The notes beneath the pieces were generated by a model. The model had not been told where the DNA came from, did no database searches, and saw only the letters and a program-made list of their open reading frames with translations. 64,000 nucleotides of DNA from Bacillota bacterium (GTDB lineage: Bacteria; Sysuimicrobiota; Sysuimicrobiia; Sysuimicrobiales; Segetimicrobiaceae). Where the stretch lies: assembly GCA_021324255.1 (NCBI GenBank), contig JAJPJL010000050.1, positions 2,836-66,835 on the forward strand, given 5' to 3'. Below, piece after piece: positions 1-64,000 of the stretch (the stretch's first letter is position 1; each line of letters begins with the position of its first letter). The position numbers and the translations under genes are program-made.

Positions 1-185
1 CGGCGGTCTGCGTGCCTATCGGCAACGACATCGCGCGAGGACTATTCTGGCGGGCGGAGAACTTCCCCTCCCGTGCGTTGCCAGCCTATTCTCGAAACTT
101 TGTTGCTGGCGCCATGTTCTCTACCTCGCCGTGCGCCGCGCTGTCCAGGTGACCGCCTATACGACGTCCTGGTATCGAAGGGGAG

Positions 186-1028
186 TTGAGGTTCATGCCC
201 GACAAGTCCGATGAGACCACCCCGACGGCCGCTCGCGGAGCGGAGACGCTCATGACCGCCGCTGAATTCTGGCGCGTTCTCGCGCGCAACGTCAAGACCG
301 CCGCGGTAATTTTCATTGTGTGCGTGCTCGGCGCAGTGTTGCTCGGGGTCACCTCGCCGCCACTCTATAGAGCGGTCGCGCTGTTTCGTGTACAGGTGCC
401 CAATACCTACGGGAGCGCCGACATCCCGTCGCTCGATGTATCGGTCCTCCAGGCGTGGCTCGGGCAGGTCGACGTGCTGGCGAGGATCATCGACAGCGCC
501 GGTCTCCGCGGGCGCCTGACGACGGGTCAGTTGCAGGCCAGCATCGGCGTGACGGCGGCCGGCGGCACCGACACGTTCGAGACCGCGGTGGCTTCGTTTT
601 CCCCCGACCGTGCGCAACGGCTGGCCAACGCCGCGGCAAGCGTGCTCAATGCGCGGGCGGTGGAGGTCATTCAAGCTGAGCTTCCCTCCATGGCGGATGG
701 CGTGCAGGAGTTGATCGGACGAGCCCGGGCGCTGGTGGTCGCCGAGCAGGACGCGGCGCGGAGGACCACCGCTCCTGACGCGTTGGCGCCGCTTCGTTAT
801 CAGGCGGCCAGCATGGTGTACCGGGACCTGCAGGCTCGACTCATGCTGCTGCACTTGCTCGGTGCTCCAGGCGCGGTGCGGGCCCGGCTCGTGATCCCGG
901 CCGGCGTCCCAAACGCTCCCGTGAGCCCCGGCCGATCGTTGTACATTCTCTTCGGCATCGTGGCCGGGGTCATTTTCGGCGTGACGGGCGCCCTGGTAAG
1001 CGAGGCCGTGCGTGGACCCCGCGGGTAA
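186..1028 (+). CDS. Polysaccharide co-polymerase (Wzz/PCP-like chain-length determinant)
   Basis: Two hydrophobic helices (AAVIFIVCVLGAVLLGV near the N-terminus, LYILFGIVAGVIFGVTGALV near the C-terminus) flank a ~200-aa Ala/Arg/Gln-rich, probably coiled, segment, which is the classic PCP topology. Start is TTG 186 or ATG 195, after GAAGGGGAG. It sits at the head of the glycan locus. Confidence 0.55.
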   Translation: MRFMPDKSDETTPTAARGAETLMTAAEFWRVLARNVKTAAVIFIVCVLGAVLLGVTSPPLYRAVALFRVQVPNTYGSADIPSLDVSVLQAWLGQVDVLARIIDSAGLRGRLTTGQLQASIGVTAAGGTDTFETAVASFSPDRAQRLANAAASVLNARAVEVIQAELPSMADGVQELIGRARALVVAEQDAARRTTAPDALAPLRYQAASMVYRDLQARLMLLHLLGAPGAVRARLVIPAGVPNAPVSPGRSLYILFGIVAGVIFGVTGALVSEAVRGPRG

Positions 1029-2529
1029 CGCGCTCCGTAGCTCGCGGGTCGCCCTGGGCAGGATCGGCGTCCTTGCCTCGGTCGTGTCTTGCGCCGCGCT
1101 CGCACTCGTATACGGCGCCGTGACCGAACCATCCGAGATTGCTCTCTGGCTGACGGCCGCGGTCACCGCTGCGCTGACGTTCCTGCCCGTCGCCATCGGA
1201 TTGGCACGGGGACGGGTCGACATCTTCGAGCCGCCCGTGTTGCTAGGATTGTTCTTCTTCATCGGATACCCGCTCGCCGCCGTGATGGAGCTCGCATTCG
1301 GACAGGAGTTTGATGCGAGCCGGTCCGTTGCGTGGTTCCCGATCACGCTCGCGGTCGCCGCCCTAGGTCTTGGCGCATGGTTCCTCGGTTACTATCTGGG
1401 GCCGGGAGCCAGAATCGCCTCGGCGTTGCCGTCACTGCCGCGGCGGTGGGACACTCAACGTGCGATGGTCGTGGTCGGAGGACTGGCCCTGGCAGGGTGG
1501 GCCGCTCAGCTGCTCGTGATCGTGCGCGGAGGCTATCTGCACGGCTTCCGGACCCAGGTGGGCCTGCAGTTTTCAACGGCCGTGGCATGGGTGGGCCAGT
1601 TCGCGCTCGTTGCGCTGGCCTGCGCCGCCGCCCGATACTTCGCGGACGTCCGGCGGGGGCGGTCGTCGTCCGGTTGGCGGGCCGCCTTTCTGGCCCTCTT
1701 GGTGCTGGAATTGGCGTATACCGTTCCGACCGGGACGCGGCAGCCGTTGCTGATGGCGCTCGCCATTCCCTTGATCGGCGCATACTACGTGCTCGGCCGC
1801 GTTCGCTGGTCGACGCTCGTCGCGCTCGTCCTTGTGGTTGGGTTGTTCGTGTTCCCCGCCGAGAACGCCTACCGCATGGCCGTTTCGGAGAGCGTCGACA
1901 TCAACAACGCGCACCCTTCATTCACGTCGGTCCAGACCCTCCGCCGGGCCGCGGAGGCGGCGATGACGCAACTTGGGAGCCTCTCCGGTGTCGGATACGC
2001 CGTTGCGTCGTTCCGCACGGTGGTGGAGCGGCTCAACATGGTCGGCATCGTGTCCGCGATCGTGCGCTGGACGCCGTCGCCGTGGCCATTCGATCTGGGA
2101 CGGAGCCTCGAAGCATTCGTCGTGTCGTTGGCGCCGCCGCGATTCGTGATGCAGAAGCCCGTTTCGGAGGTGGGCGGGGTCGAGTTTGCCCACCGCTACG
2201 GCCTCATCCAGCCCGCCGACACGATCACATCGGTGGGACCGACCCGTCTGGGAGAGATGTATCAGGATTTCTGGCTCGGCGGCGTTCTGGCCGGCATGTG
2301 GGCTGAAGGCATGCTGAGCCGCGTCTGTTATGCGTGGTGCATCGGACGCGCGGCGCCGTCGATCTCCGGGGTGGTCCTCTACACGTTTTTTGTGCTCACG
2401 TTTGTGCAGTTCAACGCGTTCGCGGACTACGCCCTCATGTTGAAGTTGTACGTGGTGATGATCGTCGTCCTGTTTTGGGTCGGGGCCGGGCCTCGTGCAG
2501 CCCGTGATCGCGTCGCCCGGGACGGGTGA
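1012..2529 (+). CDS. Polytopic membrane protein, putative repeat-unit polymerase (Wzy-like)
   Basis: The 505-aa product is almost entirely hydrophobic helices (10 or more predicted) with no soluble-domain motifs. It overlaps the 3' end of the PCP gene by 17 nt. Start is uncertain: TTG 1012 is the first option, and there is no in-frame ATG before the first helix. Confidence 0.45.
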   Translation: MDPAGNALRSSRVALGRIGVLASVVSCAALALVYGAVTEPSEIALWLTAAVTAALTFLPVAIGLARGRVDIFEPPVLLGLFFFIGYPLAAVMELAFGQEFDASRSVAWFPITLAVAALGLGAWFLGYYLGPGARIASALPSLPRRWDTQRAMVVVGGLALAGWAAQLLVIVRGGYLHGFRTQVGLQFSTAVAWVGQFALVALACAAARYFADVRRGRSSSGWRAAFLALLVLELAYTVPTGTRQPLLMALAIPLIGAYYVLGRVRWSTLVALVLVVGLFVFPAENAYRMAVSESVDINNAHPSFTSVQTLRRAAEAAMTQLGSLSGVGYAVASFRTVVERLNMVGIVSAIVRWTPSPWPFDLGRSLEAFVVSLAPPRFVMQKPVSEVGGVEFAHRYGLIQPADTITSVGPTRLGEMYQDFWLGGVLAGMWAEGMLSRVCYAWCIGRAAPSISGVVLYTFFVLTFVQFNAFADYALMLKLYVVMIVVLFWVGAGPRAARDRVARDG

Positions 2530-2538
2530 CGTTCTCCT

Positions 2539-4923
2539 TCACACGCCGCCGGCCGGAACGCGCGGAGTCTGCCCGGACGATCCGCGCGTGCGGGCGCGTT
2601 CCCTCTGCCGGTCCACACACCACACCAGAATGCCGACCAAGAGCGTGCTGCCGCTCACGAGACCGCCTATGACCAACCGGCGGTCGTGATACGCAAAGAT
2701 GACGGTGTGCGTGCCGGCCGGTACGAAGACCGCGCGGAACAGGTAGTTGGCCCGATAGACCGGCGTTGAACGCCCATCGACGGATGCGTTCCACGCAGGG
2801 TAGTAGAGGTCGTTGAGCACGAGGAACCCGGCGCTCCCAAACACCACGTGGAGTACCACACCGTCGGGACGATAGGAGGTAATCGCGACGCGGGACGCCG
2901 GGTCGGGGGGCTGCGTGGCGCGGCGGAGCGTTGGGCCGGCCGTCGGCTGCTGCTCCAGTATGACATAGCGGCGCGGATCATAACCCGGCCGGCTCAAGGT
3001 CCGCAGAATCTCCAGACGATCCGTCAGCACGCGATAGCTCTCCGAGCGGATCGCGCGGGGAACCACCGCGGTATTCCGGTATACCGTGACGCCCGGGGCG
3101 ACCTCGGTCGGTAACCACGGCGCCGCAAGCGGCGGGAGCATTCCCGACCGATCGACGACGTACTTCACGTTCAGCAAGCTGATGAGCGGCGAGTCGAAGT
3201 GGCCTCGGAGCAGGACGCCGTGCGGGCCCGCCGGGCGGTTCGAGAAATTCCAGATAGGATAGCCTTGGATGAAGTTCGTGTACTCACTGTACCGTGCGGA
3301 GAGCAATCCCACTTCACCCTGCACCTCTTGAACCTCCGCGGCGACGGCGCGATCTCCGAGCCCGTACACGCGGTAGTCGGACCGGTCGCGCTCGAGGTAG
3401 CGCTCCACCGCCTCATCGGCGGCGGAGCTTCGCATGTCGGTGCCGGTATTGACGAGCGGCAGCGCAAACCCGAGGAGATCCGCGATGACGAACGCCGCCG
3501 CGGCCGCGGCGGTGCGGGCGGAGCCGGTCGGCCACCGGGCGCGGAGGTGGAGCAGTCCAAAGCTGATCCCCAACATGACAAAGGCGAACGCGGCGCTCTC
3601 TTCCACGGCAGGTACTAATCGGGCCCTGACCGCCGCGTCGTTCAGGATCCCCCGGCGCGCCACGAGCGTCGCTGCCGCAAGAACCACGGCTGCGCCGAGA
3701 CAGCGAAGCAGTATCTTGAACGTCCGCGGCCACAGTGCGGGTGCGGTATCACGCGCCCGGAACACGTCGAAGCCGACGCCGGCGAGCACGGCCGCACTGA
3801 GCGGTACGAGGGCGTTGATGTCCTCGATGTTCTTGAGATCGCGGAGAATCGGAACGTACTGCACGGCGCGGTAGACGAGCCCGTACTTGCCGAGCGCAAT
3901 CCAGAGTACGCCGAGGCCGAAGAAGGCGAAAAACCTGACATGCCAGCGGTCCCAACGCGTGACGATACCCGCCGCGATCAGCGCGAGCGTGAAGAAGCCT
4001 ACGTACAGCGTGGAGGAGTGAAAGTAGAACTCACGCTCGAGCGATTCGCCCCAATTCGTATGCTCGTTTCCGAAGAACAACGGCGCGACAAACGAGACCA
4101 GCCCGACCGGCGGGATCGATCCGATGAAGGGGAAGTCCGGCTCGGGGCTGCTTCGGTTCGCCAGGGCGAGGGCTTGCGAGGACGGGAGATACTGTACCGC
4201 GACGAGGGGCGCGGCGATGCCGAACATGAACAACAAGATCACGACAATCGCGCTGGCTCGCACACCGCCCTGCCCGCGAACCTTCAACGCCCGGCTGGCG
4301 GCGTACGCGGCGGCCGCCATCGTGGAGTAGACAAACGTCTGGGGATCGCCGGCCAGGAACTGCGATGCCAGGACCACGCCACCGACCAGCGCGGCGCCGG
4401 CCCGGCGGCGCCCATCGGTGATCCCGTCGATGAGATAGAAAAGAAACGGCGTCCATGCGTACACTTCCACCCGCTGGATCTCCCCGGCCATGAGGCGGGT
4501 ACCCGTGTAGCCCGCGAGCATGTACACTGCGGCCCCCACCAGGCGCGCCGGACGAGTGAGCCCGAGGCCCAAGAGATAGAGGTCCATGAATGCGCCGGCG
4601 AGCACGAGATGCACGACAATCCCGGTGTTGATGGCATCGTGCACCGAAAGCACGGCGAGCAGTGGAACCGTCAGCGGATAGAAGAATCCCGTCGGGAGAT
4701 CGGCGACTGCCGGGTAGCCGGACGCAAGATACGGGTTCCACAACGGCAGGTGCCCGGATCGTATCTGTCTTGCAACGAACAGCAACCGGTAGAAGTGGTG
4801 AGTGAGCTCGCCACCCCCGATCAGGTCTCCCCGGCCCAGCGACGGCAGCACGAGCAGGCATGCCAGCGCCGCCAAACAGGCAAGGTCTGCCGGCGGAACG
4901 CGGCGTTGCGGTCGTGGCATCAT
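2539..4923 (-). CDS. YfhO-family-like large membrane protein (putative glycan/teichoic-acid glycosylation protein)
   Basis: About 795 aa from the MM start (ATG 4923/4920). The N-terminal loop GDLIGGGELTHHFYRLLFVARQIRSGHLPLWNPYLASGYP resembles the conserved N-terminal region of YfhO-family proteins. Many TM helices span the N-terminal two thirds, followed by a C-terminal soluble region. The track ORF extends to 5154, but that part would collide with the Fsa gene. Confidence 0.45.
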   Translation of the reverse strand: MMPRPQRRVPPADLACLAALACLLVLPSLGRGDLIGGGELTHHFYRLLFVARQIRSGHLPLWNPYLASGYPAVADLPTGFFYPLTVPLLAVLSVHDAINTGIVVHLVLAGAFMDLYLLGLGLTRPARLVGAAVYMLAGYTGTRLMAGEIQRVEVYAWTPFLFYLIDGITDGRRRAGAALVGGVVLASQFLAGDPQTFVYSTMAAAAYAASRALKVRGQGGVRASAIVVILLFMFGIAAPLVAVQYLPSSQALALANRSSPEPDFPFIGSIPPVGLVSFVAPLFFGNEHTNWGESLEREFYFHSSTLYVGFFTLALIAAGIVTRWDRWHVRFFAFFGLGVLWIALGKYGLVYRAVQYVPILRDLKNIEDINALVPLSAAVLAGVGFDVFRARDTAPALWPRTFKILLRCLGAAVVLAAATLVARRGILNDAAVRARLVPAVEESAAFAFVMLGISFGLLHLRARWPTGSARTAAAAAAFVIADLLGFALPLVNTGTDMRSSAADEAVERYLERDRSDYRVYGLGDRAVAAEVQEVQGEVGLLSARYSEYTNFIQGYPIWNFSNRPAGPHGVLLRGHFDSPLISLLNVKYVVDRSGMLPPLAAPWLPTEVAPGVTVYRNTAVVPRAIRSESYRVLTDRLEILRTLSRPGYDPRRYVILEQQPTAGPTLRRATQPPDPASRVAITSYRPDGVVLHVVFGSAGFLVLNDLYYPAWNASVDGRSTPVYRANYLFRAVFVPAGTHTVIFAYHDRRLVIGGLVSGSTLLVGILVWCVDRQRERARTRGSSGQTPRVPAGGV

Positions 4924-5237
4924 CGTTGACCCGGCGCTTCCGGGACGACCGTGCTCGCAGGATGCGGCGAGATCACGCGGACACAGGTACTGCGGCGCTG
5001 AGGGAGATCCTTTTCCGCGTCGTGGTACCGGGAAGGCAGGAAGCGGAAACGGGCCCGCGAAACGTATCGGGCAATCCGGCACACCCGTACGGTCTCGCTG
5101 CAAGTACCCGCGAGACCGGTACCGAGGGCCCGTTCGGACGTATCGGTACCGCAACCGAACGCCACCGGCCGCTCATGCGGGGGAGACGCCGACTCGCATG
5201 CCCAACCGATCGAGCCGCCGAAAGCGAGGTGCTGATT

Positions 5238-5948
5238 ATGCCCCATGATGGGTCGAGACGCGGCATGGAGATCTTCTTGGATTCCGCGAACATGTCGGAG
5301 ATCGGGCGCTGGCTCGACGAAGGGTTGGTGGACGGAGTCACCACCAATCCTTCCATCATGCTCGCCGACGGCGTCTATGATCTGACGCTCGGCGCGCGCC
5401 AGATTGCAAAGTTGATTCACCCTCTTCCGCTGTCCGTGGAGGTCACGACCGACGACCCCGATGAGATGCTGCGCCAGGGGCGAACGCTGGCCGGTATTGC
5501 GGAGAATATAGTCGTGAAGATCCCGGTCATCGATCGGTCTGGGAATCCCTGCCTGCGCGTCGTCCGAACACTCGAGACCGAGGGAATCCGCGTCAACGTG
5601 ACGGCGTGTCTGTCTTTCGGTCAGGCCGCCATGGCCGCGAAGGTCGGCGCGACGTACGTGAGCTTGTTCGCCGGCCGGATTTCCGACGAAGGCCATGACG
5701 CGAGCGCCGTGATCCGCGCAACCGCGGAGTGGCTGGCGTACTGGGGATACCCGAGCCGCATCATCGTCGGAAGTATTCGCCAGGTCTTCGACGTTCAGGC
5801 GGCTGCCTTGGCCCGTGCTCACGTCATCACGGTGCCGCCCGCGTTTCTGGGGAAACTCCTGGATCACCGGTATTCCCGCGATACGGTGCGCGGGTTCCTC
5901 GACGACGGCCGAAAAGCGCTGTCCAAGATGGAGGCTGCAGGTGTCTGA
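5238..5948 (+). CDS. Fructose-6-phosphate aldolase / transaldolase family (Fsa/TalC-like)
   Basis: MEIFLDSANMSEI...GVTTNPSI...VVKIPV...NVTACLS...VSLFAGRISD matches the short transaldolase/Fsa family (~225 aa) along its whole length. Start is ATG 5238 or 5265. The 5' 378 nt of the track ORF (4860..5237) is unlikely to be coding. Confidence 0.8.
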   Translation: MPHDGSRRGMEIFLDSANMSEIGRWLDEGLVDGVTTNPSIMLADGVYDLTLGARQIAKLIHPLPLSVEVTTDDPDEMLRQGRTLAGIAENIVVKIPVIDRSGNPCLRVVRTLETEGIRVNVTACLSFGQAAMAAKVGATYVSLFAGRISDEGHDASAVIRATAEWLAYWGYPSRIIVGSIRQVFDVQAAALARAHVITVPPAFLGKLLDHRYSRDTVRGFLDDGRKALSKMEAAGV

Positions 5949-6957
5949 GGTCCAAGAGTCCCACTCCGGGGCCGTAGTTCCCCGTGCCGCCGAGCGTCCA
6001 GGCGTGCCGGAGTGCGAGCTCCTCCGTGCGATGCTGCGGATTCGCTGTGTCGAAGAGACGCTGGCGGATTTGTACGCCGAGCAGGAGATGCGGACGCCGA
6101 CGCATTTTTCGATCGGACAGGAAGCCGTCGCCGTCGGCGTTTGCGCGGCCCTGCGGCGCGCCGACGTGATCTATAGCGGCCACCGGTGTCATGCCCACTA
6201 TCTCGCGAAGGGCGGCAGCCTGCTGGGCATGGTCGGCGAGCTCTACGGCCGCGAGATCGGGACGGCGCGCGGGCGCGGCGGGTCGGTCCACTTGGCGCAA
6301 CCGGAGGTGGGCGTGATCGCCTCCTCGGCCATCTTGGGGCAGACGCTGGCGGTCGCGGTCGGCTCGGCGTGGGCGTTCGCAATGGATCACGCGCCACGGA
6401 TTGCCGTGGCATTCTTTGGCGACGGCGCGGTGGAGGAAGGCATCTTTCACGAGAGTCTCAACTTCGCGGCGCTGCACCGCGTCCCGGTCCTCTTCGTGTG
6501 CGAAAATAATCTCTATTCCACACACAGCGGGCTCGCCGTGCGTCAACCGGCGGGCCGGTCGATCTACGAGCGGGTCGGCGCCTACGGCATCACCACGGAA
6601 CATGTCGACGGGAACGACGTCCTTGCGGTGCGGCAGGCAGCGTCGCGAGCCGCGGACCACTGCCGCAGTGGAAAGGGACCGTACTTCCTCGAGTGCGCCA
6701 CGTACCGCTGGCGGGAACACGTCGGGCCGCTCTGGGACTACGATCGCGGTTATCGCACGAAGGAGGAGGTCGAGCAGTGGATGGCGCGCTGTCCGATCAA
6801 GCGGCTGACCGAGCATTGTCTGGCCCGAGGGTTGTGCACGCCCGCGGACGTGGAAGCGTGGCGTCAGGAGTTCCGCCGCGAGGTCGACGCGGCCGTGGCG
6901 ACCGCGCGGCGCAGTCCGTTCCCGCGGCCTGAGGCTATTCTGGAAGGCACGTACTGA
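5941..6957 (+). CDS. Thiamine-diphosphate-dependent dehydrogenase E1 component, alpha subunit (PdhA/AcoA-like)
   Basis: FSIGQEAVAVG...YSGHRCHAHYLAKGG...GRGGSVHL...FFGDGAVEEGIFHESLNFAALHRVPVLFVCENNLYS carries the ThDP-binding GDG(x)25-27NN motif of the E1-alpha family. Start is GTG 5941, overlapping the Fsa stop. Length is ~338 aa. Confidence 0.8.
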   Translation: MSEVQESHSGAVVPRAAERPGVPECELLRAMLRIRCVEETLADLYAEQEMRTPTHFSIGQEAVAVGVCAALRRADVIYSGHRCHAHYLAKGGSLLGMVGELYGREIGTARGRGGSVHLAQPEVGVIASSAILGQTLAVAVGSAWAFAMDHAPRIAVAFFGDGAVEEGIFHESLNFAALHRVPVLFVCENNLYSTHSGLAVRQPAGRSIYERVGAYGITTEHVDGNDVLAVRQAASRAADHCRSGKGPYFLECATYRWREHVGPLWDYDRGYRTKEEVEQWMARCPIKRLTEHCLARGLCTPADVEAWRQEFRREVDAAVATARRSPFPRPEAILEGTY

Positions 6958-7063
6958 CGTCCCCGCTGCTCGTGCGCGCGACTCGCCGCCAGCTCTCCGC
7001 CCCGCACGAGGATCGTACAATCGAGCGGCCGAGGTCACGGCTGCGACCCACGGGAGGCACCGT

Positions 7064-8098
7064 GTGCAACGCCTGAAGTACTGGCAAGCGATCAGTCAGG
7101 GTCTGGTGCAGTGCATGGAGCGCGACCCCGCGGTTATCATCACGGGGATTGGCGTCGACGACTTCAAAGGGATCTTCGGCACCACCCGGGCCGCCTTCGA
7201 ACGGTTCGGGGCCGCGCGCGTGATCGATATTCCAAACTGCGAGAACGCGTTCGCCGGGATCGCGATCGGCGCGGCGGCGATGGGGAAACGGCCGGTCGTG
7301 GTCCACCCGAGGAACGACTTCATGTTCTTGGCGTTCGACCAGATCATGAACCTGGCGGCCAAGTGGAAGTACATGTACCAGGCGAAACGCGGCGTTCCCG
7401 TCGTCTTTCGCGGAATCGTTGGACGGGGCTGGGGACAGGGAGCGACGCATTCCCAGAGCCTCCAATCCGTCTTCGCGCATTTTCCCGGCTTGCACGTCGC
7501 CGTGCCGGCGTCGCCCGCCGACGCCAAAGGGCTGCTCGTGGCGGCGCTTCGTGAGGATACGCCCGCGGTGTTGTTGGAAAACCGGGCCCTGTACGAGCTC
7601 GAAGGCGATGTCCCGGAAGAGCCGGTTCCGATCCCGTTCGGCAAAGCCCGCATCGTGCGGGAAGGCACCGACGTGACGATCGTGGGCGCGTCGCTCATGG
7701 CGTACGAGGCGGCGCGCGCGGCGGATCTGCTGGCCGAGCATGGGATCAGCGCGGAAGTGATCGACCCTCGAAGTCTACGGCCCCTCGACACCGGCACGAT
7801 CCTCGAATCCCTTCGCAAGACGGGACGATTGATCGTCGCCGACACGAGTTGGGCCATGTACGGCTTCTCCGCCGAGGTGGCGGCGCTCGCGGCGGAGCAC
7901 GGTCACGCGTGTCTCAAGGCTCCGGTGCGCCGGGTGACCCCGCTCGACTGTCCCGCGCCCGTGTCCCGCCCGCTCGAGGAGGCATTTCATCCCACGCCCA
8001 TGACCATCGTGCGTGCGTGCCTCGATGTGCTCGAGTTGACGGCGACGACGAGCCGGGCGCTCGCGGACGTCCAGGCGCGCTTCCCCGGGCCGTATTGA
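7064..8098 (+). CDS. E1 component beta subunit (transketolase-like pyrimidine-binding plus C-terminal domain)
   Basis: IITGIGVDDFKGIFGTTRAAFERFGAARVIDIPNCENAFAGIAIGAAAMGKRPVV...VPASPADAKGLLVAAL...IVGASLMAYEA is typical E1-beta/AcoB. GTG 7064 is preceded by GGGAGG. Confidence 0.8.
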   Translation: MQRLKYWQAISQGLVQCMERDPAVIITGIGVDDFKGIFGTTRAAFERFGAARVIDIPNCENAFAGIAIGAAAMGKRPVVVHPRNDFMFLAFDQIMNLAAKWKYMYQAKRGVPVVFRGIVGRGWGQGATHSQSLQSVFAHFPGLHVAVPASPADAKGLLVAALREDTPAVLLENRALYELEGDVPEEPVPIPFGKARIVREGTDVTIVGASLMAYEAARAADLLAEHGISAEVIDPRSLRPLDTGTILESLRKTGRLIVADTSWAMYGFSAEVAALAAEHGHACLKAPVRRVTPLDCPAPVSRPLEEAFHPTPMTIVRACLDVLELTATTSRALADVQARFPGPY

Positions 8099-8112
8099 GG
8101 AACGAGGCCAGC

Positions 8113-8886
8113 GTGCGGACGCCATCGTTAACGATCTTCGTCCCGGCGCACAACGAGGCCAAGAACGTGGCGGGGGCGGTTCGGGACGTCGTCGAGGCTG
8201 CGTCGGACACCTGCCCGGATTACGAAGTCCTCGTCGTCGACGACGGCAGCATCGACGGGACGGGCGAGGTCGCGGATCGGCTCGCGCGAGCGAATCCGCG
8301 CATCCGCGTCGTTCACAATCGCCCGAAGCAAGGGTTGGCCGGCGGGTATCGGACCGCGCTCAACGCCGCGACCAAGGACTACTTCGCGTTCATCCCCGGA
8401 GATCGCGAAATTCGCGCCGACTCGATTCGCGCCATCTTCGGCGCGATCGGGTCCGCGGACCTTGTCGTGCCGTACCACGCAAACCAGGAGGCCCGGGCCT
8501 GGCACCGCCGTGTGCTGACCGTCGTATCGACTGGGCTGATCAACCTGCTGTTTCGACGAGGATTGCGCTACTATCAGGGGCCCACGGTCTATCCGACGGC
8601 CCTCGCGCGGGCGCTCCCGACGCGCACGCGGGGCTTCTTTTTCCTGGCGGAGATGCTGCTGCATGCGCTGGACCGCGGCTGCACCTATGTGGAGGTCGGC
8701 CTGGTGCATCAGGAACGGGCGTTCGGGAAGTCCAAGGCCGTGACGCTACCTAACATCCTGACGGCGCTGCGCGCCATCCTGGGGACGTGGTGGGTGCTCC
8801 GCGTTCACCGCGCCGGCCCGTCGGCCGTACGGGAACCGTCCGAGCTCACTCCGGACCGTCACATGGGAGGCCGCGTGAAATCGTGA
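8113..8886 (+). CDS. GT2 glycosyltransferase, polyprenol-phosphate sugar synthase type (DPM1/GtrB/ArnC-like)
   Basis: SLTIFVPAHNEAKNV...YEVLVVDDGSIDGTGEVA...LINLLFRRGLRYYQGPTVY has the GT-A DxD (VDDGS) and the architecture of Dpm1/GtrB-type enzymes. Start is GTG 8113 (no in-frame ATG upstream). The stop overlaps the next start (GTGA). Confidence 0.75.
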   Translation: MRTPSLTIFVPAHNEAKNVAGAVRDVVEAASDTCPDYEVLVVDDGSIDGTGEVADRLARANPRIRVVHNRPKQGLAGGYRTALNAATKDYFAFIPGDREIRADSIRAIFGAIGSADLVVPYHANQEARAWHRRVLTVVSTGLINLLFRRGLRYYQGPTVYPTALARALPTRTRGFFFLAEMLLHALDRGCTYVEVGLVHQERAFGKSKAVTLPNILTALRAILGTWWVLRVHRAGPSAVREPSELTPDRHMGGRVKS

Positions 8887-9890
8887 GGACCGTCTTGGTG
8901 ACCGGAGGTGCGGGGTACGTCGGAGCGGTTCTCGTCCCGAAACTCCTCGGGCGCGGGTACCGCGTGCGAGTGCTCGACCTCTATCTCTTCGGCGATCGGG
9001 TGTTCGCGGAATATTCGGACACCCGCGCGCTGGAGGAAGTCCGCGGCGATATCCGCGACCAAGCGTTGCTACGCCGTATTCTGCCGGGATGCGACACCGT
9101 GATTCACCTGGCATGCATCTCCAACGATCCCAGCTTCGAGCTGAATCCGGCGTTGAGCCGGTCGATCAACTACGACGCCTTCGAGCCGCTTGTCGCGATC
9201 GCGCGCCAGGCCGGCGTGCGGCGCTTCATCTACGCCTCCACGTCGAGCGTGTACGGCGTGAGCGACAGCGAACGGGTGACAGAGGAACACCCGCTCGTCC
9301 CCCTCACCGATTACAACAAGTACAAGGGGCTGTGCGAGCCAATCCTGCTGCGGTATCAGTCGCCGGAGTTCACGACCGTGATCATCCGTCCGGCGACGAT
9401 CTGCGGGTACTCGCCGCGGCTGCGCTTGGATCTCAGCGTCAACATCCTCACCAACCTTGCGGTCAATACGCGCAAGATCACGATTTTCGGCGGCGCTCAG
9501 AAGCGGCCCAATATCCATATCGACGACATCACGGATCTCTATGTCGATCTGGTCGACATGCCGGAACGGGCGATCGCCGGCCAGATCTTCAACGCGTCAT
9601 ATCAGAATCAAACGATTGCGCGTCTGGGCGAGATCGTGCGGACCGTCGTCACCGGCGAGATGCCCAACCTCGCGCCCATCGAGATCGAAACGACGACGAG
9701 CAACGATCTGCGCTCCTATCACGTGTCGTCCGAGAAGATCGAGCGTGTTCTCGGATTTGTCCCGAAGCGGACGGTCGAGGACGCCGTGCGGGATCTGTGC
9801 GGGGCGTTTCGCGCCGGGAAGATTCCCGACCCGCTCGAGGACATCCGCTACTACAACGTCAAGACGATCCAGGCGTCGAAGCTGAGCTGA
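8883..9890 (+). CDS. NAD-dependent epimerase/dehydratase (SDR family, nucleotide-sugar modifying)
   Basis: VLVTGGAGYVGAVLVPKL is a Rossmann GxxGxxG segment, and DYNKYK holds the YxxxK catalytic pair. Length is ~336 aa. Confidence 0.8.
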   Translation: MRTVLVTGGAGYVGAVLVPKLLGRGYRVRVLDLYLFGDRVFAEYSDTRALEEVRGDIRDQALLRRILPGCDTVIHLACISNDPSFELNPALSRSINYDAFEPLVAIARQAGVRRFIYASTSSVYGVSDSERVTEEHPLVPLTDYNKYKGLCEPILLRYQSPEFTTVIIRPATICGYSPRLRLDLSVNILTNLAVNTRKITIFGGAQKRPNIHIDDITDLYVDLVDMPERAIAGQIFNASYQNQTIARLGEIVRTVVTGEMPNLAPIEIETTTSNDLRSYHVSSEKIERVLGFVPKRTVEDAVRDLCGAFRAGKIPDPLEDIRYYNVKTIQASKLS

Positions 9891-9893
9891 AGG

Positions 9894-10940
9894 GTGCATG
9901 GGGGGCGCCCCGGGGCAGGTGTGGTCGTGAGAGTTGTTGTGACCGGCGGCGCGGGATTCATCGGCAGCCACGTCGTGGATCTCCTTGTCGATCGCGGCTT
10001 CGACGTCATCGTGATCGACGACCTGAGTACGGGACGGGCGGACAACCTGGTCCGGCACCGGCGGAACTCGAGGGTGCAGCTCCACCAAATCGACGTCGCC
10101 GCCCTTGCCCCACCTTCCCCGGTGTTTGCCGGCGTCGACTACGTGTTTCATCTGGCGGGGCGCGGCGACATCGTGCCGTCGATCGAGCGTCCGCTCGACT
10201 ACATGCGTGTCAACGTGACCGGCACGCTCGCCGTGCTGGAGGCGGCGCGATGGGCCGGGGCGCGCAAGGTGGTCTACGCCGCGTCCTCGTCCTGCTATGG
10301 ATCGCGTCCACCCGTGCCGACCGATGAGAGCGCGCCCATTGTCGCCGAGTATCCGTACGCGCTGAGCAAGTATCTCGGGGAGTGCGCCGTGCTTCACTGG
10401 GGCCGGGTCTACGGGTTGCCCGTGACGTCGATCCGCATCTTTAATGCCTTCGGGCCGCGAGCGCGAACCCGCGGCGCCTACGGGGCGGTGTTCGGCGTGT
10501 TCCTGGCGCAAAAGTTGAAGGGCCAGCCGTTCACGATCGTGGGCGACGGCAGCCAGCGGCGGGATTTCGTGTATGTCACGGATGTGGCCAACGCGTTTGT
10601 TTTGGCCGCGGAGTCGACCGACAGCGGAGAGATATTCAACCTCGGAGCGGGCAATCCGCAGAGCGTCAATCGCCTCGTCGAGTTGCTCGGAGGCGAAACG
10701 GTGCACGTCCCGAAGCGGCCGGCGGAACCAGACTGCACGTGGGCGGACATCCGCAAGATTCGAACGCGGCTCGGGTGGACTCCCCGCGTGTCGTTTGAAG
10801 AAGGAGTGGCCCGTATGCTCGAAGCCATCGACTACTGGGCGGACGCGCCGGTCTGGACGCCGGAGGCGATCCACGCCGCGACCGCGACGTGGTTTAAGTA
10901 CCTCGGACGGCAGCCCGCGACCGGGGAGGGGAACACGTGA
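9894..10940 (+). CDS. NAD-dependent epimerase/dehydratase (UDP-sugar 4-epimerase-like)
   Basis: VVVTGGAGFIGSHVVDLL and YPYALSKYLGE (YxxxK). The real start may be GTG about 9930. Confidence 0.8.
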   Translation: MHGGRPGAGVVVRVVVTGGAGFIGSHVVDLLVDRGFDVIVIDDLSTGRADNLVRHRRNSRVQLHQIDVAALAPPSPVFAGVDYVFHLAGRGDIVPSIERPLDYMRVNVTGTLAVLEAARWAGARKVVYAASSSCYGSRPPVPTDESAPIVAEYPYALSKYLGECAVLHWGRVYGLPVTSIRIFNAFGPRARTRGAYGAVFGVFLAQKLKGQPFTIVGDGSQRRDFVYVTDVANAFVLAAESTDSGEIFNLGAGNPQSVNRLVELLGGETVHVPKRPAEPDCTWADIRKIRTRLGWTPRVSFEEGVARMLEAIDYWADAPVWTPEAIHAATATWFKYLGRQPATGEGNT

Positions 10941-12472
10941 GTCCGGACTATCGGCAAAAGATCAGGACCCGCGAGGAAGTCGCCGCATTGATCGGGCCAC
11001 GGCCGCGCGCCCGCACGGTCGTCATGTGCCATGGGGCCTTTGACATTGTGCACCCGGGACACCTGCGGCATTTGACCTATGCGAAGGAGAAGGCCGACCT
11101 GCTGATCGCGAGCATTACGACCGATTTGGAGATCACCAAGGCAAACTACCGCCCGTACGTTCCCGAGGAACTGCGGGCCCTGAACCTTGCCGCCCTCGAG
11201 GTGGTCGATTTCGTGATCGTGGACCACAACGCGACGCCGATCGACAATATCCTGTATCTGCAGCCCGACTACTTCGCGAAAGGGTACGAATATTTTTCGA
11301 ACGGCATCCCCCCGAAGACGCGCGAGGAGATGGAAGCGCTCAAGACATACGGCGGCGAGATGCTCTTTACGCCCGGCGACATCGTCTATTCATCCTCGGC
11401 ACTCATCGAATCTCAGCCGCCCCGGATCGCCGTCGACAAACTGCTGATTTTGATGGAGTCGGAACGAATCAGCTTCGACGATCTGCGCCGGACCCTCGAA
11501 CGGTTCGAGGGACAGCACGTGCACGTGGTTGGCGACACCATCGTCGACAGCTATTGTTACTGCTCGCTCCTCGGGGCGACCGCAAAGTCGCCGACGCTCA
11601 GCATCCGGTTTGAGCGCAAGGATGTGTTCGCCGGCGGCGCCGCCGCGGTGGCGAAGCACATGCGCGCGACGGGCGCCGATGTGACGCTGTCCACGGTGCT
11701 GGGCGACGATGAGCCGCGCGCCTTTGTCGAGCGGGAGATGCGGAATGCCGGTGTGCGGCTCTTCCCGGTGGTCGACCGGATGCGCACGACGACCTACAAG
11801 GAGCGGTTCTTCGCCGAAGGGTACAAGATGCTCCAGGTGGACCGGCTGGACAACCGGACGGTGTCCGAGGCCGCGCTCGACGCGATTGGACGGACGCTGC
11901 GCGACGCCGCGGCCGATATTGTCGTATTCAGCGACTTCCGCCACGGTATCTTCAATCGCCAGACGATCGGACGGCTGCGCGAGAGCATTTCCCGTGATGC
12001 GCTCACCGTTGCCGACAGCCAGGTCAGCAACCGGTGGGGCAACATCTTAGACTTCACCGAGTTCGACTTGTTGACTCCCAACGAGCGCGAGGCACGGTTC
12101 GCCCTCGGCGATCAGGATTCCGTCGTGCGGCCGCTCGCGTTGAAGTTGTTTCAGGCGGCGCGGTGCCGCTGGCTGATTCTCAAGCTGGGCGAGCGGGGGT
12201 TGTTAGGATACCGGACGCCGGGGCACATGCCCCGCGAGTTCTTCACCGTGGACAGTTTCGCCGAACACGTGGCCGATCCGATCGGGGCAGGCGATGCGCT
12301 GCTCGCCTACGCCTCGCTGGCGCAACGCGTCACCGGGAACATCGTGATTGCGGCGATCCTCGGGTCCGCCGCGGCGGGGGTGTCGTGCGAGCGGCAGGGC
12401 AACGTTTCCGTCACACCCGAAGAAGTCCATCGGAAGCTCGATGCGCTCGAGAAGCACGTACAGTATCGATGA
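10937..12472 (+). CDS. Bifunctional heptose 1-phosphate nucleotidyltransferase / heptose 7-phosphate kinase (HldE-like, domains in reversed order)
   Basis: The N-terminal ~170 aa (VMCHGAFDIVHPGHLRHL...RPYVPEELRALNLAALEVVDFVIV) carries the HxGH cytidylyltransferase-like motif of HldE domain II. The C-terminal ~330 aa (HVVGDTIVDSYCY...GGAAAVAKHM...DPIGAGDALLAYAS) is a PfkB/ribokinase-like sugar kinase alignable to HldE domain I. gmhB and gmhA follow within 3 kb. Confidence 0.75.
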   Translation: MSPDYRQKIRTREEVAALIGPRPRARTVVMCHGAFDIVHPGHLRHLTYAKEKADLLIASITTDLEITKANYRPYVPEELRALNLAALEVVDFVIVDHNATPIDNILYLQPDYFAKGYEYFSNGIPPKTREEMEALKTYGGEMLFTPGDIVYSSSALIESQPPRIAVDKLLILMESERISFDDLRRTLERFEGQHVHVVGDTIVDSYCYCSLLGATAKSPTLSIRFERKDVFAGGAAAVAKHMRATGADVTLSTVLGDDEPRAFVEREMRNAGVRLFPVVDRMRTTTYKERFFAEGYKMLQVDRLDNRTVSEAALDAIGRTLRDAAADIVVFSDFRHGIFNRQTIGRLRESISRDALTVADSQVSNRWGNILDFTEFDLLTPNEREARFALGDQDSVVRPLALKLFQAARCRWLILKLGERGLLGYRTPGHMPREFFTVDSFAEHVADPIGAGDALLAYASLAQRVTGNIVIAAILGSAAAGVSCERQGNVSVTPEEVHRKLDALEKHVQYR

Positions 12473-13377
12473 GGTACCTGGTCGTCGGCTACGGGAACAT
12501 CGGAGCGAAGCGGCGGGCACTCCTGGGCGACCGCTGCATCGGCACCGTGGATCCGTACAATCCCGAGGCGGATTACGCCGACCTCGAGGCATGCCCCGCG
12601 GACCGCTACGACGCCGCCGTCCTTGCAGTGCCGAATCACGTGAAGATTCCACAACTGGAGTTCCTCCTGGATCGTGGTAAGCATGTGCTGGTCGAGAAGC
12701 CGCTCGTCTTTCCCGACGGGTCCGTCGCGGCGCGATTGGCACACACGGCGCGGGCGAACGGCGCCGTCTGGTACACGTCGTACAATTTCCGCTTCGAGCC
12801 GCATGTTGTGGCGATTCGACGGTTGCTGGCCGAGGAGGCCGTCGGGACGGTGTATCGGGTGCGCATGTTCTACGGCAACGGGACCGCGGCGAACGTCGCC
12901 GGAACGTGGCGGGATGATCATCTCGGAGTGTTGCAAGATTTGGCGAGTCACTTGATCGACCTCGCCGGGTGGGCGTTCGGCCGCTTTGGGACCGAGTTTC
13001 TGGTCTGGGCGCGGGAAGCGCATGAGCTCCGAGGCGTCGACCACTGTATCCTTGCGACGGCGGATCGCCGCGTGGTGCTCGAGTGCAGCTATTTATCGTG
13101 GAAGAACCGTTGGTCCATCGAGGTCGTCGGCTCGAGGGGCACGCTGCAGATGGAAGGATTGACCAAGTGGGGGCCGACCGTGCTCGTCGTGCAGCGTCGC
13201 CGCCTGCCAAGCGGCGTGCCTGAGGAGGAGCGCGACGTGGTGAGCCTGCCGGATCCGACCTGGGCGGCCGACATCGTGCACTTCGAGGCGATGGCGGCGG
13301 CCGGCCAGACCTCGTGCGACAATGATTTGTGGGTGTCCCGAACTCTGTTGCACGCAGCGTCATGTCCGTTGAGTTGA
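12469..13377 (+). CDS. Gfo/Idh/MocA-family NAD(P)-dependent oxidoreductase (nucleotide-sugar dehydrogenase/oxidase-like)
   Basis: MRYLVVGYGNIGAKRRALL is an N-terminal Rossmann segment, and VEKPL is the family signature. ATG 12469 overlaps the upstream stop (ATGA). Confidence 0.75.
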   Translation: MRYLVVGYGNIGAKRRALLGDRCIGTVDPYNPEADYADLEACPADRYDAAVLAVPNHVKIPQLEFLLDRGKHVLVEKPLVFPDGSVAARLAHTARANGAVWYTSYNFRFEPHVVAIRRLLAEEAVGTVYRVRMFYGNGTAANVAGTWRDDHLGVLQDLASHLIDLAGWAFGRFGTEFLVWAREAHELRGVDHCILATADRRVVLECSYLSWKNRWSIEVVGSRGTLQMEGLTKWGPTVLVVQRRRLPSGVPEEERDVVSLPDPTWAADIVHFEAMAAAGQTSCDNDLWVSRTLLHAASCPLS

Positions 13378-14681
13378 CGTCCGTGGCGGCGAGACCGACC
13401 GGCTTCGTCGGGCTCTCGCACCTTGGGATCGTCTGCGGCATCGGCTGGGCGTCGCTCGGGGGGCCCGTCATCGCCGTGGATCCCAGGCGCGAGGTGATCG
13501 AGGAGCTCGCCGGGGGCGGCCTGCCCATTCATGAGCCCGGACTCGGATCGCTCTGGGACGGGGTCCGTGCCTCGCTGAGGCTCACCACGGATTTCGCGGC
13601 GCTGCGGGAGTGCCCGCTCGTGATCCTCGCGCAGGATGTGCCGACGGCCGAGGACAATCGGAGCGATCTCGATGCCATCCATAGGCTCATCGATCGAATC
13701 CTGCCCCACCTCCGCCCGCAGGCGACTCTGGTCATCATGAGCCAGGTACCGGCGGGTTTCACGCGGGCGGTTGCCGGCCGCGTCCGGACGGAGTATCCCG
13801 AGCGCGACCTCGGCGTCTACTACTGGGTGGAGACCCTCGTACTCGGCCGAGCGGTGGAGCGGTATTTGCACCCGGAGCGGATCATCCTGGGATGCGAGGA
13901 TCCGGCGAAGCCATGGCCGGAGGCGCTCGCCCAGGGGCTGCGCCGGTTCGACTGTCCAGTCCTGCCGATGCGATATGAGAGCGCTGAGCTGACGAAAACC
14001 GCCATCAACCTGTATCTGGCGAGCGCGGTGACCTTCGCGAATACGCTGTCGGATCTGTGCGAACGAATCGGCGCCGACTGGTCCGAAGTGACTCCCGCTC
14101 TTCGGCTGGACGCCCGGATCGGGCCGGCCGCCTACATCCGGCCCGGGCTCGGGATCGCAGGGGGCAACCTGGAGCGGGATCTCGTGACGCTCGCAGAGCT
14201 GGCGGCCGCCCACGGCAGCGACGCCTCGTTTATCCAAGCGATCACGGCTTACAACGAACGGCGGATCCGCTGGGTGCTCGACAAGCTCGATACGCTCCTC
14301 TTTCCGGAGACGCCCCGGCCCACGATCGCTCTCTGGGGACTCGCGTACAAGAAGGGGACGCAGTCTGTGAAGAATTCTCCGGCCCTCCGCGTGATTTCAG
14401 ATCTCGCCGGCCGGGCGCTGCTCCGGGCCTATGATCCGGTGGTCGGCCGGCTTCGGGTGGATGGGGTGACCGTCGTGTCGCACCGTGACGAGGCCGCCGC
14501 CGGCGCGGATTGCCTCCTCATCATGACCGACTGGGATGAATTCGGCGCCGCGAATGTCGCAGAGCTCGGCAGGAACCTCAGGCGGCCGCTGGTCATCGAT
14601 CCCGTGGGCGCTCTGGAGCATCGTCGGGCCGAACTGAAGGGACTTCGGTACGTCTCGATGGGCCGCCCGGTCGCCGGATGA
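13362..14681 (+). CDS. UDP-glucose/GDP-mannose 6-dehydrogenase family (nucleotide-sugar 6-dehydrogenase)
   Basis: FVGLSHLGIVCGIGWA is the N-terminal NAD-binding segment. The central dimerisation and UDP-binding segments (GCEDP...ESAELTKTAINLYLA...GLGIAGGNLERD) and the C-terminal WGLAYKKGT motif are typical of the family. Confidence 0.8.
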   Translation: MSVELTSVAARPTGFVGLSHLGIVCGIGWASLGGPVIAVDPRREVIEELAGGGLPIHEPGLGSLWDGVRASLRLTTDFAALRECPLVILAQDVPTAEDNRSDLDAIHRLIDRILPHLRPQATLVIMSQVPAGFTRAVAGRVRTEYPERDLGVYYWVETLVLGRAVERYLHPERIILGCEDPAKPWPEALAQGLRRFDCPVLPMRYESAELTKTAINLYLASAVTFANTLSDLCERIGADWSEVTPALRLDARIGPAAYIRPGLGIAGGNLERDLVTLAELAAAHGSDASFIQAITAYNERRIRWVLDKLDTLLFPETPRPTIALWGLAYKKGTQSVKNSPALRVISDLAGRALLRAYDPVVGRLRVDGVTVVSHRDEAAAGADCLLIMTDWDEFGAANVAELGRNLRRPLVIDPVGALEHRRAELKGLRYVSMGRPVAG

Positions 14682-15214
14682 GCGTGGGGCGTCGCGCGGT
14701 TTTTCTCGACCGTGACGGCGTCCTCGTGGAGGAGATCGTCCGCGGGGGCCGTGCATACGCGCCCCTGCGCCTCGAGGACTTTCGCGTGGTCCCGCAGGCC
14801 GGCCGCCAGGTGGAGCGGCTCCGTGCGGCGGGGCTGACCTGCATCGTCGTGACGAATCAGCCGGACCTCGCACGCGGCGCGCTGCACCCGCACGCCCTTG
14901 AGCAAATGCATGCCCATCTGCGGACCGAGGTTCACGTGAGCGATATCTATGTATGCCCGCACGCCTCGACGGACGGGTGCGCTTGTCACAAGCCCAAGCC
15001 GGGCCTGCTGCGGGCCGCCGCGCGCAAACACGACATCGACCTTGCGCAATCGTTTCTGATCGGGGATCGGTGGCGGGACATCGGCGCGGGCCGCGCGGCC
15101 GGGTGCTTTTCGATCCTGCTGGACCGTTCCTACAGCGGCTGCGACGCCGCCGACGCGCGCGTCGGCGACCTTGGGGAAGCCGTCGACGTGATCCTCTCCC
15201 GCCTGACGGGGTGA
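14678..15214 (+). CDS. gmhB: D-glycero-D-manno-heptose 1,7-bisphosphate phosphatase (HAD family)
   Basis: AVFLDRDGVLVEE is the HAD motif I (DxDG). The zinc-binding CxH...CxC cluster (CPHASTDGCACHKPKPGLL) is characteristic of GmhB/histidinol-phosphatase-like HAD proteins. The ATGA overlap ties it to the upstream gene. Confidence 0.75.
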   Translation: MSVGRRAVFLDRDGVLVEEIVRGGRAYAPLRLEDFRVVPQAGRQVERLRAAGLTCIVVTNQPDLARGALHPHALEQMHAHLRTEVHVSDIYVCPHASTDGCACHKPKPGLLRAAARKHDIDLAQSFLIGDRWRDIGAGRAAGCFSILLDRSYSGCDAADARVGDLGEAVDVILSRLTG

Positions 15215-15217
15215 CAT

Positions 15218-15820
15218 ATGGAGTTTGTGCGCCGATATCTGAGCGACGTCAAGGCCATTGCGGACCGGCTCGACGCGGCGGCGATCGAGCGGTTGGTGGC
15301 GCAGATGGTCGACTTGCGCGACCGCGGCGGACGGCTCTTTTGCCTGGGTGTCGGAGGCGGGGCGGGACACGCCTCGCATGCGGTGAACGATTTTCGGAAG
15401 CTGGCGGGGATCGAGGCCTACTCGCCGTCCGACAATGTTTCCGAGATCACGGCGCGCATTAACGACGAGGGATGGGACACCTCCTACGCTAACTGGCTCA
15501 AGGCGAGCCGGTTAGGGCCTCGGGACGGGATCCTGGTGCTGTCCGTGGGCGGCGGCAATGTGGAAAAGGGCGTCAGCATCAACCTGGTGCGCGCGGTCGA
15601 GCTGGCCAAGGAGGTCGGCGCGCGGGTGTGGGGCATCGTGGGCCGCGATGGCGGCTTTACCGGCCAGGTTGCGGATGCGTGCGTGCTGGTCCCGAGTGTG
15701 AACCCGCAGACCGTCACGCCACACACGGAGGCCTTTCAGGCGGTCGTGTGGCATCTCATCGTTTCGCATCCGCGGCTGCGGGTGTCTTCGGCAAAGTGGG
15801 AATCGCTCGCGACGTCCTAG
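15218..15820 (+). CDS. gmhA: Phosphoheptose isomerase (SIS domain)
   Basis: GGRLFCLGVGGGAGHASHAVNDFRK...VLSVGGGN...GARVWGIVGRDGG matches the SIS-domain GmhA family. Length is ~200 aa. Confidence 0.8.
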   Translation: MEFVRRYLSDVKAIADRLDAAAIERLVAQMVDLRDRGGRLFCLGVGGGAGHASHAVNDFRKLAGIEAYSPSDNVSEITARINDEGWDTSYANWLKASRLGPRDGILVLSVGGGNVEKGVSINLVRAVELAKEVGARVWGIVGRDGGFTGQVADACVLVPSVNPQTVTPHTEAFQAVVWHLIVSHPRLRVSSAKWESLATS

Positions 15821-15831
15821 AGGGAGGGGCC

Positions 15832-16704
15832 ATGGGACGGATTGTCATCCTCGGCCACACCGGATTCATCGGCAGGGCGCTGCAACAGCACCTCCACGAT
15901 TCCGGGCGGGACGTCGTCGGCTTTTCATCGCGCACAGTTGACCTTCGACGGGCAGAGGCGCTGCGCCCGCTGGAGGATGTCATCGATCGGGACGCCATCG
16001 TGATCTTCGCGTCCACGATGACGCGCGAAAAGGGGGACACGCCGCAGACGCTTCTGGACAACGTTGCGATGGCCGCAAACCTGGGCGCGTTCGTCGAGCA
16101 ACATCCCCCCGCGCGGCTGATCTGCTTCAGTTCAGATGCGGTATATCCGATGCAAGACCGGGCGGTGAGCGAAGACACGCCCGTTGCGCCGGGCGGCACA
16201 TTCTACGCTATCGCTAAGTACGGGGCAGAGTGCGTGCTGCGGAAATCTGCGGAAGCAAAGGGGATCCCCTTGCTGGTGCTGAGGCCCACGGCCGTGTTTG
16301 GACCCGGCGACACGCACAACTCCTACGGACCCAACGCATTTCTCCGCGCGGCCGTACGTGACCGCACGGTCCGGATTTTTGGTCAGGGTGAGGAGCGCCG
16401 CGACCATCTGTACATCGGCGACCTCGTGCGCGCGGTGAAGGCTCTCGTCGACGCGGGCGTGGACGGGACATTCAATCTCGCTACCGGCGTGAGCCGATCC
16501 TTTGCCGACGTGGCCGGGGCGATCCGTCGCGTCGTACCGTTCGAGCTCGAGATCTTGTATCAACCGCGCCGGGCGCCCATCACGCACCGCGAGTTTGACG
16601 TCACGCGCCTTGTCCGGCAATTGCCGGGATTTCAATTTACCGGCTTCGACCAAGCGTTGCGCGAAACGTACGAGAGCTTCCGCGAGGTGGCGGAAGCTCG
16701 CTGA
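15832..16704 (+). CDS. NAD(P)-dependent epimerase/dehydratase/reductase (RmlD/GMER-like short form)
   Basis: MGRIVILGHTGFIGRAL...YAIAKYGAE (YxxxK). The 290-aa size fits a 4-reductase/3,5-epimerase-type SDR. ATG 15832 follows AGGGAGGGG. Confidence 0.7.
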   Translation: MGRIVILGHTGFIGRALQQHLHDSGRDVVGFSSRTVDLRRAEALRPLEDVIDRDAIVIFASTMTREKGDTPQTLLDNVAMAANLGAFVEQHPPARLICFSSDAVYPMQDRAVSEDTPVAPGGTFYAIAKYGAECVLRKSAEAKGIPLLVLRPTAVFGPGDTHNSYGPNAFLRAAVRDRTVRIFGQGEERRDHLYIGDLVRAVKALVDAGVDGTFNLATGVSRSFADVAGAIRRVVPFELEILYQPRRAPITHREFDVTRLVRQLPGFQFTGFDQALRETYESFREVAEAR

Positions 16705-16705
16705 C

Positions 16706-17359
16706 ATGCGCGAGGTCAACCTGCTCGACTCGTACCCGCGGAGCAAGCGGCCGATCCGCGAGCGCGAGGCCGCGAGGGCCGTGCAACGTGAGGTGGCCAA
16801 ACAGTTTGGACGGGAGTATTTCGACGGCGACCGGACGCAGGGATACGGCGGCTACCGCTACGACGGCCGCTGGGTCGCGGTGGCCCATCGAATGCGGGAG
16901 TACTACGGGCTCCGGGCCGGGCACCGCATCCTTGACGTGGGGTGTGCCAAGGGCTTTCTCCTCCATGATTTTCGTCGCGTGATCCCCGGCGTGGCGGTGG
17001 CCGGGCTCGACATCTCAGCCTATGCGCTTGACCATGCGATGGAAGACGTACGGCCGTTCCTGGTGCGGGGTACAGCGGACCGGCTGCCGTTTGCGGACCA
17101 GTCCTTCGACCTCGTGGTCTCGATCAATACCGTGCACAATCTGGATGCCGCGCGTTGCGCGGACGCGCTTCGCGAAATGGAGCGCGTGAGCCGCGCCCAC
17201 AAGTACGTCCAGGTGGATTCGTTTCTGACCGAGGAGCAGCGAGAAACCTTCGAGCGGTGGCAACTTACCGCCGTTACTTACTTCGATCCTGACGGGTGGC
17301 GACGGCTGTTTGCGGACAGCGGTTACACGGGTGACTACTACTGGACGATCACGGAATAG
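16706..17359 (+). CDS. Class I SAM-dependent methyltransferase
   Basis: HRILDVGCAKGFLLHDF is motif I, followed by DLVVSINTVHNL (motif II/III region). Length is ~217 aa. Confidence 0.75.
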   Translation: MREVNLLDSYPRSKRPIREREAARAVQREVAKQFGREYFDGDRTQGYGGYRYDGRWVAVAHRMREYYGLRAGHRILDVGCAKGFLLHDFRRVIPGVAVAGLDISAYALDHAMEDVRPFLVRGTADRLPFADQSFDLVVSINTVHNLDAARCADALREMERVSRAHKYVQVDSFLTEEQRETFERWQLTAVTYFDPDGWRRLFADSGYTGDYYWTITE

Positions 17360-17367
17360 CGTAGGAG

Positions 17368-18267
17368 TTGGCTGAGATGGCAATGCGAGCTGGCCACCAG
17401 TTTCAGTTGCTGTCAAGGATACTTGCTTGCCCATACTGCTGGGCCCCGCTTGCCGTCGATGGGGACGCCCTGCGATGCACTTCAACAGCTTGCGCGCGCA
17501 TGTTGCCGATTATGGACGATGTAATCCTAGTTGAAGATCGCAATCGGAATCGGTCATTCTTCGACGGCACGTTTGGACTCATGTCCGAAACAACACATCA
17601 ACCCGGGACGCGTAAAGTGTTCTACATGCCGCAAAGTAAGTGGTTGGAGGCCAGTTTGGACGAATATCTACGTCGTGGCCGCGGCGATGCCGTGCTTGTC
17701 GATGTAGGGTGTGGGCCGAGTGTGCCTTACACCCGCCGTCCACGAAATGTCTTGGTAGGAGTGGACCTATCTTACGAGGCGGTACGGCGGAATTACGACG
17801 TCGATGTGCGAGTGTACGGAGCGGCCAGTCATCTTCCGTTCGGTGACAGATCGATTGACGCAATCATTTGCTTCTACCTGTTGCACCATATCGTTGCAGA
17901 ATCGGTGGCCGAGGGCGAAAGGTGCATCCGAGAAGCCTTTGTCGAGTTCGGCCGCGTCCTTAAGCATGATGGTAGGATCTACGCGTTCGAGGTCATTCTC
18001 GGGCACCCGATGTTTCTTCTTCAACGCTTGGCATGGAATACGCTTCGGAACGTGTATCCGTCGTTGGACATGTTTTTTTGGTCAGATCGGGCTTTGCGCG
18101 AACTATCGCTCGAGTGTCTCCCGAGGGGAACCGAACTGCGCCGACACGTGTTCAAGGCATCGATGTGGGCGACATTCCCCTTCATCTTCACCCTACCGCG
18201 GTTGAAACTCCCGCGGTTTCTCTATCCCTTCGAGATCTGCGGATACGAGTGGCGTGTTTCCTGTTAG
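17368..18267 (+). CDS. Methyltransferase with N-terminal Trm112-like zinc-ribbon
   Basis: The N-terminus (LACPYCWAPL...LRCTSTACARMLPIMDDVILV) is a Trm112-like Cys4 ribbon. VLVDVGCGP is motif I of a class I methyltransferase. This gene marks the start of the lower-GC segment. Confidence 0.65.
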   Translation: MAEMAMRAGHQFQLLSRILACPYCWAPLAVDGDALRCTSTACARMLPIMDDVILVEDRNRNRSFFDGTFGLMSETTHQPGTRKVFYMPQSKWLEASLDEYLRRGRGDAVLVDVGCGPSVPYTRRPRNVLVGVDLSYEAVRRNYDVDVRVYGAASHLPFGDRSIDAIICFYLLHHIVAESVAEGERCIREAFVEFGRVLKHDGRIYAFEVILGHPMFLLQRLAWNTLRNVYPSLDMFFWSDRALRELSLECLPRGTELRRHVFKASMWATFPFIFTLPRLKLPRFLYPFEICGYEWRVSC

Positions 18268-18409
18268 CTCGAATCTTTCGCTGCGACGCGAAGCGCGGTT
18301 CGGGGCATAGTGACTGCATCCGTAGACATCCGTCCAAAACGACCCTGTCCGTACGCAGCAACCGAGGCGGGACGGCAGTCGAATCCGCACTCCAGGACGG
18401 TTAATTGAG

Positions 18410-20926
18410 TTGGAGTGGACCCGGGACCGCGATCACACCGCCGGGTTAAGTCAAGACAGGCACCTTACCGGCGCCTTGTGGAGGGTATCACATGCCAAAT
18501 ATCTCGGCCTGAGTCTCGTCATATACCTGGGGTTCGTTGGTGCACTTCTAGTTGCATCAAGCTGTCTTCCATACGTCACCGACAACAATGAGAGTTTTTC
18601 AATGTGGGTGCACGCCCACAACATGGTCCAGTTCGGTGTGTGGCACGCGGCCGGATTGTCGGACGAGGCATACAACCCGGAAGCGGCTGCTCACCCCTAT
18701 GTGTACACGCATGAGGGCAACTTCCCACGATTTTTCGTTTACGCGCTCATGCGGCTCGGCATCACCAGCGTGGAGTGGCAGATTGCGGTCTCCGCCGTGC
18801 TGATCGGGGGCGCGACGATCTACCTGTGCTTCCGCTTCTTCTCTCGCTTAGGGTCCGATCTCTTCGCGTTTCTCGTGTGCGCGGTGCTCGCGACGGACTA
18901 CCTCCTCTTCATGCAATGGGAGGTCAACACGTTTCGCGTGTGGCAAGGATTGTTGTTTTTCTTGAGCCTGGTATGCGTTCAAGGGCTCGGCGGCAGGAGG
19001 TCCCGCACGGCGGGAGTGTTGCTGTTTTTCACAGCGGTTGCGCTCTTCTATTTCGAGATCGTCTTTGCGCTGTTCACGGCGACGATGGCTGTGTGCTACG
19101 CGCTCCTCACGTTTTGGCGGCGTTGGCGCGCGCCTTTCGCGGCTACCGTGCTGCTGTGCGTGGGAGCGTTCGTCGCAGTTGGCGGCCTGTTTATCCAGAG
19201 CGCGGTGCACCTTGGATGGAAGGCGGCGCGAGACGACATCGGTCTGACGTTCCTGGCCCGCAATTTCTACCGTCAGACGTCTACGACATCAGTACCCCTG
19301 GAGTTCTATGTCGCGCATCACATTGTGTATTGGCTGGACCAACCAAACACCCAAGGCCACCTTCATCTGGATGCGTTTCTGAGTACGATTGGAGCCACGG
19401 CGCAAATTGATACGCCATACCTGTTGTTGCTTGCTTGTGTAATCGTAATGGCATGGTTGTGTCGCCTGGGAATGCGCTTCAGGTTCCTCCATGGCTTTCA
19501 TCAACAGTCCTCGATTAGAAGCCAAGGGCCCGGGATCGCGGTAAGCGCGGCGTCTTCGTGCTTGCGGTGGCGGGCTGCAGGGGTCGGCGCGTTGTTGTTG
19601 GGCTTGTCGTACGCGATCGTGAGCATGGCCGTTCGAGCGGGGAGTCCGCTCCAGGGCGATTCGCAGACCGCTCAATATACGCACATTCCCGGGTTCGTGG
19701 CGCACTGGCTGGCGTTCCCCACGTCGTCCATCTCGGTAGCGACGATCGCCCTGGCTGCGGTCATCGCCTTTGGCGCATTGTCGTACGAAGCGCCGCTGAC
19801 CACTTTGCGGTGGCGCCGCGGCACTATCTCAATTGACGCCCAGCGTCTGTTCGCGTGGAGTGCTGACACGGCAGCGAGGGTTTCGCTGCAATCTTGCGCC
19901 CTCGTGGGGCTGTTTCTCTACCTGGCCGGCCACTATGAGAGCTTCCACGCACGACTGTACGGTACGGACAAAGCTGCATTGTGGATGGGCGCCATTGCGG
20001 GGTACTTTCACGATCGTGTACTCCAGGCGGGATTGATCGGCGCTGGACTGCTTGGGATGTTGATAATTCTGGACGGCGGACGATCCTACCTTCCGCTTCA
20101 CGCCGATCGATCTCTTGCGGGGACGCTGCGTTATCTGATTGCGGGCGCTATGGCGTTTATGATCGTGTATATGATCTTTCCCGGCTACCTGTGGGCCGGC
20201 TACGTGAGCCGTTACGCTCCCTTGCCGGTTTTCCTCCTCGATGTCTGGATCGCTATGTTCTTTTACGTTCTAGTGGCCGTCGCATGGGACAGCGGCCGAG
20301 ATGTTCTGGGCATCGTACGCCGGCGCGTCCATGTTCGCAACACGGCAAGTTCGCGCGGAGCCATTGTGCGACCGCATTTGTTTGCCGTCACATCAGTGTT
20401 GTTGCTGATCTTTAGTCTTGCCTACTGGGCGCGCGTGCAGACGGTGTACTTCGAGGCACTTCCGCCAACAGACTATTTGTTTGTACGACAATTGGCCCGT
20501 GCACCCTACGTGGGTGCCACGGTGATCACCAACAATTATGCGGCTCCGATCGCATACTACACGAGAACGTGGGCCTACGAGGACCCCCTTGTGCAGGACG
20601 ATAGGTACATAGTGAAAGGCGGACAACCGATGCATGTTATCGCAGGATACTATCTCTGGGAAGCTGATCGTTTGCAGAATTCGGCGTATACTCGGCCGCG
20701 ATACTACGTGTGCATTACGAATCCAGACTTGAGTTTGGCCGCAGATCTCGTGGCGCTCCGGCGAGGCGAACGACTTGTCAGGTGTTCGGGCCAGCCCATC
20801 GTGCGGAATGCGATGGCGTCCATGGGACGGTTCCACAATCGCCTCATTGCCCGGGATCCCAGTCCGCGCGATCTTTGGGCGATTGTCGAGCTCGACACGC
20901 GAGTCCCGCTTACGCCACTACACTAA
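18410..20926 (+). CDS. Large polytopic membrane protein, family unrecognised (GT-C-like architecture), paralog A
   Basis: 838 aa with hydrophobic helices along ~650 aa, then a ~190-aa C-terminal soluble region. Conserved blocks shared with paralog B: PYVTDNNESFS, AHPYVYTHxGNFPRF, IYLCFxFFSxxGDxLxAFLVCAVxATDYxLFMxWE, YFEIVFAxFTA, GxLHLDAFLxT, IFPGYLxxGYxxRxAPLPVF, YWARxQxVYxExLPPT, YYTRxWAYxDP, YxWEADR, RPxYYxCxT. TTG start 18410. Confidence 0.6.
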   Translation: MEWTRDRDHTAGLSQDRHLTGALWRVSHAKYLGLSLVIYLGFVGALLVASSCLPYVTDNNESFSMWVHAHNMVQFGVWHAAGLSDEAYNPEAAAHPYVYTHEGNFPRFFVYALMRLGITSVEWQIAVSAVLIGGATIYLCFRFFSRLGSDLFAFLVCAVLATDYLLFMQWEVNTFRVWQGLLFFLSLVCVQGLGGRRSRTAGVLLFFTAVALFYFEIVFALFTATMAVCYALLTFWRRWRAPFAATVLLCVGAFVAVGGLFIQSAVHLGWKAARDDIGLTFLARNFYRQTSTTSVPLEFYVAHHIVYWLDQPNTQGHLHLDAFLSTIGATAQIDTPYLLLLACVIVMAWLCRLGMRFRFLHGFHQQSSIRSQGPGIAVSAASSCLRWRAAGVGALLLGLSYAIVSMAVRAGSPLQGDSQTAQYTHIPGFVAHWLAFPTSSISVATIALAAVIAFGALSYEAPLTTLRWRRGTISIDAQRLFAWSADTAARVSLQSCALVGLFLYLAGHYESFHARLYGTDKAALWMGAIAGYFHDRVLQAGLIGAGLLGMLIILDGGRSYLPLHADRSLAGTLRYLIAGAMAFMIVYMIFPGYLWAGYVSRYAPLPVFLLDVWIAMFFYVLVAVAWDSGRDVLGIVRRRVHVRNTASSRGAIVRPHLFAVTSVLLLIFSLAYWARVQTVYFEALPPTDYLFVRQLARAPYVGATVITNNYAAPIAYYTRTWAYEDPLVQDDRYIVKGGQPMHVIAGYYLWEADRLQNSAYTRPRYYVCITNPDLSLAADLVALRRGERLVRCSGQPIVRNAMASMGRFHNRLIARDPSPRDLWAIVELDTRVPLTPLH

Positions 20927-20994
20927 ATGGCATCGTACGGATTCGCGGAGGCTTGCAACCCTGAATCGGCCGCGCCCACGGCTTGGATAGCGGC

Positions 20995-23178
20995 ATGGCA
21001 AGCGCAGTAGGGAGCCAATCGAGGTTCGCTCAGCTTGACGGTCTTCGGTGGCTGGCCGCGCTTTCCGTCGTCGTGGCCCACTTTAACCCCGTCCCGCTTG
21101 CCCCGTCTCCCAACTTCTCCCACGGATTGTTTACTGCCGTTTCGCAATTGTCGCTGGCCAACCTCGGCGTCGTCTTCTTCTATGTGCTTTCGGCATTTCT
21201 GCTCACATTTCTCGCTGTGCGCGAACATGATCGAACCCGGCGTCTCGACACGCGGAAGTTTTATGCGCGTAGAGCGTTCCGCATTTGGCCGCTGTATTTC
21301 GTGATATTGGGTTTGGACGTGTGGCTGAGCAGGCCGGGATCCCTCTTTGCGGTCGCGTATTCGTTGGACCCTACCCAATGGGCTTGGGTCAAGACGCACC
21401 TCCCATACTTTGTCGGATTTGTGTCAAACTGGAGTCTCGCTCTTAATCATGTGTCGGGATACGTGGATCATTCATCTCCGCCATTTGCAATTCTATGGAG
21501 CATTGCCGTTGAGGAGCAATTCTATGTTCTCTTCCCGCTTTGTATCTATTTGTCGTTGCGCTCGCACGTTGGTCTTCGCCGCCTGATAATTGGAGTGTCT
21601 GTGGTTGGACTGCTGTTTCGACTCGCCTTCCGGTACGTGCCGGTCAATCCCGGCGATCTTGGCCCCGCAGGGGGGATGTACTATGCGACGCTGAGCTACT
21701 GTGATGTATTCCTCGTCGGTGGGATTGCGGGATGGATCGCTGCACGCGGTTCTCCGGAGGAGGCCGGATGGGTGCGGGCACTGCGCTGGCCAGGCGCCGG
21801 TCCTGTGATCATTTTGGTAGCCGCCGTCGTGAGTACGTTGTGGCGTGGACAACTTTGGTATCCTTACGCGATCTACAGCGTGCTCATATATCCGTTCACT
21901 GGCGCCGTTTTTGCCGCGATCATTCTGTGGACTATTGCAAATTCCGGAAGCGCGCCGAGTCGCTTGCTGCAGTGTGCGCCGATGGCTGCATTGGGCGTCA
22001 TATCGTATGGGATCTATCTGTGGCATCCTATTGCTGCCGCAATTGTAAGATTCAACCTCGGAGTTCTGGTGCCGGATAGACAAGCAAGCGTCGATTTCCT
22101 GGCAACGATGTCGTTTTGGGAGTATCTGGCGGCAACAATTTGCGGTGCAACCCTAACGTACATTACTGTAGAGCGACCCTTCTTGAATCTGAAGGAGCGG
22201 CTATGGTCAACGGAGCAACATGCGACCGCCAAAGCGGGGGCTCCACTATCTGCGACGTGGGCTTTGGGCGCCGGCATTGTGAGCGTGTTGCTCATAGTCG
22301 CCTGTGAAGTTGCAATTCGCGCACATCTCGGTGTGTTTGCCCAAACAAGGCTTGCATCATTGGCGCCCGTGACACTGAAGAGCATTCGTCCCAAGGATAC
22401 TGCCACGATGAGGGCACTCTTTTTTCCCACTACACAGCAAGCGGCGTTCGCGTACGGAACTCCATTTGGCGGAGCCGGAGCTGCTCACTCTGCAATGGCC
22501 ATTTTGATTGGCGATCCTGGTATCATGTTCTTGGTCCAATCCACGGGGCGTGTCGCCAAAGTGATGGTGCCGGACGGGCAGAAGATACTCATTCAAAACG
22601 TTGGCGAGTGGAATAGTTTGACCTCGAGCCTCAGTGGACTCTATGCGACGTCGCGACACGCAAGGTGGGTGATTGACGAGGGCGTTATGCATCCTGTGGT
22701 GCAGAACGATCTTGGGCCGGGTCGGGGCGATGGTATCCCTGGTCTTTGGGTCAGTCCGGGAAACGCGACGTACACCATCAAACGTATGCACGATCGAGGA
22801 GAGTCCTTTGTAAGGGTTACTGCGTTGAAATCCAGTTCGTACTTGTCGATCTCCGGGACGGCCCCGCTCAGCCGGCTTGATCATATGCCGGTCTCAATTC
22901 GCGGGCGGATACGGGCACACAGCAGACTCGGCCACATGTCCCTGTCCCTGTACGATGTCGTCGCCAAAGACGGACGCGCTATGGATCACCGGACGGAGAC
23001 GACGCCGAGGGATCCATGGACGACACTGACTGTTGGGACCGACCATTTTGTTGCCAATACAGGGAGTAACTACTCAATCGGCTTGGTCGGCGTGCAAGCG
23101 GGCGATTGGTTCGATGTACGAGAACTGGACGTCTTCGTAGGTCTCCTACCTTTGGATCCGGAGGTTGGGACGCCATGA
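20995..23178 (+). CDS. Acyltransferase family 3 (OafA/YrhL-like O-acyltransferase) with a ~350-aa C-terminal extracytoplasmic domain
   Basis: FAQLDGLRWLAALSVVVAHF...YVLSAFLLT...RRAFRIWPLYFVIL are hallmark AT3 segments over ~10 TM helices. The C-terminal half is Gly/Ser/Thr-rich, beta-like, and has no GDS(L) SGNH motif. Start is ATG 20995 (TTG 20983 also possible). Confidence 0.75.
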   Translation: MASAVGSQSRFAQLDGLRWLAALSVVVAHFNPVPLAPSPNFSHGLFTAVSQLSLANLGVVFFYVLSAFLLTFLAVREHDRTRRLDTRKFYARRAFRIWPLYFVILGLDVWLSRPGSLFAVAYSLDPTQWAWVKTHLPYFVGFVSNWSLALNHVSGYVDHSSPPFAILWSIAVEEQFYVLFPLCIYLSLRSHVGLRRLIIGVSVVGLLFRLAFRYVPVNPGDLGPAGGMYYATLSYCDVFLVGGIAGWIAARGSPEEAGWVRALRWPGAGPVIILVAAVVSTLWRGQLWYPYAIYSVLIYPFTGAVFAAIILWTIANSGSAPSRLLQCAPMAALGVISYGIYLWHPIAAAIVRFNLGVLVPDRQASVDFLATMSFWEYLAATICGATLTYITVERPFLNLKERLWSTEQHATAKAGAPLSATWALGAGIVSVLLIVACEVAIRAHLGVFAQTRLASLAPVTLKSIRPKDTATMRALFFPTTQQAAFAYGTPFGGAGAAHSAMAILIGDPGIMFLVQSTGRVAKVMVPDGQKILIQNVGEWNSLTSSLSGLYATSRHARWVIDEGVMHPVVQNDLGPGRGDGIPGLWVSPGNATYTIKRMHDRGESFVRVTALKSSSYLSISGTAPLSRLDHMPVSIRGRIRAHSRLGHMSLSLYDVVAKDGRAMDHRTETTPRDPWTTLTVGTDHFVANTGSNYSIGLVGVQAGDWFDVRELDVFVGLLPLDPEVGTP

Positions 23179-23209
23179 CCGCCACCCGTGAGGTCCTATT
23201 GCGGTCACC

Positions 23210-23956
23210 CTAGCCGGGCGCACGCTGTGCTTGACCACCGCCTGTTGCTCGCGACTTGCGGGACAACCCACAGTTCAGTGGCGCAATTGCCGTAGAAATG
23301 CAGATCAGATTTGTCGCAAAACACTGTGGACCGAGTTGACGCAGCACGTTCTGGCGCGATGGAGGGAATAGGGTCAGAAATGTTCTGCGATCAAGAAGGT
23401 TCAGGTTATCAATCTCACTAAAGTATCCTAACCCTATGCGCTGTAGCACTTCTCGGTAGGCGGCGCTTGGCAACCAGTGAAGCAACGGCAACATAGTGTG
23501 CACGTCTAGGGGAAACCACTTGTTCGGCGTGGTAAACACCACGCAGCGACAGACACGGCACACTTCATGAACTAAGCGTGCCTGCTGTTCGCTGGTGCCT
23601 GCGTGCTCCACAACGGCATTACAGATTCCGCAATCGAAATACAGATCCGGGAGTGGAATGTCTCGAAGATCGGCTTCTAGAAAGGTCAACCCGGGAAACT
23701 CGTCGGGCAGCCAATGCGCCCCTTCGCTTGCCCGCGCGATGGCGGTGAGGTTCCTACGATACGGATACATCGCTTCGAAGAAATAGTGGGCGGGGTGCGA
23801 ACGGTGTCCCGACACCCCGAAATCAGCGACTAGCGAGTTTGAGTTCGGGTTGCATTCCTGCATGAAGATCTCGAAGATCCTGCGGCGGGCGCGCAGCGCG
23901 AGGCCATCTCGGACTTTATTCAGGATGCCGAGATTGGTGGTGTAGGTTAACGGCAT
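23210..23956 (-). CDS. Putative class I SAM-dependent methyltransferase
   Basis: SLVADFGVSG is motif I-like, DCGICNAVVEHAG is post-II-like, and VFTTPNKWFP is typical of the Methyltransf_11/23 region. Lower-GC codon usage. Start is ATG 23956 (MPLTYTT); TTG 24010 is the alternative. Confidence 0.5.
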   Translation of the reverse strand: MPLTYTTNLGILNKVRDGLALRARRRIFEIFMQECNPNSNSLVADFGVSGHRSHPAHYFFEAMYPYRRNLTAIARASEGAHWLPDEFPGLTFLEADLRDIPLPDLYFDCGICNAVVEHAGTSEQQARLVHEVCRVCRCVVFTTPNKWFPLDVHTMLPLLHWLPSAAYREVLQRIGLGYFSEIDNLNLLDRRTFLTLFPPSRQNVLRQLGPQCFATNLICISTAIAPLNCGLSRKSRATGGGQAQRAPG

Positions 23957-24012
23957 GGACGTCGCATTATCGCGAACACTCAAGACCGGCGCTGTGCCGA
24001 CAGTTCTCAATC

Positions 24013-24046
24013 GTAATACTTGTTCATGCGTAATACTTGTTCATGC
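24013..24046. repeat. Perfect 17-bp direct tandem duplication (GTAATACTTGTTCATGC x2)
   Basis: Read directly: positions 24013-24029 and 24030-24046 are identical. It lies in the divergent intergenic region between the minus-strand methyltransferase and paralog B. Confidence 0.9.
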
Positions 24047-24227
24047 AGTTGCCTCAAAGCCCTGCTTCACTGGCAGATCGGCGCTGAAAGGACGCACGGC
24101 TTGCGCACGGTCCATAGCGATCGGACGATAGCGCGTGGATCGGCGCCCTACCGCGAAACGTCGCCTCCGGATGTTCGGGCGCGGGCACTCGCCCTGCAGT
24201 GATCGGCAGCCAAACGGATTGCATCCA

Positions 24228-26702
24228 ATGACGATGAAGCTGCGGGGCAGTTTGCCCGACCGGCCGTGGTGGTTCGGAACGGCGTCCGCGCGCTACCTTG
24301 GGGCGAGCCTTGGTCTGTATGTTGGGCTGTTGTTCGCGCTTCTCATCTCATCGGGATTCGTCCCGTACGTTACCGATAACAATGAGAGCTTCTCCGCCGC
24401 TATCCATGCGCGGAACATGATGCGTTATGGGCTCGGCAACGCGATGGGACTGGCCGACGAGGCAACCGCAACTAGCCGGGCCGCCCACCCCTATGTGTAT
24501 ACGCACGGCGGCAATTTCCCGCGGTTTCCCGTGTACATACTTCTGCATCTCAGGGTCGCGCGAATCGAGTGGCAAATTGCTTTGCTATCGCTCGTTCTCG
24601 GATGCCTCACGATCTATCTGTGCTTCGAGTTTTTCTCAAAAATTGGCGACAGCTTGCTGGCGTTCCTGGTTTGTGCGGTGTTCGCGACTGACTATGTGCT
24701 GTTCATGGAATGGGAGGGCAGCACTTACCGCGTGTGGCACGGGTTGCTCTTTTTTGCAGGCTTGGTCAGCGTCCAGCGCATCGGGGGACAGCGACGAAAC
24801 GTAGCCGCCGCGTTGTTATTCGCGGCCGCCGCGATTATCGGCTATTTCGAGATCGTTTTCGCGGCGTTCACGGCCCTGACATGGTTCCTATATGCGTTAA
24901 TGGCGTATTGGCGGCAGAGGCGCACGGCTCTGAGGGTGGCGCTAACTTCGGCAGCCGGGATCGCAAGCGGACTCTGTACGCTGTTCGCGCAGAGCGTGGC
25001 GCTCTTCGGTTGGGCAACGGCGCTGCAGGATATACGGCTCACTTTTCTGTCGCGTAACTTCTCCCAGCAGTCCTTCACCCCGGCCGGGGTGCAACGTATG
25101 CTGGCGTTCTTTCAGCAACATCACATCGTCTTTTGGATCGACAATCCTGATACACGGGGCTACCTGCACCTTGATGCATTTCTTCGCACTGTGGGGACCG
25201 AGGTCTTGCAGATTCACACACCATTCTTCGTCTTGCTCACATGGATCATCACTGCGGCCTGGATGGTCAAGTTCGGTTGGCGCATTCGAGCGATGCGGGC
25301 GCGCACCAGATCGGCGACGTCGACATCCTACCAGCGGCGGCGGACGCTGCAAACGAAAGTGGCTGGCGCAACGACGTTCGTGGTCATCACCGTGATGGCC
25401 TATGTGGTGGTGAGTCTTGCGACCAACGATCCGAGTCGCATGCCCGTCGCGAGCTACGGTGGCCTCCCCGGTTTCCCAACGCAACTCTTCGCGCCGAGGA
25501 CGACCACAACGGTTGCGGCAGTGCTGCTGCTGTTGTGGGCAGTCTACAGGACCGCGGTACGCGCTTTCACCCGGCGCGTGGTGTTGCGTCGTCATCTCGG
25601 TTTTGTCCTCGTTGATGCGCGCCAGGCTCTGCAGGCGGCAATGGTCGCCGTGCGCCACATGAAAATTGCTGCGCGGGAACTCGTCCTCGCCGCGACTTTG
25701 CTTGCCGTGGTGGCGGGGTTCGAACTGAACTACTGGCAGTTCTTCAACATCGATTTCGCCGCCCTATGGCTGTGGGCGATTGAAGGGTTCTTCGGTCCGC
25801 CTCTCCTCGAGGCGGCAGTTGTTGGATTCATCGCGTTGGGCCTGTTGCTCGTGCTGCGCAGAGGGCGAAATCTGCTCAGAGCACACCACGACGCGGTGTT
25901 CGTCGGGGCGCTACGGTACCTCGCAGCGGGGACGATAGCGTTCGGAATCGTGTACGTGATTTTTCCCGGTTATCTCGCGAGCGGCTATTTGGTGCGCCAA
26001 GCGCCGCTTCCGGTGTTCGTCGTGGACGTGTGGGTCGCCCTGTTTTTCTATGCCCTGGTGAACATCGTAGTGGAGAGCGGGCGACGGGCCGGCGTACTTG
26101 CCGGTGATACGGCCGGCGGCGGAAGGCGCGTCGCCGTTGCCAGCCCGCGGTTCGTGTTTCTCCTCTCGACTGGTCTTCTGATATTCGGGTTGGCGTATTG
26201 GGCCAGGGCGCAGTACGTCTACGTCGAAACGCTTCCCCCCACCACCGTACAGGGCCTCCGCCGCGAACTCATGCGGCCCGAGTATGCCGGAGCGACCTTT
26301 ATCAGCAACAATTATCCAGGACTTGTTACCTACTATACTCGAGCGTGGGCCTATCCCGACCCCACATTCAACGATGACGTAGTTGTTATGCGGCGCGGCG
26401 TCCTTTCTGCAATCATCGGCGGACAGTACATTTGGGAAGCGGACCGCGACGTCAACGAAGCCTATGCGCGGCCCGAGTACTATCTGTGTCTGACGATGCC
26501 ATCGATGTACATGGCAAGAGATGTCGCGGGGCTGCCGCCGGGCGGCCATTTGTCGAACTGCCGGAGTGATCCTATCGTCGAGGATGCCGCCCAGCATGTC
26601 GGTCCATTCTTCAACGTGCTCGCGGCTGAGGACCCCGGCCGGCGAGGACTGTGGGCGATTGTGCGGCTGGATCCCGCGATGACGGTCGAGTCCTTGCACT
26701 GA
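24228..26702 (+). CDS. Large polytopic membrane protein, family unrecognised (GT-C-like architecture), paralog B
   Basis: About 55-60% identical to paralog A over the N-terminal half and shares the same motif blocks. Start is ATG 24228/24234 (MTMKLRG); the track ORF begins at 24135. Confidence 0.6.
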   Translation: MTMKLRGSLPDRPWWFGTASARYLGASLGLYVGLLFALLISSGFVPYVTDNNESFSAAIHARNMMRYGLGNAMGLADEATATSRAAHPYVYTHGGNFPRFPVYILLHLRVARIEWQIALLSLVLGCLTIYLCFEFFSKIGDSLLAFLVCAVFATDYVLFMEWEGSTYRVWHGLLFFAGLVSVQRIGGQRRNVAAALLFAAAAIIGYFEIVFAAFTALTWFLYALMAYWRQRRTALRVALTSAAGIASGLCTLFAQSVALFGWATALQDIRLTFLSRNFSQQSFTPAGVQRMLAFFQQHHIVFWIDNPDTRGYLHLDAFLRTVGTEVLQIHTPFFVLLTWIITAAWMVKFGWRIRAMRARTRSATSTSYQRRRTLQTKVAGATTFVVITVMAYVVVSLATNDPSRMPVASYGGLPGFPTQLFAPRTTTTVAAVLLLLWAVYRTAVRAFTRRVVLRRHLGFVLVDARQALQAAMVAVRHMKIAARELVLAATLLAVVAGFELNYWQFFNIDFAALWLWAIEGFFGPPLLEAAVVGFIALGLLLVLRRGRNLLRAHHDAVFVGALRYLAAGTIAFGIVYVIFPGYLASGYLVRQAPLPVFVVDVWVALFFYALVNIVVESGRRAGVLAGDTAGGGRRVAVASPRFVFLLSTGLLIFGLAYWARAQYVYVETLPPTTVQGLRRELMRPEYAGATFISNNYPGLVTYYTRAWAYPDPTFNDDVVVMRRGVLSAIIGGQYIWEADRDVNEAYARPEYYLCLTMPSMYMARDVAGLPPGGHLSNCRSDPIVEDAAQHVGPFFNVLAAEDPGRRGLWAIVRLDPAMTVESLH

Positions 26703-26818
26703 TAGCGGTGGTCATCCCGCTTCCCCCTGTCACGATGATGTCGTAGCGTGCCGAGCTTGAGTCGCGGGAGGCATCGCACACGGAGCCGTGGATGGCACGA
26801 TATATGAGGAGGGCGAGA

Positions 26819-27445
26819 ATGGGATCACGCGAATTCGACATTTTGGACTCTCGTCTTGCGCGCGCGGACGCGCGGCTTCGTTCCATGTCGATCGCTTGGC
26901 TCGGAACGATGGTCGCCTTGATTGTCCTTGCCGTCACGATGGGACATGCCCACTCTCAGCCCGCACGGGTGACGGCGAGAGAGCTGCAGATCGTCGATTC
27001 GTCGGGGCGGACGCGGCTCGCGTTGTACGCGGCTCCCGACGGCACGCCCCGCGTGGTGCTAACGGGACGTGGTGGTATCCCTCGCGTGACGATCGGTGTC
27101 GGCTCGGACGGTGAGGCACGTCTCGGCCTCTACGATGCGAAGGGGCACCCGCGCGCGGACGTCGGCGTGGAGCGTGACGGAGCTCCTTCGATACGGTTGC
27201 TCGACGCAGACCGCAGGGCCCGGTTGGAGATCGGCACGGCCTCGGATGGAGCAGCTTGGGTGCGGTTTCTCGATGCCAGCGGGACCCTGCGGACAACACT
27301 CGATGCCGCGAGCATGGGAGCGTCGGAAATGGTGCTATATGACGCGGATGGGAGACGGCGTGTCGGCCTCGATGTGGCGCGCGACGGCTCACCGCGGATT
27401 GTCGTCACGGACGCGCATGGTCACGACGTGTTTTCGACGCCGTAG
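26819..27445 (+). CDS. Membrane-anchored repeat protein (about six 23-aa R-x-hydrophobic-x-DG-x-LxLxDAxG repeats)
   Basis: An N-terminal cytoplasmic tail and one TM helix (IAWLGTMVALIVLAVTM) are followed by repeated units (RVTARELQIVDSSGRTRLALYAAPDGTP / RVTIGVGSDGEARLGLYDAKGHP / RADVGVERDGAPSIRLLDADRRA / RLEIGTASDGAAWVRFLDASGTL / RTTLDAASMGASEMVLYDADGRR / RVGLDVARDGSPRIVVTDAHGHD). ATG 26819 follows GAGGAGGG. Confidence 0.5.
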   Translation: MGSREFDILDSRLARADARLRSMSIAWLGTMVALIVLAVTMGHAHSQPARVTARELQIVDSSGRTRLALYAAPDGTPRVVLTGRGGIPRVTIGVGSDGEARLGLYDAKGHPRADVGVERDGAPSIRLLDADRRARLEIGTASDGAAWVRFLDASGTLRTTLDAASMGASEMVLYDADGRRRVGLDVARDGSPRIVVTDAHGHDVFSTP

Positions 27446-27561
27446 CTATCGGCGGCGAGAACATATCTGCGCTCAATGCGAAAACCGGCACCGTGAAGGG
27501 CGTCGCGAAATATGTGTAGATCGCGCGAAACAGCTGGCTGCGGGTGCCGAAGGAGGATGCC

Positions 27562-27903
27562 GTGATCCTAGCTTTGGTGCTCTTGTCAATTGTGATGGGC
27601 GTTATCGGTCAGTTCTTACTGAAAATCGGGGCCAGCACGCCGGTACATTCGCCCGCCGACCTTTTGCGAGATCTTCTGCGGCCCACGACCGTGGCGGCGC
27701 TCGCGCTGTACGTGGGAGCGACGTGCCTCTGGATCACCGCGCTTTCCAGGGCTCCGCTCAGCTACGTGTACCCGTTGCTTGGGCTCAACTTCATTTTTGT
27801 CGTGGCAATTTCATCAATGATTTTGCATGAACCGGTGTCGATACACCGCTGGCTCGGCGTGGCCTTTGTAGCGATCGGGTTCATCCTCGTGGCAACGAGT
27901 TAG
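27562..27903 (+). CDS. Small 4-TM DMT/SMR-like membrane protein (ArnE/ArnF-like; putative polyprenyl-phosphate-sugar flippase subunit)
   Basis: About 113 aa with four hydrophobic helices (ILALVLLSIVMGVIGQFLLKIG...WLGVAFVAIGFILV). GTG 27562 follows a strong AAGGAGG. It lies immediately upstream of a GT-C-like gene. Confidence 0.6.
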   Translation: MILALVLLSIVMGVIGQFLLKIGASTPVHSPADLLRDLLRPTTVAALALYVGATCLWITALSRAPLSYVYPLLGLNFIFVVAISSMILHEPVSIHRWLGVAFVAIGFILVATS

Positions 27904-27916
27904 CACCGGGGACGAG

Positions 27917-29668
27917 TTGACGCTCGACGGCGCCGGCACTCCCCGGCGGGCAGTACCTACAGATGCGACGCTCGTGACAGAGCGATCTGACGTCGTGGAG
28001 ACCCGTGCGCCCGCACAAACGTGGCGCATCGCGCTGCCGGTGGCCCTCGGCTTGGCCGTGCTTGTCCTGGGGATGTATTTTTTTCGGCTGTCGGCTACGA
28101 ACGCGATCGGCGCTGATCAGGCAGGGTACCTGCTCTACGCCGACGACCTTCTTCGCGGGAACTGGGTGGTTCGAGGCTGGACGTTGCCCGAAGATCCATA
28201 CTGGGTACCCGATGGGTTTCTGTACATAGTCGGTGCGGCGGTTCGAGGCCTAGATCCGGTCATTCTGTACGCCGTGCCCACGCTCGTGTGCCTTGCGCTT
28301 GTCCTCGCGATGGCCGTGGCGGCGACGGTGAAGAGTGTGCCACGGATGGCCATCCCGTTTGTCGCGGTGGCCGCGGTGTTTCCCGTTCTCTTCCCGTCAC
28401 GACACATGGCCTCCGTAATTCTCATGGGGCCATTCCACACAGGCACGATCGTAGTCGCGCTCACCTCGATGGTCGCGCTGTACCTCGCCGGGCGTCCGGG
28501 GGCGCGACCCTCCCGTCGATGGACCTTGGCCGGCGCCACGCTGTTCCTCCTAACGTTGGGCAGGCTGGGCGACCCGTACATGACCATCCTGGCCGTCATT
28601 CCGATCATCCTCGTCTCGGGCGTGCGAGCGCTAGCGTGCAACGATGGAGCGGCACGGTCGTGGCACCTGTTGTCGATGAGCGTCGGCGCGGCATCCTGGC
28701 CCGGATCACTCGGGGCGCAGTGGTTGATGGGGCAACTGGGGGGCGGTACCGTTACGCCGTTCCATCCGACGATCATTCCATACGCAAAAGTCGGGGACGG
28801 TCTCGCCGCCCTGGGCCTCGCCCTGCTCAACCTGGTCGCCGGGAACGTTTTCGACCGCGTTGTCGACGCTTCTCTCATCCCCGCGCTCCTACGACTTGCC
28901 TATCTCGGGGGCGCCCTGCTGGTAACCTGGCTGATCTTGCGCGGGGAAATTCGGGCCGTCTCGCAGGGGCAGCCCGGGGACGACTGGCTCACGGCGGTCC
29001 TCGGCGTTGCCGCCTTGGTCTCCGTGCTTGGCAACATGCTCGGTACGTCAGGCGACGACATTCGTTATCGGGTGCCGCCGTTGGTGATGATGAGCGTTGC
29101 GTGCTCGCGGTGGCTAGGAATACGGTTCGGCTCATGGATTGCCGGCCGGCCGGTTCCCGCCGCTATTGTCGGTCTCGTATTGATCTATTTTGCCGTGGGG
29201 CCGCTCGGACAATATGTCGCCCCGCCGATAGTCGGCCACACGATTCTCCCGGCAGCAATGATGCGCGGTTCCGGTTCAGATCGCGATCTCGGCAGTTGGC
29301 TGGCGCGGCACGGGCTGACATATGGATACGGTGGCTACCCGGAGGCATCGATTGTGACTGTCGTCACGCACGGCGCCGTCAGCGTGCGCCCGGTCGCGTC
29401 CACGCGGGTGAGCCAGCCGGGCTTGGGGCCCTCGCATGTGCCGCCCGCCGATTGGCGTATCACGCCGTACCGGTGGTTGTCATGTGACGCCTGGTACGGA
29501 GCCGGCCACGACGCCAATTTCCTGGTGCTGAACCCCGCACCATCCTGGGACCGGGACGTAGGCGTCGACGTCAGGACGGCGGTCAAGACGTTTGGCCCGC
29601 CCGCGCACATCTACCGGCATGTCGGCAGGTACACGGTGCTCGTGTGGGACGGGCCGATTCATTTTTAA
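27917..29668 (+). CDS. GT-C-fold glycosyltransferase-like membrane protein (ArnT/PMT-like)
   Basis: An N-terminal polytopic region (10 or more helices) has an acidic first loop (GADQAGYLLYADDLLRG), followed by a ~150-aa C-terminal soluble domain. It is paired with an ArnE/F-like gene. Start is uncertain. Confidence 0.5.
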   Translation: MTLDGAGTPRRAVPTDATLVTERSDVVETRAPAQTWRIALPVALGLAVLVLGMYFFRLSATNAIGADQAGYLLYADDLLRGNWVVRGWTLPEDPYWVPDGFLYIVGAAVRGLDPVILYAVPTLVCLALVLAMAVAATVKSVPRMAIPFVAVAAVFPVLFPSRHMASVILMGPFHTGTIVVALTSMVALYLAGRPGARPSRRWTLAGATLFLLTLGRLGDPYMTILAVIPIILVSGVRALACNDGAARSWHLLSMSVGAASWPGSLGAQWLMGQLGGGTVTPFHPTIIPYAKVGDGLAALGLALLNLVAGNVFDRVVDASLIPALLRLAYLGGALLVTWLILRGEIRAVSQGQPGDDWLTAVLGVAALVSVLGNMLGTSGDDIRYRVPPLVMMSVACSRWLGIRFGSWIAGRPVPAAIVGLVLIYFAVGPLGQYVAPPIVGHTILPAAMMRGSGSDRDLGSWLARHGLTYGYGGYPEASIVTVVTHGAVSVRPVASTRVSQPGLGPSHVPPADWRITPYRWLSCDAWYGAGHDANFLVLNPAPSWDRDVGVDVRTAVKTFGPPAHIYRHVGRYTVLVWDGPIHF

Positions 29669-29721
29669 CGTGTCGCACGCACCCTGAGGGCCTGAGTAGG
29701 TTCGAGCTGGTTCGCAGAGGC

Positions 29722-29739
29722 TCGACGCCGGACGGCGTC
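29722..29739 (+). terminator. GC hairpin (GACGCC-GGAC-GGCGTC) after the GT-C-like gene, possible rho-independent-like terminator
   Basis: A 6-bp perfect stem with a 4-nt loop read from the sequence (29724-29739). No U-tract follows. Confidence 0.2.
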
Positions 29740-29815
29740 TCATGGTAGGCTCAGGTAGCGCGATGGGTGGCCCGACTCTCTCGTTCCGCCGAGTGGCGCC
29801 TGGCGTGAAGGGATA

Positions 29816-31054
29816 ATGCCCTTCCGCCTGGCTTACCTGGTCTCTCATCCGATCCAATATCAGGTGCCGCTGCTGCGCCGTCTCGCGGCGCATCCTGACG
29901 TCGACCTGACCGTCTATTACATGGACGATGCGGGCGCGCGGCAGTACCGCGACCCGGAGTTCGGCGTCACCGTCCAGTGGGATCTACCGCTGTTGGACGG
30001 ATACTCCTGGCGCGTGCTCCCCAACCGATCGCCGATTCCACGGGCCGACCATTTTCTGCGTTACCTTCAGCCGTCGGTGATCCGTGCGCTTCGCCGCGGG
30101 CGCTACGACGCCGTGGTCGTGCACGGATACGCGCACGCCACGGAGTGGCTCGCGTTCCTCGGCGCCTGGCTCAGCGGCACGCCGCTCTTGCTGCGCGGCG
30201 AGTCGACGCATCTCGGGCGCCGCCGGTGGGCGCGCGCGGTCAAGCGGCTCGTGCTCGGCCCTGCGCTGCGGCGCATGGCGGGAGTGCTCGCGATCGGCTC
30301 GCTCAACCGTAGATTCTACCGCGCGTATGGCGTGCCCGAGTCCCGGATCTTCTGGGTGCCGTACGCCGTCGACAATGAGCGCTTCATGGCCGAGGCGGAT
30401 CGTCTTGCGCCCGAGCGGCAGGCGCTTCGACGCCTGCTCGGCTGGCCGGACGATCTGCCGGTCGTCCTGTACTCCGGCAAGCTCATCCCCAAAAAGCGGC
30501 CGTTGGATCTCGTCGACGCGTGCGCACGGCTTGGCGTGGACCGCCCCATCGTGCTCGTCTTCATGGGCGACGGCCCGCTGCGCGGCGAGGTCGAGGGAGC
30601 CGCCCGCCGCCGAGGCCTCGCGCACGCGATCGTCACCGGATTCATTAATCAGAGCGAAGTCCCGCGCTACTATGCCGCGGCCGACGTGCTCGCGTTGCCG
30701 TCCGGATACGAGCCATGGGGGCTCGCGCTCAACGAGGGCATGTGCTTTGGGTTGCCGGTCGTGGCGAGCGACGCGGTCGGGGCCGCGCCTGACCTGGTGC
30801 GTGACGGCGAGAACGGGTTCGTGTACCCGGCCGGCGACACCCAGGCGCTTGCGGAGGCGCTCCGGCGCGTGCTGGCGAGCCCGGAGCGGCGGCTGCGGAT
30901 GGGGGCTCGTTCCCGCGAGATCGTGTCCGGGTACTCGTACGAGGCGGACGTGAGGGGCATCCTCGAGGCGCTCCGGAGCGTCGCGGTGCGCGGCCGCGCG
31001 GTGGACCACGGTCGTTCGCAGGACGGCTTCCAACGCACCGGGAGCATCCGGTGA
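29816..31054 (+). CDS. GT4 (GT-B) glycosyltransferase
   Basis: EPWGLALNEGMCFGLPVVASD is the E-x7-E motif. The N-terminal MPFRLAYLVSHPIQY segment is typical of GT4 enzymes. Confidence 0.8.
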   Translation: MPFRLAYLVSHPIQYQVPLLRRLAAHPDVDLTVYYMDDAGARQYRDPEFGVTVQWDLPLLDGYSWRVLPNRSPIPRADHFLRYLQPSVIRALRRGRYDAVVVHGYAHATEWLAFLGAWLSGTPLLLRGESTHLGRRRWARAVKRLVLGPALRRMAGVLAIGSLNRRFYRAYGVPESRIFWVPYAVDNERFMAEADRLAPERQALRRLLGWPDDLPVVLYSGKLIPKKRPLDLVDACARLGVDRPIVLVFMGDGPLRGEVEGAARRRGLAHAIVTGFINQSEVPRYYAAADVLALPSGYEPWGLALNEGMCFGLPVVASDAVGAAPDLVRDGENGFVYPAGDTQALAEALRRVLASPERRLRMGARSREIVSGYSYEADVRGILEALRSVAVRGRAVDHGRSQDGFQRTGSIR

Positions 31055-32610
31055 GTTCCAACTCCGGGATTCGGCGGGCGCTCGTGGGCGCCGTGTGGCT
31101 GAGCGCGACCGGCTACCTGTCCTTTATGCTGAACTTTGGCCTCAACCTGCTGCTCGCGCGGCTCTTGTTTCCCAAGGACTTCGGGCAGTTCGCGCTCGCG
31201 GCGTCGCTCGTCGATCTGTTGTCGCTCATCACCGGGTTCAGCTTTTCCCAGGGCATCATCCAGATGCGCGATACGCCGGCGATCGTGGAGACGGCGTATA
31301 TCCTGAGCGTCCGGTTGTTCTGGGGGCTCATGGGCGTCGGCGCGATCCTGGCGCTCGCGCTCGCGCCGCACTACCCCGGGCCGTTCATCCCGTTGTTCAT
31401 CTCGCTCTTTGCCGTGCGCAACCTGAGCGTGACGACGTACGTCTACTCGGCCACGATGGAGCGTACGTTTCACTACAACCAGATCTCGCGAGTGCGCATC
31501 CTGTCGACCCTCTTGTCGATCGCGGTGGCGCTCGCGCTCGCGCGCGCGGGCGCCGGGGTGTGGAGCCTGCTCGGGCGCGAGCTGGCGTTGTCCGGGGTCA
31601 CGCTCATCGGCACCCGGCTCGCGAGCGGGTGGCGCTACCGGGGCGGGTACGATCCCGAGACGGCGAGGAAGCTCTGGCGGTTCGGCTGGCAGATGTTCTC
31701 GATGCGGGCGCTCGAGACGATCTGGTACCGTGCGGACACGGCGCTGCTCGGCCTCATCAGCGGCACGGTGATGCTCGGATTTTACGATCGCGGGCGCTAC
31801 CTGGCGGAGTTCGGGCACTACATCGTGTCGTTCGGCGCGGTGCAGGTGGCATTTCCGGTGTACGCCCGCCTGCAGGGGCGCCGCGAGGGTCTCACGTACG
31901 CGTACCGGCTGACGCACGGGTTGCTCGTCCGCCTCATGCTCCCCGCGCTCGTCTGGCTCGCGTTGTTCCCGCGCGAGCTCACCGGTCTGCTCTACGGCGC
32001 CGGGGTGCGCTGGGCGGAGACCGCCACGATCCTGCCGTGGCTGGCGGGCTTTGGGTTCCTGTATCCTCTTTCGGAAAACATCAAGGTGCTCTTGCAGGGG
32101 ATCGGCCGGATGCGGGCCGCGACGATGATTCGTCTGTCGCAGGTCGCCGTCGCGCTTCCGCTGCTCGTCCCCGCGATCAAGATGGGCGGCCCTTACGGCG
32201 CCGCCTCCGTCATGTTCGTGAGCGAGGCCGTGGGGCTCGTCGTCGGTTACCGCGCGTTGCGCAAGGAGGTCAGCGGGCTCTACATCCACCACTACTGGCG
32301 TCCCGCGATCGCCGCGGTGGCCGCGGGCCTGATCGTCGCGGTGGGGCGGAGCCTGCACGTGCTTCCCTGGGCGGGGCGGCTCGGATTCGCGGCGAACCTC
32401 GGCGCCGCCGCTGGACTGTACCTCGTCGGCTTGGCCATCGTGGACCGCCAGCAACTGCAAGAGCATCTGCTCGCCATGATCGCGGGGTTTCGCGGCGAGA
32501 CGCCCGCGGCGCTTGCCGCGGCGGCCGATGATATCGACGTGGAAACGGTCGACGCCGGCACAAACGGCCGCCGGGCGGCGGTCGCACCGGCGGCTGACGA
32601 TCCGGCGTGA
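31051..32610 (+). CDS. Wzx-type oligosaccharide flippase (MOP superfamily polysaccharide biosynthesis protein)
   Basis: 519 aa, about 12-14 TM helices, and an N-terminal LLARLLFPKDFGQFALAASLV segment typical of Wzx/RfbX. GTG 31051 overlaps the upstream stop. Confidence 0.7.
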   Translation: MSSNSGIRRALVGAVWLSATGYLSFMLNFGLNLLLARLLFPKDFGQFALAASLVDLLSLITGFSFSQGIIQMRDTPAIVETAYILSVRLFWGLMGVGAILALALAPHYPGPFIPLFISLFAVRNLSVTTYVYSATMERTFHYNQISRVRILSTLLSIAVALALARAGAGVWSLLGRELALSGVTLIGTRLASGWRYRGGYDPETARKLWRFGWQMFSMRALETIWYRADTALLGLISGTVMLGFYDRGRYLAEFGHYIVSFGAVQVAFPVYARLQGRREGLTYAYRLTHGLLVRLMLPALVWLALFPRELTGLLYGAGVRWAETATILPWLAGFGFLYPLSENIKVLLQGIGRMRAATMIRLSQVAVALPLLVPAIKMGGPYGAASVMFVSEAVGLVVGYRALRKEVSGLYIHHYWRPAIAAVAAGLIVAVGRSLHVLPWAGRLGFAANLGAAAGLYLVGLAIVDRQQLQEHLLAMIAGFRGETPAALAAAADDIDVETVDAGTNGRRAAVAPAADDPA

Positions 32611-33752
32611 AGGTCACGGTCTGCGTCGGCGGGACCTGGAACGCCTTCCGGCTTGCCGAACAACTGGACCGGCGCGGCCTGCTCCACCGCTTGGTGACGA
32701 CGCACGCGCCGCGCCGCGGCGAGCGCATTTCCCCCGAACGCATCGTCATCAATCCCGTCCCCGAGATCCTCATGCGCGGCCCGCGGGCGCTCAGGCTGCG
32801 GTGGCAGATCGGCGATTACCTGAAGGCCGTGAGCTTCGACCGCTGGGCCGAGCGCTACGTCCATGACTGCGACGTGCTCGCCGTCTGGGCGCTCTTTGCG
32901 CTCAGGTCCATGCGGGCCGCGCGGCGGCACGGGGTGCGGACCGTCCTACAGCGGGGCTCGACCCACGCGTCGGCGCAGTGGGAGCTGCTGGCCGAGGAGT
33001 ATCGCCGCTGGGGGCACGCGGCGCCGCCCCTGGATCGCCGTCTTCTCGCACGCCAGTTGCAGGAGTACGAGGAAGCCGACTACATCGAGGTGACGAGCCG
33101 CTTCGTCCTCGAGACCTTCCTGGACCGCGGGGTGCCGCGCGAGCGCCTCCTGCACGTGCCGAATCTCGGCATCGATTCGACCCTGTTCCATCCGGCGCCC
33201 CGGGATGCGCGCCCGTTTCGGATCGTGGCCGTCGGGTTGAGCCTGCGAAAAGGGACGCCGTATCTCGTGCAGGCCGTGGCGAAGCTTCGCGTGCCCGACC
33301 TGGAACTGTGGCTGGTCGGCGGGATCCACGCGGATCTCGCGCCGTTCCTGCGAACGGCGGGGGTGGCGTTTCGAGACGTCGGACGGCTCCCGCACTCGGC
33401 GCTCGCGGACGTCTACCGCGCCGGGTCCGTGTTCGTGCTGCCGTCGATCGAGGAGGGGCTGCCCCAGGCCGTGCTGGAAGCGATGGCGAGCGGGTTGCCG
33501 GTGATCATCACGCCCAATACGGGCGGCGAGGACCTGATCGAGCACGGCCGCGAGGGCCTGATCGTCCCGGTGCGCGATCCCGGCGCGATTGCGGACGCGC
33601 TCCTGTCACTGTACGAGGACGAGGACCGGCGCCGCGCGATGGGCGAAGCGGCCGCGGAGAGCGCCCGCGCGTGGACCTGGGACGCGTACGGCGATCGCGC
33701 GGTACGCGCGTACACGGGGTTAGCGAAGGGTGCCGGCGTAGCCCACGCCTAG
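32607..33752 (+). CDS. GT4 (GT-B) glycosyltransferase
   Basis: VFVLPSIEEGLPQAVLEAMASGLPVIIT is the E-x7-E motif region. GTG 32607 overlaps the wzx stop. Confidence 0.8.
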   Translation: MKVTVCVGGTWNAFRLAEQLDRRGLLHRLVTTHAPRRGERISPERIVINPVPEILMRGPRALRLRWQIGDYLKAVSFDRWAERYVHDCDVLAVWALFALRSMRAARRHGVRTVLQRGSTHASAQWELLAEEYRRWGHAAPPLDRRLLARQLQEYEEADYIEVTSRFVLETFLDRGVPRERLLHVPNLGIDSTLFHPAPRDARPFRIVAVGLSLRKGTPYLVQAVAKLRVPDLELWLVGGIHADLAPFLRTAGVAFRDVGRLPHSALADVYRAGSVFVLPSIEEGLPQAVLEAMASGLPVIITPNTGGEDLIEHGREGLIVPVRDPGAIADALLSLYEDEDRRRAMGEAAAESARAWTWDAYGDRAVRAYTGLAKGAGVAHA

Positions 33753-33872
33753 TATGACGGATTCGGGCGCGCCACGTCGCATCTCAGGGGCCGGGGACGA
33801 GTCGGTGGGTAACGGGATCTTCTCTCGAGGCGGGTCCGGCGTGGCCGCCAGGTCATGCCACGCGGGCTTCCG

Positions 33873-35132
33873 ATGAGGGTCCTGCTCCTGACCCCGCACT
33901 ACCTGCCCGAGATCCGGAGCGTGTCCGTTCTCATGTCACAGCTCGCGGACGATCTCGGTGCGGCCGGGTACGATGTGACGGTCTTGACGCCGTATCCGCC
34001 CGTCAACATGGCGGAGGCGCACACGGGTCCAGTCGCGGCTTGCGAGCAGCGCGGCCGCGTGCGCATTCTCCGGGTTCAGGTGCCGCCGTTCGTCAAGGTC
34101 GCGCCCGTCGTGCGCGCGCTGACCCACTTCACGCTCGCCGCCGGGATGGCGGTCGCCGGCTTCCGCGAGGGCCGGCACGACGTGATGATCGCGTACTCGC
34201 CCCCGCTCACGCTGGCGCTCGCGTGCGAGATCCTCGGGCGCTGGTGGCGCGCCCCGTACATCTTGAACGTGCAGGACGTGTACCCGCAGGCGCTGATCGA
34301 CCTGGGGCTCGCGCGGCACCGCGCCGTCGTGGCAGTCCTCAACTGGCTCGAGCGGCGCGCGTACCGGCACGCGGCGGCGGTCACCGTGCACTCCCCGGGC
34401 AATCGCGCCCTCGTGGCCGCGCGCGGGGTCCCGGACGAGAAGATCACGGTCGTCCACAACTGGATCGACACCACGGAGACGGTCCCGGGTCCCCGCCGTA
34501 ACGGATACCGGGACGAGTTCGGGCTCGGCAACGCGTTCGTCGTGCTGTTTGCCGGCGTCATGGGCTACGCGCAGGACATGGCGGTGATGATCGACGCCGC
34601 CACGGCGCTTCGCGACGAGCGGGACATCGTCTTCCTGCTCGTCGGCGACGGGGTGCGGAGGGGGGAGGCGGAGGAGCTCGTCCGCGTCCGGGGGCTGCCC
34701 AACGTTCGATTCGGGCCGTTCCAACCCGTGGAGCGGTATCCGCTGCTGCTCGCCGCCTCAGACTGCTGCCTTGCGACGCTCCAGGCATCGGTGGCAACGC
34801 CCGTGGTCCCGTCGAAGATCGCCGGGATCATGGCGGCCGGGCGCCCCGTCGTTGCGGCGCTCCCCCAGGGCGACGCGCGCGCCCTGGTCGAGGAGTCGGG
34901 CGGCGGGATCTGCGTCGCGCCCGGGGACGGCGCGGCGCTTGCCGCGGCGGTCCGCCGGCTTGCCCGGGATCCCGACCTGTGCCGGACGCTCGGAGAGGCG
35001 GGGCGGATGTACGTCGAGGCGCATTACGCCCGCGGCGTCGCGACGAGCGCGTACGACCGGCTGATCAGGCGCGTCGCAACGCCGGCAGCGGCCGGTCGGG
35101 ACATCTCCGGACGCGGGTCGTCCGGCGTGTGA
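33873..35132 (+). CDS. GT4 (GT-B) glycosyltransferase (WcaI-like)
   Basis: MRVLLLTPHYLPE is the N-terminus, with a C-terminal GT-B donor-binding fold. ATG 33855 is the alternative start. Confidence 0.8.
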   Translation: MRVLLLTPHYLPEIRSVSVLMSQLADDLGAAGYDVTVLTPYPPVNMAEAHTGPVAACEQRGRVRILRVQVPPFVKVAPVVRALTHFTLAAGMAVAGFREGRHDVMIAYSPPLTLALACEILGRWWRAPYILNVQDVYPQALIDLGLARHRAVVAVLNWLERRAYRHAAAVTVHSPGNRALVAARGVPDEKITVVHNWIDTTETVPGPRRNGYRDEFGLGNAFVVLFAGVMGYAQDMAVMIDAATALRDERDIVFLLVGDGVRRGEAEELVRVRGLPNVRFGPFQPVERYPLLLAASDCCLATLQASVATPVVPSKIAGIMAAGRPVVAALPQGDARALVEESGGGICVAPGDGAALAAAVRRLARDPDLCRTLGEAGRMYVEAHYARGVATSAYDRLIRRVATPAAAGRDISGRGSSGV

Positions 35133-35205
35133 ACCGTGCGGGCGACTTGACCGCGCAGCGGAGTTCATGTACTATCCATGGGACTTCATGAAGGAGCGTC
35201 GCGGG

Positions 35206-35460
35206 ATGGTTGAACGTGTGCCGCTTCAAGTCTACATCGAGCAGTCTACCGCGCGCCGGCTGCGCCACGAGGCCGGGCGCCGCCGGATATCGCAGTCCGA
35301 ACTGGTCCGCCAGTTTATCGCGAGGGGTCTGGAAGAAGCGCCATCGGGCCCCGGGGATTCCTTGGACCGCATTATCGGCATGGCCGAGAGTCACGTTGGC
35401 GATGTGGCCGCGAGGCATGACGACTATCTCGCGGACAGTTATCGCGATCTTCAGCGGTGA
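35206..35460 (+). CDS. Ribbon-helix-helix antitoxin (VapB/CopG-like)
   Basis: RVPLQVYIEQSTARRLRHEAGRRRISQSELVRQFIARGL has an RHH beta-strand followed by helices. ATG 35206 follows AAGGAG. It sits directly upstream of a PIN toxin with a 4-nt overlap. Confidence 0.6.
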   Translation: MVERVPLQVYIEQSTARRLRHEAGRRRISQSELVRQFIARGLEEAPSGPGDSLDRIIGMAESHVGDVAARHDDYLADSYRDLQR

Positions 35461-35882
35461 CATCGCTCTTTGTCGATACGGCGGCGTGGATCGCTCTTAC
35501 CGACAAATCAGATCAGCATCATCATCCTGCGACACGGTTCTATCGGACGCCCGCGATGAGCACGGCAAGGCTCATTACATCGAGCTTGGTGCTGGCGGAG
35601 AGCTACGCGCTACTGCGCCGGACGCTCCCGATCCATCGTGCGATCGACTGGCTCGAGCAGCTTCTTGCGTCATCGCGGCTCGAGGTCGTCTACGACACGC
35701 CGGAAATCCTCCGGCGCTCGCTCCGGGTGCTCGCTCGTCACGCGGACCACGCGTTCTCGCTTGTCGATGCGGTGTCAATGCAGGTCATGCAAGACCGTGA
35801 CGTGCGTGCGGTCTTTACGTTCGACCGCCACTTCGAGATCGCCGGCTATGCGGTCCTGCCGGGCGCGTCAACGTCTCCGTAG
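35457..35882 (+). CDS. PIN-domain ribonuclease toxin (VapC)
   Basis: LFVDTAAWIAL carries the first PIN acidic residue. FDRHF near the C-terminus is typical of VapC. Confidence 0.75.
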   Translation: MTSLFVDTAAWIALTDKSDQHHHPATRFYRTPAMSTARLITSSLVLAESYALLRRTLPIHRAIDWLEQLLASSRLEVVYDTPEILRRSLRVLARHADHAFSLVDAVSMQVMQDRDVRAVFTFDRHFEIAGYAVLPGASTSP

Positions 35883-35944
35883 AGGCGTTGAGACGCGGAC
35901 ACCGACGCGGCCGCGGAGGACGGTATGAGAGCCGTGCACATCGA

Positions 35945-36424
35945 ATGGGAATGAGTCGAGGCGACGCCATGTCGGTGACTCGGAGATCCCAAGGATCGCC
36001 GGTCGCGGATCCCCTCCGCGCCCTGCGGGATTTTTTTGCCCGCAGGGCGCCGGACGAAGTGCTGGCGGCGTATCTCTTCGGTAGCAGAGCTCACGGGGCG
36101 GGAATGCCGTTGAGCGATTTCGACGTTGGTCTGGTCCTCGATCCAAAGGATCGATCTGATCCGCGGATGCGCTTTGATCTCCGGGTGGACGTGACGGGAG
36201 AACTGATCCAGGCGCTCGACTGGAACGATGTTGATGTTGTGGTGCTGAACGACGTGCCTCCCACGCTCGCTGCGCGAGCAGCCACGGAGGGCACGCCCTT
36301 GTTCTGCCGTGACGCGCGGCGCCTCCGGGAATTCGTCCGGGACGTCCAGTTGATGGCAGCGGACCTCCGTCCGTTTCTCCAGCGCATGGAAAAGCGGTTG
36401 CTCGAGCGGCTCAGCACCTCGTGA
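35945..36424 (+). CDS. Nucleotidyltransferase-domain protein (MNT/Pol-beta superfamily)
   Basis: LFGSRAHGAGMPLSDFDVGLV matches the GS-x9-13-DxD signature of minimal nucleotidyltransferases. No HEPN partner is evident. Confidence 0.55.
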   Translation: MGMSRGDAMSVTRRSQGSPVADPLRALRDFFARRAPDEVLAAYLFGSRAHGAGMPLSDFDVGLVLDPKDRSDPRMRFDLRVDVTGELIQALDWNDVDVVVLNDVPPTLAARAATEGTPLFCRDARRLREFVRDVQLMAADLRPFLQRMEKRLLERLSTS

Positions 36425-36481
36425 CCTATCTCAATGAGTTATACTTAGTATGACCCGACTAATCTTGGAGGGCGTCGTACC

Positions 36482-36730
36482 GTGGGACGGTCCACGAAGG
36501 TCGTTGCGTTTTCCATTCCGCCCGCCATTGCACGGGAGATTGAGCGGACGGCCAAGGCCGAGCAGAAGACCAAGAGCGAGCTGCTTCGAGACATGTGGGA
36601 AGCGTACCGGACGGTTCGTGAACAGGAGGAGTTGTCTCGGATTCAGCGGTCCGCTCAGCGCGCCGCGCGGACGGCGGGCGTTGCCATTCGTACCGAGGAC
36701 GACGTGGATCGAATTCTGCACGAGCGGTAG
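36482..36730 (+). CDS. Ribbon-helix-helix (CopG/Arc) antitoxin
   Basis: KVVAFSIPPAIAREIERTAKAEQKTKSELLRDMWE is a canonical RHH fold. GTG 36482 follows GGAGGG. Confidence 0.6.
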   Translation: MGRSTKVVAFSIPPAIAREIERTAKAEQKTKSELLRDMWEAYRTVREQEELSRIQRSAQRAARTAGVAIRTEDDVDRILHER

Positions 36731-36733
36731 CTC

Positions 36734-37138
36734 GTGCCGCGGGTCGTCTTTGACACGAATGTTTTCGTCTCGGTCCTCTTTGGAGGGTTTCCCGAGGAAG
36801 CATATCGCGCGGCGCTGGGCAGGCGATGCTTGCTCGTGGTGTCGTCGGCCATTCTCGCCGAGGTCGCGAGGGTCCTTCGTGATACGTTCGCGATGCCGGA
36901 TGCTGACATTGTCGCCTACGTGAGACAGATTGGACGCATTGCCGAAATCGTGCGCCCAGCCCGGTCGGTCAACGTCCTTCACGACGATGGGGACAATCGC
37001 GTTTTGGAATGTGCCGGCGCAGGCAAAGCCGACCTCATTGTGTCGGGAGACCGAAATTTGCTGCGGCTGAAGCAGTATGGCTCCATACCGGTGATACGCC
37101 CGGAGGGGTTGGTCCGGACCTTGGGGCCTCGAGACTGA
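36734..37138 (+). CDS. PIN-domain toxin (PIN_3/VapC-like)
   Basis: VVFDTNVFVS is the N-terminal PIN motif, and a second acidic cluster lies at HDDGDNRVLE. It sits 3 nt after the RHH gene. Confidence 0.7.
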   Translation: MPRVVFDTNVFVSVLFGGFPEEAYRAALGRRCLLVVSSAILAEVARVLRDTFAMPDADIVAYVRQIGRIAEIVRPARSVNVLHDDGDNRVLECAGAGKADLIVSGDRNLLRLKQYGSIPVIRPEGLVRTLGPRD

Positions 37139-37317
37139 GATGGGATGACCTACCACCGCGTGTTCCTCGAGCGCGGCGGCGGGCACCGCGGACGAATCGC
37201 AAGAGAAATCGGAGTATACGTGGCGGGCGCGCCATAACGCCGTCAGTGCGCAGGAGATTACGTCCAGAGGGCCTAATCTGAGGCGGGGTGTGCGTGCGCG
37301 GGGGTATGGATGCGTAG

Positions 37318-38037
37318 ATGAATTCCGTCGGACAGGCGCCTGAGGAAGCGATCGGGACGTTCCCTGTGGGGCGCGCCGCGGCGGCGCCCGCACACGAGGA
37401 CGCCGGCGAATACGCGCTCAAGCGACCGGTGGAGTTCGTGCTGGCGCTGCTCGGCCTCATCGTGCTCCTGCCGGTGTGTCTCGTCGTGGCGTTTCTCGTG
37501 TGGATCGGCGATCGCGGTCCGGTGTTCATTCACCAGGTGCGCGTCGGCCGCTACGGCATCCCGTTTCGGGTGATCAAGTTCCGCACGATGTACGTGCACG
37601 TGCCGGGGCGCGTGCACCGCCAGGCCACGGTCAACGACAGCCGGATCACGCCCGTGGGCCGGCTGCTGCGGGCGGCGGCGCTCGACGAGATCCCGCAGCT
37701 GCTCAACATCCTGCGCGGCGACATGAGCTTCGTTGGGCCGCGCGCGCTCCTGCCGCAGGAGATCGAGGTCGACCCGCGCTCGCGCCGGTATCACCGGATC
37801 GAGGAGGTTCCGAACTATCACGTGCGGATCTCGGTGCGGCCCGGGCTCACCGGGCTCGCCCAGGTCTATGCGCCGCGCGACATCAGCCGCCAGCGGAAGT
37901 TCAAGTACGACGCCCTCTACGTGCGCCGGATGAGCCTCGGCCTGGACCTGCGCCTCTTTGTCCTCTCGGTCGTTATCAGCCTCACCGGGCGGTGGCCGCG
38001 GCGCGGCCGGCCGGCATGGCACCGGATGGCCGGGTGA
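37318..38037 (+). CDS. Initiating phosphoglycosyltransferase (bacterial sugar transferase, WbaP/PglC C-terminal-domain type)
   Basis: A single re-entrant helix (FVLALLGLIVLLPVCLVVAFLVWI) is followed by RVGRYGIPFRVIKFRTM and AALDEIPQLLNILRGDMSFVGPRALLP, the catalytic DE and KFRTM blocks of monotopic PGTs. Confidence 0.8.
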   Translation: MNSVGQAPEEAIGTFPVGRAAAAPAHEDAGEYALKRPVEFVLALLGLIVLLPVCLVVAFLVWIGDRGPVFIHQVRVGRYGIPFRVIKFRTMYVHVPGRVHRQATVNDSRITPVGRLLRAAALDEIPQLLNILRGDMSFVGPRALLPQEIEVDPRSRRYHRIEEVPNYHVRISVRPGLTGLAQVYAPRDISRQRKFKYDALYVRRMSLGLDLRLFVLSVVISLTGRWPRRGRPAWHRMAG

Positions 38038-38981
38038 CCGGCGCCGCGGGCGACGGGACTCACGGCCTCCAGCATCCCGCGCGCGGCGGCGACGTCCCGC
38101 TCGCCGTCGTTATCCTCACGCACAACGAGGAAGCCAACCTCCCCACCGCGCTCGCGAGCGTGACCGGCTGGGCGGGCGAGGTCTGGGTCGTCGACTCGCA
38201 CAGCACGGACCGGACCGCCGCCGTCGCGCGCGCATGGGGCGCGGGCGTCGTGGCGCACGACTTCGGCGGATACGCCGCGCAGCGCACGTGGGCGCTCCGC
38301 ACGCTGCCGTTCCGCTGCGACTGGGTGCTGTTTTTGGACGCGGACGAGAGCGTGACGCCGGAGCTGCGGGACGAACTGCGCCGCCGGCTGGCGGCGCCGC
38401 CCGGGGATGTGGCCGGGTTTTACGTGAAGCGGCGATTCATCTTTTTGGGCCGCTGGCTGCGCCACGGCGGGTACTACCCGGTGTGGCTCCTGCGCGTGGT
38501 GCGGCACCGCGTCGCGCGCTGCGAGGAGCGCGGTGTGGACGAGCACCTGCTCGTCGACGGTCCCACGGAGCGGCTCGCGCATGACCTGCTGCACGAGGAC
38601 CGGCGGCCGCTCTCGCGCTGGGTCGAACGGCACACCCGCTACGCGCAGCTGGCGGCCGCGGACCTGGCCCGCGGCGCCGCGGCGGACGGCGTCGCCCCGA
38701 GGCTGCGCGGCGGCGAGCCGTCGGAGCGGTCGCGGTGGTGGTACGAGCGCGTGTACCGGCGCATGCCGCTCGGGCTGCGCGCGCTGGGGTACTTTACCTA
38801 CCGCTACCTGCTGCGCGGCGGGTTTCTCGACGGCCGGGAGGGTCTCATCTACTACGTGCTGCAGGCGCTCTGGTATCGGGTCCTGATCGACGCGTACGCG
38901 CTCGAGGCGCGCCGGGGAACGCCGGACCGCTCGCCCGGCCCGCGCGTGATCCCCCGGGCCGATTCCCCAGCGGAACGATGA
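38016..38981 (+). CDS. GT2 family glycosyltransferase
   Basis: LAVVILTHNEEANL...WVVDSHSTDRT...FLDADE carries the GT-A DxD. ATG 38016 overlaps the PGT 3' end. Confidence 0.75.
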   Translation: MAPDGRVTGAAGDGTHGLQHPARGGDVPLAVVILTHNEEANLPTALASVTGWAGEVWVVDSHSTDRTAAVARAWGAGVVAHDFGGYAAQRTWALRTLPFRCDWVLFLDADESVTPELRDELRRRLAAPPGDVAGFYVKRRFIFLGRWLRHGGYYPVWLLRVVRHRVARCEERGVDEHLLVDGPTERLAHDLLHEDRRPLSRWVERHTRYAQLAAADLARGAAADGVAPRLRGGEPSERSRWWYERVYRRMPLGLRALGYFTYRYLLRGGFLDGREGLIYYVLQALWYRVLIDAYALEARRGTPDRSPGPRVIPRADSPAER

Positions 38982-41143
38982 AGCAGGTGGTCCTGAGCCC
39001 CCGCACCGGCGTGCTCACCGTGGCCGACGTTCCCGTGCCGCGGGTCCGGCCGGGGACCGTGCTCGTGCACAACGCCGTCTCGATCGTGAGCGCCGGAACG
39101 GAGCGATCGGTGATCCGGCTGGCCGGGCAGAGCCTGCTCGGCAAGGCCCGGGCGCGGCCGGACCTCGTCCGCGAGGCGCTCAACAAGATGCGCCGGGACG
39201 GCCTCAGGGCCACGGTGCGGGAATCGTTCCGGCGGCTCGAGATGGCGCAGCCGCTCGGGTACAGCAGCGCCGGCACGGTGCTCGCGACCGGCGCGGGCGT
39301 CGACGCGATCGCCCCGGGCGACCGCGTCGCCTGCGCGGGCGCGGGGTTTGCGAACCACGCCGAGGTCGTGGTGGTGCCGCGGCAGTCGTGCGTGCCGCTC
39401 CCCCCCGCGGTCTCGATGGAGGCCGGCGCGTTTGCGATGCTCGGCGCGATCGCGCTGCACGGCGTGCGGCGCGCGTCTGCCGCGCTCGGCGAGACGGTGG
39501 CCGTGCTCGGGCTCGGCCTGCTCGGGCAGCTCACGGTCCAGCTGCTCCGGGCGGCCGGATGCCGCGTGGTGGCGTACGACCCGGCGCCGGCCCGCGCGGC
39601 GCTGGCGGCGGATCTGGGGGCCGACGCGGCGGTCACGGATCCCGCCGCGGCGTCCGCCGCGGTCCTGCGGCTGTCCGGCGGCATCGGCGCCGACGCGGTG
39701 ATCATCACGGCCTCGACCGCGGGAAACGCACCCATCGAGCTGGCCGCCGATCTCGCGCGCGCCCGCGGGACGGTGGTGATGGTGGGCGTCACCGGCATGG
39801 AGATCCCGCGGCGCGCCTTTTGGAAGAAGGAGCTCGCGTTCGTGCTCTCGCGGGCCTCCGGTCCGGGGGCGGAGGAGGCGGCGTACGAACGCCGCGGCGC
39901 CGAGTACCCGCCGGGCTACGTCCGGTGGACCGCCGGCCGGAACATGGCCGCGTTTGTCGCGGAGGTCGCGCGCGGCGCCGTGCGCACCGAGCCGCTCGTG
40001 ACCCACCGGTTTCCGATCGATCGCGCGCGCGATGCCTACGCGTTGATCCGGGGCGGCGCCCCGCACCTCGCGGTTGTGCTCACGTACCCGGAGGCGGCGC
40101 CCAAGGAGCGCACGGTGCCGCTGCCCCGCCCCCAGGCGGCGTCGGGCCCGGGTCTCGGGATCGGCGTGATCGGCAGCGGGCTCTTCGCGCAGACCGTGCT
40201 GCTCCCGGCCCTGCGGCAGATCCCCGGCCTGCGGTTCCGCGGGATCGCCGGCGCGTCGGGGCTGTCGGCCCGCAACGCCGCCGACCGTCTCGGCTTCGAG
40301 TTCTGCGCGACGGATGCGGATGCCGTCCTCGGGGACGGGCACGTGCAGGCGGTCGTGATCGCGACGCGCAACGATACGCACGCGTCGCTCGTGGAGGCCG
40401 CGCTCCGGGCCGGCAAGCACGTGTTCGTGGAAAAGCCGCTCGCGCTCTCGCCGGCCGAGCTCGGACGCGTGCTGGCGGCGTACGGCGCGTCGCCGCGCGT
40501 CGTTGTGGTAGGATTCAACCGCCGGTACTCCCCCATCGTGCGGCGGGTCAAGGCGTTCCTGGGCGACGAACACCCGCTGACGCTCGCCTACCACGTCAAC
40601 GCCGGCGCCGTCGAGGCCGAGCACTGGGTGCACGATCCCGTGGAGGGCGGCGGGCGCTGGCTCGGTGAGGGCGGCCACTTCGTCGATCTGCTCCAGTACC
40701 TTGCAGGCGCCGATCCCGTGGAGGTGTTTGCGCGCGCGAGCGCGCCCGAAGGAGCGCCGGGCGCGTCGTTCGTGGTGTCGCTGGCGTTTGGCGACGGCTC
40801 CGCCGGCACGATCGTGTACGCGGACGGCGCCGATCGCGCCGCGTGGCGGGAGCGCCTCGATGTCTTCGGCCGCGGCGTCGCCTGCACGCTCGAGGACTTC
40901 CGGCGCGTCACGTTCGCCCGCGGCGGGCGCGTGCGGCGGGTGACGCTCGCCGAGGCGGCCCGCGGGCATAAGGAAGAACTGGCCGCCTGGGTCGCCGCGG
41001 TGCGCGGACAAGCGCCTCCGCCGGTCGAGATGAGCGCCTACGCGGCCAACGCGGCGTGCTGCTTTGCGGTGCTCGAGTCCGCGCGTTCGGGGGCGCCGGT
41101 CGCGGTCGCGCCCCCGGGGGCGGAGCGGGAGCGAGGCGGGTGA
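38978..41143 (+). CDS. Fusion protein: zinc-type alcohol dehydrogenase (MDR) domain + Gfo/Idh/MocA oxidoreductase domain
   Basis: The N-terminal ~350 aa (MKQVVLSP...VHNAVSIVSAGTE...GLGLLGQLTVQLL) is MDR-fold. The C-terminal ~330 aa (LGIGVIGSGLFAQ...HVFVEKPLAL) is Gfo/Idh/MocA. Single continuous 721-aa frame. Confidence 0.75.
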   Translation: MKQVVLSPRTGVLTVADVPVPRVRPGTVLVHNAVSIVSAGTERSVIRLAGQSLLGKARARPDLVREALNKMRRDGLRATVRESFRRLEMAQPLGYSSAGTVLATGAGVDAIAPGDRVACAGAGFANHAEVVVVPRQSCVPLPPAVSMEAGAFAMLGAIALHGVRRASAALGETVAVLGLGLLGQLTVQLLRAAGCRVVAYDPAPARAALAADLGADAAVTDPAAASAAVLRLSGGIGADAVIITASTAGNAPIELAADLARARGTVVMVGVTGMEIPRRAFWKKELAFVLSRASGPGAEEAAYERRGAEYPPGYVRWTAGRNMAAFVAEVARGAVRTEPLVTHRFPIDRARDAYALIRGGAPHLAVVLTYPEAAPKERTVPLPRPQAASGPGLGIGVIGSGLFAQTVLLPALRQIPGLRFRGIAGASGLSARNAADRLGFEFCATDADAVLGDGHVQAVVIATRNDTHASLVEAALRAGKHVFVEKPLALSPAELGRVLAAYGASPRVVVVGFNRRYSPIVRRVKAFLGDEHPLTLAYHVNAGAVEAEHWVHDPVEGGGRWLGEGGHFVDLLQYLAGADPVEVFARASAPEGAPGASFVVSLAFGDGSAGTIVYADGADRAAWRERLDVFGRGVACTLEDFRRVTFARGGRVRRVTLAEAARGHKEELAAWVAAVRGQAPPPVEMSAYAANAACCFAVLESARSGAPVAVAPPGAERERGG

Positions 41144-41165
41144 ACACCGTGGGGAGGGAGCGGGC

Positions 41166-42161
41166 ATGACGGCAGAGCAAGGGTACGCCGGCCGCACCGT
41201 GCTGGTCACGGGCGGCGCCGGCTGCATCGGCAGTAACCTCGTCGCGGCGCTGGCCGCAGCCGGGGCGACGCGGGTCCAGGTCCTCGACGACCTGTCGTCG
41301 GCCAGCCGGTGGAACATCCCCGACCACCCGGCGGTGCGCTTCATCTACGGCAGCGTGCTCGATCCGGAAGTGCTGCGCGCGGCGTTCTCCGAACGGCCGG
41401 ACTGTGTGTTCCACCTCGCCGCGCTGTTCGCCAACCAAAACTCGGTCGATCATCCCGAGCGGGACCTCCAGGTCAACGGCCTGGGGACGCTCCGGGTGCT
41501 GGAGTTTGCGCAGCTCGCGGGCGTCCGCCGGTTCGTCTACGCCTCCTCCGGGTGCTCCGTGTACGGGAGCAAGGCGCCGCTGCCGCTCACCGAGGACTTT
41601 GTCTCGCTCGACCTCGACACGCCGTACCAGATCACGAAGCTGCTGGGCGAGCTCTACTGCAACTACTTCTCCAACTACTACAAGATGCCGATCGTCCGGA
41701 CGCGATTCTTCAACGTGTACGGCCCCGGCGAGATCCCCGGACGCTACCGGAACGTCATCCCGAACTTCCTGTACTGGGCGACGCGCAAACAGGCGCTGCC
41801 GATTACCGGCACGGGCGAGGAGACGCGCGACTTCACGTACGTGGGCGACGTCGTGCAGGGGCTGCTGGCGGCGGGGATCTCCGAGGCGGCGGTGGGCGAA
41901 GCGGTGAACCTCGCCTCCGGGCGTGAGGTCTCCGTCGCGACGCTCGCGACCCTCGTCAACGGCATCACCGACAACTCCGCGGGCGTCACGTACGTCGGGC
42001 GGCGCTCCTGGGACCACATCACGCGGCGGCGGGCGTCCGTGGAGAAGGCCCAGCGCCTGCTCGGGTATCAACCGCGGACGGACTTCGAGACGGGCGTGCG
42101 GCGCACGTGGGAGTGGTTTACGACGCACTGGGATCGAATCGCCGCCGACGCGCGTTTCTGA
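41166..42161 (+). CDS. NAD-dependent epimerase/dehydratase (UDP-glucuronate decarboxylase/UDP-sugar epimerase-like)
   Basis: VLVTGGAGCIGSNLV and YQITKLLGE (YxxxK). Length is ~331 aa. Confidence 0.8.
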   Translation: MTAEQGYAGRTVLVTGGAGCIGSNLVAALAAAGATRVQVLDDLSSASRWNIPDHPAVRFIYGSVLDPEVLRAAFSERPDCVFHLAALFANQNSVDHPERDLQVNGLGTLRVLEFAQLAGVRRFVYASSGCSVYGSKAPLPLTEDFVSLDLDTPYQITKLLGELYCNYFSNYYKMPIVRTRFFNVYGPGEIPGRYRNVIPNFLYWATRKQALPITGTGEETRDFTYVGDVVQGLLAAGISEAAVGEAVNLASGREVSVATLATLVNGITDNSAGVTYVGRRSWDHITRRRASVEKAQRLLGYQPRTDFETGVRRTWEWFTTHWDRIAADARF

Positions 42162-42177
42162 TGCGCCGGAGTCGCGC

Positions 42178-42891
42178 ATGAGGCACGCGATCGTCCTCGC
42201 CGGCGGCAAGGGCGAGCGGCTTCGCCCGTTCACCGAGGACCGGCCCAAGCCCATGGTGGAGATCATGGGCATCCCGATCCTCGGGTACCAGATGCAGTGG
42301 CTGGCCGGGCAGGGGATCACGGACGTCGTCATCTCCTGCGGCTACCGGCACGAGGTCATCGAGGCCTACTTCGGGCGGGGCGAGCGCCTCGGGCTCCGGA
42401 TCCGGTACTCCGTGGAGGACGAGCCGCTCGGCCGGGGCGGCGCGCTCAAGCTGGCGCTCGCCCAGGTGCCCCCGGGCGTCGATGCGGTCATCGCCACCAA
42501 CGGGGACATCATCACCAACCTGCGGCTCGGCCCGGTCGTGGCGGCCCACCTGGCACGGCGCCTCGTCGCCACCGTCGTGCTCACGCCGTTTGTCAGCCCG
42601 TACGGGATCGTGGACGTGGACGCCGATGATGCCGTGACGCAGTTCGTCGAGAAGCCGCGCCTGCCGTACTGGATCAACGCCGGCGTGTATGTGCTCTCGC
42701 CGTCGGTGCGCGACCGGCTCCCGGACCGGGGAGACCACGAGACGACGACGTTTCCCGAGATGGCGCGCGCGCGCGGGCTCGGCGCGTTTCGGTCCGAGGC
42801 GTACTGGCGGGGCGTCGACACGATCAAGGACGTGACCGAGGTTGGGGCGGAGCTCCAGAGCCGGTTGCTGAGCTTCTTTCGCGAGGGCTAG
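42178..42891 (+). CDS. Sugar-1-phosphate nucleotidyltransferase (short form)
   Basis: MRHAIVLAGGKGERLRPFTEDRPKPMV is the G-x-G-x-R-L nucleotide-binding loop. Length is ~237 aa. Confidence 0.75.
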   Translation: MRHAIVLAGGKGERLRPFTEDRPKPMVEIMGIPILGYQMQWLAGQGITDVVISCGYRHEVIEAYFGRGERLGLRIRYSVEDEPLGRGGALKLALAQVPPGVDAVIATNGDIITNLRLGPVVAAHLARRLVATVVLTPFVSPYGIVDVDADDAVTQFVEKPRLPYWINAGVYVLSPSVRDRLPDRGDHETTTFPEMARARGLGAFRSEAYWRGVDTIKDVTEVGAELQSRLLSFFREG

Positions 42892-43164
42892 CCGCGGCAT
42901 CGGCCTCGACCCCGCGGGCGGCGGTGGCCGCCTCCGGCCGAACGCCCGCGGTAGGTACGCGAACGGGCCGCCGTCCGGCATGCGCGGCGGGACCAACCGC
43001 GGGCACTGGCCGGGCGCCGGCGCGTGGAGCGGAGGCCCGGCGCGTCCGGCTCCCGCCATGGTCCACGTGGGCCGTGACGGCCGGCGTGATGCGCCGGCCG
43101 CTGGCGGGCGCAGGCGACCGAGCGGGACAAACGGGGTAAACACGATCCAAAAAGGACGTGCGGC

Positions 43165-44139
43165 ATGAACGCGATTATTCCGGTCGCCGGGCAGGGCAAG
43201 CGCCTCCGGCCGCACACGCACACGCAGCCCAAAGTCCTGATGAACGTCGCGGGCAAGGCGATCTTGGCGTACATCCTCGACGACCTGCGCGACCTCGGCG
43301 TGGACGAGATCGTCTTCGTGGTCGGGTACCTGGCGGAGAAGGTCGAGGAGTTCGTCAAGGAGCGCTACACGTTTCGGGCGCACTTTGTGCACCAGCCCGA
43401 GCCGATGGGCAACGGGCACGCGATCTACCTGGCGCGGGAGTATCTCACGGGCCCGACGCTCATCGTCTTCGGGGATACGATCGTGGAAGCGGATCTGCGC
43501 GCCGCGACGAGGCTCGGCCACTCCGCGATCGGCGTGAACCGCGTCAAGGACCCGCGCGCGTTCGGCGTCGTCGAGCTGGACGGCGACGGGTTCGTGCGGC
43601 ATCTGTGGGAAAAGCCGGCGACGCCGCCGAGCGACCTCGCGGTCGTCGGCGTGTACATGGTCCAGCGGCCCGGGCCGTTTCGCGCGGCGCTCGAGCGGCT
43701 CGTCGACGAGCGGCACATCGTGCGCGGCGAGTACTGGCTCGCCGACGCCCTGCAGCTCATGGTGGACGGCGGCGAGCGCCTCGGGACCTTCCCGGTCGCC
43801 GGGTGGTACGACTGCGGCACCTCGGCGGCGCTGCTCCGGGCCAACCACGCGCTGCTCCAGCGGACCCCGGGCCCGGCGGCCGTGCCGGGCTCGGTCATCA
43901 TCCCGCCGTCGTTCATCGCGGAGACGGCGGTCATCGAGGGGTCCGTGGTCGGGCCGTACGTGACCGTCGCGGAGGGGGCGCGCGTCACGCATGCCGTGAT
44001 CCAGCAGAGCATTATCAACGCGCACGCCCGGGTGGAGCGCGTCCTGCTGGACCACTCCATCATCGGCGAGCGCGCCACGGTGACCGGGCGGCTCGGCCGC
44101 ATCAACCTCGGCGATAGCTCGGAAGTCGAGTTGTCCTGA
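43165..44139 (+). CDS. Sugar-1-phosphate nucleotidyltransferase with C-terminal left-handed beta-helix domain
   Basis: MNAIIPVAGQGKRLRPHT is the N-terminal NTP-transferase fold. The C-terminal third has hexapeptide repeats (VIEGSVVGPYVTVAEGARVTHAVIQQSIIN). Confidence 0.75.
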   Translation: MNAIIPVAGQGKRLRPHTHTQPKVLMNVAGKAILAYILDDLRDLGVDEIVFVVGYLAEKVEEFVKERYTFRAHFVHQPEPMGNGHAIYLAREYLTGPTLIVFGDTIVEADLRAATRLGHSAIGVNRVKDPRAFGVVELDGDGFVRHLWEKPATPPSDLAVVGVYMVQRPGPFRAALERLVDERHIVRGEYWLADALQLMVDGGERLGTFPVAGWYDCGTSAALLRANHALLQRTPGPAAVPGSVIIPPSFIAETAVIEGSVVGPYVTVAEGARVTHAVIQQSIINAHARVERVLLDHSIIGERATVTGRLGRINLGDSSEVELS

Positions 44140-44764
44140 GGCCGGCCGGGGCACGGCGCGCCATCATGCGCGCGGCCTCGACGGCGGCCCACCCGAGGCA
44201 GAGGCCCCCGAGCACGTCGCTCGTCCAGTGATCGCCGAGATACACGAGCGACGCCATCATCGCGCCGAGCGCCGCCACGGCGATCAGCGGCGTGCGGCGC
44301 AGCGCGGTTCCCGCGAGGAACGTCGTCCGCAGCGTGTGTCCCGACGGGAAGCTGTACGGCTCCGCGATGCTGATGCCCATGCGGAAGACGTGCCGCTGCA
44401 GCGCGTCGGGCGGCCCCGGATGCGGCAGGAGGTGCTTCAGGCCGGCGGCAATCACGCTCACCGCGGCGAGCCCCAGGGCGATCCTGAACGCGGCCCGGGC
44501 GCACCGGGGCTCCCGGCGGACGAGGATCAACCCGGCCACCACCGCGCCCGTGATCAGGACCTCGGCGTCTCCCGCGAACACGTACAGGGACGCGGGGAGA
44601 TCGGGGACCGGGGCGGCCCGCTGCAGCCACACGGTGACGGCGACATCGTAGCGGTGGCCGGCGTTGTGGGCGGCGCCGGCGGCGACCACGAGGAACAACA
44701 CGAGCGCCCCGAGGAGGCGAACGGGAGAAGCACGCATAGGCTGCTGTATTTCGGACGGGATCAT
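44102..44764 (-). CDS. PAP2-family phosphatase (undecaprenyl-diphosphate / lipid phosphate phosphatase-like)
   Basis: The three PAP2 motifs are present: KHLLPHPGPP (KxxxxxxRP-like), SFPSGHT (PSGH), and GDHWTSDVLGG (SRxxxxxHxxxD-like), across 5-6 TM helices. ATG 44764. Confidence 0.7.
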   Translation of the reverse strand: MIPSEIQQPMRASPVRLLGALVLFLVVAAGAAHNAGHRYDVAVTVWLQRAAPVPDLPASLYVFAGDAEVLITGAVVAGLILVRREPRCARAAFRIALGLAAVSVIAAGLKHLLPHPGPPDALQRHVFRMGISIAEPYSFPSGHTLRTTFLAGTALRRTPLIAVAALGAMMASLVYLGDHWTSDVLGGLCLGWAAVEAARMMARRAPAGLRTTRLPSYRRG

Positions 44765-44837
44765 CGCTTTCCCGCGAGGGCGGGCCGCGTCCGGCCGGGG
44801 CAAGGAACGAACGGGGCGGCCGAGAATGGGCGCATAG

Positions 44838-46160
44838 GTGGTGATGGCCCGGGCGTTGGACGGGGAGGCGCCTATGTGGAACAAGGGACTGGCCTCGCTT
44901 GGACTGCTCCTGCTTGCCGTCGTGGTGTACGCGGCGGTCCCGACCCACGGACAAAACAGCGGGCCGCCGGGCCGGCCGGCGGTCCCGTTGCCCGAGGGCG
45001 AGGGCAAAGCGACCGTGCAGGCGGCGTGCGGGATCTGCCACTCGCTCAGGCAGGTGACGAACGCGGGCTACGACCGCGCCGAGTGGGACACGGTGCTGCA
45101 CATGATGCTCAACGTGGGCGCGCCGCTGCCGCCCGGCAAGTTCGATACGGTGCTGAATTATCTGGCCGCGAAGTTTCCTCCCAAGCCCGCGCCCGCGGCG
45201 AAGCTCATCCCCGGCCCCGCGCGCGTCACGATCACCGAATGGGTGGTGCCCACGCCCGGCTCGCGGCCGCACGATCCGATGTACGCGCCGGACGGGTCGG
45301 TGTGGTATTCGGGCCAGATGGCGAACGTGCTGGGGCGGTTCGATCCCCGCACGCAGACGTTCAAGGAGTACACGCTCCCGCCGAGGTCGGGGCCGCACGG
45401 GTTGATCGCCGACAAGGACGGCAACGTGTGGTATACGGCGAATTTCGCCGGGTACATCGGCAAGCTCGATCCCAGGACCGGCGTGGTCACGAAGTATCCG
45501 ATGCCGGACCCCCGGGCCCGCGACCCGCATACGCTGCTGTTTGACGGGCCCGACCGTATCTTTTTCACGGTGCAGGGCGGGAACATGGTGGGGCGGCTGG
45601 ACGTGCGGACCGGCGACATCAAGCTCGTGACGTCGCCAACGCCGCGGTCCAATCCGTACGGCATGGTGATCACCTCCAAGGGCGTTCCGTATTTCGCGGA
45701 GTTCGGCTCGAACAAGATCGCCAGCATCGACCCCCGGACGCTCGCGATTCACGAATACGTGCTGCCGCATGCGGCGAGCCGGCCGCGGCGCGTGGCGATT
45801 ACCCCGGACGACGTGATCTACTACTCCGATTACGCGCGCGGATATCTGGGGCGGTTCGATACCAAGACCGGCGCGATGACCGAGTGGCCGTCGCCGGGCG
45901 GGCCACGGTCCGAACCCTATGGGATCACGATTGTAAACGGCATCGTGTGGTACAGCGAGTCGAACACGAGGCCGAACACCATCGTCCGGTTCGACCCGCG
46001 CACGCAGCGATTCCAGACGTGGGCCATTCCGTCGGGCGGCGGCGTGGTGCGGAACATGGTGCACACGCCGGACGGCAGCGCGCTCTGGATTGCGTGTAGC
46101 GGCATGAATCGCATCGGCGAAGTGCGGATTGCCGGGGCGAGCCTCACGCCCAAGCACTGA
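44838..46160 (+). CDS. Secreted protein: N-terminal mono-haem c-type cytochrome domain fused to a Vgb/NHL-like beta-propeller
   Basis: A signal-peptide-like segment ([16 protein letters not shown]) precedes a CxxCH haem motif (AACGICHSL) with a downstream Met-rich segment (VLHMMLNV). It is followed by about seven repeats of the G-x-V-W-Y / I-x-R-F-D-P type typical of virginiamycin-B-lyase/SMP-30-like propellers. Confidence 0.6.
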
Positions 46161-46243
46161 GCGCGCCGCCTCACCGGCGGGTCGAGGCGCCGGGCCGCCG
46201 GCCTGCCGCATGAGTTTCGGGGGCGGTGGAGGCAGCGCAGCGT

Positions 46244-46273
46244 TTGACGGTCGAAAAAGCCGCGTGGTACAAT
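46244..46273 (+). promoter_or_regulatory. Sigma-A type promoter for rplM-rpsI (TTGACG -35, 18-nt spacer, TGgTACAAT extended -10)
   Basis: Read from the sequence: TTGACG at 46244-46249, TG at 46265-46266, TACAAT at 46268-46273. The RBS GAGGGGGA precedes ATG 46324. Confidence 0.45.
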
Positions 46274-46323
46274 CCGCCTGCTGTCCCCGCGCGGAAGCGC
46301 CGCGGGTTCCTGAGGGGGATTTG

Positions 46324-46797
46324 ATGCGGACGATCGTGGCAAAGCCGGGCGAGCACGCGCGGTGGTACGTCGTGGACGCGAAGGGGCAGGTGCTGGGCCG
46401 CCTCGCGAGCCGCGTGGCCTCGGTGCTGCGCGGCAAGACGCGTCCGACGTACACGCCGTCCGTGAGCGGCGACTACGTGGTCGTGGTCAACGCCGACAAG
46501 ATCCGCCTCACCGGCCGCAAAGCGGTGCAAAAGATGTACTACCGTCACTCGGGGTACCCCGGCGGGCTCCGCGCCACCCCCGCGGGGAAGATGCTGCAGC
46601 GCCACCCCGAGACCGTGCTCCGGGAAGCGGTGCGGGGCATGCTGCCCAAGACGGCGCTCGGGCGGGCATGCCTGCGCAAGCTGCGCGTGTATCGCGGGGA
46701 TGCGCACCGGCACGCCGCGCAGCAGCCGATCGCGCTCGACTTGGCCGGCCGGGGGGCGCCGGCCGGCGCGAGCCAGACGAAGGGACGTGAGCCGTGA
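46324..46797 (+). CDS. rplM: 50S ribosomal protein L13
   Basis: [45 protein letters not shown] is the canonical L13 N-terminus. Confidence 0.9.
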
Positions 46798-47192
46798 TGG
46801 AGACCCCGATCATGATGATGGCGTCCGGCGGCCGCAAGGAGGCGATTGCCCGCGTGCGGCTCGTGCCGGGCACCGGGGCCATCACCGTCAACGGCCGCAC
46901 CGTCGAGCAGCACTTTCCCAAGGGACCGCTGCTCTCCAGCATCCGGCAGGCGCTCGTCGTCGCCAACGCGGAGGGACGGTTCGACGTCATCGCCGACGTC
47001 AAGGGCGGCGGGGTGGCGGGCCAGGCGGGCGCCATCCGGCTCGGGATTGCCCGCGCGCTGCTCGCCGCGGACAGCGAGCTCCGGTCGCCGCTCCGCAAGG
47101 CCGGGCTTTTGACGCGGGATCCGCGGCAAAAGGAACGCAAGAAGTACGGCCACAAACGCGCACGGAAAGGATTCCAGTACTCGAAGCGCTGA
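46794..47192 (+). CDS. rpsI: 30S ribosomal protein S9
   Basis: [12 protein letters not shown]...[19 protein letters not shown]...[17 protein letters not shown] is the canonical S9 sequence and C-terminus. It overlaps the rplM stop. Confidence 0.9.
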
Positions 47193-47202
47193 GCTTGGCC
47201 TG

Positions 47203-47240
47203 ATGCCGGGGACGGCTCGAGCCGTCGGTCCCCGGCATCG
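47203..47240 (+). terminator. Imperfect GC-rich hairpin after rpsI (possible terminator, no U-tract)
   Basis: GCCGGGGACGGCTC/GAGCCGTCGGTCCCCGGC is a 14-bp interrupted stem beginning 11 nt after the rpsI stop. Confidence 0.3.
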
Positions 47241-47354
47241 TACGTACGACACGGCAAGCATCGCAGCCTGAGCTGCTCCGGTCTAACGGACACCCGTCCC
47301 GGGCACGACGAGCACAGACGCCGGCCACGGGAGCGGGCGGGAGGGAAGCGGAGC

Positions 47355-48452
47355 ATGCGCGTCGTCGCATGGGTCGTCGTTTGGGCCGGCATGGCACTCG
47401 CGTGCCTGGGGCACGCGGACGCCGCCCTGCTCTATACCGTGGCGCCGCACGACACGCTGTACAGCATCGCCCGCCGCTTCGGCGTGCCCGTGTCCCGCCT
47501 CATCGAAGCCAATGATCTCCGCGATGCGTCCAAGCTCCGGGTCGGCCAGGTCCTGACGATTCCCGGCGGCGGCGCCGCGACCGCGCCGCCGGTCGCCGCG
47601 GGTGCCGCCGCCTCCGCGGGCCGGTGGGATCCCGGGGCATCGTCTCCCGCTACCTGGGGTCCCCAGGGAGAGCGCGGAGCGACGGAGCCCGTGCCCGGTC
47701 CGCTCGTGACGCCGCCCGCGCCTCGGATGCCCGCGCCGGCGGATGGCTCCGGGGAGACCTATCTCGTCCGCCCCGGAGACACGCTCTACCACGTGGCGGC
47801 CACGCACGGGATCTCGGTGGCCGAGCTGCGGCAGGCGAACCGCTTGGGTCCCTCGGACGCGCTCCACCCGGGCCAGGTCCTGGTCATCCGCGGCGGCGCT
47901 GAGCCCGCCGCGGACACGCCGCCTCCGATGGCAGCGCCGGCGTCCGGGGCTGGGCCTGCGCCCGCGGCATCGGCGGGGCTGCTCCCCAACACCGGAGGCC
48001 CGTACGGCGGCGCGTTGACGTTGCCGAATCGCGCATACCCGGGAGCGCCGGCGCCGGCAACCCCGGCACCGTTACGGATGACGCTGCTCGCGCGGAGGGC
48101 GGTCGCGGACGCGCTCGGATATCTCGGCACGCCGTACGTGTGGGGTGGGACGAGCCGCGCGGGCGTCGACTGTTCCGGGCTGGTGTACCTCGTCTATTCG
48201 CCGTACGTCCCGACCCTGCCCCGGCTCTCGTACGATCAGTGGGGGGCGGGCGTCGCGGTCGATGCGTCCGCCCTCGAACCCGGCGATCTCGTCTTCTTCG
48301 ATACCGATGGCACGGGGGCGTCCCACGTCGGCATCTACATCGGCGGGGGCGAGTTCGTGCATCCGTCCAGCAGCGCCCGCCGCGTCGTCGTCGACCGTCT
48401 GGACGAGCCGTACTATCTCTCCCACTACCTGGGCGCGCGTCGCATCCTGTAG
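47355..48452 (+). CDS. Secreted peptidoglycan hydrolase: 2x LysM + NlpC/P60 endopeptidase
   Basis: A signal peptide is followed by two LysM units (YTVAPHDTLYSIARRFGVPVSRLIEAN; YLVRPGDTLYHVAATHGISVAELRQAN) and a C-terminal NlpC/P60 domain (YVWGGTSRAGVDCSGLV...HVGIYIGGGEFVH) holding the Cys-His catalytic pair. Confidence 0.8.
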   Translation: MRVVAWVVVWAGMALACLGHADAALLYTVAPHDTLYSIARRFGVPVSRLIEANDLRDASKLRVGQVLTIPGGGAATAPPVAAGAAASAGRWDPGASSPATWGPQGERGATEPVPGPLVTPPAPRMPAPADGSGETYLVRPGDTLYHVAATHGISVAELRQANRLGPSDALHPGQVLVIRGGAEPAADTPPPMAAPASGAGPAPAASAGLLPNTGGPYGGALTLPNRAYPGAPAPATPAPLRMTLLARRAVADALGYLGTPYVWGGTSRAGVDCSGLVYLVYSPYVPTLPRLSYDQWGAGVAVDASALEPGDLVFFDTDGTGASHVGIYIGGGEFVHPSSSARRVVVDRLDEPYYLSHYLGARRIL

Positions 48453-48505
48453 GGTCCGGCGCGCGCCGTCCGGCCCGAATCCGCGCGCCGGGATTAGCGA
48501 GACGT

Positions 48506-48542
48506 TTGCATTATTATGACGCTCCACGTATAATTATGCGTA
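48506..48542 (+). promoter_or_regulatory. argF promoter (TTGCAT-17-TATAAT) with embedded AT-rich imperfect inverted repeat, possible ArgR operator
   Basis: TTGCAT is at 48506-48511 and TATAAT at 48529-48534. TGCATTATTAT (48507-48517) and ATAATTATGCG (48530-48540) form a 9/11 inverted repeat. This is a conspicuous AT-rich patch in a ~70% GC genome, 25 nt upstream of argF. Confidence 0.4.
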
Positions 48543-48567
48543 GACTGGCGCCGCAGGGGGCCGTAGG

Positions 48568-49524
48568 GTGGAGACGTCCCAGGCGATAGAGAGGCCTGAG
48601 GTCGCGCTGCGCGGGCGCGACGTGCTCGGCATCGGTGACCTGGACGCGCGCGAGATGCGCGCCGTGCTCGCGCTGGCGGCCCAGCTCAAGGAGCGCGGCC
48701 GGGCCGGCGACCATCCGCCGCTCCTCGAGGGCAAGGTGCTCGCGCTGCTGTTCGAAAAGCCGTCGCTGCGCACCCACGCCACGTTCGAGACGGGGATGTT
48801 CCACCTCGGCGGCCACGCCCTGTACCTCGATGACCGGAGCGCCGGCTTGGGGCGGCGCGAGTCCTATGCCGACATCGCCCGTAATCTGGAGCGGTGGGTC
48901 CAGGGCATCGCGGTGCGCACGTTCGCGCACGCCAACGTGGAGGCGCTCGCCGCGCACGCGCGCGTGCCGGTGATCAACGCGCTCTCGGACTGGGAGCACC
49001 CGTGCCAGGCGCTCGCCGCGCTGTTCACGCTCCAGGAGCGCTGGGAGCGCCTCGAGGGGCTGCGGATCGCCTGGGTGGGCGACGGAAACAACGTCCTGCG
49101 CTCGCTGCTCCTCGGCGCGGTCCGCCTGGGCGTCTCCGTGGCGATCGCCACGCCGCCCGGCTACGAGCTCGACGCCGCCACGCTCGAGGAGGCGGGCCGC
49201 CGCGCGGCCCCCGGGACGGTGATCGACGTCATCGACGATCCCGTACGGGCGGTGCGGGACGCGGACCTCGTGTACACCGACGTGTGGGCCAGCATGGGGC
49301 AGGAAGGCGAGGTCGAGCGGCGCCGTCCCGTGTTCGCCCGGTTCCAGGTCAACGCCGCGCTCCTCGCGCGCGCGCCGCGCCACGCGGTCGTGTCGCACTG
49401 CCTCCCGGCGCACCGCGGCGAGGAGATCACCGACGAGGTCCTCGACGGACCGCGATCGGTGGCGTTTGACGAGGCGGAAAACCGGCTGCACGTGCAGAAG
49501 TCCCTCCTCGCGCTGGCGCTGTAG
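48568..49524 (+). CDS. argF: Ornithine carbamoyltransferase
   Basis: SLRTH is the carbamoyl-phosphate binding motif (STRT variant), HPCQALAAL is the HPxQ motif, and HCLPAHRGEE is the HCLP ornithine-binding motif. Confidence 0.8.
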   Translation: METSQAIERPEVALRGRDVLGIGDLDAREMRAVLALAAQLKERGRAGDHPPLLEGKVLALLFEKPSLRTHATFETGMFHLGGHALYLDDRSAGLGRRESYADIARNLERWVQGIAVRTFAHANVEALAAHARVPVINALSDWEHPCQALAALFTLQERWERLEGLRIAWVGDGNNVLRSLLLGAVRLGVSVAIATPPGYELDAATLEEAGRRAAPGTVIDVIDDPVRAVRDADLVYTDVWASMGQEGEVERRRPVFARFQVNAALLARAPRHAVVSHCLPAHRGEEITDEVLDGPRSVAFDEAENRLHVQKSLLALAL

Positions 49525-49571
49525 GGGTCGCGGGCCCCGCTCGGACCGGCGAACACGCCGGAGGTGAGGGG

Positions 49572-50429
49572 ATGCCCTGGCCGGTTCCATTTCCCATTCG
49601 CATTTGGGATCTGATCGACATCCTGGTCGTCACGGTCATCGTCTACCAGGTGTTGGTGCTGATCCGCGGCACCCGCGCCGTGCAGCTCGTGAGCGGGCTG
49701 GCCGTCCTCTTCGGCGTCTACGTGGTCAGCCGCTGGCTCGGGTTGTACACGCTGCAGTGGCTCCTCAGCTACGTCGGGCTGGTCGTGCCGATCGCGCTGC
49801 TCGTGCTGTTCCAGCCTGAGCTCCGCCGGATGCTGGAGCAACTGGGGCGCGGCGGCGTCTCGCTGGTCGGGCTGAGCCCGGTGGGGCTCGACCGGGAGGC
49901 CGCGATCCGGCTCGTGAACGACGTGGCGCGCGCCGCGCGGGTCCTCGGCTCCCGCAAGATCGGCGCCCTCGTCGTCATCGAGCGGCAGGTCGGCCTGCAG
50001 GACGTCATCGACACCGGCATCCGGGTGGACGGCGCGGTCACCGTGCAGCTGTTGATCAACATCTTCTATCCCAACACGCCGCTGCACGACGGCGCCCTCA
50101 TCATCCGCGGCAATCGGGTGGCCGCGGCCGGGTGTCTCCTGCCCCTCAGCGAGCGCCCGGGGCTCGCCCGCGGCATGGGGACCCGGCACCGCGCGGCGCT
50201 CGGCATCACCGAGGAGACGGACGCCGTCGCGGTGGTCGTCTCCGAGGAGACGGGGACGATCTCGCTGGCCCAGGAAGGGCGCATGCGGCGGGGCCTCACG
50301 GAGGAGGAGCTCAAGGTCTCGCTGCTCGCGCTCGCCGGCCCGGCCACGCTCCGGCCGGGGGCGCTGCATATCCCGCGCGTGCCGCCGCTCCGCGTGCCGC
50401 TGTTCTGGCCGTGGAGGCGGGAGGCATGA
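49572..50429 (+). CDS. cdaA: Diadenylate cyclase (c-di-AMP synthase), membrane-anchored
   Basis: Three N-terminal TM helices are followed by a DAC domain (LHDGALIIRGNRVAAAGCLLPLS...GTRHRAALGITEETDAVAVVVSEETG), which is canonical DisA_N/CdaA. Confidence 0.85.
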   Translation: MPWPVPFPIRIWDLIDILVVTVIVYQVLVLIRGTRAVQLVSGLAVLFGVYVVSRWLGLYTLQWLLSYVGLVVPIALLVLFQPELRRMLEQLGRGGVSLVGLSPVGLDREAAIRLVNDVARAARVLGSRKIGALVVIERQVGLQDVIDTGIRVDGAVTVQLLINIFYPNTPLHDGALIIRGNRVAAAGCLLPLSERPGLARGMGTRHRAALGITEETDAVAVVVSEETGTISLAQEGRMRRGLTEEELKVSLLALAGPATLRPGALHIPRVPPLRVPLFWPWRREA

Positions 50430-51622
50430 GGCGGCGGCTCGCCAACACGCGCTTCTTCTACGCCGGGCTCTCCTTCGCCATCGCGACGGTGATGTGGCTC
50501 TATGTGGCGACGGCGCAGAACCCCTTGATCGAGCGGCTCATGACCCTCGACCTGCACGTCCGCGGCCTGTCGCCGACCGAGGTGGTGGTACAGGCCCCGA
50601 GCCGCGTCCAGGTGCACCTCCAGGGGCCGCGCTCCGCGCTGGCGCTGCTCACGCCCGCGCTGCTCGACGCGTCGGTCGACCTGAGCGGGCTCAAGCCCGG
50701 GGAACACCGCGTCCCCGTGTACATCGCCGCGCCGCCCGACGTGCACGTCATGGAGCGGACGCCGTCCGAGGCGGTGGTCGTCCTGGACCAGCTCATGCGG
50801 CATCGCCTGCCCGTGGAGGTCACGCTGATCGGTGTGCCGCCGTCCGGGGTGACGCTCGGGACGCCCCGCACGCAGCCGGAGTACGTCGAGGTCAGCGGCG
50901 CGTCCACGCAGGTGGAGGAGGTCCGCCACGCCGTCGTCACGCTGGACACCTCGCAGGCCCGCCAGCAGCTCGTCAGCTCCGTCCCCGTGCACCTCCTGGA
51001 TGCGACGGGGCAGGAGGTCCGCGGCCTGGCGGTCGATCCGTCGATCGTGCAGGCCACGCTCCCGGTCCGCGAGGGGACGATCACGAAGGTGGTCCCGGTC
51101 GTGCCGACGCTCACGGGGGCCCCCGCGGCCGGGCTCGCGGTGAGCGGCGTCACCGTCACCCCGGCGACGATCACGCTCACGGGGTCGGTGAGCACGCTGC
51201 AGACGGTGCAGAGCGCGGTGACGGCGCCGATCGACCTGACCGGCGCGCGCGGCGACGTGACGCGGCGGGTGACGCTCTCGCTGCCGCAGGGCAGCAGCGC
51301 GGCCACCCAGCAGGTCACCGCGGTCGTCCACATCGGTCGCGTGCAGCTCGCGCGCATCCTGCAGGGCGTCCCGGTGCGGATCTCGGGCGTCTCCAAAGGG
51401 CTCACGGCCCGCGCGGCGCCCGACCGGGTGGACGTCCAGGTCGAGGGCCCCCAGGACATGGTGCAACGGCTCACGCCGGGCGCGCTCGCCGCGCAGGTGG
51501 ACGCGTCGGCCGCCGGGCGCGGGACGCACCGCGCGACGCCGCGCGTGGCGGTGCCGGAGGGCGTGCGGGTGCTCATGATCTCGCCGGCGCAGATCAGCGT
51601 GATCGTCACCCCGTCCTCCTGA
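50426..51622 (+). CDS. cdaR: CdaA regulatory protein CdaR (YbbR-like repeats)
   Basis: An N-terminal TM is followed by four YbbR-like beta repeats (VPV...V.G.P..G). ATG 50426 overlaps the cdaA stop (ATGA). The position matches the conserved cdaA-cdaR-glmM operon. Confidence 0.75.
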   Translation: MRRRLANTRFFYAGLSFAIATVMWLYVATAQNPLIERLMTLDLHVRGLSPTEVVVQAPSRVQVHLQGPRSALALLTPALLDASVDLSGLKPGEHRVPVYIAAPPDVHVMERTPSEAVVVLDQLMRHRLPVEVTLIGVPPSGVTLGTPRTQPEYVEVSGASTQVEEVRHAVVTLDTSQARQQLVSSVPVHLLDATGQEVRGLAVDPSIVQATLPVREGTITKVVPVVPTLTGAPAAGLAVSGVTVTPATITLTGSVSTLQTVQSAVTAPIDLTGARGDVTRRVTLSLPQGSSAATQQVTAVVHIGRVQLARILQGVPVRISGVSKGLTARAAPDRVDVQVEGPQDMVQRLTPGALAAQVDASAAGRGTHRATPRVAVPEGVRVLMISPAQISVIVTPSS

Positions 51623-51627
51623 CCGCC

Positions 51628-53001
51628 GTGGGACGGTTTTTCGGCACGGACGGCATCCGCGGCGTGGCGAACGCCGACCTGTCCACCGAGCTCGTGGACC
51701 GCCTCGGCCGGGCGGCGGTGCACGTGCTGGCGGGCGGGGCCCGCGGGCGCTTCGCCGTCGGCCGCGACCCCCGCATCTCGGGCGACCTGCTGGAGGCCGC
51801 GCTCACGGCCGCGCTGTGCTCCGCGGGCGCCGATGTGCTCCGCCTCGGCGTGCTGCCGACCCCCGGGATCGCGCTCCTCACCCGCGAGCTCCAGGTGCAC
51901 GCCGGCGCGGTGATCTCGGCGTCGCACAATCCCATGGAGGACAACGGCGTCAAGCTCTTCGCCCCGACGGGGTTCAAGTTCCCGGACGAGATGGAGGAGC
52001 GCATCGAGATCGTGATGGACGAGGCCGGATCGCTGCCGCGGCCCACGGGGGCGGCCATCGGCCGGGCCGGCGACGTCGCCGATGCCGCGGAACGGTATCT
52101 CGCCTATCTCGCGCGGCTGGCCCGCGCCCGGCTCGACGGCTGGCGCATCGCAGTGGACTGCGCCAACGGCGCGACGGCGCGCATCGCGCCCGAGCTCTGG
52201 GAGCGGTTGGGCGCGACGGTGATCCGGCTCCACGCCTCGCCCGACGGCACGAACATCAACGCGGGGTGCGGGTCCACGCACCCGGAGGTCATCCAGGCCG
52301 CGGTGCGGGCGCACGGGGCGGACCTGGGCTTCGCGCACGACGGCGACGGCGACCGCGTCATCGCGGCGGACCGGCAGGGCCGGCTGCTCGACGGCGACAC
52401 GATCATGGGCGTCACCGCGCTCCATCGCGCGGCCCGCGGCGCGCTGCCCGGCAACCTGCTCGTGGCCACCGTGATGACCAATATGCGGATCGAGATCGCG
52501 CTGCGGGGCCGCGGCGTGCGTCTCGAGCGCGCGCGGGTGGGAGACCGGTACGTCCTGGAGCGCATGCTCGACACGGGCGCGCGCATGGGCGGGGAGCAGA
52601 GCGGCCACGTCATCTTTCTCGACGACGCGACGACGGGCGACGGACTCGTGACCGCGCTCGAGCTCATCAACGTGCTCCTGGACTCCGGCCGCCCGCTCGA
52701 GGAGCACGCCGAGCCGTTCCTGCACCGGTTTCCGCAGGTCCTGCTCAACGTCCGCGCGCAGTTTCCCGAGCGATGGCAGGACGATCCCGAGATCCTCGCG
52801 GCCGTCGTGGACGCGGAGCGCCGCCTCGCCGGGCGGGGCCGCGTGCTCGTGCGGGCATCCGGCACGGAGCCGCTCGTGCGGGTCATGATCGAGGCGGACG
52901 CATCCGGCCTCGCGGACGACACCGCGCGGGGGCTCGCCGAGCTGATCGCGGCGCGCCTCGGCGGGACCCCGGCCGGCCCCGGCACGCCCGCGTCCGGATA
53001 G
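51628..53001 (+). CDS. glmM: Phosphoglucosamine mutase
   Basis: FGTDGIRG, the SASHNP phosphoserine loop, GFAHDGDGDR, and GEQSGH are all canonical GlmM motifs. GTG 51628. Confidence 0.9.
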   Translation: MGRFFGTDGIRGVANADLSTELVDRLGRAAVHVLAGGARGRFAVGRDPRISGDLLEAALTAALCSAGADVLRLGVLPTPGIALLTRELQVHAGAVISASHNPMEDNGVKLFAPTGFKFPDEMEERIEIVMDEAGSLPRPTGAAIGRAGDVADAAERYLAYLARLARARLDGWRIAVDCANGATARIAPELWERLGATVIRLHASPDGTNINAGCGSTHPEVIQAAVRAHGADLGFAHDGDGDRVIAADRQGRLLDGDTIMGVTALHRAARGALPGNLLVATVMTNMRIEIALRGRGVRLERARVGDRYVLERMLDTGARMGGEQSGHVIFLDDATTGDGLVTALELINVLLDSGRPLEEHAEPFLHRFPQVLLNVRAQFPERWQDDPEILAAVVDAERRLAGRGRVLVRASGTEPLVRVMIEADASGLADDTARGLAELIAARLGGTPAGPGTPASG

Positions 53002-53224
53002 CGCCGGGCCGGGCCGCGATCCGGGGTATAACCTTGACAGCGCGCCGGCGTGGCTGGCGCGCGCGGTCCGGATAGGGTATGATTCGATCGCGGTGAGGAC
53101 CGGAACCGATAGGGCCCGCGGCATCGCGGCCGGGAGCGTGCGGCGTGGGGTCCGGCCGCCGGCGCCACGGGCGGCTCTCGCCGTGACGGCAGGATGAGCC
53201 ACAGGGGGTGAGAGGGGACGCATC

Positions 53225-53400
53225 GCGACACAAGCGCCGGAACTCGCCGCGCCCGTGCGGCGAGTTGACGAGGTAGGGGATCTCGAGTGGAGCGGCGACG
53301 CTCCTATTCGGCGGGTGACCCTAGGCTCGGTCCAAGCCTCGAAGGACGCTGACAAACCCCGGGGGTGACCCCGGGCACAAAAAGCGTCCGGGACCACACA
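53225..53400 (+). ncRNA. glmS_ribozyme: glmS ribozyme (GlcN6P-responsive self-cleaving riboswitch)
   Basis: The sequence has ACAAGCGCCGGAACU (cleavage-site/P1-P2 core, compare AGCGCCAGAACU), the P1 hairpin CGCCGCGCCCGUGCGGCG, the conserved UUGACGAGG, then GGGGAUCUCGAGUGGAGCGGCGACGCUCCUAUUCGGCGGGUGACCC, CGAAGGACGCUGA, and the pseudoknot GGGGGUGACCCCGGGCAC. Order and spacing match the Bacillus-type consensus. The location upstream of glmS is as expected. Confidence 0.85.
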
Positions 53401-53660
53401 CCCCGACAGGCAGTGGGTGGCCGCGGCGGATCCCCGCCCCGCGTCCGCCATCCGCGGCGTCATGCCGCCGTGCCTGCCCGTGCCTACCATCGAGCCACAG
53501 TGCCTCGCCGGATCCGTTGCCTACTGGCGGCAGCGGCCATGCGCCGGTGCGCCCCGGCGACCCATCGGGGCGGCGCGGGTGTTTGTCGGGCCAACTTTTG
53601 CGCCGCGGCCCCGGACCGTTTCGCCGGCCGGGCCGCGGGGGTGCGACGGAGGCTGCCTCA

Positions 53661-55490
53661 ATGTGCGGGATCATGGGATATATCGGGATGCGGCCGGCCC
53701 TGCCGGTGCTGCTCGACGGGCTTCGCCGGCTGGAGTATCGCGGCTACGACTCGGCCGGGGTCGCGGTGATGAACGGGGGGCGGGTGGAGGTGCGCAAGGC
53801 GGCCGGCAAGCTGGCGCGCCTCGCGGAGATCGTCGAGCGCGCGCCGGTCGACGGCGCGCTCGGGATCGGACACACGCGGTGGGCGACGCACGGCGACCCG
53901 TCCGACGAAAACGCGCACCCGCACACGGACTGCCGGGGCCGGGTGGTCGTCATCCACAACGGCATCATCGAAAACTTCCTCGAGCTGAGGGAGGAGCTGC
54001 GCGCCCGGGATCACCGGTTCCGCTCCGACACCGACACCGAGGTGCTCGCGCACCTCATCGAGGAGGCCTACGAGGGCGACCTGCCGGCGGCGGTGGAGCG
54101 GGCGCTCGGGCGCGCGCGGGGCGCGTACGCGCTCGTCGTGCTCTCCGCGGACGAGCCGGACAAGATCGTCGCGGTCCGCCGGATCAGCCCGCTCGTCGTC
54201 GGGCTCGGACAAGACGAGACGTGGCTGGCGTCCGACATCCCGGCGCTGCTGCCGTACACCCGCGACGTGCTCGTCATCGAGGACGGCGAGATGGCGGTGC
54301 TCACGCGGGGCGCCCCCTCGCTCGTGCGCATCGGGGGCGGTCCCGTCTCGCGCGCGCCGTTCCGCGTCGACTGGGACGCCGAGGCGGCGGAGAAGGGCGG
54401 CTACCCGCACTTCATGCTCAAGGAGATTCACGAGCAGCCGCGGGCGCTGCAGGAGACGATGATGGGGCGCCTCCCGGACGACCGGGAGGTCGTGCTCGAC
54501 GGCGTCGGCCTGGACGCCGGGGCGGCGCGCGCGGTGGACAAGGTGTGGCTCGTGGCGTGCGGGACCGCCTATCACGCGGGGCTGGTCGGCCGCGCGCTCC
54601 TGGAACGCGTGGCGCGCGTGCCGGCGGAGGCCGATCTCGGCAGCGAATTCCGGTATCGCGAGCCGGTCGTGGGCCCGCGGGCGCTGGCCGTGGCGATCAG
54701 CCAGTCGGGGGAGACCGCGGACACGCTCGCGGCGCTGCGGGAGGCGCGCGGGCAGGGCGCGCGGACGCTCGCCGTCGCCAACGTCGTCGGCAGCACGCTC
54801 GCGCGCGAGGCCGACGACGTGCTCTACACGCGCGCGGGCCCCGAGATCGCCGTGTGCTCGACCAAGGCGTACCTGACCCAACTGGCCGCGCTCACGATGC
54901 TCGCGGTGCGCCTCGGGAGCGCCCGCGGGACGCTCGAGCCGCAGCGCGCCGCGGAGCTGATCCGCGGCCTCCGGGCCCTCCCCACGCTCGCGCAGGCGGT
55001 GCTCTCGCGCGAGGCGGAGATCGTCGCCCTCGCCGAGCGCCTGTACGCCACGGAGGACGTCTTTTTCATCGGCCGCGGCCTCGATTACTACGTGGCGATG
55101 GAAGGCTCCCTGAAGTTCAAGGAGATCAGCTACGTGCACTCCGAAGCGCTGGCCGGCGGCGAGCTCAAGCACGGCACGCTGGCCCTGGTGACGCCCGGCG
55201 TGGTCGTCGTGGCGCTGGCCACGCAGCCGGACCTCGTGGCAAAGACCGCCAGCAACATCCAGCAGGTGCGCGCCCGCGGCGCGGACGTGATCGGCCTGGC
55301 CACGGAGGCCACCGCCCCGGCGCTCCGGCCGCACGTCGACACGCTGCTGTGCGTGCCGGCGGCGCACCCGCTGCTCGCGCCGATGCTCGCCGTGATCCCG
55401 CTGCAGTTGTTTGCGTACCACGTCGCGCGGCTCCGCGGCAACGACGTGGACCAGCCGCGCAATCTGGCCAAGAGCGTGACGGTCGAATGA
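53661..55490 (+). CDS. glmS: Glutamine--fructose-6-phosphate aminotransferase (isomerising)
   Basis: MCGIMGY has the N-terminal catalytic Cys, and two SIS domains follow. The C-terminus VDQPRNLAKSVTVE is canonical. Confidence 0.95.
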   Translation: MCGIMGYIGMRPALPVLLDGLRRLEYRGYDSAGVAVMNGGRVEVRKAAGKLARLAEIVERAPVDGALGIGHTRWATHGDPSDENAHPHTDCRGRVVVIHNGIIENFLELREELRARDHRFRSDTDTEVLAHLIEEAYEGDLPAAVERALGRARGAYALVVLSADEPDKIVAVRRISPLVVGLGQDETWLASDIPALLPYTRDVLVIEDGEMAVLTRGAPSLVRIGGGPVSRAPFRVDWDAEAAEKGGYPHFMLKEIHEQPRALQETMMGRLPDDREVVLDGVGLDAGAARAVDKVWLVACGTAYHAGLVGRALLERVARVPAEADLGSEFRYREPVVGPRALAVAISQSGETADTLAALREARGQGARTLAVANVVGSTLAREADDVLYTRAGPEIAVCSTKAYLTQLAALTMLAVRLGSARGTLEPQRAAELIRGLRALPTLAQAVLSREAEIVALAERLYATEDVFFIGRGLDYYVAMEGSLKFKEISYVHSEALAGGELKHGTLALVTPGVVVVALATQPDLVAKTASNIQQVRARGADVIGLATEATAPALRPHVDTLLCVPAAHPLLAPMLAVIPLQLFAYHVARLRGNDVDQPRNLAKSVTVE

Positions 55491-56428
55491 GGATCCTCGT
55501 GACCGGCGGCGGCGGGTTCGTCGGCTCCCACGTCGCGGAGGCGTACCGCAACGCCGGGCATCACGTCGCCGTCGTCGACGTGCTGAGCGGCGGCCGGCGC
55601 AACAACACGCCGCCGGGCGTGATGTTCTACCGCATGGACATCCGCCGCCCGGAGCTGGCGGAGGTGTTTCGCGAGGAGCGCCCGGAGCTCGTGTCGCATC
55701 ACGCCGCCGAGGCCAGCGTCCGCGCGTCCATCGCGAACCCGGTCGCGGACGCGGACACGAACGTGCTGGGGACGCTGCGCGTGCTCGAGCTCGCGGTGCG
55801 GTATCGCGTGTCCCAGGTCGTGTTTTCGTCCACGGCCGGCGCGCTGTACGGCGAGCCGCAGCGCCTCCCCGTGTCCGAGGACCATCCGATCCTGCCCACC
55901 GCACCCTACGGATTTCACAAGTACCTCGGGGAGCAGTACCTCCAGTACTACCGCCGGATGCACGGGCTCAACACGACCATCCTCCGCTACGGCAACGTGT
56001 ACGGCCCGCGACAGGATCCGCAGACGGAAGCCGGCGTCATCGCCATCTTCGCGGCGGCCATGCTCGCCGGGCGGCGCCCGACGATCTTCGGTGACGGCAC
56101 GCAGGTCCGCGACTTCGTCTACGTGGGCGACGTCGCCGACGCCAACCTGCGCGTCGTGGGGCGGCGCATCGACGAGCCGGTGCACGTGGCCACGGGCGTC
56201 GGCACGTCCGTCAACGACCTGGCGCGGGCGCTGCGCGGGCTCACGGGCGCGGCCGATCTGCCCGAGCACGGTCCGGCGGTGCCCGGGGAAGTCCACACGA
56301 TCGTGCTGTCCCCCGAACGCGCCGCGCGCCTCTTGGACTGGCGGCCGCGCCTGCCGCTGGAGGAAGGGCTTCGACGCACCGTCGAATGGTTTCGGCAGCA
56401 CGGCTCGCCGCGCGCCACGAGCGCGTGA
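55487..56428 (+). CDS. UDP-glucose 4-epimerase-like NAD-dependent epimerase (GalE family)
   Basis: MRILVTGGGGFVGSHVAEAY and YGFHKYLGE (YxxxK). ATG 55487 overlaps the glmS stop. Confidence 0.8.
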   Translation: MRILVTGGGGFVGSHVAEAYRNAGHHVAVVDVLSGGRRNNTPPGVMFYRMDIRRPELAEVFREERPELVSHHAAEASVRASIANPVADADTNVLGTLRVLELAVRYRVSQVVFSSTAGALYGEPQRLPVSEDHPILPTAPYGFHKYLGEQYLQYYRRMHGLNTTILRYGNVYGPRQDPQTEAGVIAIFAAAMLAGRRPTIFGDGTQVRDFVYVGDVADANLRVVGRRIDEPVHVATGVGTSVNDLARALRGLTGAADLPEHGPAVPGEVHTIVLSPERAARLLDWRPRLPLEEGLRRTVEWFRQHGSPRATSA

Positions 56429-56462
56429 GGCGCCGCCGCGGGCCGCACCAAAGGGGGGCGCC

Positions 56463-56648
56463 GTGATCGACAAGGAGTTGCTGGAGATCCTGGCGTGTCC
56501 CGTGTGCAAGACGCCCGTCGTCGAGCGCGAGGAGCGGCTCGTCTGCACGCAGTGCGGGCGCCGCTACCCCATCCGGGATGGCATCCCCGTGATGCTCGCC
56601 GACGAGGCGGAGCCGGGGGACGCCGGGGCCGGGTCTCCCGGCGGGTAG
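56463..56648 (+). CDS. Trm112-family small zinc-ribbon protein (UPF0434)
   Basis: LLEILACPVCKTPV...LVCTQCGRRYPIRDGIPVML is the Cys4 Trm112-like fold. Length is ~61 aa. Confidence 0.6.
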   Translation: MIDKELLEILACPVCKTPVVEREERLVCTQCGRRYPIRDGIPVMLADEAEPGDAGAGSPGG

Positions 56649-56672
56649 CGGGCGCCGCGGTACGAGAGGCCG

Positions 56673-57044
56673 ATGATCCGCGGCGTGGGCGTCGACATCA
56701 TCGAGATCCGCCGGCTCGAACGCGCCATCGGGCGATGGGGCGAGCCGTTTCTCCGCCGGATCTTCACGGACGCGGAGCGCCGTCACGCCGGCGCGCGGCC
56801 GCGGGCCGCGCAGCACCTGGCGGGCCGCTTCGCGGCGAAGGAAGCCGTGATGAAGGCGCTCGGCACCGGATGGCGCGGCCTGGCGTGGCGGGAGATCGAG
56901 ATCGACGCCGACCCGCGCGGCAATCCCGTGGTGCGTCTTCGCGGGCGCGCCGCGCGCGCCGCGTCCGCGCGGGGCATCGCCGCGCTGGCGGTGTCGATTT
57001 CCCACACGCGCGCGGTCGCGACGGCGCTCGCCGTGGCCGAATGA
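56673..57044 (+). CDS. acpS: Holo-[acyl-carrier-protein] synthase
   Basis: MIRGVGVDIIEIRRL...FTDAERRHA...RFAAKEAVMKALGTG is the canonical AcpS sequence. Length is 123 aa. Confidence 0.85.
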   Translation: MIRGVGVDIIEIRRLERAIGRWGEPFLRRIFTDAERRHAGARPRAAQHLAGRFAAKEAVMKALGTGWRGLAWREIEIDADPRGNPVVRLRGRAARAASARGIAALAVSISHTRAVATALAVAE

Positions 57045-57132
57045 CGGGGTGGCGTCGCCGCCCCGGGTCCCGCGTTCGGAGTCCGGCTCGACCGTCCCGC
57101 ATCGTCCCGTGAAGCTCCCGACCCCCGCGGAA

Positions 57133-58677
57133 ATGGCCGCGCTCGAGCGCCGCGCCCACGAGGCGTGCGGCCTCGGGGTCCCGGCCCTCATGGACCGCGC
57201 CGGCGCCGGCGTGGCGGAGGTCGCCCGCCGCCTCCTGCGCGCGCGGGGCGGCCGGCGGGTCGTCGTGGTCGCCGGCAAGGGCAACAACGGCGGCGATGGA
57301 TTCGTCGCCGCGCGCGACCTGTCGGACGGCGCGGCCGTCACGGTGCTCGTCGTCGTCCCGCCGGCGGACATCCGCGGCGAGGCGGGGGAGCGGCTCCGGG
57401 CGCTCGGAGACCGCGTGCCGGTCCAGGTCACCGCGGCGCTGGACGACGCCGCGCTGGCCCGCGCGCTCGGGGACGCCGATCTGGTCGTCGACGCGATCTT
57501 CGGCACCGGCTTTCGCGGCCCGGCGCGGGACGAGCCGGCGCGCGTCATCGAGGCGATCAACCGGTCCGGCGCGGAGGTCCTCGCCGTCGACGTGCCGTCC
57601 GGGTGCGACGCGGAGACCGGGGCGGCCGACCCGCCGTGCGTGCGCGCCGCCGCGACGGTGACGATGGGCCTGCCGAAGCTCGGCCTGGCGCAGTACCCCG
57701 CGGCGGCCCATGCCGGCGCGGTGTGGGTGGCCGACATCGGCCTCCCCCGCGCGCTGGTCGACGACGCCCCGATCGGGGCCGCGCTCGCCGGCGCCGCCTG
57801 GGTCGAGCGGACGCTGCCGCGGCGCGCGGTGGACGCGCACAAGGGCCAGGCGGGGCGCGTCGCCATCGTGGCGGGCGCCCGCGGGTTTGTCGGGGCCGCG
57901 ATCCTCGCGGCGCGGGGCGCGCTTCGCGCGGGCGCCGGCCTCGTGACGCTGGGGCTGCCGGCGTCGCTCGCGTCGGTGCCGGCGGGCTCGCTCCCGGAGG
58001 CGATGACGCGCGCCCTGCCGGAAACGCGGGACGGCACGGTCGCCGCGGGCGCCGTCGAGGCCGTGCTCGAGATGGCCGGCGCGTCGTCCGCCGCGGCGTT
58101 CGGGCCGGGGCTCACGACGCACCCCGACGTGGGGGCCCTCGTGCGCGAGGTCCTTCCCCGGCTCGCGTGCCCCGTGGTACTGGACGCGGACGCCTTGAAC
58201 GTCCTCGCCGGTGAGCCGGCGCGGTTCCGCGAGACGCAGGCTCCGCTCGTGGTCACGCCGCACCCGGGCGAGCTCGCACGCCTCGTGGGCAGCGCGATCT
58301 CCGAGATCCAGCGCGATCGCGTGGCCGCGGCGAGGGCGGCCGCGGCGTCGCTCGGCGCGACGGTCGTGCTCAAGGGCGCGGGCACGGTCGTGGCCGAGCC
58401 GGGCGGCGCGGTCCGGGTCGTCCCGAGCGCCACCGCCGCGATGGCGACCGGGGGCATGGGCGACGTGCTCACGGGGGCGGTGGCCGCGTTGCTCGCGGGC
58501 GGGCTCAGGCCGTTCGACGCCGCGGCGTGCGCGGCGTACCTCCACGCGCTCGCGGGCCGTCTGGCCGCCTGCGCCGACCGGGGCCTCCTGGCGCACGAGG
58601 TGGCCGACGCCCTGCCGCGCGCGCTCGACCGGGTTCGGCGGGGCGAGGTCGACGATGGCTTCCGACTCGTTCCCTAA
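57133..58677 (+). CDS. nnr: Bifunctional NAD(P)H-hydrate repair enzyme (epimerase + ADP-dependent dehydratase)
   Basis: YjeF_N is present (VVVVAGKGNNGGDGFVAARDL), as is YjeF_C (HKGQAGRVAIVAGARGFVGAAILAA...GGMGDVLTG). The start may be as far upstream as 57049. Confidence 0.8.
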   Translation: MAALERRAHEACGLGVPALMDRAGAGVAEVARRLLRARGGRRVVVVAGKGNNGGDGFVAARDLSDGAAVTVLVVVPPADIRGEAGERLRALGDRVPVQVTAALDDAALARALGDADLVVDAIFGTGFRGPARDEPARVIEAINRSGAEVLAVDVPSGCDAETGAADPPCVRAAATVTMGLPKLGLAQYPAAAHAGAVWVADIGLPRALVDDAPIGAALAGAAWVERTLPRRAVDAHKGQAGRVAIVAGARGFVGAAILAARGALRAGAGLVTLGLPASLASVPAGSLPEAMTRALPETRDGTVAAGAVEAVLEMAGASSAAAFGPGLTTHPDVGALVREVLPRLACPVVLDADALNVLAGEPARFRETQAPLVVTPHPGELARLVGSAISEIQRDRVAAARAAAASLGATVVLKGAGTVVAEPGGAVRVVPSATAAMATGGMGDVLTGAVAALLAGGLRPFDAAACAAYLHALAGRLAACADRGLLAHEVADALPRALDRVRRGEVDDGFRLVP

Positions 58678-59851
58678 CCCCGGCGCGCCGGCCGGCCTCG
58701 CGACTCACCGGCCGCTGCGACCCGCGTGGGCGGAGGTCGACCTGGACGCGCTCCGTGCCAACGTGCACGCGCTGCGACGCGTGGCGGCCCCGGCCTCCGT
58801 GCTCGCCGTCGTGAAGGCCGACGCGTACGGGCACGGCGCCGCGCAGGTGGCGCGCGCCGCCGTGGAGGCCGGCGCGTGGGGGCTCGGCATCGCCACCGTG
58901 GACGAGGGGATCGAGCTGCGGCGTGCCGGCATCGGCGCTCCCATCCTTGTGCTCGGCGCGATCGGGCCGGGCGAGGCGGCGCCGGCCGTGGCGCACGACC
59001 TGCGGTTGACGGTGGCGGAAGAGACGGTGGCGGCGGCCACGAGCCGCGCCGCGGCCGCCGCCCACCGCGAGGCACGGCTGCACCTGAAGGTGGACACGGG
59101 GATGGGCCGCCTCGGCGTCGCCCCCGCGGACGCGGCGGCGCTGGCCGCCCGCGTGGCGGCGCTGCCTCACGTGACGCTCGAAGGGTGCTCCACGCACTTC
59201 GCGAGCGCGGACGAGCCCGATCTCGCCTCCGCGGCGCGCCAGCTCGAGGTGTTTCGGGGGGCGCTCTCGGCCCTCGAGCACGCCGGCGTCCGGGTGGCGC
59301 TCCGCCACGCCGCAAACAGCGCGGCGACGCTCGCGCTCCCGGAGGCGCGCCTGGATCTCGTCCGCTGCGGCCTGGCCCTCTACGGCGTCGTGCCGGCGCC
59401 GCACCTCGTGGGGCGCGCCGAGCTGCGCCCCGTGATGCGGCTCTGCGCGCGCGTGGTGCACCGCAAGCGCGTGCCGCCGGGGACGCCGATCGGATACGGC
59501 CACGCGTACCGGACCACGCGGGAGACCACGGTGGTCACGATCCCGGTGGGGTACGCCGACGGGTACCCGCGGGCGGCCGGCGAGGGGTGCACCGTGTGGC
59601 TCCGGGGCCGGTGCGCGCCGGTCGCGGGACGGGTGAGCATGGATCAGATCACCGTGGACGCCGGAGACGCGCCGGTGGCGCTCGGCGACGCCGTCGAGTT
59701 GTGGGGCGCCGCGGTGCCGGTGGAGATCGTGGCGCGCGCGGCGCGAACCATCCCGTACGAGGTGCTCGCCCGGACCGCGCGGCGGGTTCCCCGCGTCTAT
59801 CTCGACGGGGGGCGCGTCGCGGCGGTCCGCACGCTGCTCGGCGAGGAATGA
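58655..59851 (+). CDS. alr: Alanine racemase
   Basis: LAVVKADAYGHGA is the PLP-lysine motif. The C-terminal GRVSMDQITVD is typical of Alr. Confidence 0.85.
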   Translation: MASDSFPNPGAPAGLATHRPLRPAWAEVDLDALRANVHALRRVAAPASVLAVVKADAYGHGAAQVARAAVEAGAWGLGIATVDEGIELRRAGIGAPILVLGAIGPGEAAPAVAHDLRLTVAEETVAAATSRAAAAAHREARLHLKVDTGMGRLGVAPADAAALAARVAALPHVTLEGCSTHFASADEPDLASAARQLEVFRGALSALEHAGVRVALRHAANSAATLALPEARLDLVRCGLALYGVVPAPHLVGRAELRPVMRLCARVVHRKRVPPGTPIGYGHAYRTTRETTVVTIPVGYADGYPRAAGEGCTVWLRGRCAPVAGRVSMDQITVDAGDAPVALGDAVELWGAAVPVEIVARAARTIPYEVLARTARRVPRVYLDGGRVAAVRTLLGEE

Positions 59852-61548
59852 TCGCCCCGACGGACCGGCCTCGCGCCTCGCCGGGCGCGCCCCGGTTTTT
59901 GCCGCTCGGCGACACCGGGCTCGTGGTCGAGTTCGGCGACGACGAGATCTCCGATGCGGCCAACGCCGCCGTGCTCGCGCTGCGCGCGGCGATCGAGACG
60001 CACCCGCCCGCGGGGCTGCGCGAGACCGTCCCCACGTACCGGTCGCTCCTCGTGGTGTACGACCCCCTCGTCACGCCCGTGCGGGACCTCCGCGCCGCGG
60101 TGCGGGATCGCCTCGCGGCGTCGGACCCCGCGCGCCTGTCCGAGGGACGCCTGCTCGAGATCCCGACCGCGTACGGCGGGGCGTACGGGCCGGACCTCGC
60201 GGGCGTGGCGGCGGAGACCGGGCTCACCGAGTCGCAGGTGGTGGCCGCGCATGCCGGCGCCGTGTACCGCGTCTACATGATCGGCTTCACCCCCGGCTTC
60301 CCGTACATGGGTACGCTGCCGCCGGCGATCCGGGTGCCTCGGCTCGCGTCGCCGCGCACGCGCGTGCCGGTGCGGTCGGTGGCGATGGCGGGACAGCAGA
60401 CGGGCGTCTATCCCACCGACAGCCCCGGCGGATGGCGCCTCATCGGCCGTACCCCGCTTCGGATCTACGATCCGCAGCGCGCGAACCCGTTTCTGCTGGA
60501 TGCGGGCGATCGCGTACGCTACGTCCCGATCTCCTCAGCGGAGTACGAGCGGCGCGCTCCTGCGGACGGCGAGGCGGCGGCGCCCCCGCCGGTGCCGCCC
60601 CGGGCCGACTTCCTGGTCGAGGACGGCGGGGTGCTCACGACCGTGCAAGATTTCGGGCGCCCGGGGTACCGGCGGTTCGGCATGCCGCAGGCCGGCGCCA
60701 TGGACCCGCTCGCGCTCCGCATCGCCAACCTCCTCCTCGGCAATCCTCCCGGCGCCCCGGCGCTGGAGTTTGCGCTCCCGGGTCCGAGGCTCGTGGCGCT
60801 GCGCGCCATCACGATCGCCATCGGCGGCGCCGACCTGGGCCCGATGCGAAACGGCCGGCCGCTACGACCCTGGCTCGCTACGCCGCTCGCCGCGGGCGAC
60901 GTGCTCTCGTTTGCGGCGCCGCGGGGCGGGCGGTGGGCGTACCTCGCCATCCCGGGGGGCGTGGACGTGCCCGCGGTGCTGGGGAGCCGTGCGACCTACG
61001 TGCGCGGCGGGCTCGGCGGGTACGGCGGACGGCGCCTCCGCCGCGGCGATCGCCTGGCGGCGGCGGAGCGGGCGGCCGCAACGCGCCTCGCGCTTCTGGG
61101 ATCCGCGCCGCCGGCCGGCACGGAGGCGGACGTACGCGTCGTGCTTGGACCGCAGGACGACTATTTTACGCCGGACGCGGTGCGCGCGCTGCTCACCGAG
61201 GCGTACCGGCCGGGCCACGATGTCGACCGCGTGGGGTACCGCCTCGACGGGCCGCGGCTCGCCCACCGGGCCCGGAGCGAGCTGCTGTCCGACGGCTTGC
61301 TGCCGGGCGCGATCCAGGTGCCCGCGGACGGCCGGCCGATCGTGATCATGCCGGACGGTCCCACGGCGGGCGGCTACCCGAAGATCGGCGCGGTGCTCGC
61401 ACCCGATCTGCGGCTCGTCGCCCAGGCGTCGCGCACGACGCCGGTCCGATTTCGCGCGGTCCCGTGGGACGAGGCCCGCCGAGCGGCCCAGGACGAGGCC
61501 GCGGCGCTGGCATCGCTGCGGTTCGAGCCGGCGGGGTCCGAGCCGTAG
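59848..61548 (+). CDS. Fused 5-oxoprolinase subunits B and C (PxpB/KipI + PxpC/KipA; allophanate-hydrolase-subunit-like)
   Basis: The N-terminal ~230 aa (FLPLGDTGLVVEFGD...YMIGFTPGFPYMG) is KipI/PxpB-like. The C-terminal ~330 aa (LTTVQDFGRPGYRRFGMPQAGAMD...) is KipA/PxpC-like. It is one continuous frame. ATG 59848 overlaps the alr stop. Confidence 0.75.
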   Translation: MIAPTDRPRASPGAPRFLPLGDTGLVVEFGDDEISDAANAAVLALRAAIETHPPAGLRETVPTYRSLLVVYDPLVTPVRDLRAAVRDRLAASDPARLSEGRLLEIPTAYGGAYGPDLAGVAAETGLTESQVVAAHAGAVYRVYMIGFTPGFPYMGTLPPAIRVPRLASPRTRVPVRSVAMAGQQTGVYPTDSPGGWRLIGRTPLRIYDPQRANPFLLDAGDRVRYVPISSAEYERRAPADGEAAAPPPVPPRADFLVEDGGVLTTVQDFGRPGYRRFGMPQAGAMDPLALRIANLLLGNPPGAPALEFALPGPRLVALRAITIAIGGADLGPMRNGRPLRPWLATPLAAGDVLSFAAPRGGRWAYLAIPGGVDVPAVLGSRATYVRGGLGGYGGRRLRRGDRLAAAERAAATRLALLGSAPPAGTEADVRVVLGPQDDYFTPDAVRALLTEAYRPGHDVDRVGYRLDGPRLAHRARSELLSDGLLPGAIQVPADGRPIVIMPDGPTAGGYPKIGAVLAPDLRLVAQASRTTPVRFRAVPWDEARRAAQDEAAALASLRFEPAGSEP

Positions 61549-61635
61549 CCGTGCGCGGGGCCCGCCTCGCGCGCGGCCGCGATGCCTTCCGCCACGCAGC
61601 CGCTTTGACGCCGGCCGGCCGCGCGGTGTAGAGTT

Positions 61636-62424
61636 GTGGGAGTGCATCGCGGGGAGGACGCGACCGTGACCGATCACCGCCCACGCATCGGCATCGCCGG
61701 GGCGCAGCGCACCGAGCGCGAGCGCACCTCGTTTTACGCGTACGCGGAGGCGGTGGAGGCCGCGGGCGGCGAGCCGGTCCCCGTGCTGCTGGGTGCGGTC
61801 CCGGCGCGCGTGCTCGACGATCTTGACGGCCTGGTCCTCACGGGCGGCCTCGACGTCGCGCCGGAGGAGTACGGCGAGCGGGCGCGGCCGGAGATGGCGG
61901 TCGAGCCCGATCCCGAGCGGGACGCGCTCGAGCTGCCGCTCGCGCGCGAGGCGGTCCGGCGGGATCTGCCGGTGTTCGCCATCTGCCGCGGCATCCAGAC
62001 GCTCAACGTCGCGCTCGGCGGCACGCTGATCCAGGACGTGGACGTGGAGCGCGGCGGGCGCCAGGCGTGGACCCACCAGCAGCGCGCGTCGCGCCCGGAC
62101 CTGCCGGCGCACGCCGCGGTCCACGACGTCACGATCGAGGCGGGCACGCGCCTGCGCGACCTCGTCGGCGCGGGCACGCTCGGCGTGAACACGTTCCACC
62201 ATCAGGCCGTCCGCGATCTCGCGCCGGGGCTCGTCGTGGCGGCGCGGGCGGTGGAGGCCCGGGCGCCGGCCCTGATCGAGGCCGTCGAGGCGCCGGCCAG
62301 GCGGTTCGTGCTGGGCGTGCAGTGGCACCCGGAGCGCATGTGGAGGCACCAGGCCGCGCACGCTCGTCTCTTCGAGGCGCTGGTCCGCGCCGCGCGGGAG
62401 CGGGTCCGGACCGCCGCGCGGTGA
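61636..62424 (+). CDS. Class I glutamine amidotransferase-like hydrolase (gamma-glutamyl-gamma-aminobutyrate hydrolase / peptidase C26 family)
   Basis: LPVFAICRGIQTLNVALGGTL has the catalytic Cys, and GVQWHPE has the catalytic His. The likely start is GTG 61669, after GGGGAGG. Confidence 0.7.
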   Translation: MGVHRGEDATVTDHRPRIGIAGAQRTERERTSFYAYAEAVEAAGGEPVPVLLGAVPARVLDDLDGLVLTGGLDVAPEEYGERARPEMAVEPDPERDALELPLAREAVRRDLPVFAICRGIQTLNVALGGTLIQDVDVERGGRQAWTHQQRASRPDLPAHAAVHDVTIEAGTRLRDLVGAGTLGVNTFHHQAVRDLAPGLVVAARAVEARAPALIEAVEAPARRFVLGVQWHPERMWRHQAAHARLFEALVRAARERVRTAAR

Positions 62425-62722
62425 CGCGGCGGGGTCGCACGCCGCACCCGGACGACGGCCCGGAGGAGGTATCGTCGCGCCTGACCGTCGAAGTGCATGG
62501 CGCGCCGTACGGTCCGGACGGGCTGACCCGGGGCGGCCGCTTGGCGCCCGCGAGCGACATGTGTGCGTGGTCCCTGCTTCATGCGCTGCTGACGGCCCGA
62601 GCGTGCACTGTGTTTCAACGTCCCAGGTGTGCGTCGCGTACGGCGGAGGGCAGCCTCGTGGGGCCCGGCGTCCTCGACGCGCGGGGCGGGCCTTTGATTG
62701 AGACGAGTTCCGGGGGGGATCG

Positions 62723-63544
62723 ATGAAGGTCTTCATTTCGGCCGACATGGAGGGCACCGCAGGCGTCACGGATTGGGAACAGGTGCAGTCGCGTTATCCC
62801 GAGTACACACGGTTCCGCCGCCTGATGACGGAAGAGGTCAACGCCGCGATCCTGGGCGCGCTCGAAGGCGGCGCGACGGAGGTCGTCGTCAACGACTCCC
62901 ACGCCGACATGCGCAACATCTTGATCGAGGAGCTGCACCCGCAGGCGCAGCTCATCAGCGGCAGCCCGAAGCCGCACGGCATGATGCAAGGCATCGACGC
63001 GTCCTTCGATGCCGTGTTCTTCACCGGCTACCACGCCGCGGCGGGCACCGCCAACGCGATTCTCGACCACTCGTTCAGCAGCGCATCCGTCCGGCAGATC
63101 AAGCTCGGCAACCTGATCGTCGGTGAGGTCGGGCTCAACGCCGCGCTCGCCGGGCACTTCAAGGTCCCCGTGGCGCTCGTCACCGGCGACGGGACGGCGA
63201 CCGCGCAGGTCAAGAAGCTCATCCCGCAGGTCGAGCCCGTGGTCGTCAAGGAAGCCATCGGGCGGGTGGCGGCCCGGTCCTATCAGCCCGTGGAGGCCCG
63301 CCGCCGCATCAAGGACGGGGCGCAGCGGGCCCTCAAGCGCGTGAAAGACCTCAAGCCGTTCACCGTGCCGCGGCCCGTGGGGCTCGAGATCGAGTGGCAC
63401 TACACGGGGATGGCGGATCGATGCATGCTGATCCCGGGCGTCACCCGCGTGAATCCCCGCGCCGTCGCCTTCAAGGCGAAGGACGCCGAGCAGGCGTACA
63501 CCGTCACGATCGCGTGCTTGGTGATGGCGCGGTCGACCCTGTAG
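62723..63544 (+). CDS. dppA: D-aminopeptidase DppA (peptidase M55)
   Basis: MKVFISADMEGTAGV...EVVVNDSHA...FFTGYHA matches M55/DppA along its full length. RBS GGGGGGGA. Confidence 0.8.
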   Translation: MKVFISADMEGTAGVTDWEQVQSRYPEYTRFRRLMTEEVNAAILGALEGGATEVVVNDSHADMRNILIEELHPQAQLISGSPKPHGMMQGIDASFDAVFFTGYHAAAGTANAILDHSFSSASVRQIKLGNLIVGEVGLNAALAGHFKVPVALVTGDGTATAQVKKLIPQVEPVVVKEAIGRVAARSYQPVEARRRIKDGAQRALKRVKDLKPFTVPRPVGLEIEWHYTGMADRCMLIPGVTRVNPRAVAFKAKDAEQAYTVTIACLVMARSTL

Positions 63545-63864
63545 TGCTGCGCCTCCGGTGTCTGGCGAGACGAAGTAGCTGGGCCTGCCGGACCTGCCTG
63601 GAGCGGGCGTTCGACGCCCGCGGTGTATCCGTGTGTGTTGCGCATGTTCGCTTGCGCTGCGGGCAACGCGGCTACCCGAAGTTTGGTAGGCGTCGGTGGC
63701 GAAGCGAAGGGTAGGTCCGGCCGGCCCGACCCCTCGCCGAAGTACGGCAACGACGCAGTAGGAGCGTCTGTACGGCCGGTCTCGATCGCGATCCCGCCGG
63801 TCCCTGCCGGGGCGACGCCGGCCCGCCCGATCAGCCGGCGGCCGCGTTCGCCGGACTCGCCGCG

Positions 63865-64000
63865 GTGCTGGACGAGGTGCGGGCGACCTCGAGCACGCGC
63901 GCGAAGGTGGCCGCCCTCGGCGGGTATCTCGCGTCGCTGGGCGATGACGACCTGCGGCGCGCGTGCACGTTTCTGCGCGGCGCGCCGTTTCCACCCGGTG
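63865..64000 (+). CDS. ATP-dependent DNA ligase (LigB-like), N-terminal fragment running off the window
   Basis: VLDEVRATSSTRAKVAALGGYLASLGDDDLRRACTFLRGAPFP resembles the N-terminal DNA-binding-domain start of actinobacterial/bacterial ATP-dependent ligases (compare ...VAATSSRLTKVARIAALL...). GTG 63865 is the first start codon in an open frame. Confidence 0.45.
   Translation, partial: MLDEVRATSSTRAKVAALGGYLASLGDDDLRRACTFLRGAPFPPG

Follow-up and report, generated by a model that had tools for sequence, protein, structure and literature searches.

E1-alpha/E1-beta pairs that lie among nucleotide-sugar genes without E2 or E3 are represented by Pau11/Pau12, AviB1/AviB2, AlmDI/DII and KbDH-alpha/beta. 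Pau11 and Pau12 are homologues of AviB1 and AviB2 and are assigned the two-carbon branch at C4'', and knock-out of pau11 abolishes paulomycin production (PMC4425429); in vitro, KbDH-alpha/beta joins pyruvate to ketones, sugar analogues among them (PMC12247030). For this alpha-KADH2 class, the donor is pyruvate and the acceptor a sugar ketone (PMC4425429, PMC12247030). The branched sugars of lipopolysaccharide (LPS) are credited, in one review, to YerE-like enzymes and not to E1 pairs. The 64 kb stretch of DNA analysed here (the window) carries such a pair within a 14-gene operon that most likely builds an unusual C7/C8 cell-surface sugar with a two-carbon branch from pyruvate. The features of the locus are as follows:

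2539–4923, − strand: YfhO-like polytopic membrane protein, divergent neighbour (weak C-terminal Pfam YfhO match, 27 versus 28.5 bits)
5238–5948, + strand: short TalC/TacTal-type transaldolase, 236 aa (Pfam TAL_FSA PF00923, E = 2.8e-42)
5941–6957, + strand: ThDP-binding E1-alpha of the E2-independent pair, 338 aa, GTG start (Pfam E1_dh PF00676, E = 1.7e-67)
6958–7063, + strand: spacer of 106 nt, E1-alpha to E1-beta
7064–8098, + strand: E1-beta with pyrimidine-binding (Transket_pyr) and Transketolase_C domains, 344 aa, GTG start (Pfam PF02779 and PF02780)
8113–8886, + strand: GT2 glycosyltransferase, 257 aa (Pfam Glycos_transf_2)
8898–9890, + strand: SDR1, extended SDR of epimerase/oxidoreductase type (Pfam Epimerase)
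9894–10940, + strand: SDR2, extended SDR of epimerase/oxidoreductase type (Pfam Epimerase and GDP_Man_Dehyd)
10937–12472, + strand: fusion protein of 511 aa in reversed HldE order, with a cytidylyltransferase-like domain at the N-terminus (Pfam CTP_transf_like, residues 31–156) and a PfkB kinase at the C-terminus (Pfam PfkB, residues 194–492)
12469–13377, + strand: Gfo/Idh/MocA oxidoreductase, 302 aa (weak NCBIfam and PDB matches)
13362–14681, + strand: UDP-glucose/GDP-mannose-dehydrogenase-family (UGDH-like) protein of 439 aa, catalytic cysteine lost (TIGR03026, 248 bits)
14678–15214, + strand: GmhB-like HAD-IIIA phosphatase, 178 aa (NCBIfam PRK08942, 112 bits against a cut-off of 178)
15218–15820, + strand: GmhA-like SIS_2 ketose-phosphate isomerase, 200 aa (TIGR00441 gmhA, 45 bits against a cut-off of 209)
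15832–16704, + strand: SDR3, short Fcl/RmlD-like reductase, 290 aa (best NCBIfam matches GDP-fucose synthase and RmlD, all under cut-off)
16706–17359, + strand: MT1, class I SAM methyltransferase of 217 aa, a regular companion of the E1 pair
17368–18267, + strand: MT2, second methyltransferase, closing the co-directional run (51% identical to an L001 protein with Methyltransf_11)

The 14 co-directional genes from 5238 to 18267 on the + strand make up one tight operon, with gaps of at most 14 nt except for the single 106-nt gap between the two E1 genes. The preliminary description was correct in placing the transaldolase, E1-alpha and E1-beta genes at these positions, as borne out by their Pfam domains, and between the YfhO-like gene and the GT2 gene; the overlapping stops and starts that it also reported hold for the transaldolase/E1-alpha junction (8 nt), but not for E1-alpha and E1-beta, which are 106 nt apart, or for E1-beta and GT2, which are 14 nt apart. 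Public contigs of the same or nearly the same sequence, whose genes were called independently, show the same three lengths (236, 338 and 344 aa), and the identical E1-beta protein with the same neighbours is present on at least 24 public contigs. A Shine-Dalgarno sequence, GGGAGG, precedes the GTG start of E1-beta. In the 106-nt spacer we found no terminator-like site and no Rfam match, and its fold was no better than that of shuffled sequence (z = 0.76); the corresponding spacer is about 100–150 nt in L001 and L002 and about 106 nt in L087, and L003 has none such. The GT2 gene adjoins E1-beta in L001, L004 and L087 as well (69–73% identity), with no specific match to the window GT2 among solved structures, and the L087 orthologue of the YfhO-like gene (794 aa) is called YfhO. 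MT2, at the far end, has a GC content of 0.55 and no NCBIfam match. The arrangement is not a matter of chance: at least 10 lineages that are only distantly related have this gene set.

In a neighbour-joining tree of alpha plus beta (77–79 taxa, built without the AviB1/B2, AlmDI/DII and KbDH sequences), all 16 of the 16 E2-linked pairs were basal, and the window pair fell inside the E2-free clade in 100 of 100 bootstraps. The sister group of its subclade consists of four Streptomyces natural-product pairs, with an exclusive joint clade in 96 of 100 bootstraps, and includes orthologues of Pau11 and Pau12 (57% and 66% identity to the window pair); loci L008 and L009 show the gene layout of pau9–pau18, namely MFS transporter, EF-G, E1-alpha, E1-beta, a 426-aa GT, FAD hydroxylase, ADIC synthase, isochorismatase and DAHP synthase. 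Another sister pair, pSGRIFU1 (64% and 68% identity), adjoins an NRPS condensation-domain gene, which argues that the clade is not restricted to sugar acceptors; a search for sugar genes found none within 14 kb of that pair. E1-alpha, with the ThDP motif GDG(160–162)-X26-NN, shares 57–59% identity with Streptomyces deoxysugar-cluster pairs, 64% with the pSGRIFU1 pair and at most 47% with E2-linked pairs; E1-beta is 66–68% identical to the Streptomyces natural-product pairs. The lack of E2/E3 partners noted in the preliminary description holds for the 64 kb window, in which neither tblastn with the E2 and E3 proteins of locus L082 nor Pfam scans of the other large ORFs detected either. Both checks proposed there, the phylogeny and the search for E2/E3 genes, support the AviB-like sugar-branching role suggested for the pair, the chemistry of which we infer, and so does the gene linkage described below.

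A recurrent cassette accompanies these pairs in Bacillota, Rokubacteria, Acidobacteriota, Bacteroidota, SAR11 and others. Its full form (L001–L004, L006, L012, L020, L021, L041, L048, L058 and L087) comprises the GmhA-like isomerase, GmhB-like phosphatase, transaldolase, SDR1, SDR2, reversed HldE-like fusion, Gfo/Idh/MocA protein, Cys-less UGDH-like protein, SDR3 and methyltransferase, with the transaldolase absent near L001, L002 and L041 and GmhB absent near L001, L002, L004, L041 and L048. A reduced form in about 25 more loci, one of them on a plasmid of the cultured Azospirillum oryzae KACC 14407, consists of SDR1, the fusion (CT-PfkB, common to both forms), an SIS protein, an RmlB-like SDR with its dehydratase Glu intact, MT1 and the E1 pair, with no UGDH-like, Gfo or transaldolase gene. 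SDR1, CT-PfkB or MT1 lies within 10 kb of the E1 pair in 39 of 66 non-E2 loci, and cassette genes were found near none of the 16 E2-linked pairs. Some reduced cassettes, such as that of L057, combine the E1 pair with a YerE-like enzyme and a DmpG/BphI-like aldolase.

Among individual members, SDR1 is the commonest cassette gene near E1 pairs (34 of 66 non-E2 loci), and SDR2 is 53–79% identical to its copies in other cassettes; the dehydratase acid pair is missing from both (motifs STSSVYG and ASSSCYG, respectively). The fusion scores under the rfaE cut-offs in both domains (141 against 345 bits for domain I, 84 against 181 for domain II), and Pfam SIS_2 was also found in orthologues of the GmhA-like isomerase. 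The Gfo gene, whose best weak match is the NDP-sugar 3-dehydrogenase WbpB, directly precedes the UGDH-like gene in all full cassettes for which the fetched region covers both genes. The UGDH-like protein reads GGNLERD in place of GGSCFPKD, and this same exchange is seen in all 11 cassette orthologues and in 120 of the 120 best database homologues, whereas the cysteine is kept in three non-cassette UGDHs. SDR3 is kept in full cassettes and may be the enzyme that reduces the branch or ring ketone. MT1 copies (45–75% identical) occur in 22 non-E2 loci, in 15 of them within 1.3 kb of the E1 pair; a PDB search with MT1 gave no informative match.

The first gene of the operon had been described as an Fsa-type aldolase, which its residues contradict: it has the Glu/Thr/Phe of transaldolases rather than the Gln/Thr/Tyr of Fsa, with Glu60 and Phe132 as the transaldolase signature. 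All ten of ten catalytic residues are present (D6, N28, E60, K86, N108, T110, S130, F132, R135 and R169), identity to the transaldolases of T. maritima (1VPX) and T. acidophilum (3S0C) is about 39%, and the score lies under the NCBIfam Fsa/TalC equivalog cut-off (154 against 246 bits). Across phyla, the gene keeps its linkage to those for the GmhA-like and GmhB-like proteins, which fits a role in ketose phosphate supply and the earlier idea that it feeds a GmhA pathway; that pathway is, however, a divergent one, its members scoring far under NCBIfam equivalog cut-offs and its HldE-like domains being reversed. A transaldolase joined the cassette in two separate lineages. Its adjacency to the E1 pair is specific to the window lineage; in other cassettes its neighbours are the genes for the GmhA-like and GmhB-like proteins, and as much as 8 kb can separate it from the E1 genes.

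Judged from sequence, the operon probably makes and decorates a nucleotide-activated C7/C8 sugar, and its E1 pair would attach a pyruvate-derived acetyl branch to an NDP-heptose or NDP-octose at a keto group, with donor, acceptor, branch position, chain length and step order all as we infer them. The transaldolase would transfer a C3 unit to an aldose phosphate to give sedoheptulose-7-P or octulose-8-P (the LmbR reaction), and this ketose phosphate could be isomerised by the GmhA-like protein, phosphorylated by the PfkB domain, dephosphorylated by the GmhB-like protein and turned into an NDP-sugar by the cytidylyltransferase-like domain. An oxidoreductase, for which SDR1, SDR2 or the Cys-less UGDH-like enzyme with the Gfo protein are candidates, would then make the keto group. 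Without E2/E3, the E1 pair would decarboxylate pyruvate to hydroxyethyl-ThDP, an acetyl-anion equivalent that could attack the sugar ketone to leave a C-acetyl branch at a tertiary alcohol, possibly reduced by SDR3 and possibly methylated by MT1. Counting against this pathway, the full cassette has no canonical 4,6-dehydratase, and SDR1 and SDR2 lack the acid pair.

Two alternatives concern the E1 pair itself, which is not a housekeeping dehydrogenase subunit. That it serves as E1 of an ordinary dehydrogenase complex for pyruvate, acetoin or branched-chain 2-oxoacids, with E2/E3 elsewhere and an incidental place in a glycan locus, is improbable in the extreme, despite best PDB matches to human PDH E1-alpha and BCKDH E1-alpha (E about 1e-44) and top NCBIfam matches to PDH E1 models: the scores fall under the equivalog cut-offs (295 against 394 bits for PDH E1-alpha), the clade is E2-free, linkage to nucleotide-sugar genes is kept across more than 10 phyla and never seen in E2-linked pairs, the window holds no E2/E3, and E1-alpha overlaps the transaldolase in a tightly spaced operon. 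Only three residues separate window-type from dehydrogenase-type E1 (E1-alpha N165E, E1-beta A126G and K174R) and the catalytic histidines of dehydrogenase-complex E1 are kept; lipoamide chemistry would thus be compatible with the protein sequence alone, which counts against the acetyl-branching reading. E1-like QncN/NapB-D enzymes of tetrahydroisoquinoline antibiotics are reported to use a ketose-phosphate donor. A similar transketolase-like use here, with a two-carbon unit from a ketose phosphate giving a glycolyl instead of an acetyl branch and the transaldolase on the 5′ side supplying or recycling the ketose, would suit the 8-nt overlap in the window lineage and the fold and ThDP chemistry common to E1 and transketolase, but it is very unlikely, as the adjacency is confined to that lineage, reduced cassettes have no transaldolase, and characterised close relatives take pyruvate.

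Two further alternatives concern the acceptor. LmbL/LmbZ act as a 6,8-dehydratase in lincosamide biosynthesis. In a comparable octose route, for which we see an appreciable but minor chance, the transaldolase would make octulose-8-P, the UGDH-like and Gfo proteins would act as the 6,8-dehydratase and leave a side-chain 6-ketone, and the E1 pair would acetylate this ketone, replacing the transamination by LmbS; the product would be a ten-carbon branched sugar. Six of eight Lmb sugar-stage functions have same-family counterparts (by the published tables PMC4351081 and PMC12945683 with Pfam/NCBIfam); the adjoining Gfo and UGDH-like genes mark full cassettes, which, apart from L001, L002 and L041, also carry the transaldolase and usually GmhB; a classical 4,6-dehydratase is missing; and the Gmh- and HldE-like proteins lie far under the heptose cut-offs. 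The kinase and nucleotidyltransferase families nevertheless differ from LmbP and LmbO, and sedoheptulose-7-P, also made by transaldolase, is the simpler reading. UGDHs require a thioester at the catalytic Cys to reach the acid, so that the acid should be out of reach of the UGDH-like protein; halting at the aldehyde of the terminal CH2OH of an NDP-sugar, it could offer the E1 pair a site for DXS-like acyloin condensation, lengthening the sugar by two carbons to a terminal 1-hydroxy-2-oxopropyl. Universal Cys loss in the cassette proteins and the general preference of ThDP carboligases for aldehydes speak for such an extension, which agrees with the chain-extended option of the preliminary description. 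We nonetheless consider it doubtful, because the reduced cassettes retain the E1 pair, MT1 and SDR1 without UGDH-like or Gfo genes and have the RmlB-like SDR instead, pointing to a shared E1 acceptor that is independent of the UGDH-like enzyme, and because all characterised relatives use ketones.

Compared with known systems, the acetyl-branching reading shares its chemistry, a ThDP acyl-anion and a nucleotide-sugar ketone followed by reduction, with the AHAS-like ThDP flavoenzymes YerE/ErwE, which act on CDP-4-keto-3,6-dideoxyglucose for LPS (PMC9306805); these are single chains of an unrelated ThDP fold family (TPP_enzyme_N/M/C), and none is present in the window. Acetoin and pyruvate dehydrogenase E1 (AcoA/AcoB, PdhA/PdhB) have the same fold, ThDP motif and catalytic histidines at about 38–47% identity, but are followed by a lipoyl-E2 gene (16 loci; also E3 in L082), whereas the window pair lacks both partners and stands apart in the tree. 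The ADP-/GDP-heptose pathway (GmhA, HldE or HddA/HddC, GmhB) uses the enzyme families and order of chemistry of the cassette, which differs in its own transaldolase, its reversed HldE-like order and four domains far under equivalog cut-offs (45/209, 141/345, 84/181 and 112/178 bits). With the lincomycin/celesticetin octose pathway (LmbR, N, P, K, O, M, L, Z, S), the full cassette shares, at family level, a transaldolase, SIS isomerase, HAD phosphatase, SDR epimerase, UGDH-family protein and second oxidoreductase, as well as the logic of ketose-P to aldose-P to 1-P to NDP-sugar to tailoring; it differs in fusing a PfkB kinase (not of the LmbP family) to a cytidylyltransferase-like domain (not the NTP_transferase of LmbO) and in having the E1 pair and methyltransferases instead of an aminotransferase. 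The gene set is at least as good a fit to this route as to that of ADP-heptose. The alpha-KADH2 pairs are found in antibiotic clusters of actinomycetes, with dTDP-deoxyhexoses or already attached sugars as substrates, whereas the window pair belongs to a cell-envelope polysaccharide locus, is tied to heptose/octose-type activation, a Cys-less UGDH-like protein and a dedicated methyltransferase, and has counterparts in many non-actinomycete phyla.

The three genes that the preliminary description had placed between a YfhO-like gene and a family 2 glycosyltransferase (GT2) are all found there, and the features on which the following analysis relies are listed here.

2539-4923, divergent: YfhO-like gene, upstream of the trio
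5238-5948, + strand: TAL_FSA-family protein, 236 aa
5941-6957, + strand: E1-alpha, E1_dh (PF00676), GTG start at 5941, 338 aa, motif GDG160-X26-NN
7064-8098, + strand: E1-beta, Transket_pyr (PF02779) and Transketolase_C (PF02780), 344 aa
8113-8886, + strand: GT2 gene, directly after E1-beta
10937-12472, + strand: cytidylyltransferase-PfkB (CT-PfkB) fusion, CTP_transf_like at residues 31-156 and PfkB at residues 194-492, the reverse of the HldE order
13362-14681, + strand: UGDH-like protein, the GGSCFPKD of UGDHs changed to GGNLERD, which puts Asn at the position of the catalytic Cys

E1-alpha and E1-beta are separate subunits with an intact ThDP motif and both beta-subunit domains (Pfam), and gene calls on public contigs carrying an identical or 96%-identical protein agree on the three lengths and on the neighbouring genes. 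The trio opens a run of fourteen genes on one strand (5238-18267), with nucleotide-sugar genes on both sides of the E1 pair (Pfam, NCBIfam); five junctions of this operon overlap, and its gaps are no longer than 14 nt except for a 106-nt spacer between E1-alpha and E1-beta. The overlapping stops and starts previously described are therefore present at the first junction of the trio (8 nt between the aldolase and E1-alpha genes) but not between the E1 genes (106 nt) or between E1-beta and the GT2 gene (14-nt gap). A regulatory element in the 106-nt spacer was rejected, as no terminator-like site was found in it, its fold was no better than that of shuffled sequence (z=0.76), and it matched no Rfam family. 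We also dropped the idea that the GT2 is a GtrB/CsbB-type polyprenyl-phosphate transferase partnering YfhO, since a PDB search returned generic GT2 matches only.

Both E1 subunits scored below the cut-offs of the pyruvate dehydrogenase models in NCBIfam: 295 bits for E1-alpha against the PDH E1 equivalog (cut-off 394), and 313 and 285 bits for E1-beta against PDH E1-type models (cut-offs 321 and 454), with the window pair about 38% identical to human PDH E1-alpha. The pair had been described as lacking E2 and E3 partners, and this holds for the 64 kb window: tblastn with the lipoyl-E2 and E3 of another E1-bearing locus (L082) found neither, and Pfam scans of the remaining large ORFs, which encode glycosyltransferases, a flippase, an acyltransferase, a priming transferase and housekeeping genes, found no 2-oxoacid dehydrogenase components. 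For comparison, the best 80 of 589 loci were taken from a scan of one genome per species, so that the taxonomic breadth reported below is a lower bound, and ORFs called in each locus were matched to the window proteins. Among these 80, a lipoyl-E2 gene adjoins the pair in 16, all of them among the pairs least similar to that of the window (40-47% identity). In a neighbour-joining tree of concatenated alpha and beta subunits (615 columns, calculated without AviB1/B2, AlmDI/DII and KbDH), the E2-linked pairs were basal, and every pair with a glycan or natural-product context fell into a derived, E2-free clade in 100 of 100 bootstraps. The phylogeny thus separates the window pair from complex-linked E1 and makes it sister to Pau11/12-type pairs, the window subclade and four Streptomyces pairs forming an exclusive clade in 96 of 100 bootstraps once a pair from plasmid pSGRIFU1 was added. 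A housekeeping E1 of a 2-oxoacid or acetoin dehydrogenase complex is accordingly very unlikely, and we rejected this reading on phylogeny, synteny and the absence of E2/E3 from the window; the sub-cut-off scores also count against it, as does the presence of an adjacent E2 at the 16 true complex loci and none in the window.

Streptomyces pairs are the nearest named relatives of the window pair, and three of them (L007-L009) share 57-59% identity with it in alpha and 66-67% in beta. One of them (L007) lies among genes for an NDP-hexose 2,3-dehydratase, a 3-ketoreductase-type Gfo/Idh/MocA oxidoreductase (Gfo), a nucleotidyltransferase, an EryCIII-type glycosyltransferase and a 3,5-epimerase, and the other two match the pau9-pau18 layout of the paulomycin cluster (Table 1, PMC4425429). 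The Streptomyces griseofuscus pair on pSGRIFU1 (L089, 14016-19546), the most similar among plasmid records (64% and 68% identity), adjoins an NRPS condensation-domain protein, gamma-butyrolactone regulators and a type II PKS, with no sugar genes near it; because this pair sits beside an NRPS gene, clade membership alone does not fix the acceptor. Residue evidence for a loss of lipoamide chemistry was dropped, as only three positions cleanly split 42 glycan/natural-product pairs from the 16 E2-linked pairs (E1-alpha 165, Asn to Glu in GDGAxN(Q/E)G; E1-beta 126, Ala to Gly before the HSQ histidine; E1-beta 174, Lys to Arg in ENK) and the glycan/natural-product pairs retain the catalytic histidines.

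The accompanying aldolase had been assigned to the Fsa type, and this assignment does not survive inspection of its active site. Alongside Lys85, Fsa has a water-binding triad, Gln59-Thr109-Tyr131, that sets it apart from transaldolase, and residue swaps interconvert the two activities (PMC13259622). Since Glu, Thr and Phe occupy the triad positions in the window protein, it is a transaldolase rather than Fsa, and its score against the NCBIfam Fsa/TalC equivalog (154 bits) is below the cut-off of 246. Among solved structures, the decameric enzymes of Thermotoga maritima and Thermoplasma acidophilum, both transaldolases, come closest to it, and an alignment with the Thermoplasma enzyme shows that D6, N28, E60, K86, N108, T110, S130, F132, R135 and R169 are retained. 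The window protein shares these ten transaldolase residues, the Schiff-base Lys included, with all eight of the other cassette transaldolases, so that by sequence we classify it as a short (TalC/TacTal-type) transaldolase. The cassette transaldolases form two lineages only 25-35% identical to each other, and that of the window is nearer the Thermotoga enzyme (39%) than the other lineage; this pattern suggests that a transaldolase was recruited to the cassette twice, which argues that its activity is needed there.

Beyond the trio, the E1 pair belongs to a conserved gene set. The full cassette comprises a GmhA-like SIS isomerase, a GmhB-like phosphatase, the transaldolase, two short-chain dehydrogenase/reductase-family proteins (SDR1 and SDR2), the CT-PfkB fusion, Gfo, the UGDH-like protein, SDR3, usually a SAM methyltransferase (MT1), and the E1 pair. 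It was found in a Bacillota MAG (L004, 66-83% identity), in metagenome contigs (L001-L003, L087), and in Rokubacteria (L006), Daejeonella (L012), Rhodospirillaceae (L020), Vicinamibacterales (L021), Hyphomicrobiales (L041), Pelagibacter (L048) and Rickettsiales (L058), with no transaldolase in the fetched stretch of L001/L002 and L041 and no GmhA-like or GmhB-like gene in that of some of the loci. About 25 further loci, among the best 80 of 589 genome loci and the plasmid records, have a reduced cassette of SDR1, sometimes SDR2, the CT-PfkB fusion, a SIS protein, an RmlB-like SDR, MT1, often a Zn-alcohol dehydrogenase (Zn-ADH), and the E1 pair; their hosts include Verrucomicrobia, Planctomycetes, Omnitrophota, Chlamydiales, Parcubacteria, Colwellia and Alteromonas. 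In the cultured Azospirillum oryzae KACC 14407, a reduced cassette lies on a plasmid (L088, 8765-20531) in the order SDR, SDR, CT-PfkB fusion, SIS, SDR and E1 pair, the last encoded by HUE56_RS00825 and HUE56_RS00820; two DegT-type aminotransferase genes and a gene for a radical SAM enzyme come next. Cassette genes occur at none of the 16 E2-linked loci versus 39 of the 66 others, and of the 22 loci with MT1, 15 have it within 1.3 kb of the E1 pair. The linkage is kept though gene order varies: the window lineage has the pair at the 5′ end of the cassette, other loci at the 3′ end. PDB searches with MT1 and with Gfo returned nothing informative.

Beside the E1 pair, several reduced cassettes (L057, 5741-20134; also L018, L023, L026 and L040) carry an AHAS/YerE-like enzyme, a DmpG/BphI-like 4-hydroxy-2-oxovalerate aldolase or both. 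Both are present in L057 and L040, the aldolase without the YerE-like enzyme in L026, and the reverse in L018 and L023. Two ThDP carboligase systems in one cluster suggest doubly branched or long-branched sugars.

The sugar-activating enzymes fall short of the NCBIfam cut-offs: 45 against 209 bits for the GmhA-like protein, 112 against 178 for the GmhB-like protein, and, for the HldE-like fusion, 141 against 345 in the kinase domain and 84 against 181 in the adenylyltransferase domain. With all scores below cut-off and the domain order reversed, the set does not qualify as an ADP-heptose pathway (GmhA/HldE/GmhB). The fusion itself is conserved in full and reduced cassettes at 30-79% identity. 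In UGDH and GMD, the catalytic Cys of GGxCxPKD is needed for the four-electron oxidation to a uronic acid, so the UGDH-like protein should be unable to make one. Its Cys-to-Asn replacement recurs in 11 of 11 cassette orthologues, whereas three unrelated UGDHs of the same loci keep the Cys, and in 120 of 120 best database homologues; a plasmid search with the protein returned canonical UGDHs only, at 36% identity or less. Such cysteine-less proteins constitute a large subfamily, probably mis-annotated as 'UDP-glucose 6-dehydrogenase'. The Gfo gene precedes the UGDH-like gene in every cassette in which both were fetched, and the two accompany the transaldolase and usually GmhB. Reduced cassettes never have this couple; they have the RmlB-like SDR (with Zn-ADH), which retains the Glu (IS[ST]PEVYG). 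SDR1 (STSSVYG) and SDR2 (ASSSCYG) are without the acid pair of 4,6-dehydratases. Most full cassettes have no RmlB-like match, and the matches in L020, L021 and L041 are weak (33-35% identity).

From enzyme families and precedents, a pathway can be proposed in which the transaldolase would form a ketose phosphate, the isomerase, kinase, phosphatase and nucleotidyltransferase would convert it to an NDP-sugar, and an oxidoreductase would introduce a ketone. The E1 pair would then decarboxylate pyruvate, the hydroxyethyl-ThDP carbanion attacking the sugar ketone, and SDR3 and MT1 would tailor the branched product. Chain extension, in which the cysteine-less UGDH-like enzyme would supply an aldehyde for the pair to act on, has chemical appeal yet is unlikely; that enzyme is missing from reduced cassettes, and for this reason extension cannot be the shared role of the pair. 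We hold it highly improbable that a ketose phosphate replaces pyruvate as the two-carbon donor: such a donor would account for the overlap of the transaldolase and E1-alpha genes, but their adjacency is limited to the window lineage.

As a rival to or extension of pyruvate addition at a ketone, and not as the main claim, we offer a reading of the full cassette that is possible although less likely than not as a whole, namely a widespread, hitherto undescribed pathway to a branched nine-to-ten-carbon sugar. A transaldolase-initiated, lincomycin-like octose (or heptose) route would here be joined to an E1-type ThDP branching enzyme, and the adjacent cysteine-less UGDH-like protein and Gfo would make the ketone as a two-component NDP-sugar dehydratase or oxidase; LmbL and LmbZ reportedly carry out jointly a 6,8-dehydration that leaves a 6-ketone. 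The product would be a cell-envelope sugar of groups that include SAR11, Rokubacteria, Acidobacteriota, Bacteroidota and Bacillota.

Elsewhere in the window, two paralogous polytopic membrane proteins (18410-20926 and 24135-26702; 838 and 855 aa, 43% identical over 823 aa) matched no Pfam family and lie where the GC content of the window is lowest (about 0.56-0.62, compared with 0.72-0.78 for the part with housekeeping genes). This segment may have been acquired, and the two proteins may be glycan polymerases or transferases of a novel kind. At 27544-29668, a small EamA-like protein with four helices (119 aa) precedes a polytopic membrane protein of 583 aa that has no Pfam match, and the two together recall a flippase and transferase of the ArnE/F-ArnT type. 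An insertion at 35167-37138, which separates a GT4 gene from the glycan locus's priming sugar transferase (Bac_transf, 37318-38037), holds two RHH-antitoxin/PIN-toxin pairs and a Pol-beta-type nucleotidyltransferase. An 802-aa ORF joining Zn-alcohol-dehydrogenase and Gfo/Idh/MocA domains (38735-41143) is followed by an extended SDR (41064-42161) and a nucleotidyltransferase (43165-44139), and these genes (38735-44139) may be a second nucleotide-sugar module. The sole Rfam match in the window is a glmS ribozyme (RF00234, 53222-53399, 85.8 bits) upstream of glmS (53517-55490); this ribozyme and the most similar locus of the genome scan point to Bacillota for the uncultured host.

The E1-type enzyme class is already known, and what appears to be new is its setting in a conserved, phylum-spanning envelope-glycan cassette. 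In the literature surveyed, sugar-branching E1-type ThDP enzymes come from actinomycete antibiotic clusters only, with one assayed in vitro. The window places this type inside a cell-envelope glycan operon conserved across many, mostly uncultured phyla, where it is accompanied by its own methyltransferase, by the reversed HldE-like fusion and by a UGDH-like subfamily, large and without the cysteine. We found no description of an E1 cassette with that subfamily and fusion in the searchable literature, and among papers on caryophyllose and E1, lincosamide dehydration and KbDH, none ties an E1 pair or the cassette to a surface glycan. If this picture is correct, abundant environmental bacteria would bear an undescribed complex sugar, and biocatalysis would gain a large new set of carboligases that accept ketones. 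Among cultured organisms, work could start from the plasmid of A. oryzae KACC 14407, whose reduced cassette would be a tractable system for the chemistry, and probably from Polynucleobacter sp. IMCC 30228.

In a comparison with the lincomycin octose pathway by function tables and family, six of its eight sugar-stage functions have family-level counterparts in the window (tables in PMC4351081 and PMC12945683): the transaldolase LmbR, isomerase LmbN, phosphatase LmbK, epimerase LmbM, dehydrogenase LmbL and oxidoreductase LmbZ, the last in the same broad class only. Where Lmb/Ccb has an LmbP-type kinase and an NTP_transferase-type guanylyltransferase (LmbO), the window has the PfkB/cytidylyltransferase-like fusion, and for the aminotransferase LmbS there is no counterpart, scans of the operon genes and of large ORFs having turned up no aminotransferase. 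Branches on LPS sugars have been credited to YerE-like enzymes (PMC12247030; PMC9306805), a family unrelated to the E1 type. For the E2-independent branching E1 class, a 2025 review uses the name alpha-KADH2, puts the number of gene clusters at about 120 and regards such enzymes as a secondary-metabolite feature; it reports that KbDH-alpha/beta couples pyruvate to ketones in vitro (PMC12247030). In paulomycin biosynthesis, disruption of pau11 abolishes production (PMC4425429). The window pair shares with alpha-KADH2 (AviB1/B2, Pau11/12, AlmDI/DII, KbDH) its separate subunits, the lack of E2/E3 and a nucleotide-sugar context, and in the tree it groups with pairs of a genetically validated type, Pau11/12, not with complex-forming E1. 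By analogy with this class, we infer that it catalyzes decarboxylative addition of pyruvate to a sugar ketone.

Follow-up and report, generated by a model that had tools for sequence, protein, structure and literature searches.

Gene content of the locus and the two paralogs

The window, i.e. the whole stretch of 64,000 nucleotides that was analysed, harbors a bacterial surface-polysaccharide cluster in which two paralogous genes, here called A and B, encode large polytopic membrane proteins (Table 1). Both open reading frames proposed by a first-pass annotation were found, and their products align over the full length with 43% identity and 58% positives in 823 columns (BLASTP, E = 0), values that do not allow the likeness to be ascribed to chance. 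All ten sequence motifs listed at that stage are present in A as well as in B, according to a regular-expression search. Concerning the gene models, the public call for A (P0007) is 774 aa long and starts at an internal ATG (18602), thereby dropping TM1 and the conserved PYVTDNNESFS motif, hence the longer ORF should be considered the better model; for B, an alternative GTG start at 24135 would yield 855 aa.

Table 1. Positions of the two paralogs and of neighbouring features in the window (TM, transmembrane).
Feature	Positions	Strand	Size	Remarks
Wzz-like chain-length regulator	186-1028	+		
Likely Wzy polymerase	1012-2529	+	505 aa	~10 TM helices and a large loop
Sugar-nucleotide cassette	4860-16704	+		includes the small GT2
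Small GT2	8119-8886	+	~255 aa	no TM helix; candidate polyprenyl-phosphate sugar synthase, GtrB/ArnC/DPMS-like
Class I SAM methyltransferase	16502-17359	+		Pfam; one of two directly upstream of A
Class I SAM methyltransferase	17368-18267	+		Pfam; one of two directly upstream of A
Paralog A	18410-20926	+	838 aa	TTG start; ~15 TM helices and a C-terminal outer-face domain (predicted)
AT3 (Acyl_transf_3) membrane O-acyltransferase	20983-23178	+	731 aa	PF01757, 5.8e-24
Class I SAM methyltransferase	23210-24010	-		PF08241, 8e-7; transcribed divergently from B
Paralog B	24228-26702	+	824 aa	from ATG; same family as A
ArnE/ArnF-like EamA-type protein	27544-27903	+	119 aa	4 TM helices; candidate flippase for a lipid-linked sugar
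Orphan polytopic membrane protein	27917-29668	+	583 aa	conserved acidic first loop, C-terminal soluble domain
GT4	29816-31054	+		
Wzx-like flippase	31051-32610	+		
GT4	32607-33752	+		
GT4	33855-35132	+		
Initiating phosphoglycosyl transferase (PGT)	37318-38037	+		

Hydropathy read with the positive-inside rule, together with AlphaFold2 secondary structure, predicts for both proteins about 15 TM helices with the N-terminus inside, in line with the 15 or more helices originally estimated, whereas the soluble C-terminal domain comprises ~165 aa and not the ~190 aa first given. This domain is predicted to lie outside the membrane (positive-inside rule, AlphaFold2 secondary structure), as is, by the positive-inside rule, the first loop with its TDNNE stretch.

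The AT3 protein between the paralogs, which carries a C-terminal extension of ~330 aa of unassigned type, and all three surrounding SAM methyltransferases were recovered by Pfam as previously described. The cassette encodes a transaldolase, PDH-E1-like alpha and beta proteins, two epimerases/dehydratases, a reversed-order HldE-like nucleotidyltransferase-kinase, a GFO oxidoreductase, an NDP-sugar dehydrogenase, a GmhB-like HAD phosphatase, a GmhA-like SIS isomerase and an epimerase.

Downstream of B, the 119-aa protein matches ArnE over its full length (6.2e-14; 52.1 bits, NCBIfam cut-off 92) and also ArnF (2.3e-8; 34.5 bits, cut-off 99), and on these profile scores it is a relative, not an equivalog; the end-to-end alignment and the 4 TM helices are in keeping with the ArnE/ArnF family. 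The 583-aa orphan that directly follows is unannotated in Pfam and NCBIfam, has only 8 homologous clusters, and gave a negative hhalign result with the A/B family profile, whether it was entered alone or as a profile of 9 sequences. It is possibly a further GT-C-like enzyme and could be, instead of A or B, the true partner of the ArnE-like protein. As a general partner of the A/B family the ArnE-like gene was rejected, being kept in the closest relative only (1 of 49 loci). A downstream gene of ~220 aa was likewise discarded as a conserved partner, given that the 217-aa protein of the window is unrelated to the 219-aa ORF of locus L050. The latter ORF is a remnant of the family C-terminal domain.

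A family with invariant residues on the predicted outer face

A and B belong to a real family that is missing from current domain libraries, with ~806 clusters at 50% identity that are thinly spread over at least 9 phyla, monoderm-type lineages included, and that retain the motifs observed in the window. Neither A nor B was matched in Pfam or NCBIfam at E ≤ 0.1, and the family profile retrieved nothing from the complete set of PDB sequences at E ≤ 10, which agrees with the initial impression that the proteins fit no recognised family; a description of the family was not found in a literature search. Most genomic loci contain a single copy, and at 11 of the 49 a tandem array of at least two family or sister genes is present.

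Residue conservation was read from an alignment of 37 family members (B numbering). Invariant or near-invariant on the predicted outer face of B are D50, E53, D77, E78, H87, H93, R99, D155, R168, E208, D268 and R590, and every invariant charged residue of the family is placed on this predicted face. The first external loop, which follows TM1 and consists of about 65 aa (residues 42-112) with two helices, harbors the near-invariant D50 and E53 together with the invariant D77, E78, H87, H93 and R99. Divergent sister paralogs, which have only the N-terminal module (~280 aa) in common with the family, still keep E53, D77, H87, H93, N96, R168 and D268, while E78 is lost. The putative active-site residues of A would be E61 and D85, the equivalents of E53 and D77 in B.

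The C-terminal domain presents an invariant cysteine pair (C754/C778 in B), which fits an extracytoplasmic location. In one member (P0197) the family domain is fused to an AT3 acyltransferase, and some others show fn3-bearing C-terminal extensions, both of which suggest that the family acts on an external glycan.

Predicted fold, candidate donor synthase and recurrent neighbours

The AlphaFold2 model of B (pLDDT 82.3, pTM 0.87) has a polytopic core that can be superposed on known GT-C enzymes, at only 8-13% identity, lending support to the GT-C-like architecture suggested in the first-pass annotation. The match lists include AftA, AftB, AftD, EmbA/B, oligosaccharyltransferases, PIG-U and GAB1, the last two having the GT-C fold yet not being known transferases. 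It should be noted that the GT-C assignment rests on predicted structure, since the links sought through Pfam, NCBIfam, PDB profiles and hhalign are all negative. None of the characterised families compared with A and B gave an HMM match at E ≤ 0.1, i.e. YfhO (PF09586), PMT_2 (PF13231), Emb/Aft and Wzy/O-antigen ligase (Pfam or NCBIfam), and hhalign probabilities were 0.1% against the window's own YfhO-like protein and 1.3% against a PMT_2-like neighbour (L054). Neither the two paralogs nor any of the 37 aligned members contain the WWD[YWF]G motif, and no STT3 match was obtained in Pfam.

The nature of the donor is suggested by the small GT2. A profile built from 11 of its orthologues aligns with GtrB (positions 12-164 to 21-174, 3.7e-18), ArnC (17-237 to 8-227, 1.7e-17) and DPMS (15-238 to 21-247, 3.4e-17), and only such polyprenyl-phosphate sugar synthases match the whole catalytic domain, alignments to other GT2 structures being limited to roughly the first 100-130 positions. 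A C-terminal TM anchor was looked for and a hydrophobic segment is absent; human DPM1, like some other synthase members, also has no anchor, so its lack is compatible with synthase function. In 21 of 49 genomes (~43%), specific homologues of this GT2 occur at most 10 kb from the family gene, often immediately upstream. Other neighbours recur less regularly: homologues of the methyltransferases at 16502-17359, 17368-18267 and 23210-24010 appear at 13, 7 and 3 of the 49 loci, respectively, and 7 of the 49 genomes have an AT3 homologue close to a family gene. The cassette gene order is repeated beside the family gene in L050, L051 and L056.

Among known systems, a close one is the Und-P-L-Ara4N pathway, composed of ArnT, ArnC and ArnE-ArnF. 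ArnT (GT83) shows 12% identity to B, has 13 TM helices instead of about 15 and different motifs, and acts on lipid A, whereas the acceptor of A and B is likely a polysaccharide; ArnC, moreover, bears two TM helices that the small GT2 of the window lacks. GtrA/B/C and the GT136-type system (Citrobacter ORF12/14/15; PMC11127046) combine a synthase for a lipid-phosphate sugar with a small flippase and a GT-C enzyme, which is also the logic proposed here. They further resemble the present case in being located in or near an O-antigen-type cluster, in the outer-face, post-assembly modification that is proposed for A and B, and in the co-occurrence of acyltransferases. However, A and B have no sequence relationship to GtrC families or GT136, the partner pathway is of a heptose-/octose-like type and not one for glucose or a pentofuranose, the GT2 synthase candidate has no TM helix, and the family gene is often found in 2-4 copies. 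Pmt1/2/4 (GT39) display 8-9% identity to B, which like A contains no PMT or MIR domains; unlike them, A and B sit in a bacterial polysaccharide cluster, and E78 is lost in the sister paralogs.

Proposed role and alternatives

GT-C enzymes fix the final surface structure of many bacterial glycans; O-antigen serotypes, lipid A modification and mycobacterial arabinan are examples. Families of this kind are still founded singly, as with GT136 in 2024 (PMC11127046), and three-component GT-C systems are an established route by which bacterial glycans acquire sugars outside the membrane (PMC11127046). We infer, with a probability of roughly 0.6, that A and B represent a new GT-C family which moves a sugar from a polyprenyl-phosphate donor to a glycan outside the membrane, in a manner similar to ArnC/ArnEF/ArnT. 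The transferred sugar is probably an unusual one, heptose- or octose-derived and methylated or branched. This reading upholds and extends the interpretation given in the first-pass annotation.

The proposed scheme is modelled on ArnC/ArnE-F/ArnT and GtrB/GtrA/GtrC. The cytoplasmic cassette would produce a nucleotide-activated unusual sugar, heptose/octose-derived and possibly C-branched and O-methylated, which the small GT2 would place on undecaprenyl phosphate and the ArnE/F-like protein would flip. A and B would then each add the sugar at a different position or acceptor of the glycan produced by Wzx/Wzy, or lengthen a short chain of it, and AT3 would O-acylate the glycan on the same face. 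The active site would be on the outer side, built by the first external loop (E53, D77, H87 and H93 of B), R168 and further outer-face loops, with the C-terminal alpha/beta domain above it. The scheme is weakened by the restriction of the ArnE-like gene to the closest relative, and by the small GT2, which accompanies fewer than half of the family genes and carries no membrane anchor.

Two other transferase-type readings appear unlikely, to a similar degree. A and B may be extracytoplasmic polymerases that work processively, as Emb, Aft or Mpt enzymes do, and use polyprenyl-phosphate donors to build the cassette sugar into a homopolymer or oligomer domain; one paralog would then serve as primer and the other as elongator. 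Such a role has the same fold and donor logic as the favored explanation, and the 15 TM helices followed by a C-terminal domain, the Aft and Emb proteins among the structural matches and the tandem copies, comparable to embCAB, are in its favor, but the data are equally compatible with single additions, a complete Wzx/Wzy/Wzz set for the main chain is already present in the window, and the family is single copy at most loci. In contrast to mycobacterial Emb/Aft (GT53, GT85, GT89 and related), A and B are not matched by Arabinose_trans or AftA of Pfam, a C-terminal domain of the carbohydrate-binding-module type was not detected in them, and the donor pathway is unrelated, there being no PRPP or DprE genes. 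Alternatively, as oligosaccharyltransferase- or ligase-like GT-C enzymes, A and B would not add single sugars but hand over a pre-assembled glycan as one block, with undecaprenyl diphosphate as the carrier and a protein, a lipid or the cell wall as the acceptor. The best matches of the C-terminal domain of B, weak ones, are indeed oligosaccharyltransferase C-terminal domains, which would point to a diphosphate-linked donor, and AglB/PglB/STT3 (GT66) are also represented among the GT-C fold matches; these, however, are set apart by the WWDYG motif, absent here, and a monophosphate donor is what the partner GT2 suggests.

It is less probable still that A and B are non-enzymatic GT-C-fold proteins, either scaffolds or transporters (PIG-U-like lipid-binding subunits, polysaccharide exporters), or else Wzy-type repeat-unit polymerases. 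PIG-U itself figures among the structural matches, but the acidic, histidine and arginine residues of the first external loop are invariant across phyla and persist in sister paralogs. A Wzy role can be set aside, since a separate Wzy-like gene adjoins Wzz, and since the top structural matches include no Wzy, WaaL or SEDS protein.

Returning to the favored transfer from a polyprenyl-phosphate donor, a narrower version must be regarded as tentative and on balance rather doubtful, namely that the family is a dedicated extracytoplasmic transferase or polymerase for C-branched, O-methylated heptose-/octose-derived sugars that are made by the cassette and delivered on undecaprenyl phosphate.

The candidate new family comprises several hundred clusters and has a clear motif signature, predicted catalytic residues and a putative donor synthase as recurrent partner. 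Its carriers include at least two that can be cultivated and are usable for tests, Polynucleobacter sp. IMCC 30228 and Skermanella aerolata KACC 11604. No principle is overturned by it, as the proposed mechanism is the established three-component scheme. If confirmed, thousands of environmental "hypothetical protein" calls would become annotatable, and the family would point to an uncharacterised glycan of unusual methylated or branched higher-carbon sugars. Were the higher-carbon-sugar reading true, no GT-C family and no lipid-monophosphate route for heptose/octose sugars would precede this one, and it would reveal an unrecognised type of surface glycan common to Chloroflexota, Bacillota, Planctomycetota, Verrucomicrobiota, Acidobacteriota and Proteobacteria.

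Paralogs A and B and the extent of their family

Two paralogous long open reading frames, A and B, are recovered by ORF calling as the first-pass annotation had claimed (see table); by BLASTP they are 43% identical (58% positives, 823 columns, E = 0), and each of the ten motifs quoted there is present in both. That annotation could not place them in any family it knew by motif, and profile searches agree, since neither has a Pfam or NCBIfam match at E ≤ 0.1. In the contig JBAIIF010000025.1 of GCA_037025025.1, which is 99.996% identical to the window, A is annotated as a 774-aa protein starting at an internal ATG at 18602. This call removes TM1 and the conserved PYVTDNNESFS first-loop motif, hence the public start is probably mis-called.

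A word-indexed search with B recovered 83 clusters at 90% identity, all named "hypothetical" and devoid of Pfam domains except for one fn3, and when 1.84 billion cluster representatives were searched exhaustively with an HMM, 806 proteins scored at E ≤ 1e-3, 443 of them at E ≤ 1e-30. Literature searches turned up no description of the A/B family. Scanning one genome per species gave 49 loci with family genes, the nearest in a Bacillota MAG (72% to B, 61% to A). The others are distributed over Chloroflexota, Planctomycetota (Gemmatales), Verrucomicrobiota/Opitutaceae, Acidobacteriota, Desulfobacterota/Thermodesulfobacteriota and the Alpha-, Beta- and Gammaproteobacteria, Legionellaceae among them and also the isolates Polynucleobacter sp. 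IMCC 30228 and Skermanella aerolata KACC 11604.

An alignment of 37 sequences (22-81% identity to B) contains 42 invariant columns, including, in B numbering, D77, E78, H87, H93, G95, N96, P98, R99, D155, Y156, W162, R168, D268, R276, Y582, Y587, R590, W707, Y709, D739, C754 and C778; P46, Y47, D50, N52, E53, S54, F55 and S56 are conserved to at least 90%. The motifs shared by A and B are therefore kept in homologues, and the earlier concern that they might not be falls away.

Several loci also contain divergent relatives, here called sister paralogs (E 1e-18 to 1e-50 against the A/B family HMM). What they have in common with the family is limited to the first ~280 residues, which argues that the conserved unit is an N-terminal module, predicted to comprise TM1, external loop 1 and the next TM helices, and that the A/B family belongs to a larger unannotated clade. 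E53, D77, H87, P88, H93, N96, R168 and D268 are retained in them; D50, E78 and D155 vary. Judging by conservation, E53 and D77 are the best candidates for catalysis or metal binding, and R168 for phosphate binding. Sister paralogs of 577-1003 aa, without Pfam domain, occur at loci L003/L054, L053, L023 and others.

At least two family or sister copies are found in 11 of the 49 loci. At L054 two family copies flank a weak PMT_2-like GT-C protein of 472 aa. Downstream of a single family gene in a related organism, L050 (12766-13425) and L002 (12652-13311) carry a 219-aa ORF, which includes a 35-residue stretch of the family C-terminal domain (hhalign probability 97%) and is probably the leftover of a lost second paralog.

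Topology and predicted fold

Hydropathy and the positive-inside rule predict ~15 TM helices, with the N-terminus on the cytoplasmic side, the 65-aa first loop (residues 46-110) outside, the K/R-rich loops 352-377, 448-479, 544-556 and 615-634 inside, and the final ~165 residues outside; the AlphaFold2 secondary structure of B is consistent with this. The helix number, acidic first loop and external C-terminal domain of the first-pass annotation are thus supported, the soluble region being ~165 aa and not ~190. Under the predicted topology all invariant charged residues lie at the outer face, and the invariant C754/C778 pair would suit an oxidising, extracytoplasmic site for the C-terminal domain.

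The 37-sequence alignment was used to model B with AlphaFold2 (mean pLDDT 82.3, pTM 0.87), and weakly modelled regions are restricted to loops at 366-453. Structural matches of this model include Pmt1 and Pmt2 (scores ~13) and AftD (12.6), followed, with scores to 10.1, by ALG3, ALG9, AftB, STT3B, DPY19, PimE, PglB and ALG6; below the GT-C set, scores drop to ~8, a level reached by unrelated helical repeats. A Foldseek search gave these families again (E from 2e-3 up to ~0.6, probability near 1 for the best). Sequence identity to the structural matches is 8-13%, and the family profile matches no PDB sequence at E ≤ 10. Hence the GT-C-like architecture suggested earlier is firm as far as a good predicted model allows, and a family-level match is absent. 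The N-terminal module would correspond to the conserved GT-C module.

Gene context and its recurrence

From its gene content, the 38 kb around A and B is a putative Wzx/Wzy-type polysaccharide cluster; the AT3 between the paralogs and the three methyltransferases around them were correctly recognised from the start.

Features of the window around A and B
Feature	Position	Strand	Remark
Wzz-like	186-1028
Likely Wzy	1012-2529		~10 TM, large loop
YfhO-like protein	2539-5154	-
Transaldolase	4860-5948
PDH-E1-like alpha	5815-6957
PDH-E1-like beta	7064-8098
Small GT2	~8119-8886
Two epimerases/dehydratases	after small GT2
HldE-like	10937-12472		reversed domain order
GFO oxidoreductase	after HldE-like
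NDP-sugar dehydrogenase	13329-14681
GmhB-like HAD phosphatase, GmhA-like SIS isomerase, then epimerase	after NDP-sugar dehydrogenase
Two methyltransferases	16502-17359, 17368-18267		upstream of A
A	18410-20926	+	838 aa, TTG start
AT3 acyltransferase	20983-23178	+	PF01757, 5.8e-24; between A and B
Methyltransferase	23210-24010	-	between A and B
17-nt tandem duplication	24013-24046
B	24135/24228-26702	+	824 aa counted from ATG
Single-pass repeat protein	26792-27445	+	217 aa
EamA protein (ArnE-like)	27544-27903		119 aa
Orphan membrane protein	27917-29668	+	583 aa
GT4, Wzx, GT4, GT4 in order	after 583-aa orphan
Toxin-antitoxin-like pair: PIN-domain protein, Pol-beta-type nucleotidyltransferase	35457-35882, 35888-36424	+, +	between last GT4 and initiating transferase
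Initiating phosphoglycosyl transferase	37318-38037

Window GC is 0.65-0.78 and dips to 0.56-0.62 over 16-28 kb; this block (16000-28000) holds methyltransferases, A, AT3, B and small unknown genes, and its composition may reflect lateral acquisition or membrane-protein content. Two exact tandem copies of GTAATACTTGTTCATGC lie in the divergent intergenic region that separates B from the minus-strand methyltransferase; they may mark a site of regulation or be a scar left by slippage. The external part of the 217-aa protein consists of short ~20-residue repeats (e.g. DGxPRxxLxDxxGRxR); no family match was found for it, and its conservation extends only to the closest relative (L001, 70%). The PIN and Pol-beta-type pair inside the cluster looks like a toxin-antitoxin-type insertion. 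Residues ~400-731 of the AT3 form a ~330-aa C-terminal extension without Pfam match; OafA-type proteins carry an SGNH domain C-terminal to AT3, whereas this extension is not an SGNH domain.

Within ~10 kb of the family gene (phmmer, E ≤ 1e-10; many contigs truncated), homologues of the small GT2 were found in 21 of the 49 loci, E1 beta in 16, E1 alpha in 15, methyltransferase 16502 in 13, GFO oxidoreductase and NDP-sugar dehydrogenase in 8 each, AT3 and HldE-like in 7 each, transaldolase in 5 and ArnE-like in 1, counts that are descriptive and stand without a comparison with unrelated polysaccharide loci. The association of the small GT2 is partial, and the ArnE-like gene is lineage-specific. 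The small GT2 lies directly upstream of the family gene at L044, L032, L029, L008 and L020. Pfam-annotated related metagenome contigs keep the order E1 beta, GT2, epimerase, epimerase, HldE, GFO, dehydrogenase, HAD, SIS, epimerase, MT, family gene. The conserved sugar cassette (4860-16704, +) recurs at L050, L051 and L056, rearranged in the latter. Distant Burkholderiales/Chloroflexota loci keep E1 alpha/beta, methyltransferases, GT2, Wzx-like or transaldolase genes, and their sugar genes differ. One family protein of 1656 aa (P0197) fuses an AT3 domain (18-388) to the family domain (434-1159); other members carry C-terminal fn3 domains.

Proposed activity, partners and alternatives

The small GT2 lacks TM helices. 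Its profile (window GT2 plus ten orthologues) aligns along most or the whole of the catalytic domain only with GtrB (3.7e-18), ArnC (1.7e-17, positions 17-237 to 8-227) and DPMS (3.4e-17, 15-238 to 21-247); with other GT2 structures the alignment stops after roughly the first 100-130 positions, which form the nucleotide-binding region. The 119-aa protein has 4 TM and its best NCBIfam matches are ArnE (6.2e-14, full length) and ArnF (2.3e-8), both under the curated cut-offs. By analogy, small GT2, ArnE-like protein and GT-C protein would together make up a three-part system resembling ArnC/ArnEF/ArnT or Gtr, following the general three-component GT-C scheme (PMC11127046). The cassette would make a nucleotide sugar, which the small GT2 would place onto undecaprenyl phosphate. 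In this lineage the ArnE-like protein would serve as the small flippase that brings the lipid-linked sugar to the outer face, where A and B would each move it to a glycan acceptor from the Wzx/Wzy machinery, and AT3 would then acylate the product. Methylation, since it depends on SAM, would have to be cytoplasmic.

The real partner of the ArnE-like gene may be the adjacent 583-aa orphan rather than A/B. This polytopic protein, encoded directly 3' of it, ends in a soluble domain, and its acidic first loop is conserved, homologues reading SDGAGxALQAWDMLHGNxLLRGW with D67 invariant. Pfam, NCBIfam and the PDB gave no match for the protein, its homologues amount to just 8 clusters among 5.8 billion, and it looks like a further GT-C-like enzyme.

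Concerning the sugar, its identity is only a lead. The cassette classes (transaldolase, isomerase, kinase, phosphatase, nucleotidyltransferase, epimerase, dehydrogenase, oxidoreductase) mirror those of the lincosamide GDP-octose route (LmbR/N/P/K/O/M/L/Z; PMC4351081, PMC12945683), and the E1 alpha/beta pair recalls AviB1/B2; these, like Pau11/12, are PDH-E1-like alpha/beta pairs for which attachment of two-carbon branches to sugars has been proposed (PMC4753412). In the HldE-like protein the nucleotidyltransferase precedes the kinase, opposite to the domain order of E. coli HldE. An ordinary heptose pathway with additional tailoring steps would agree with the data just as well.

By predicted fold and context, A/B would act like ArnT, PMT or GtrC-type GT-C transferases. 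The C-terminal domain matches speak for an OST-like or ligase-like en bloc transferase, a reading we consider rather improbable, and the tandem copies for a processive Emb/Mpt-like polymerase, to which we give a similarly small chance; sequence-based membership tests place A/B outside PMT_2, YfhO, STT3, Emb/Aft and Wzy. The structural matches also include PIG-U and GAB1, GT-C-fold subunits that are not known transferases; a non-enzymatic scaffold, or a Wzy role, is unlikely. On the predicted model, the most fitting description of A/B is a new sequence family in the GT-C fold class, in a known three-component logic. Such a family is no surprise in principle, given how incompletely GT-C diversity is known to have been sampled (PMC11127046). 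As a candidate for a new glycosyltransferase family, A/B are solid and testable, and they may also point to an uncharacterised glycan type.
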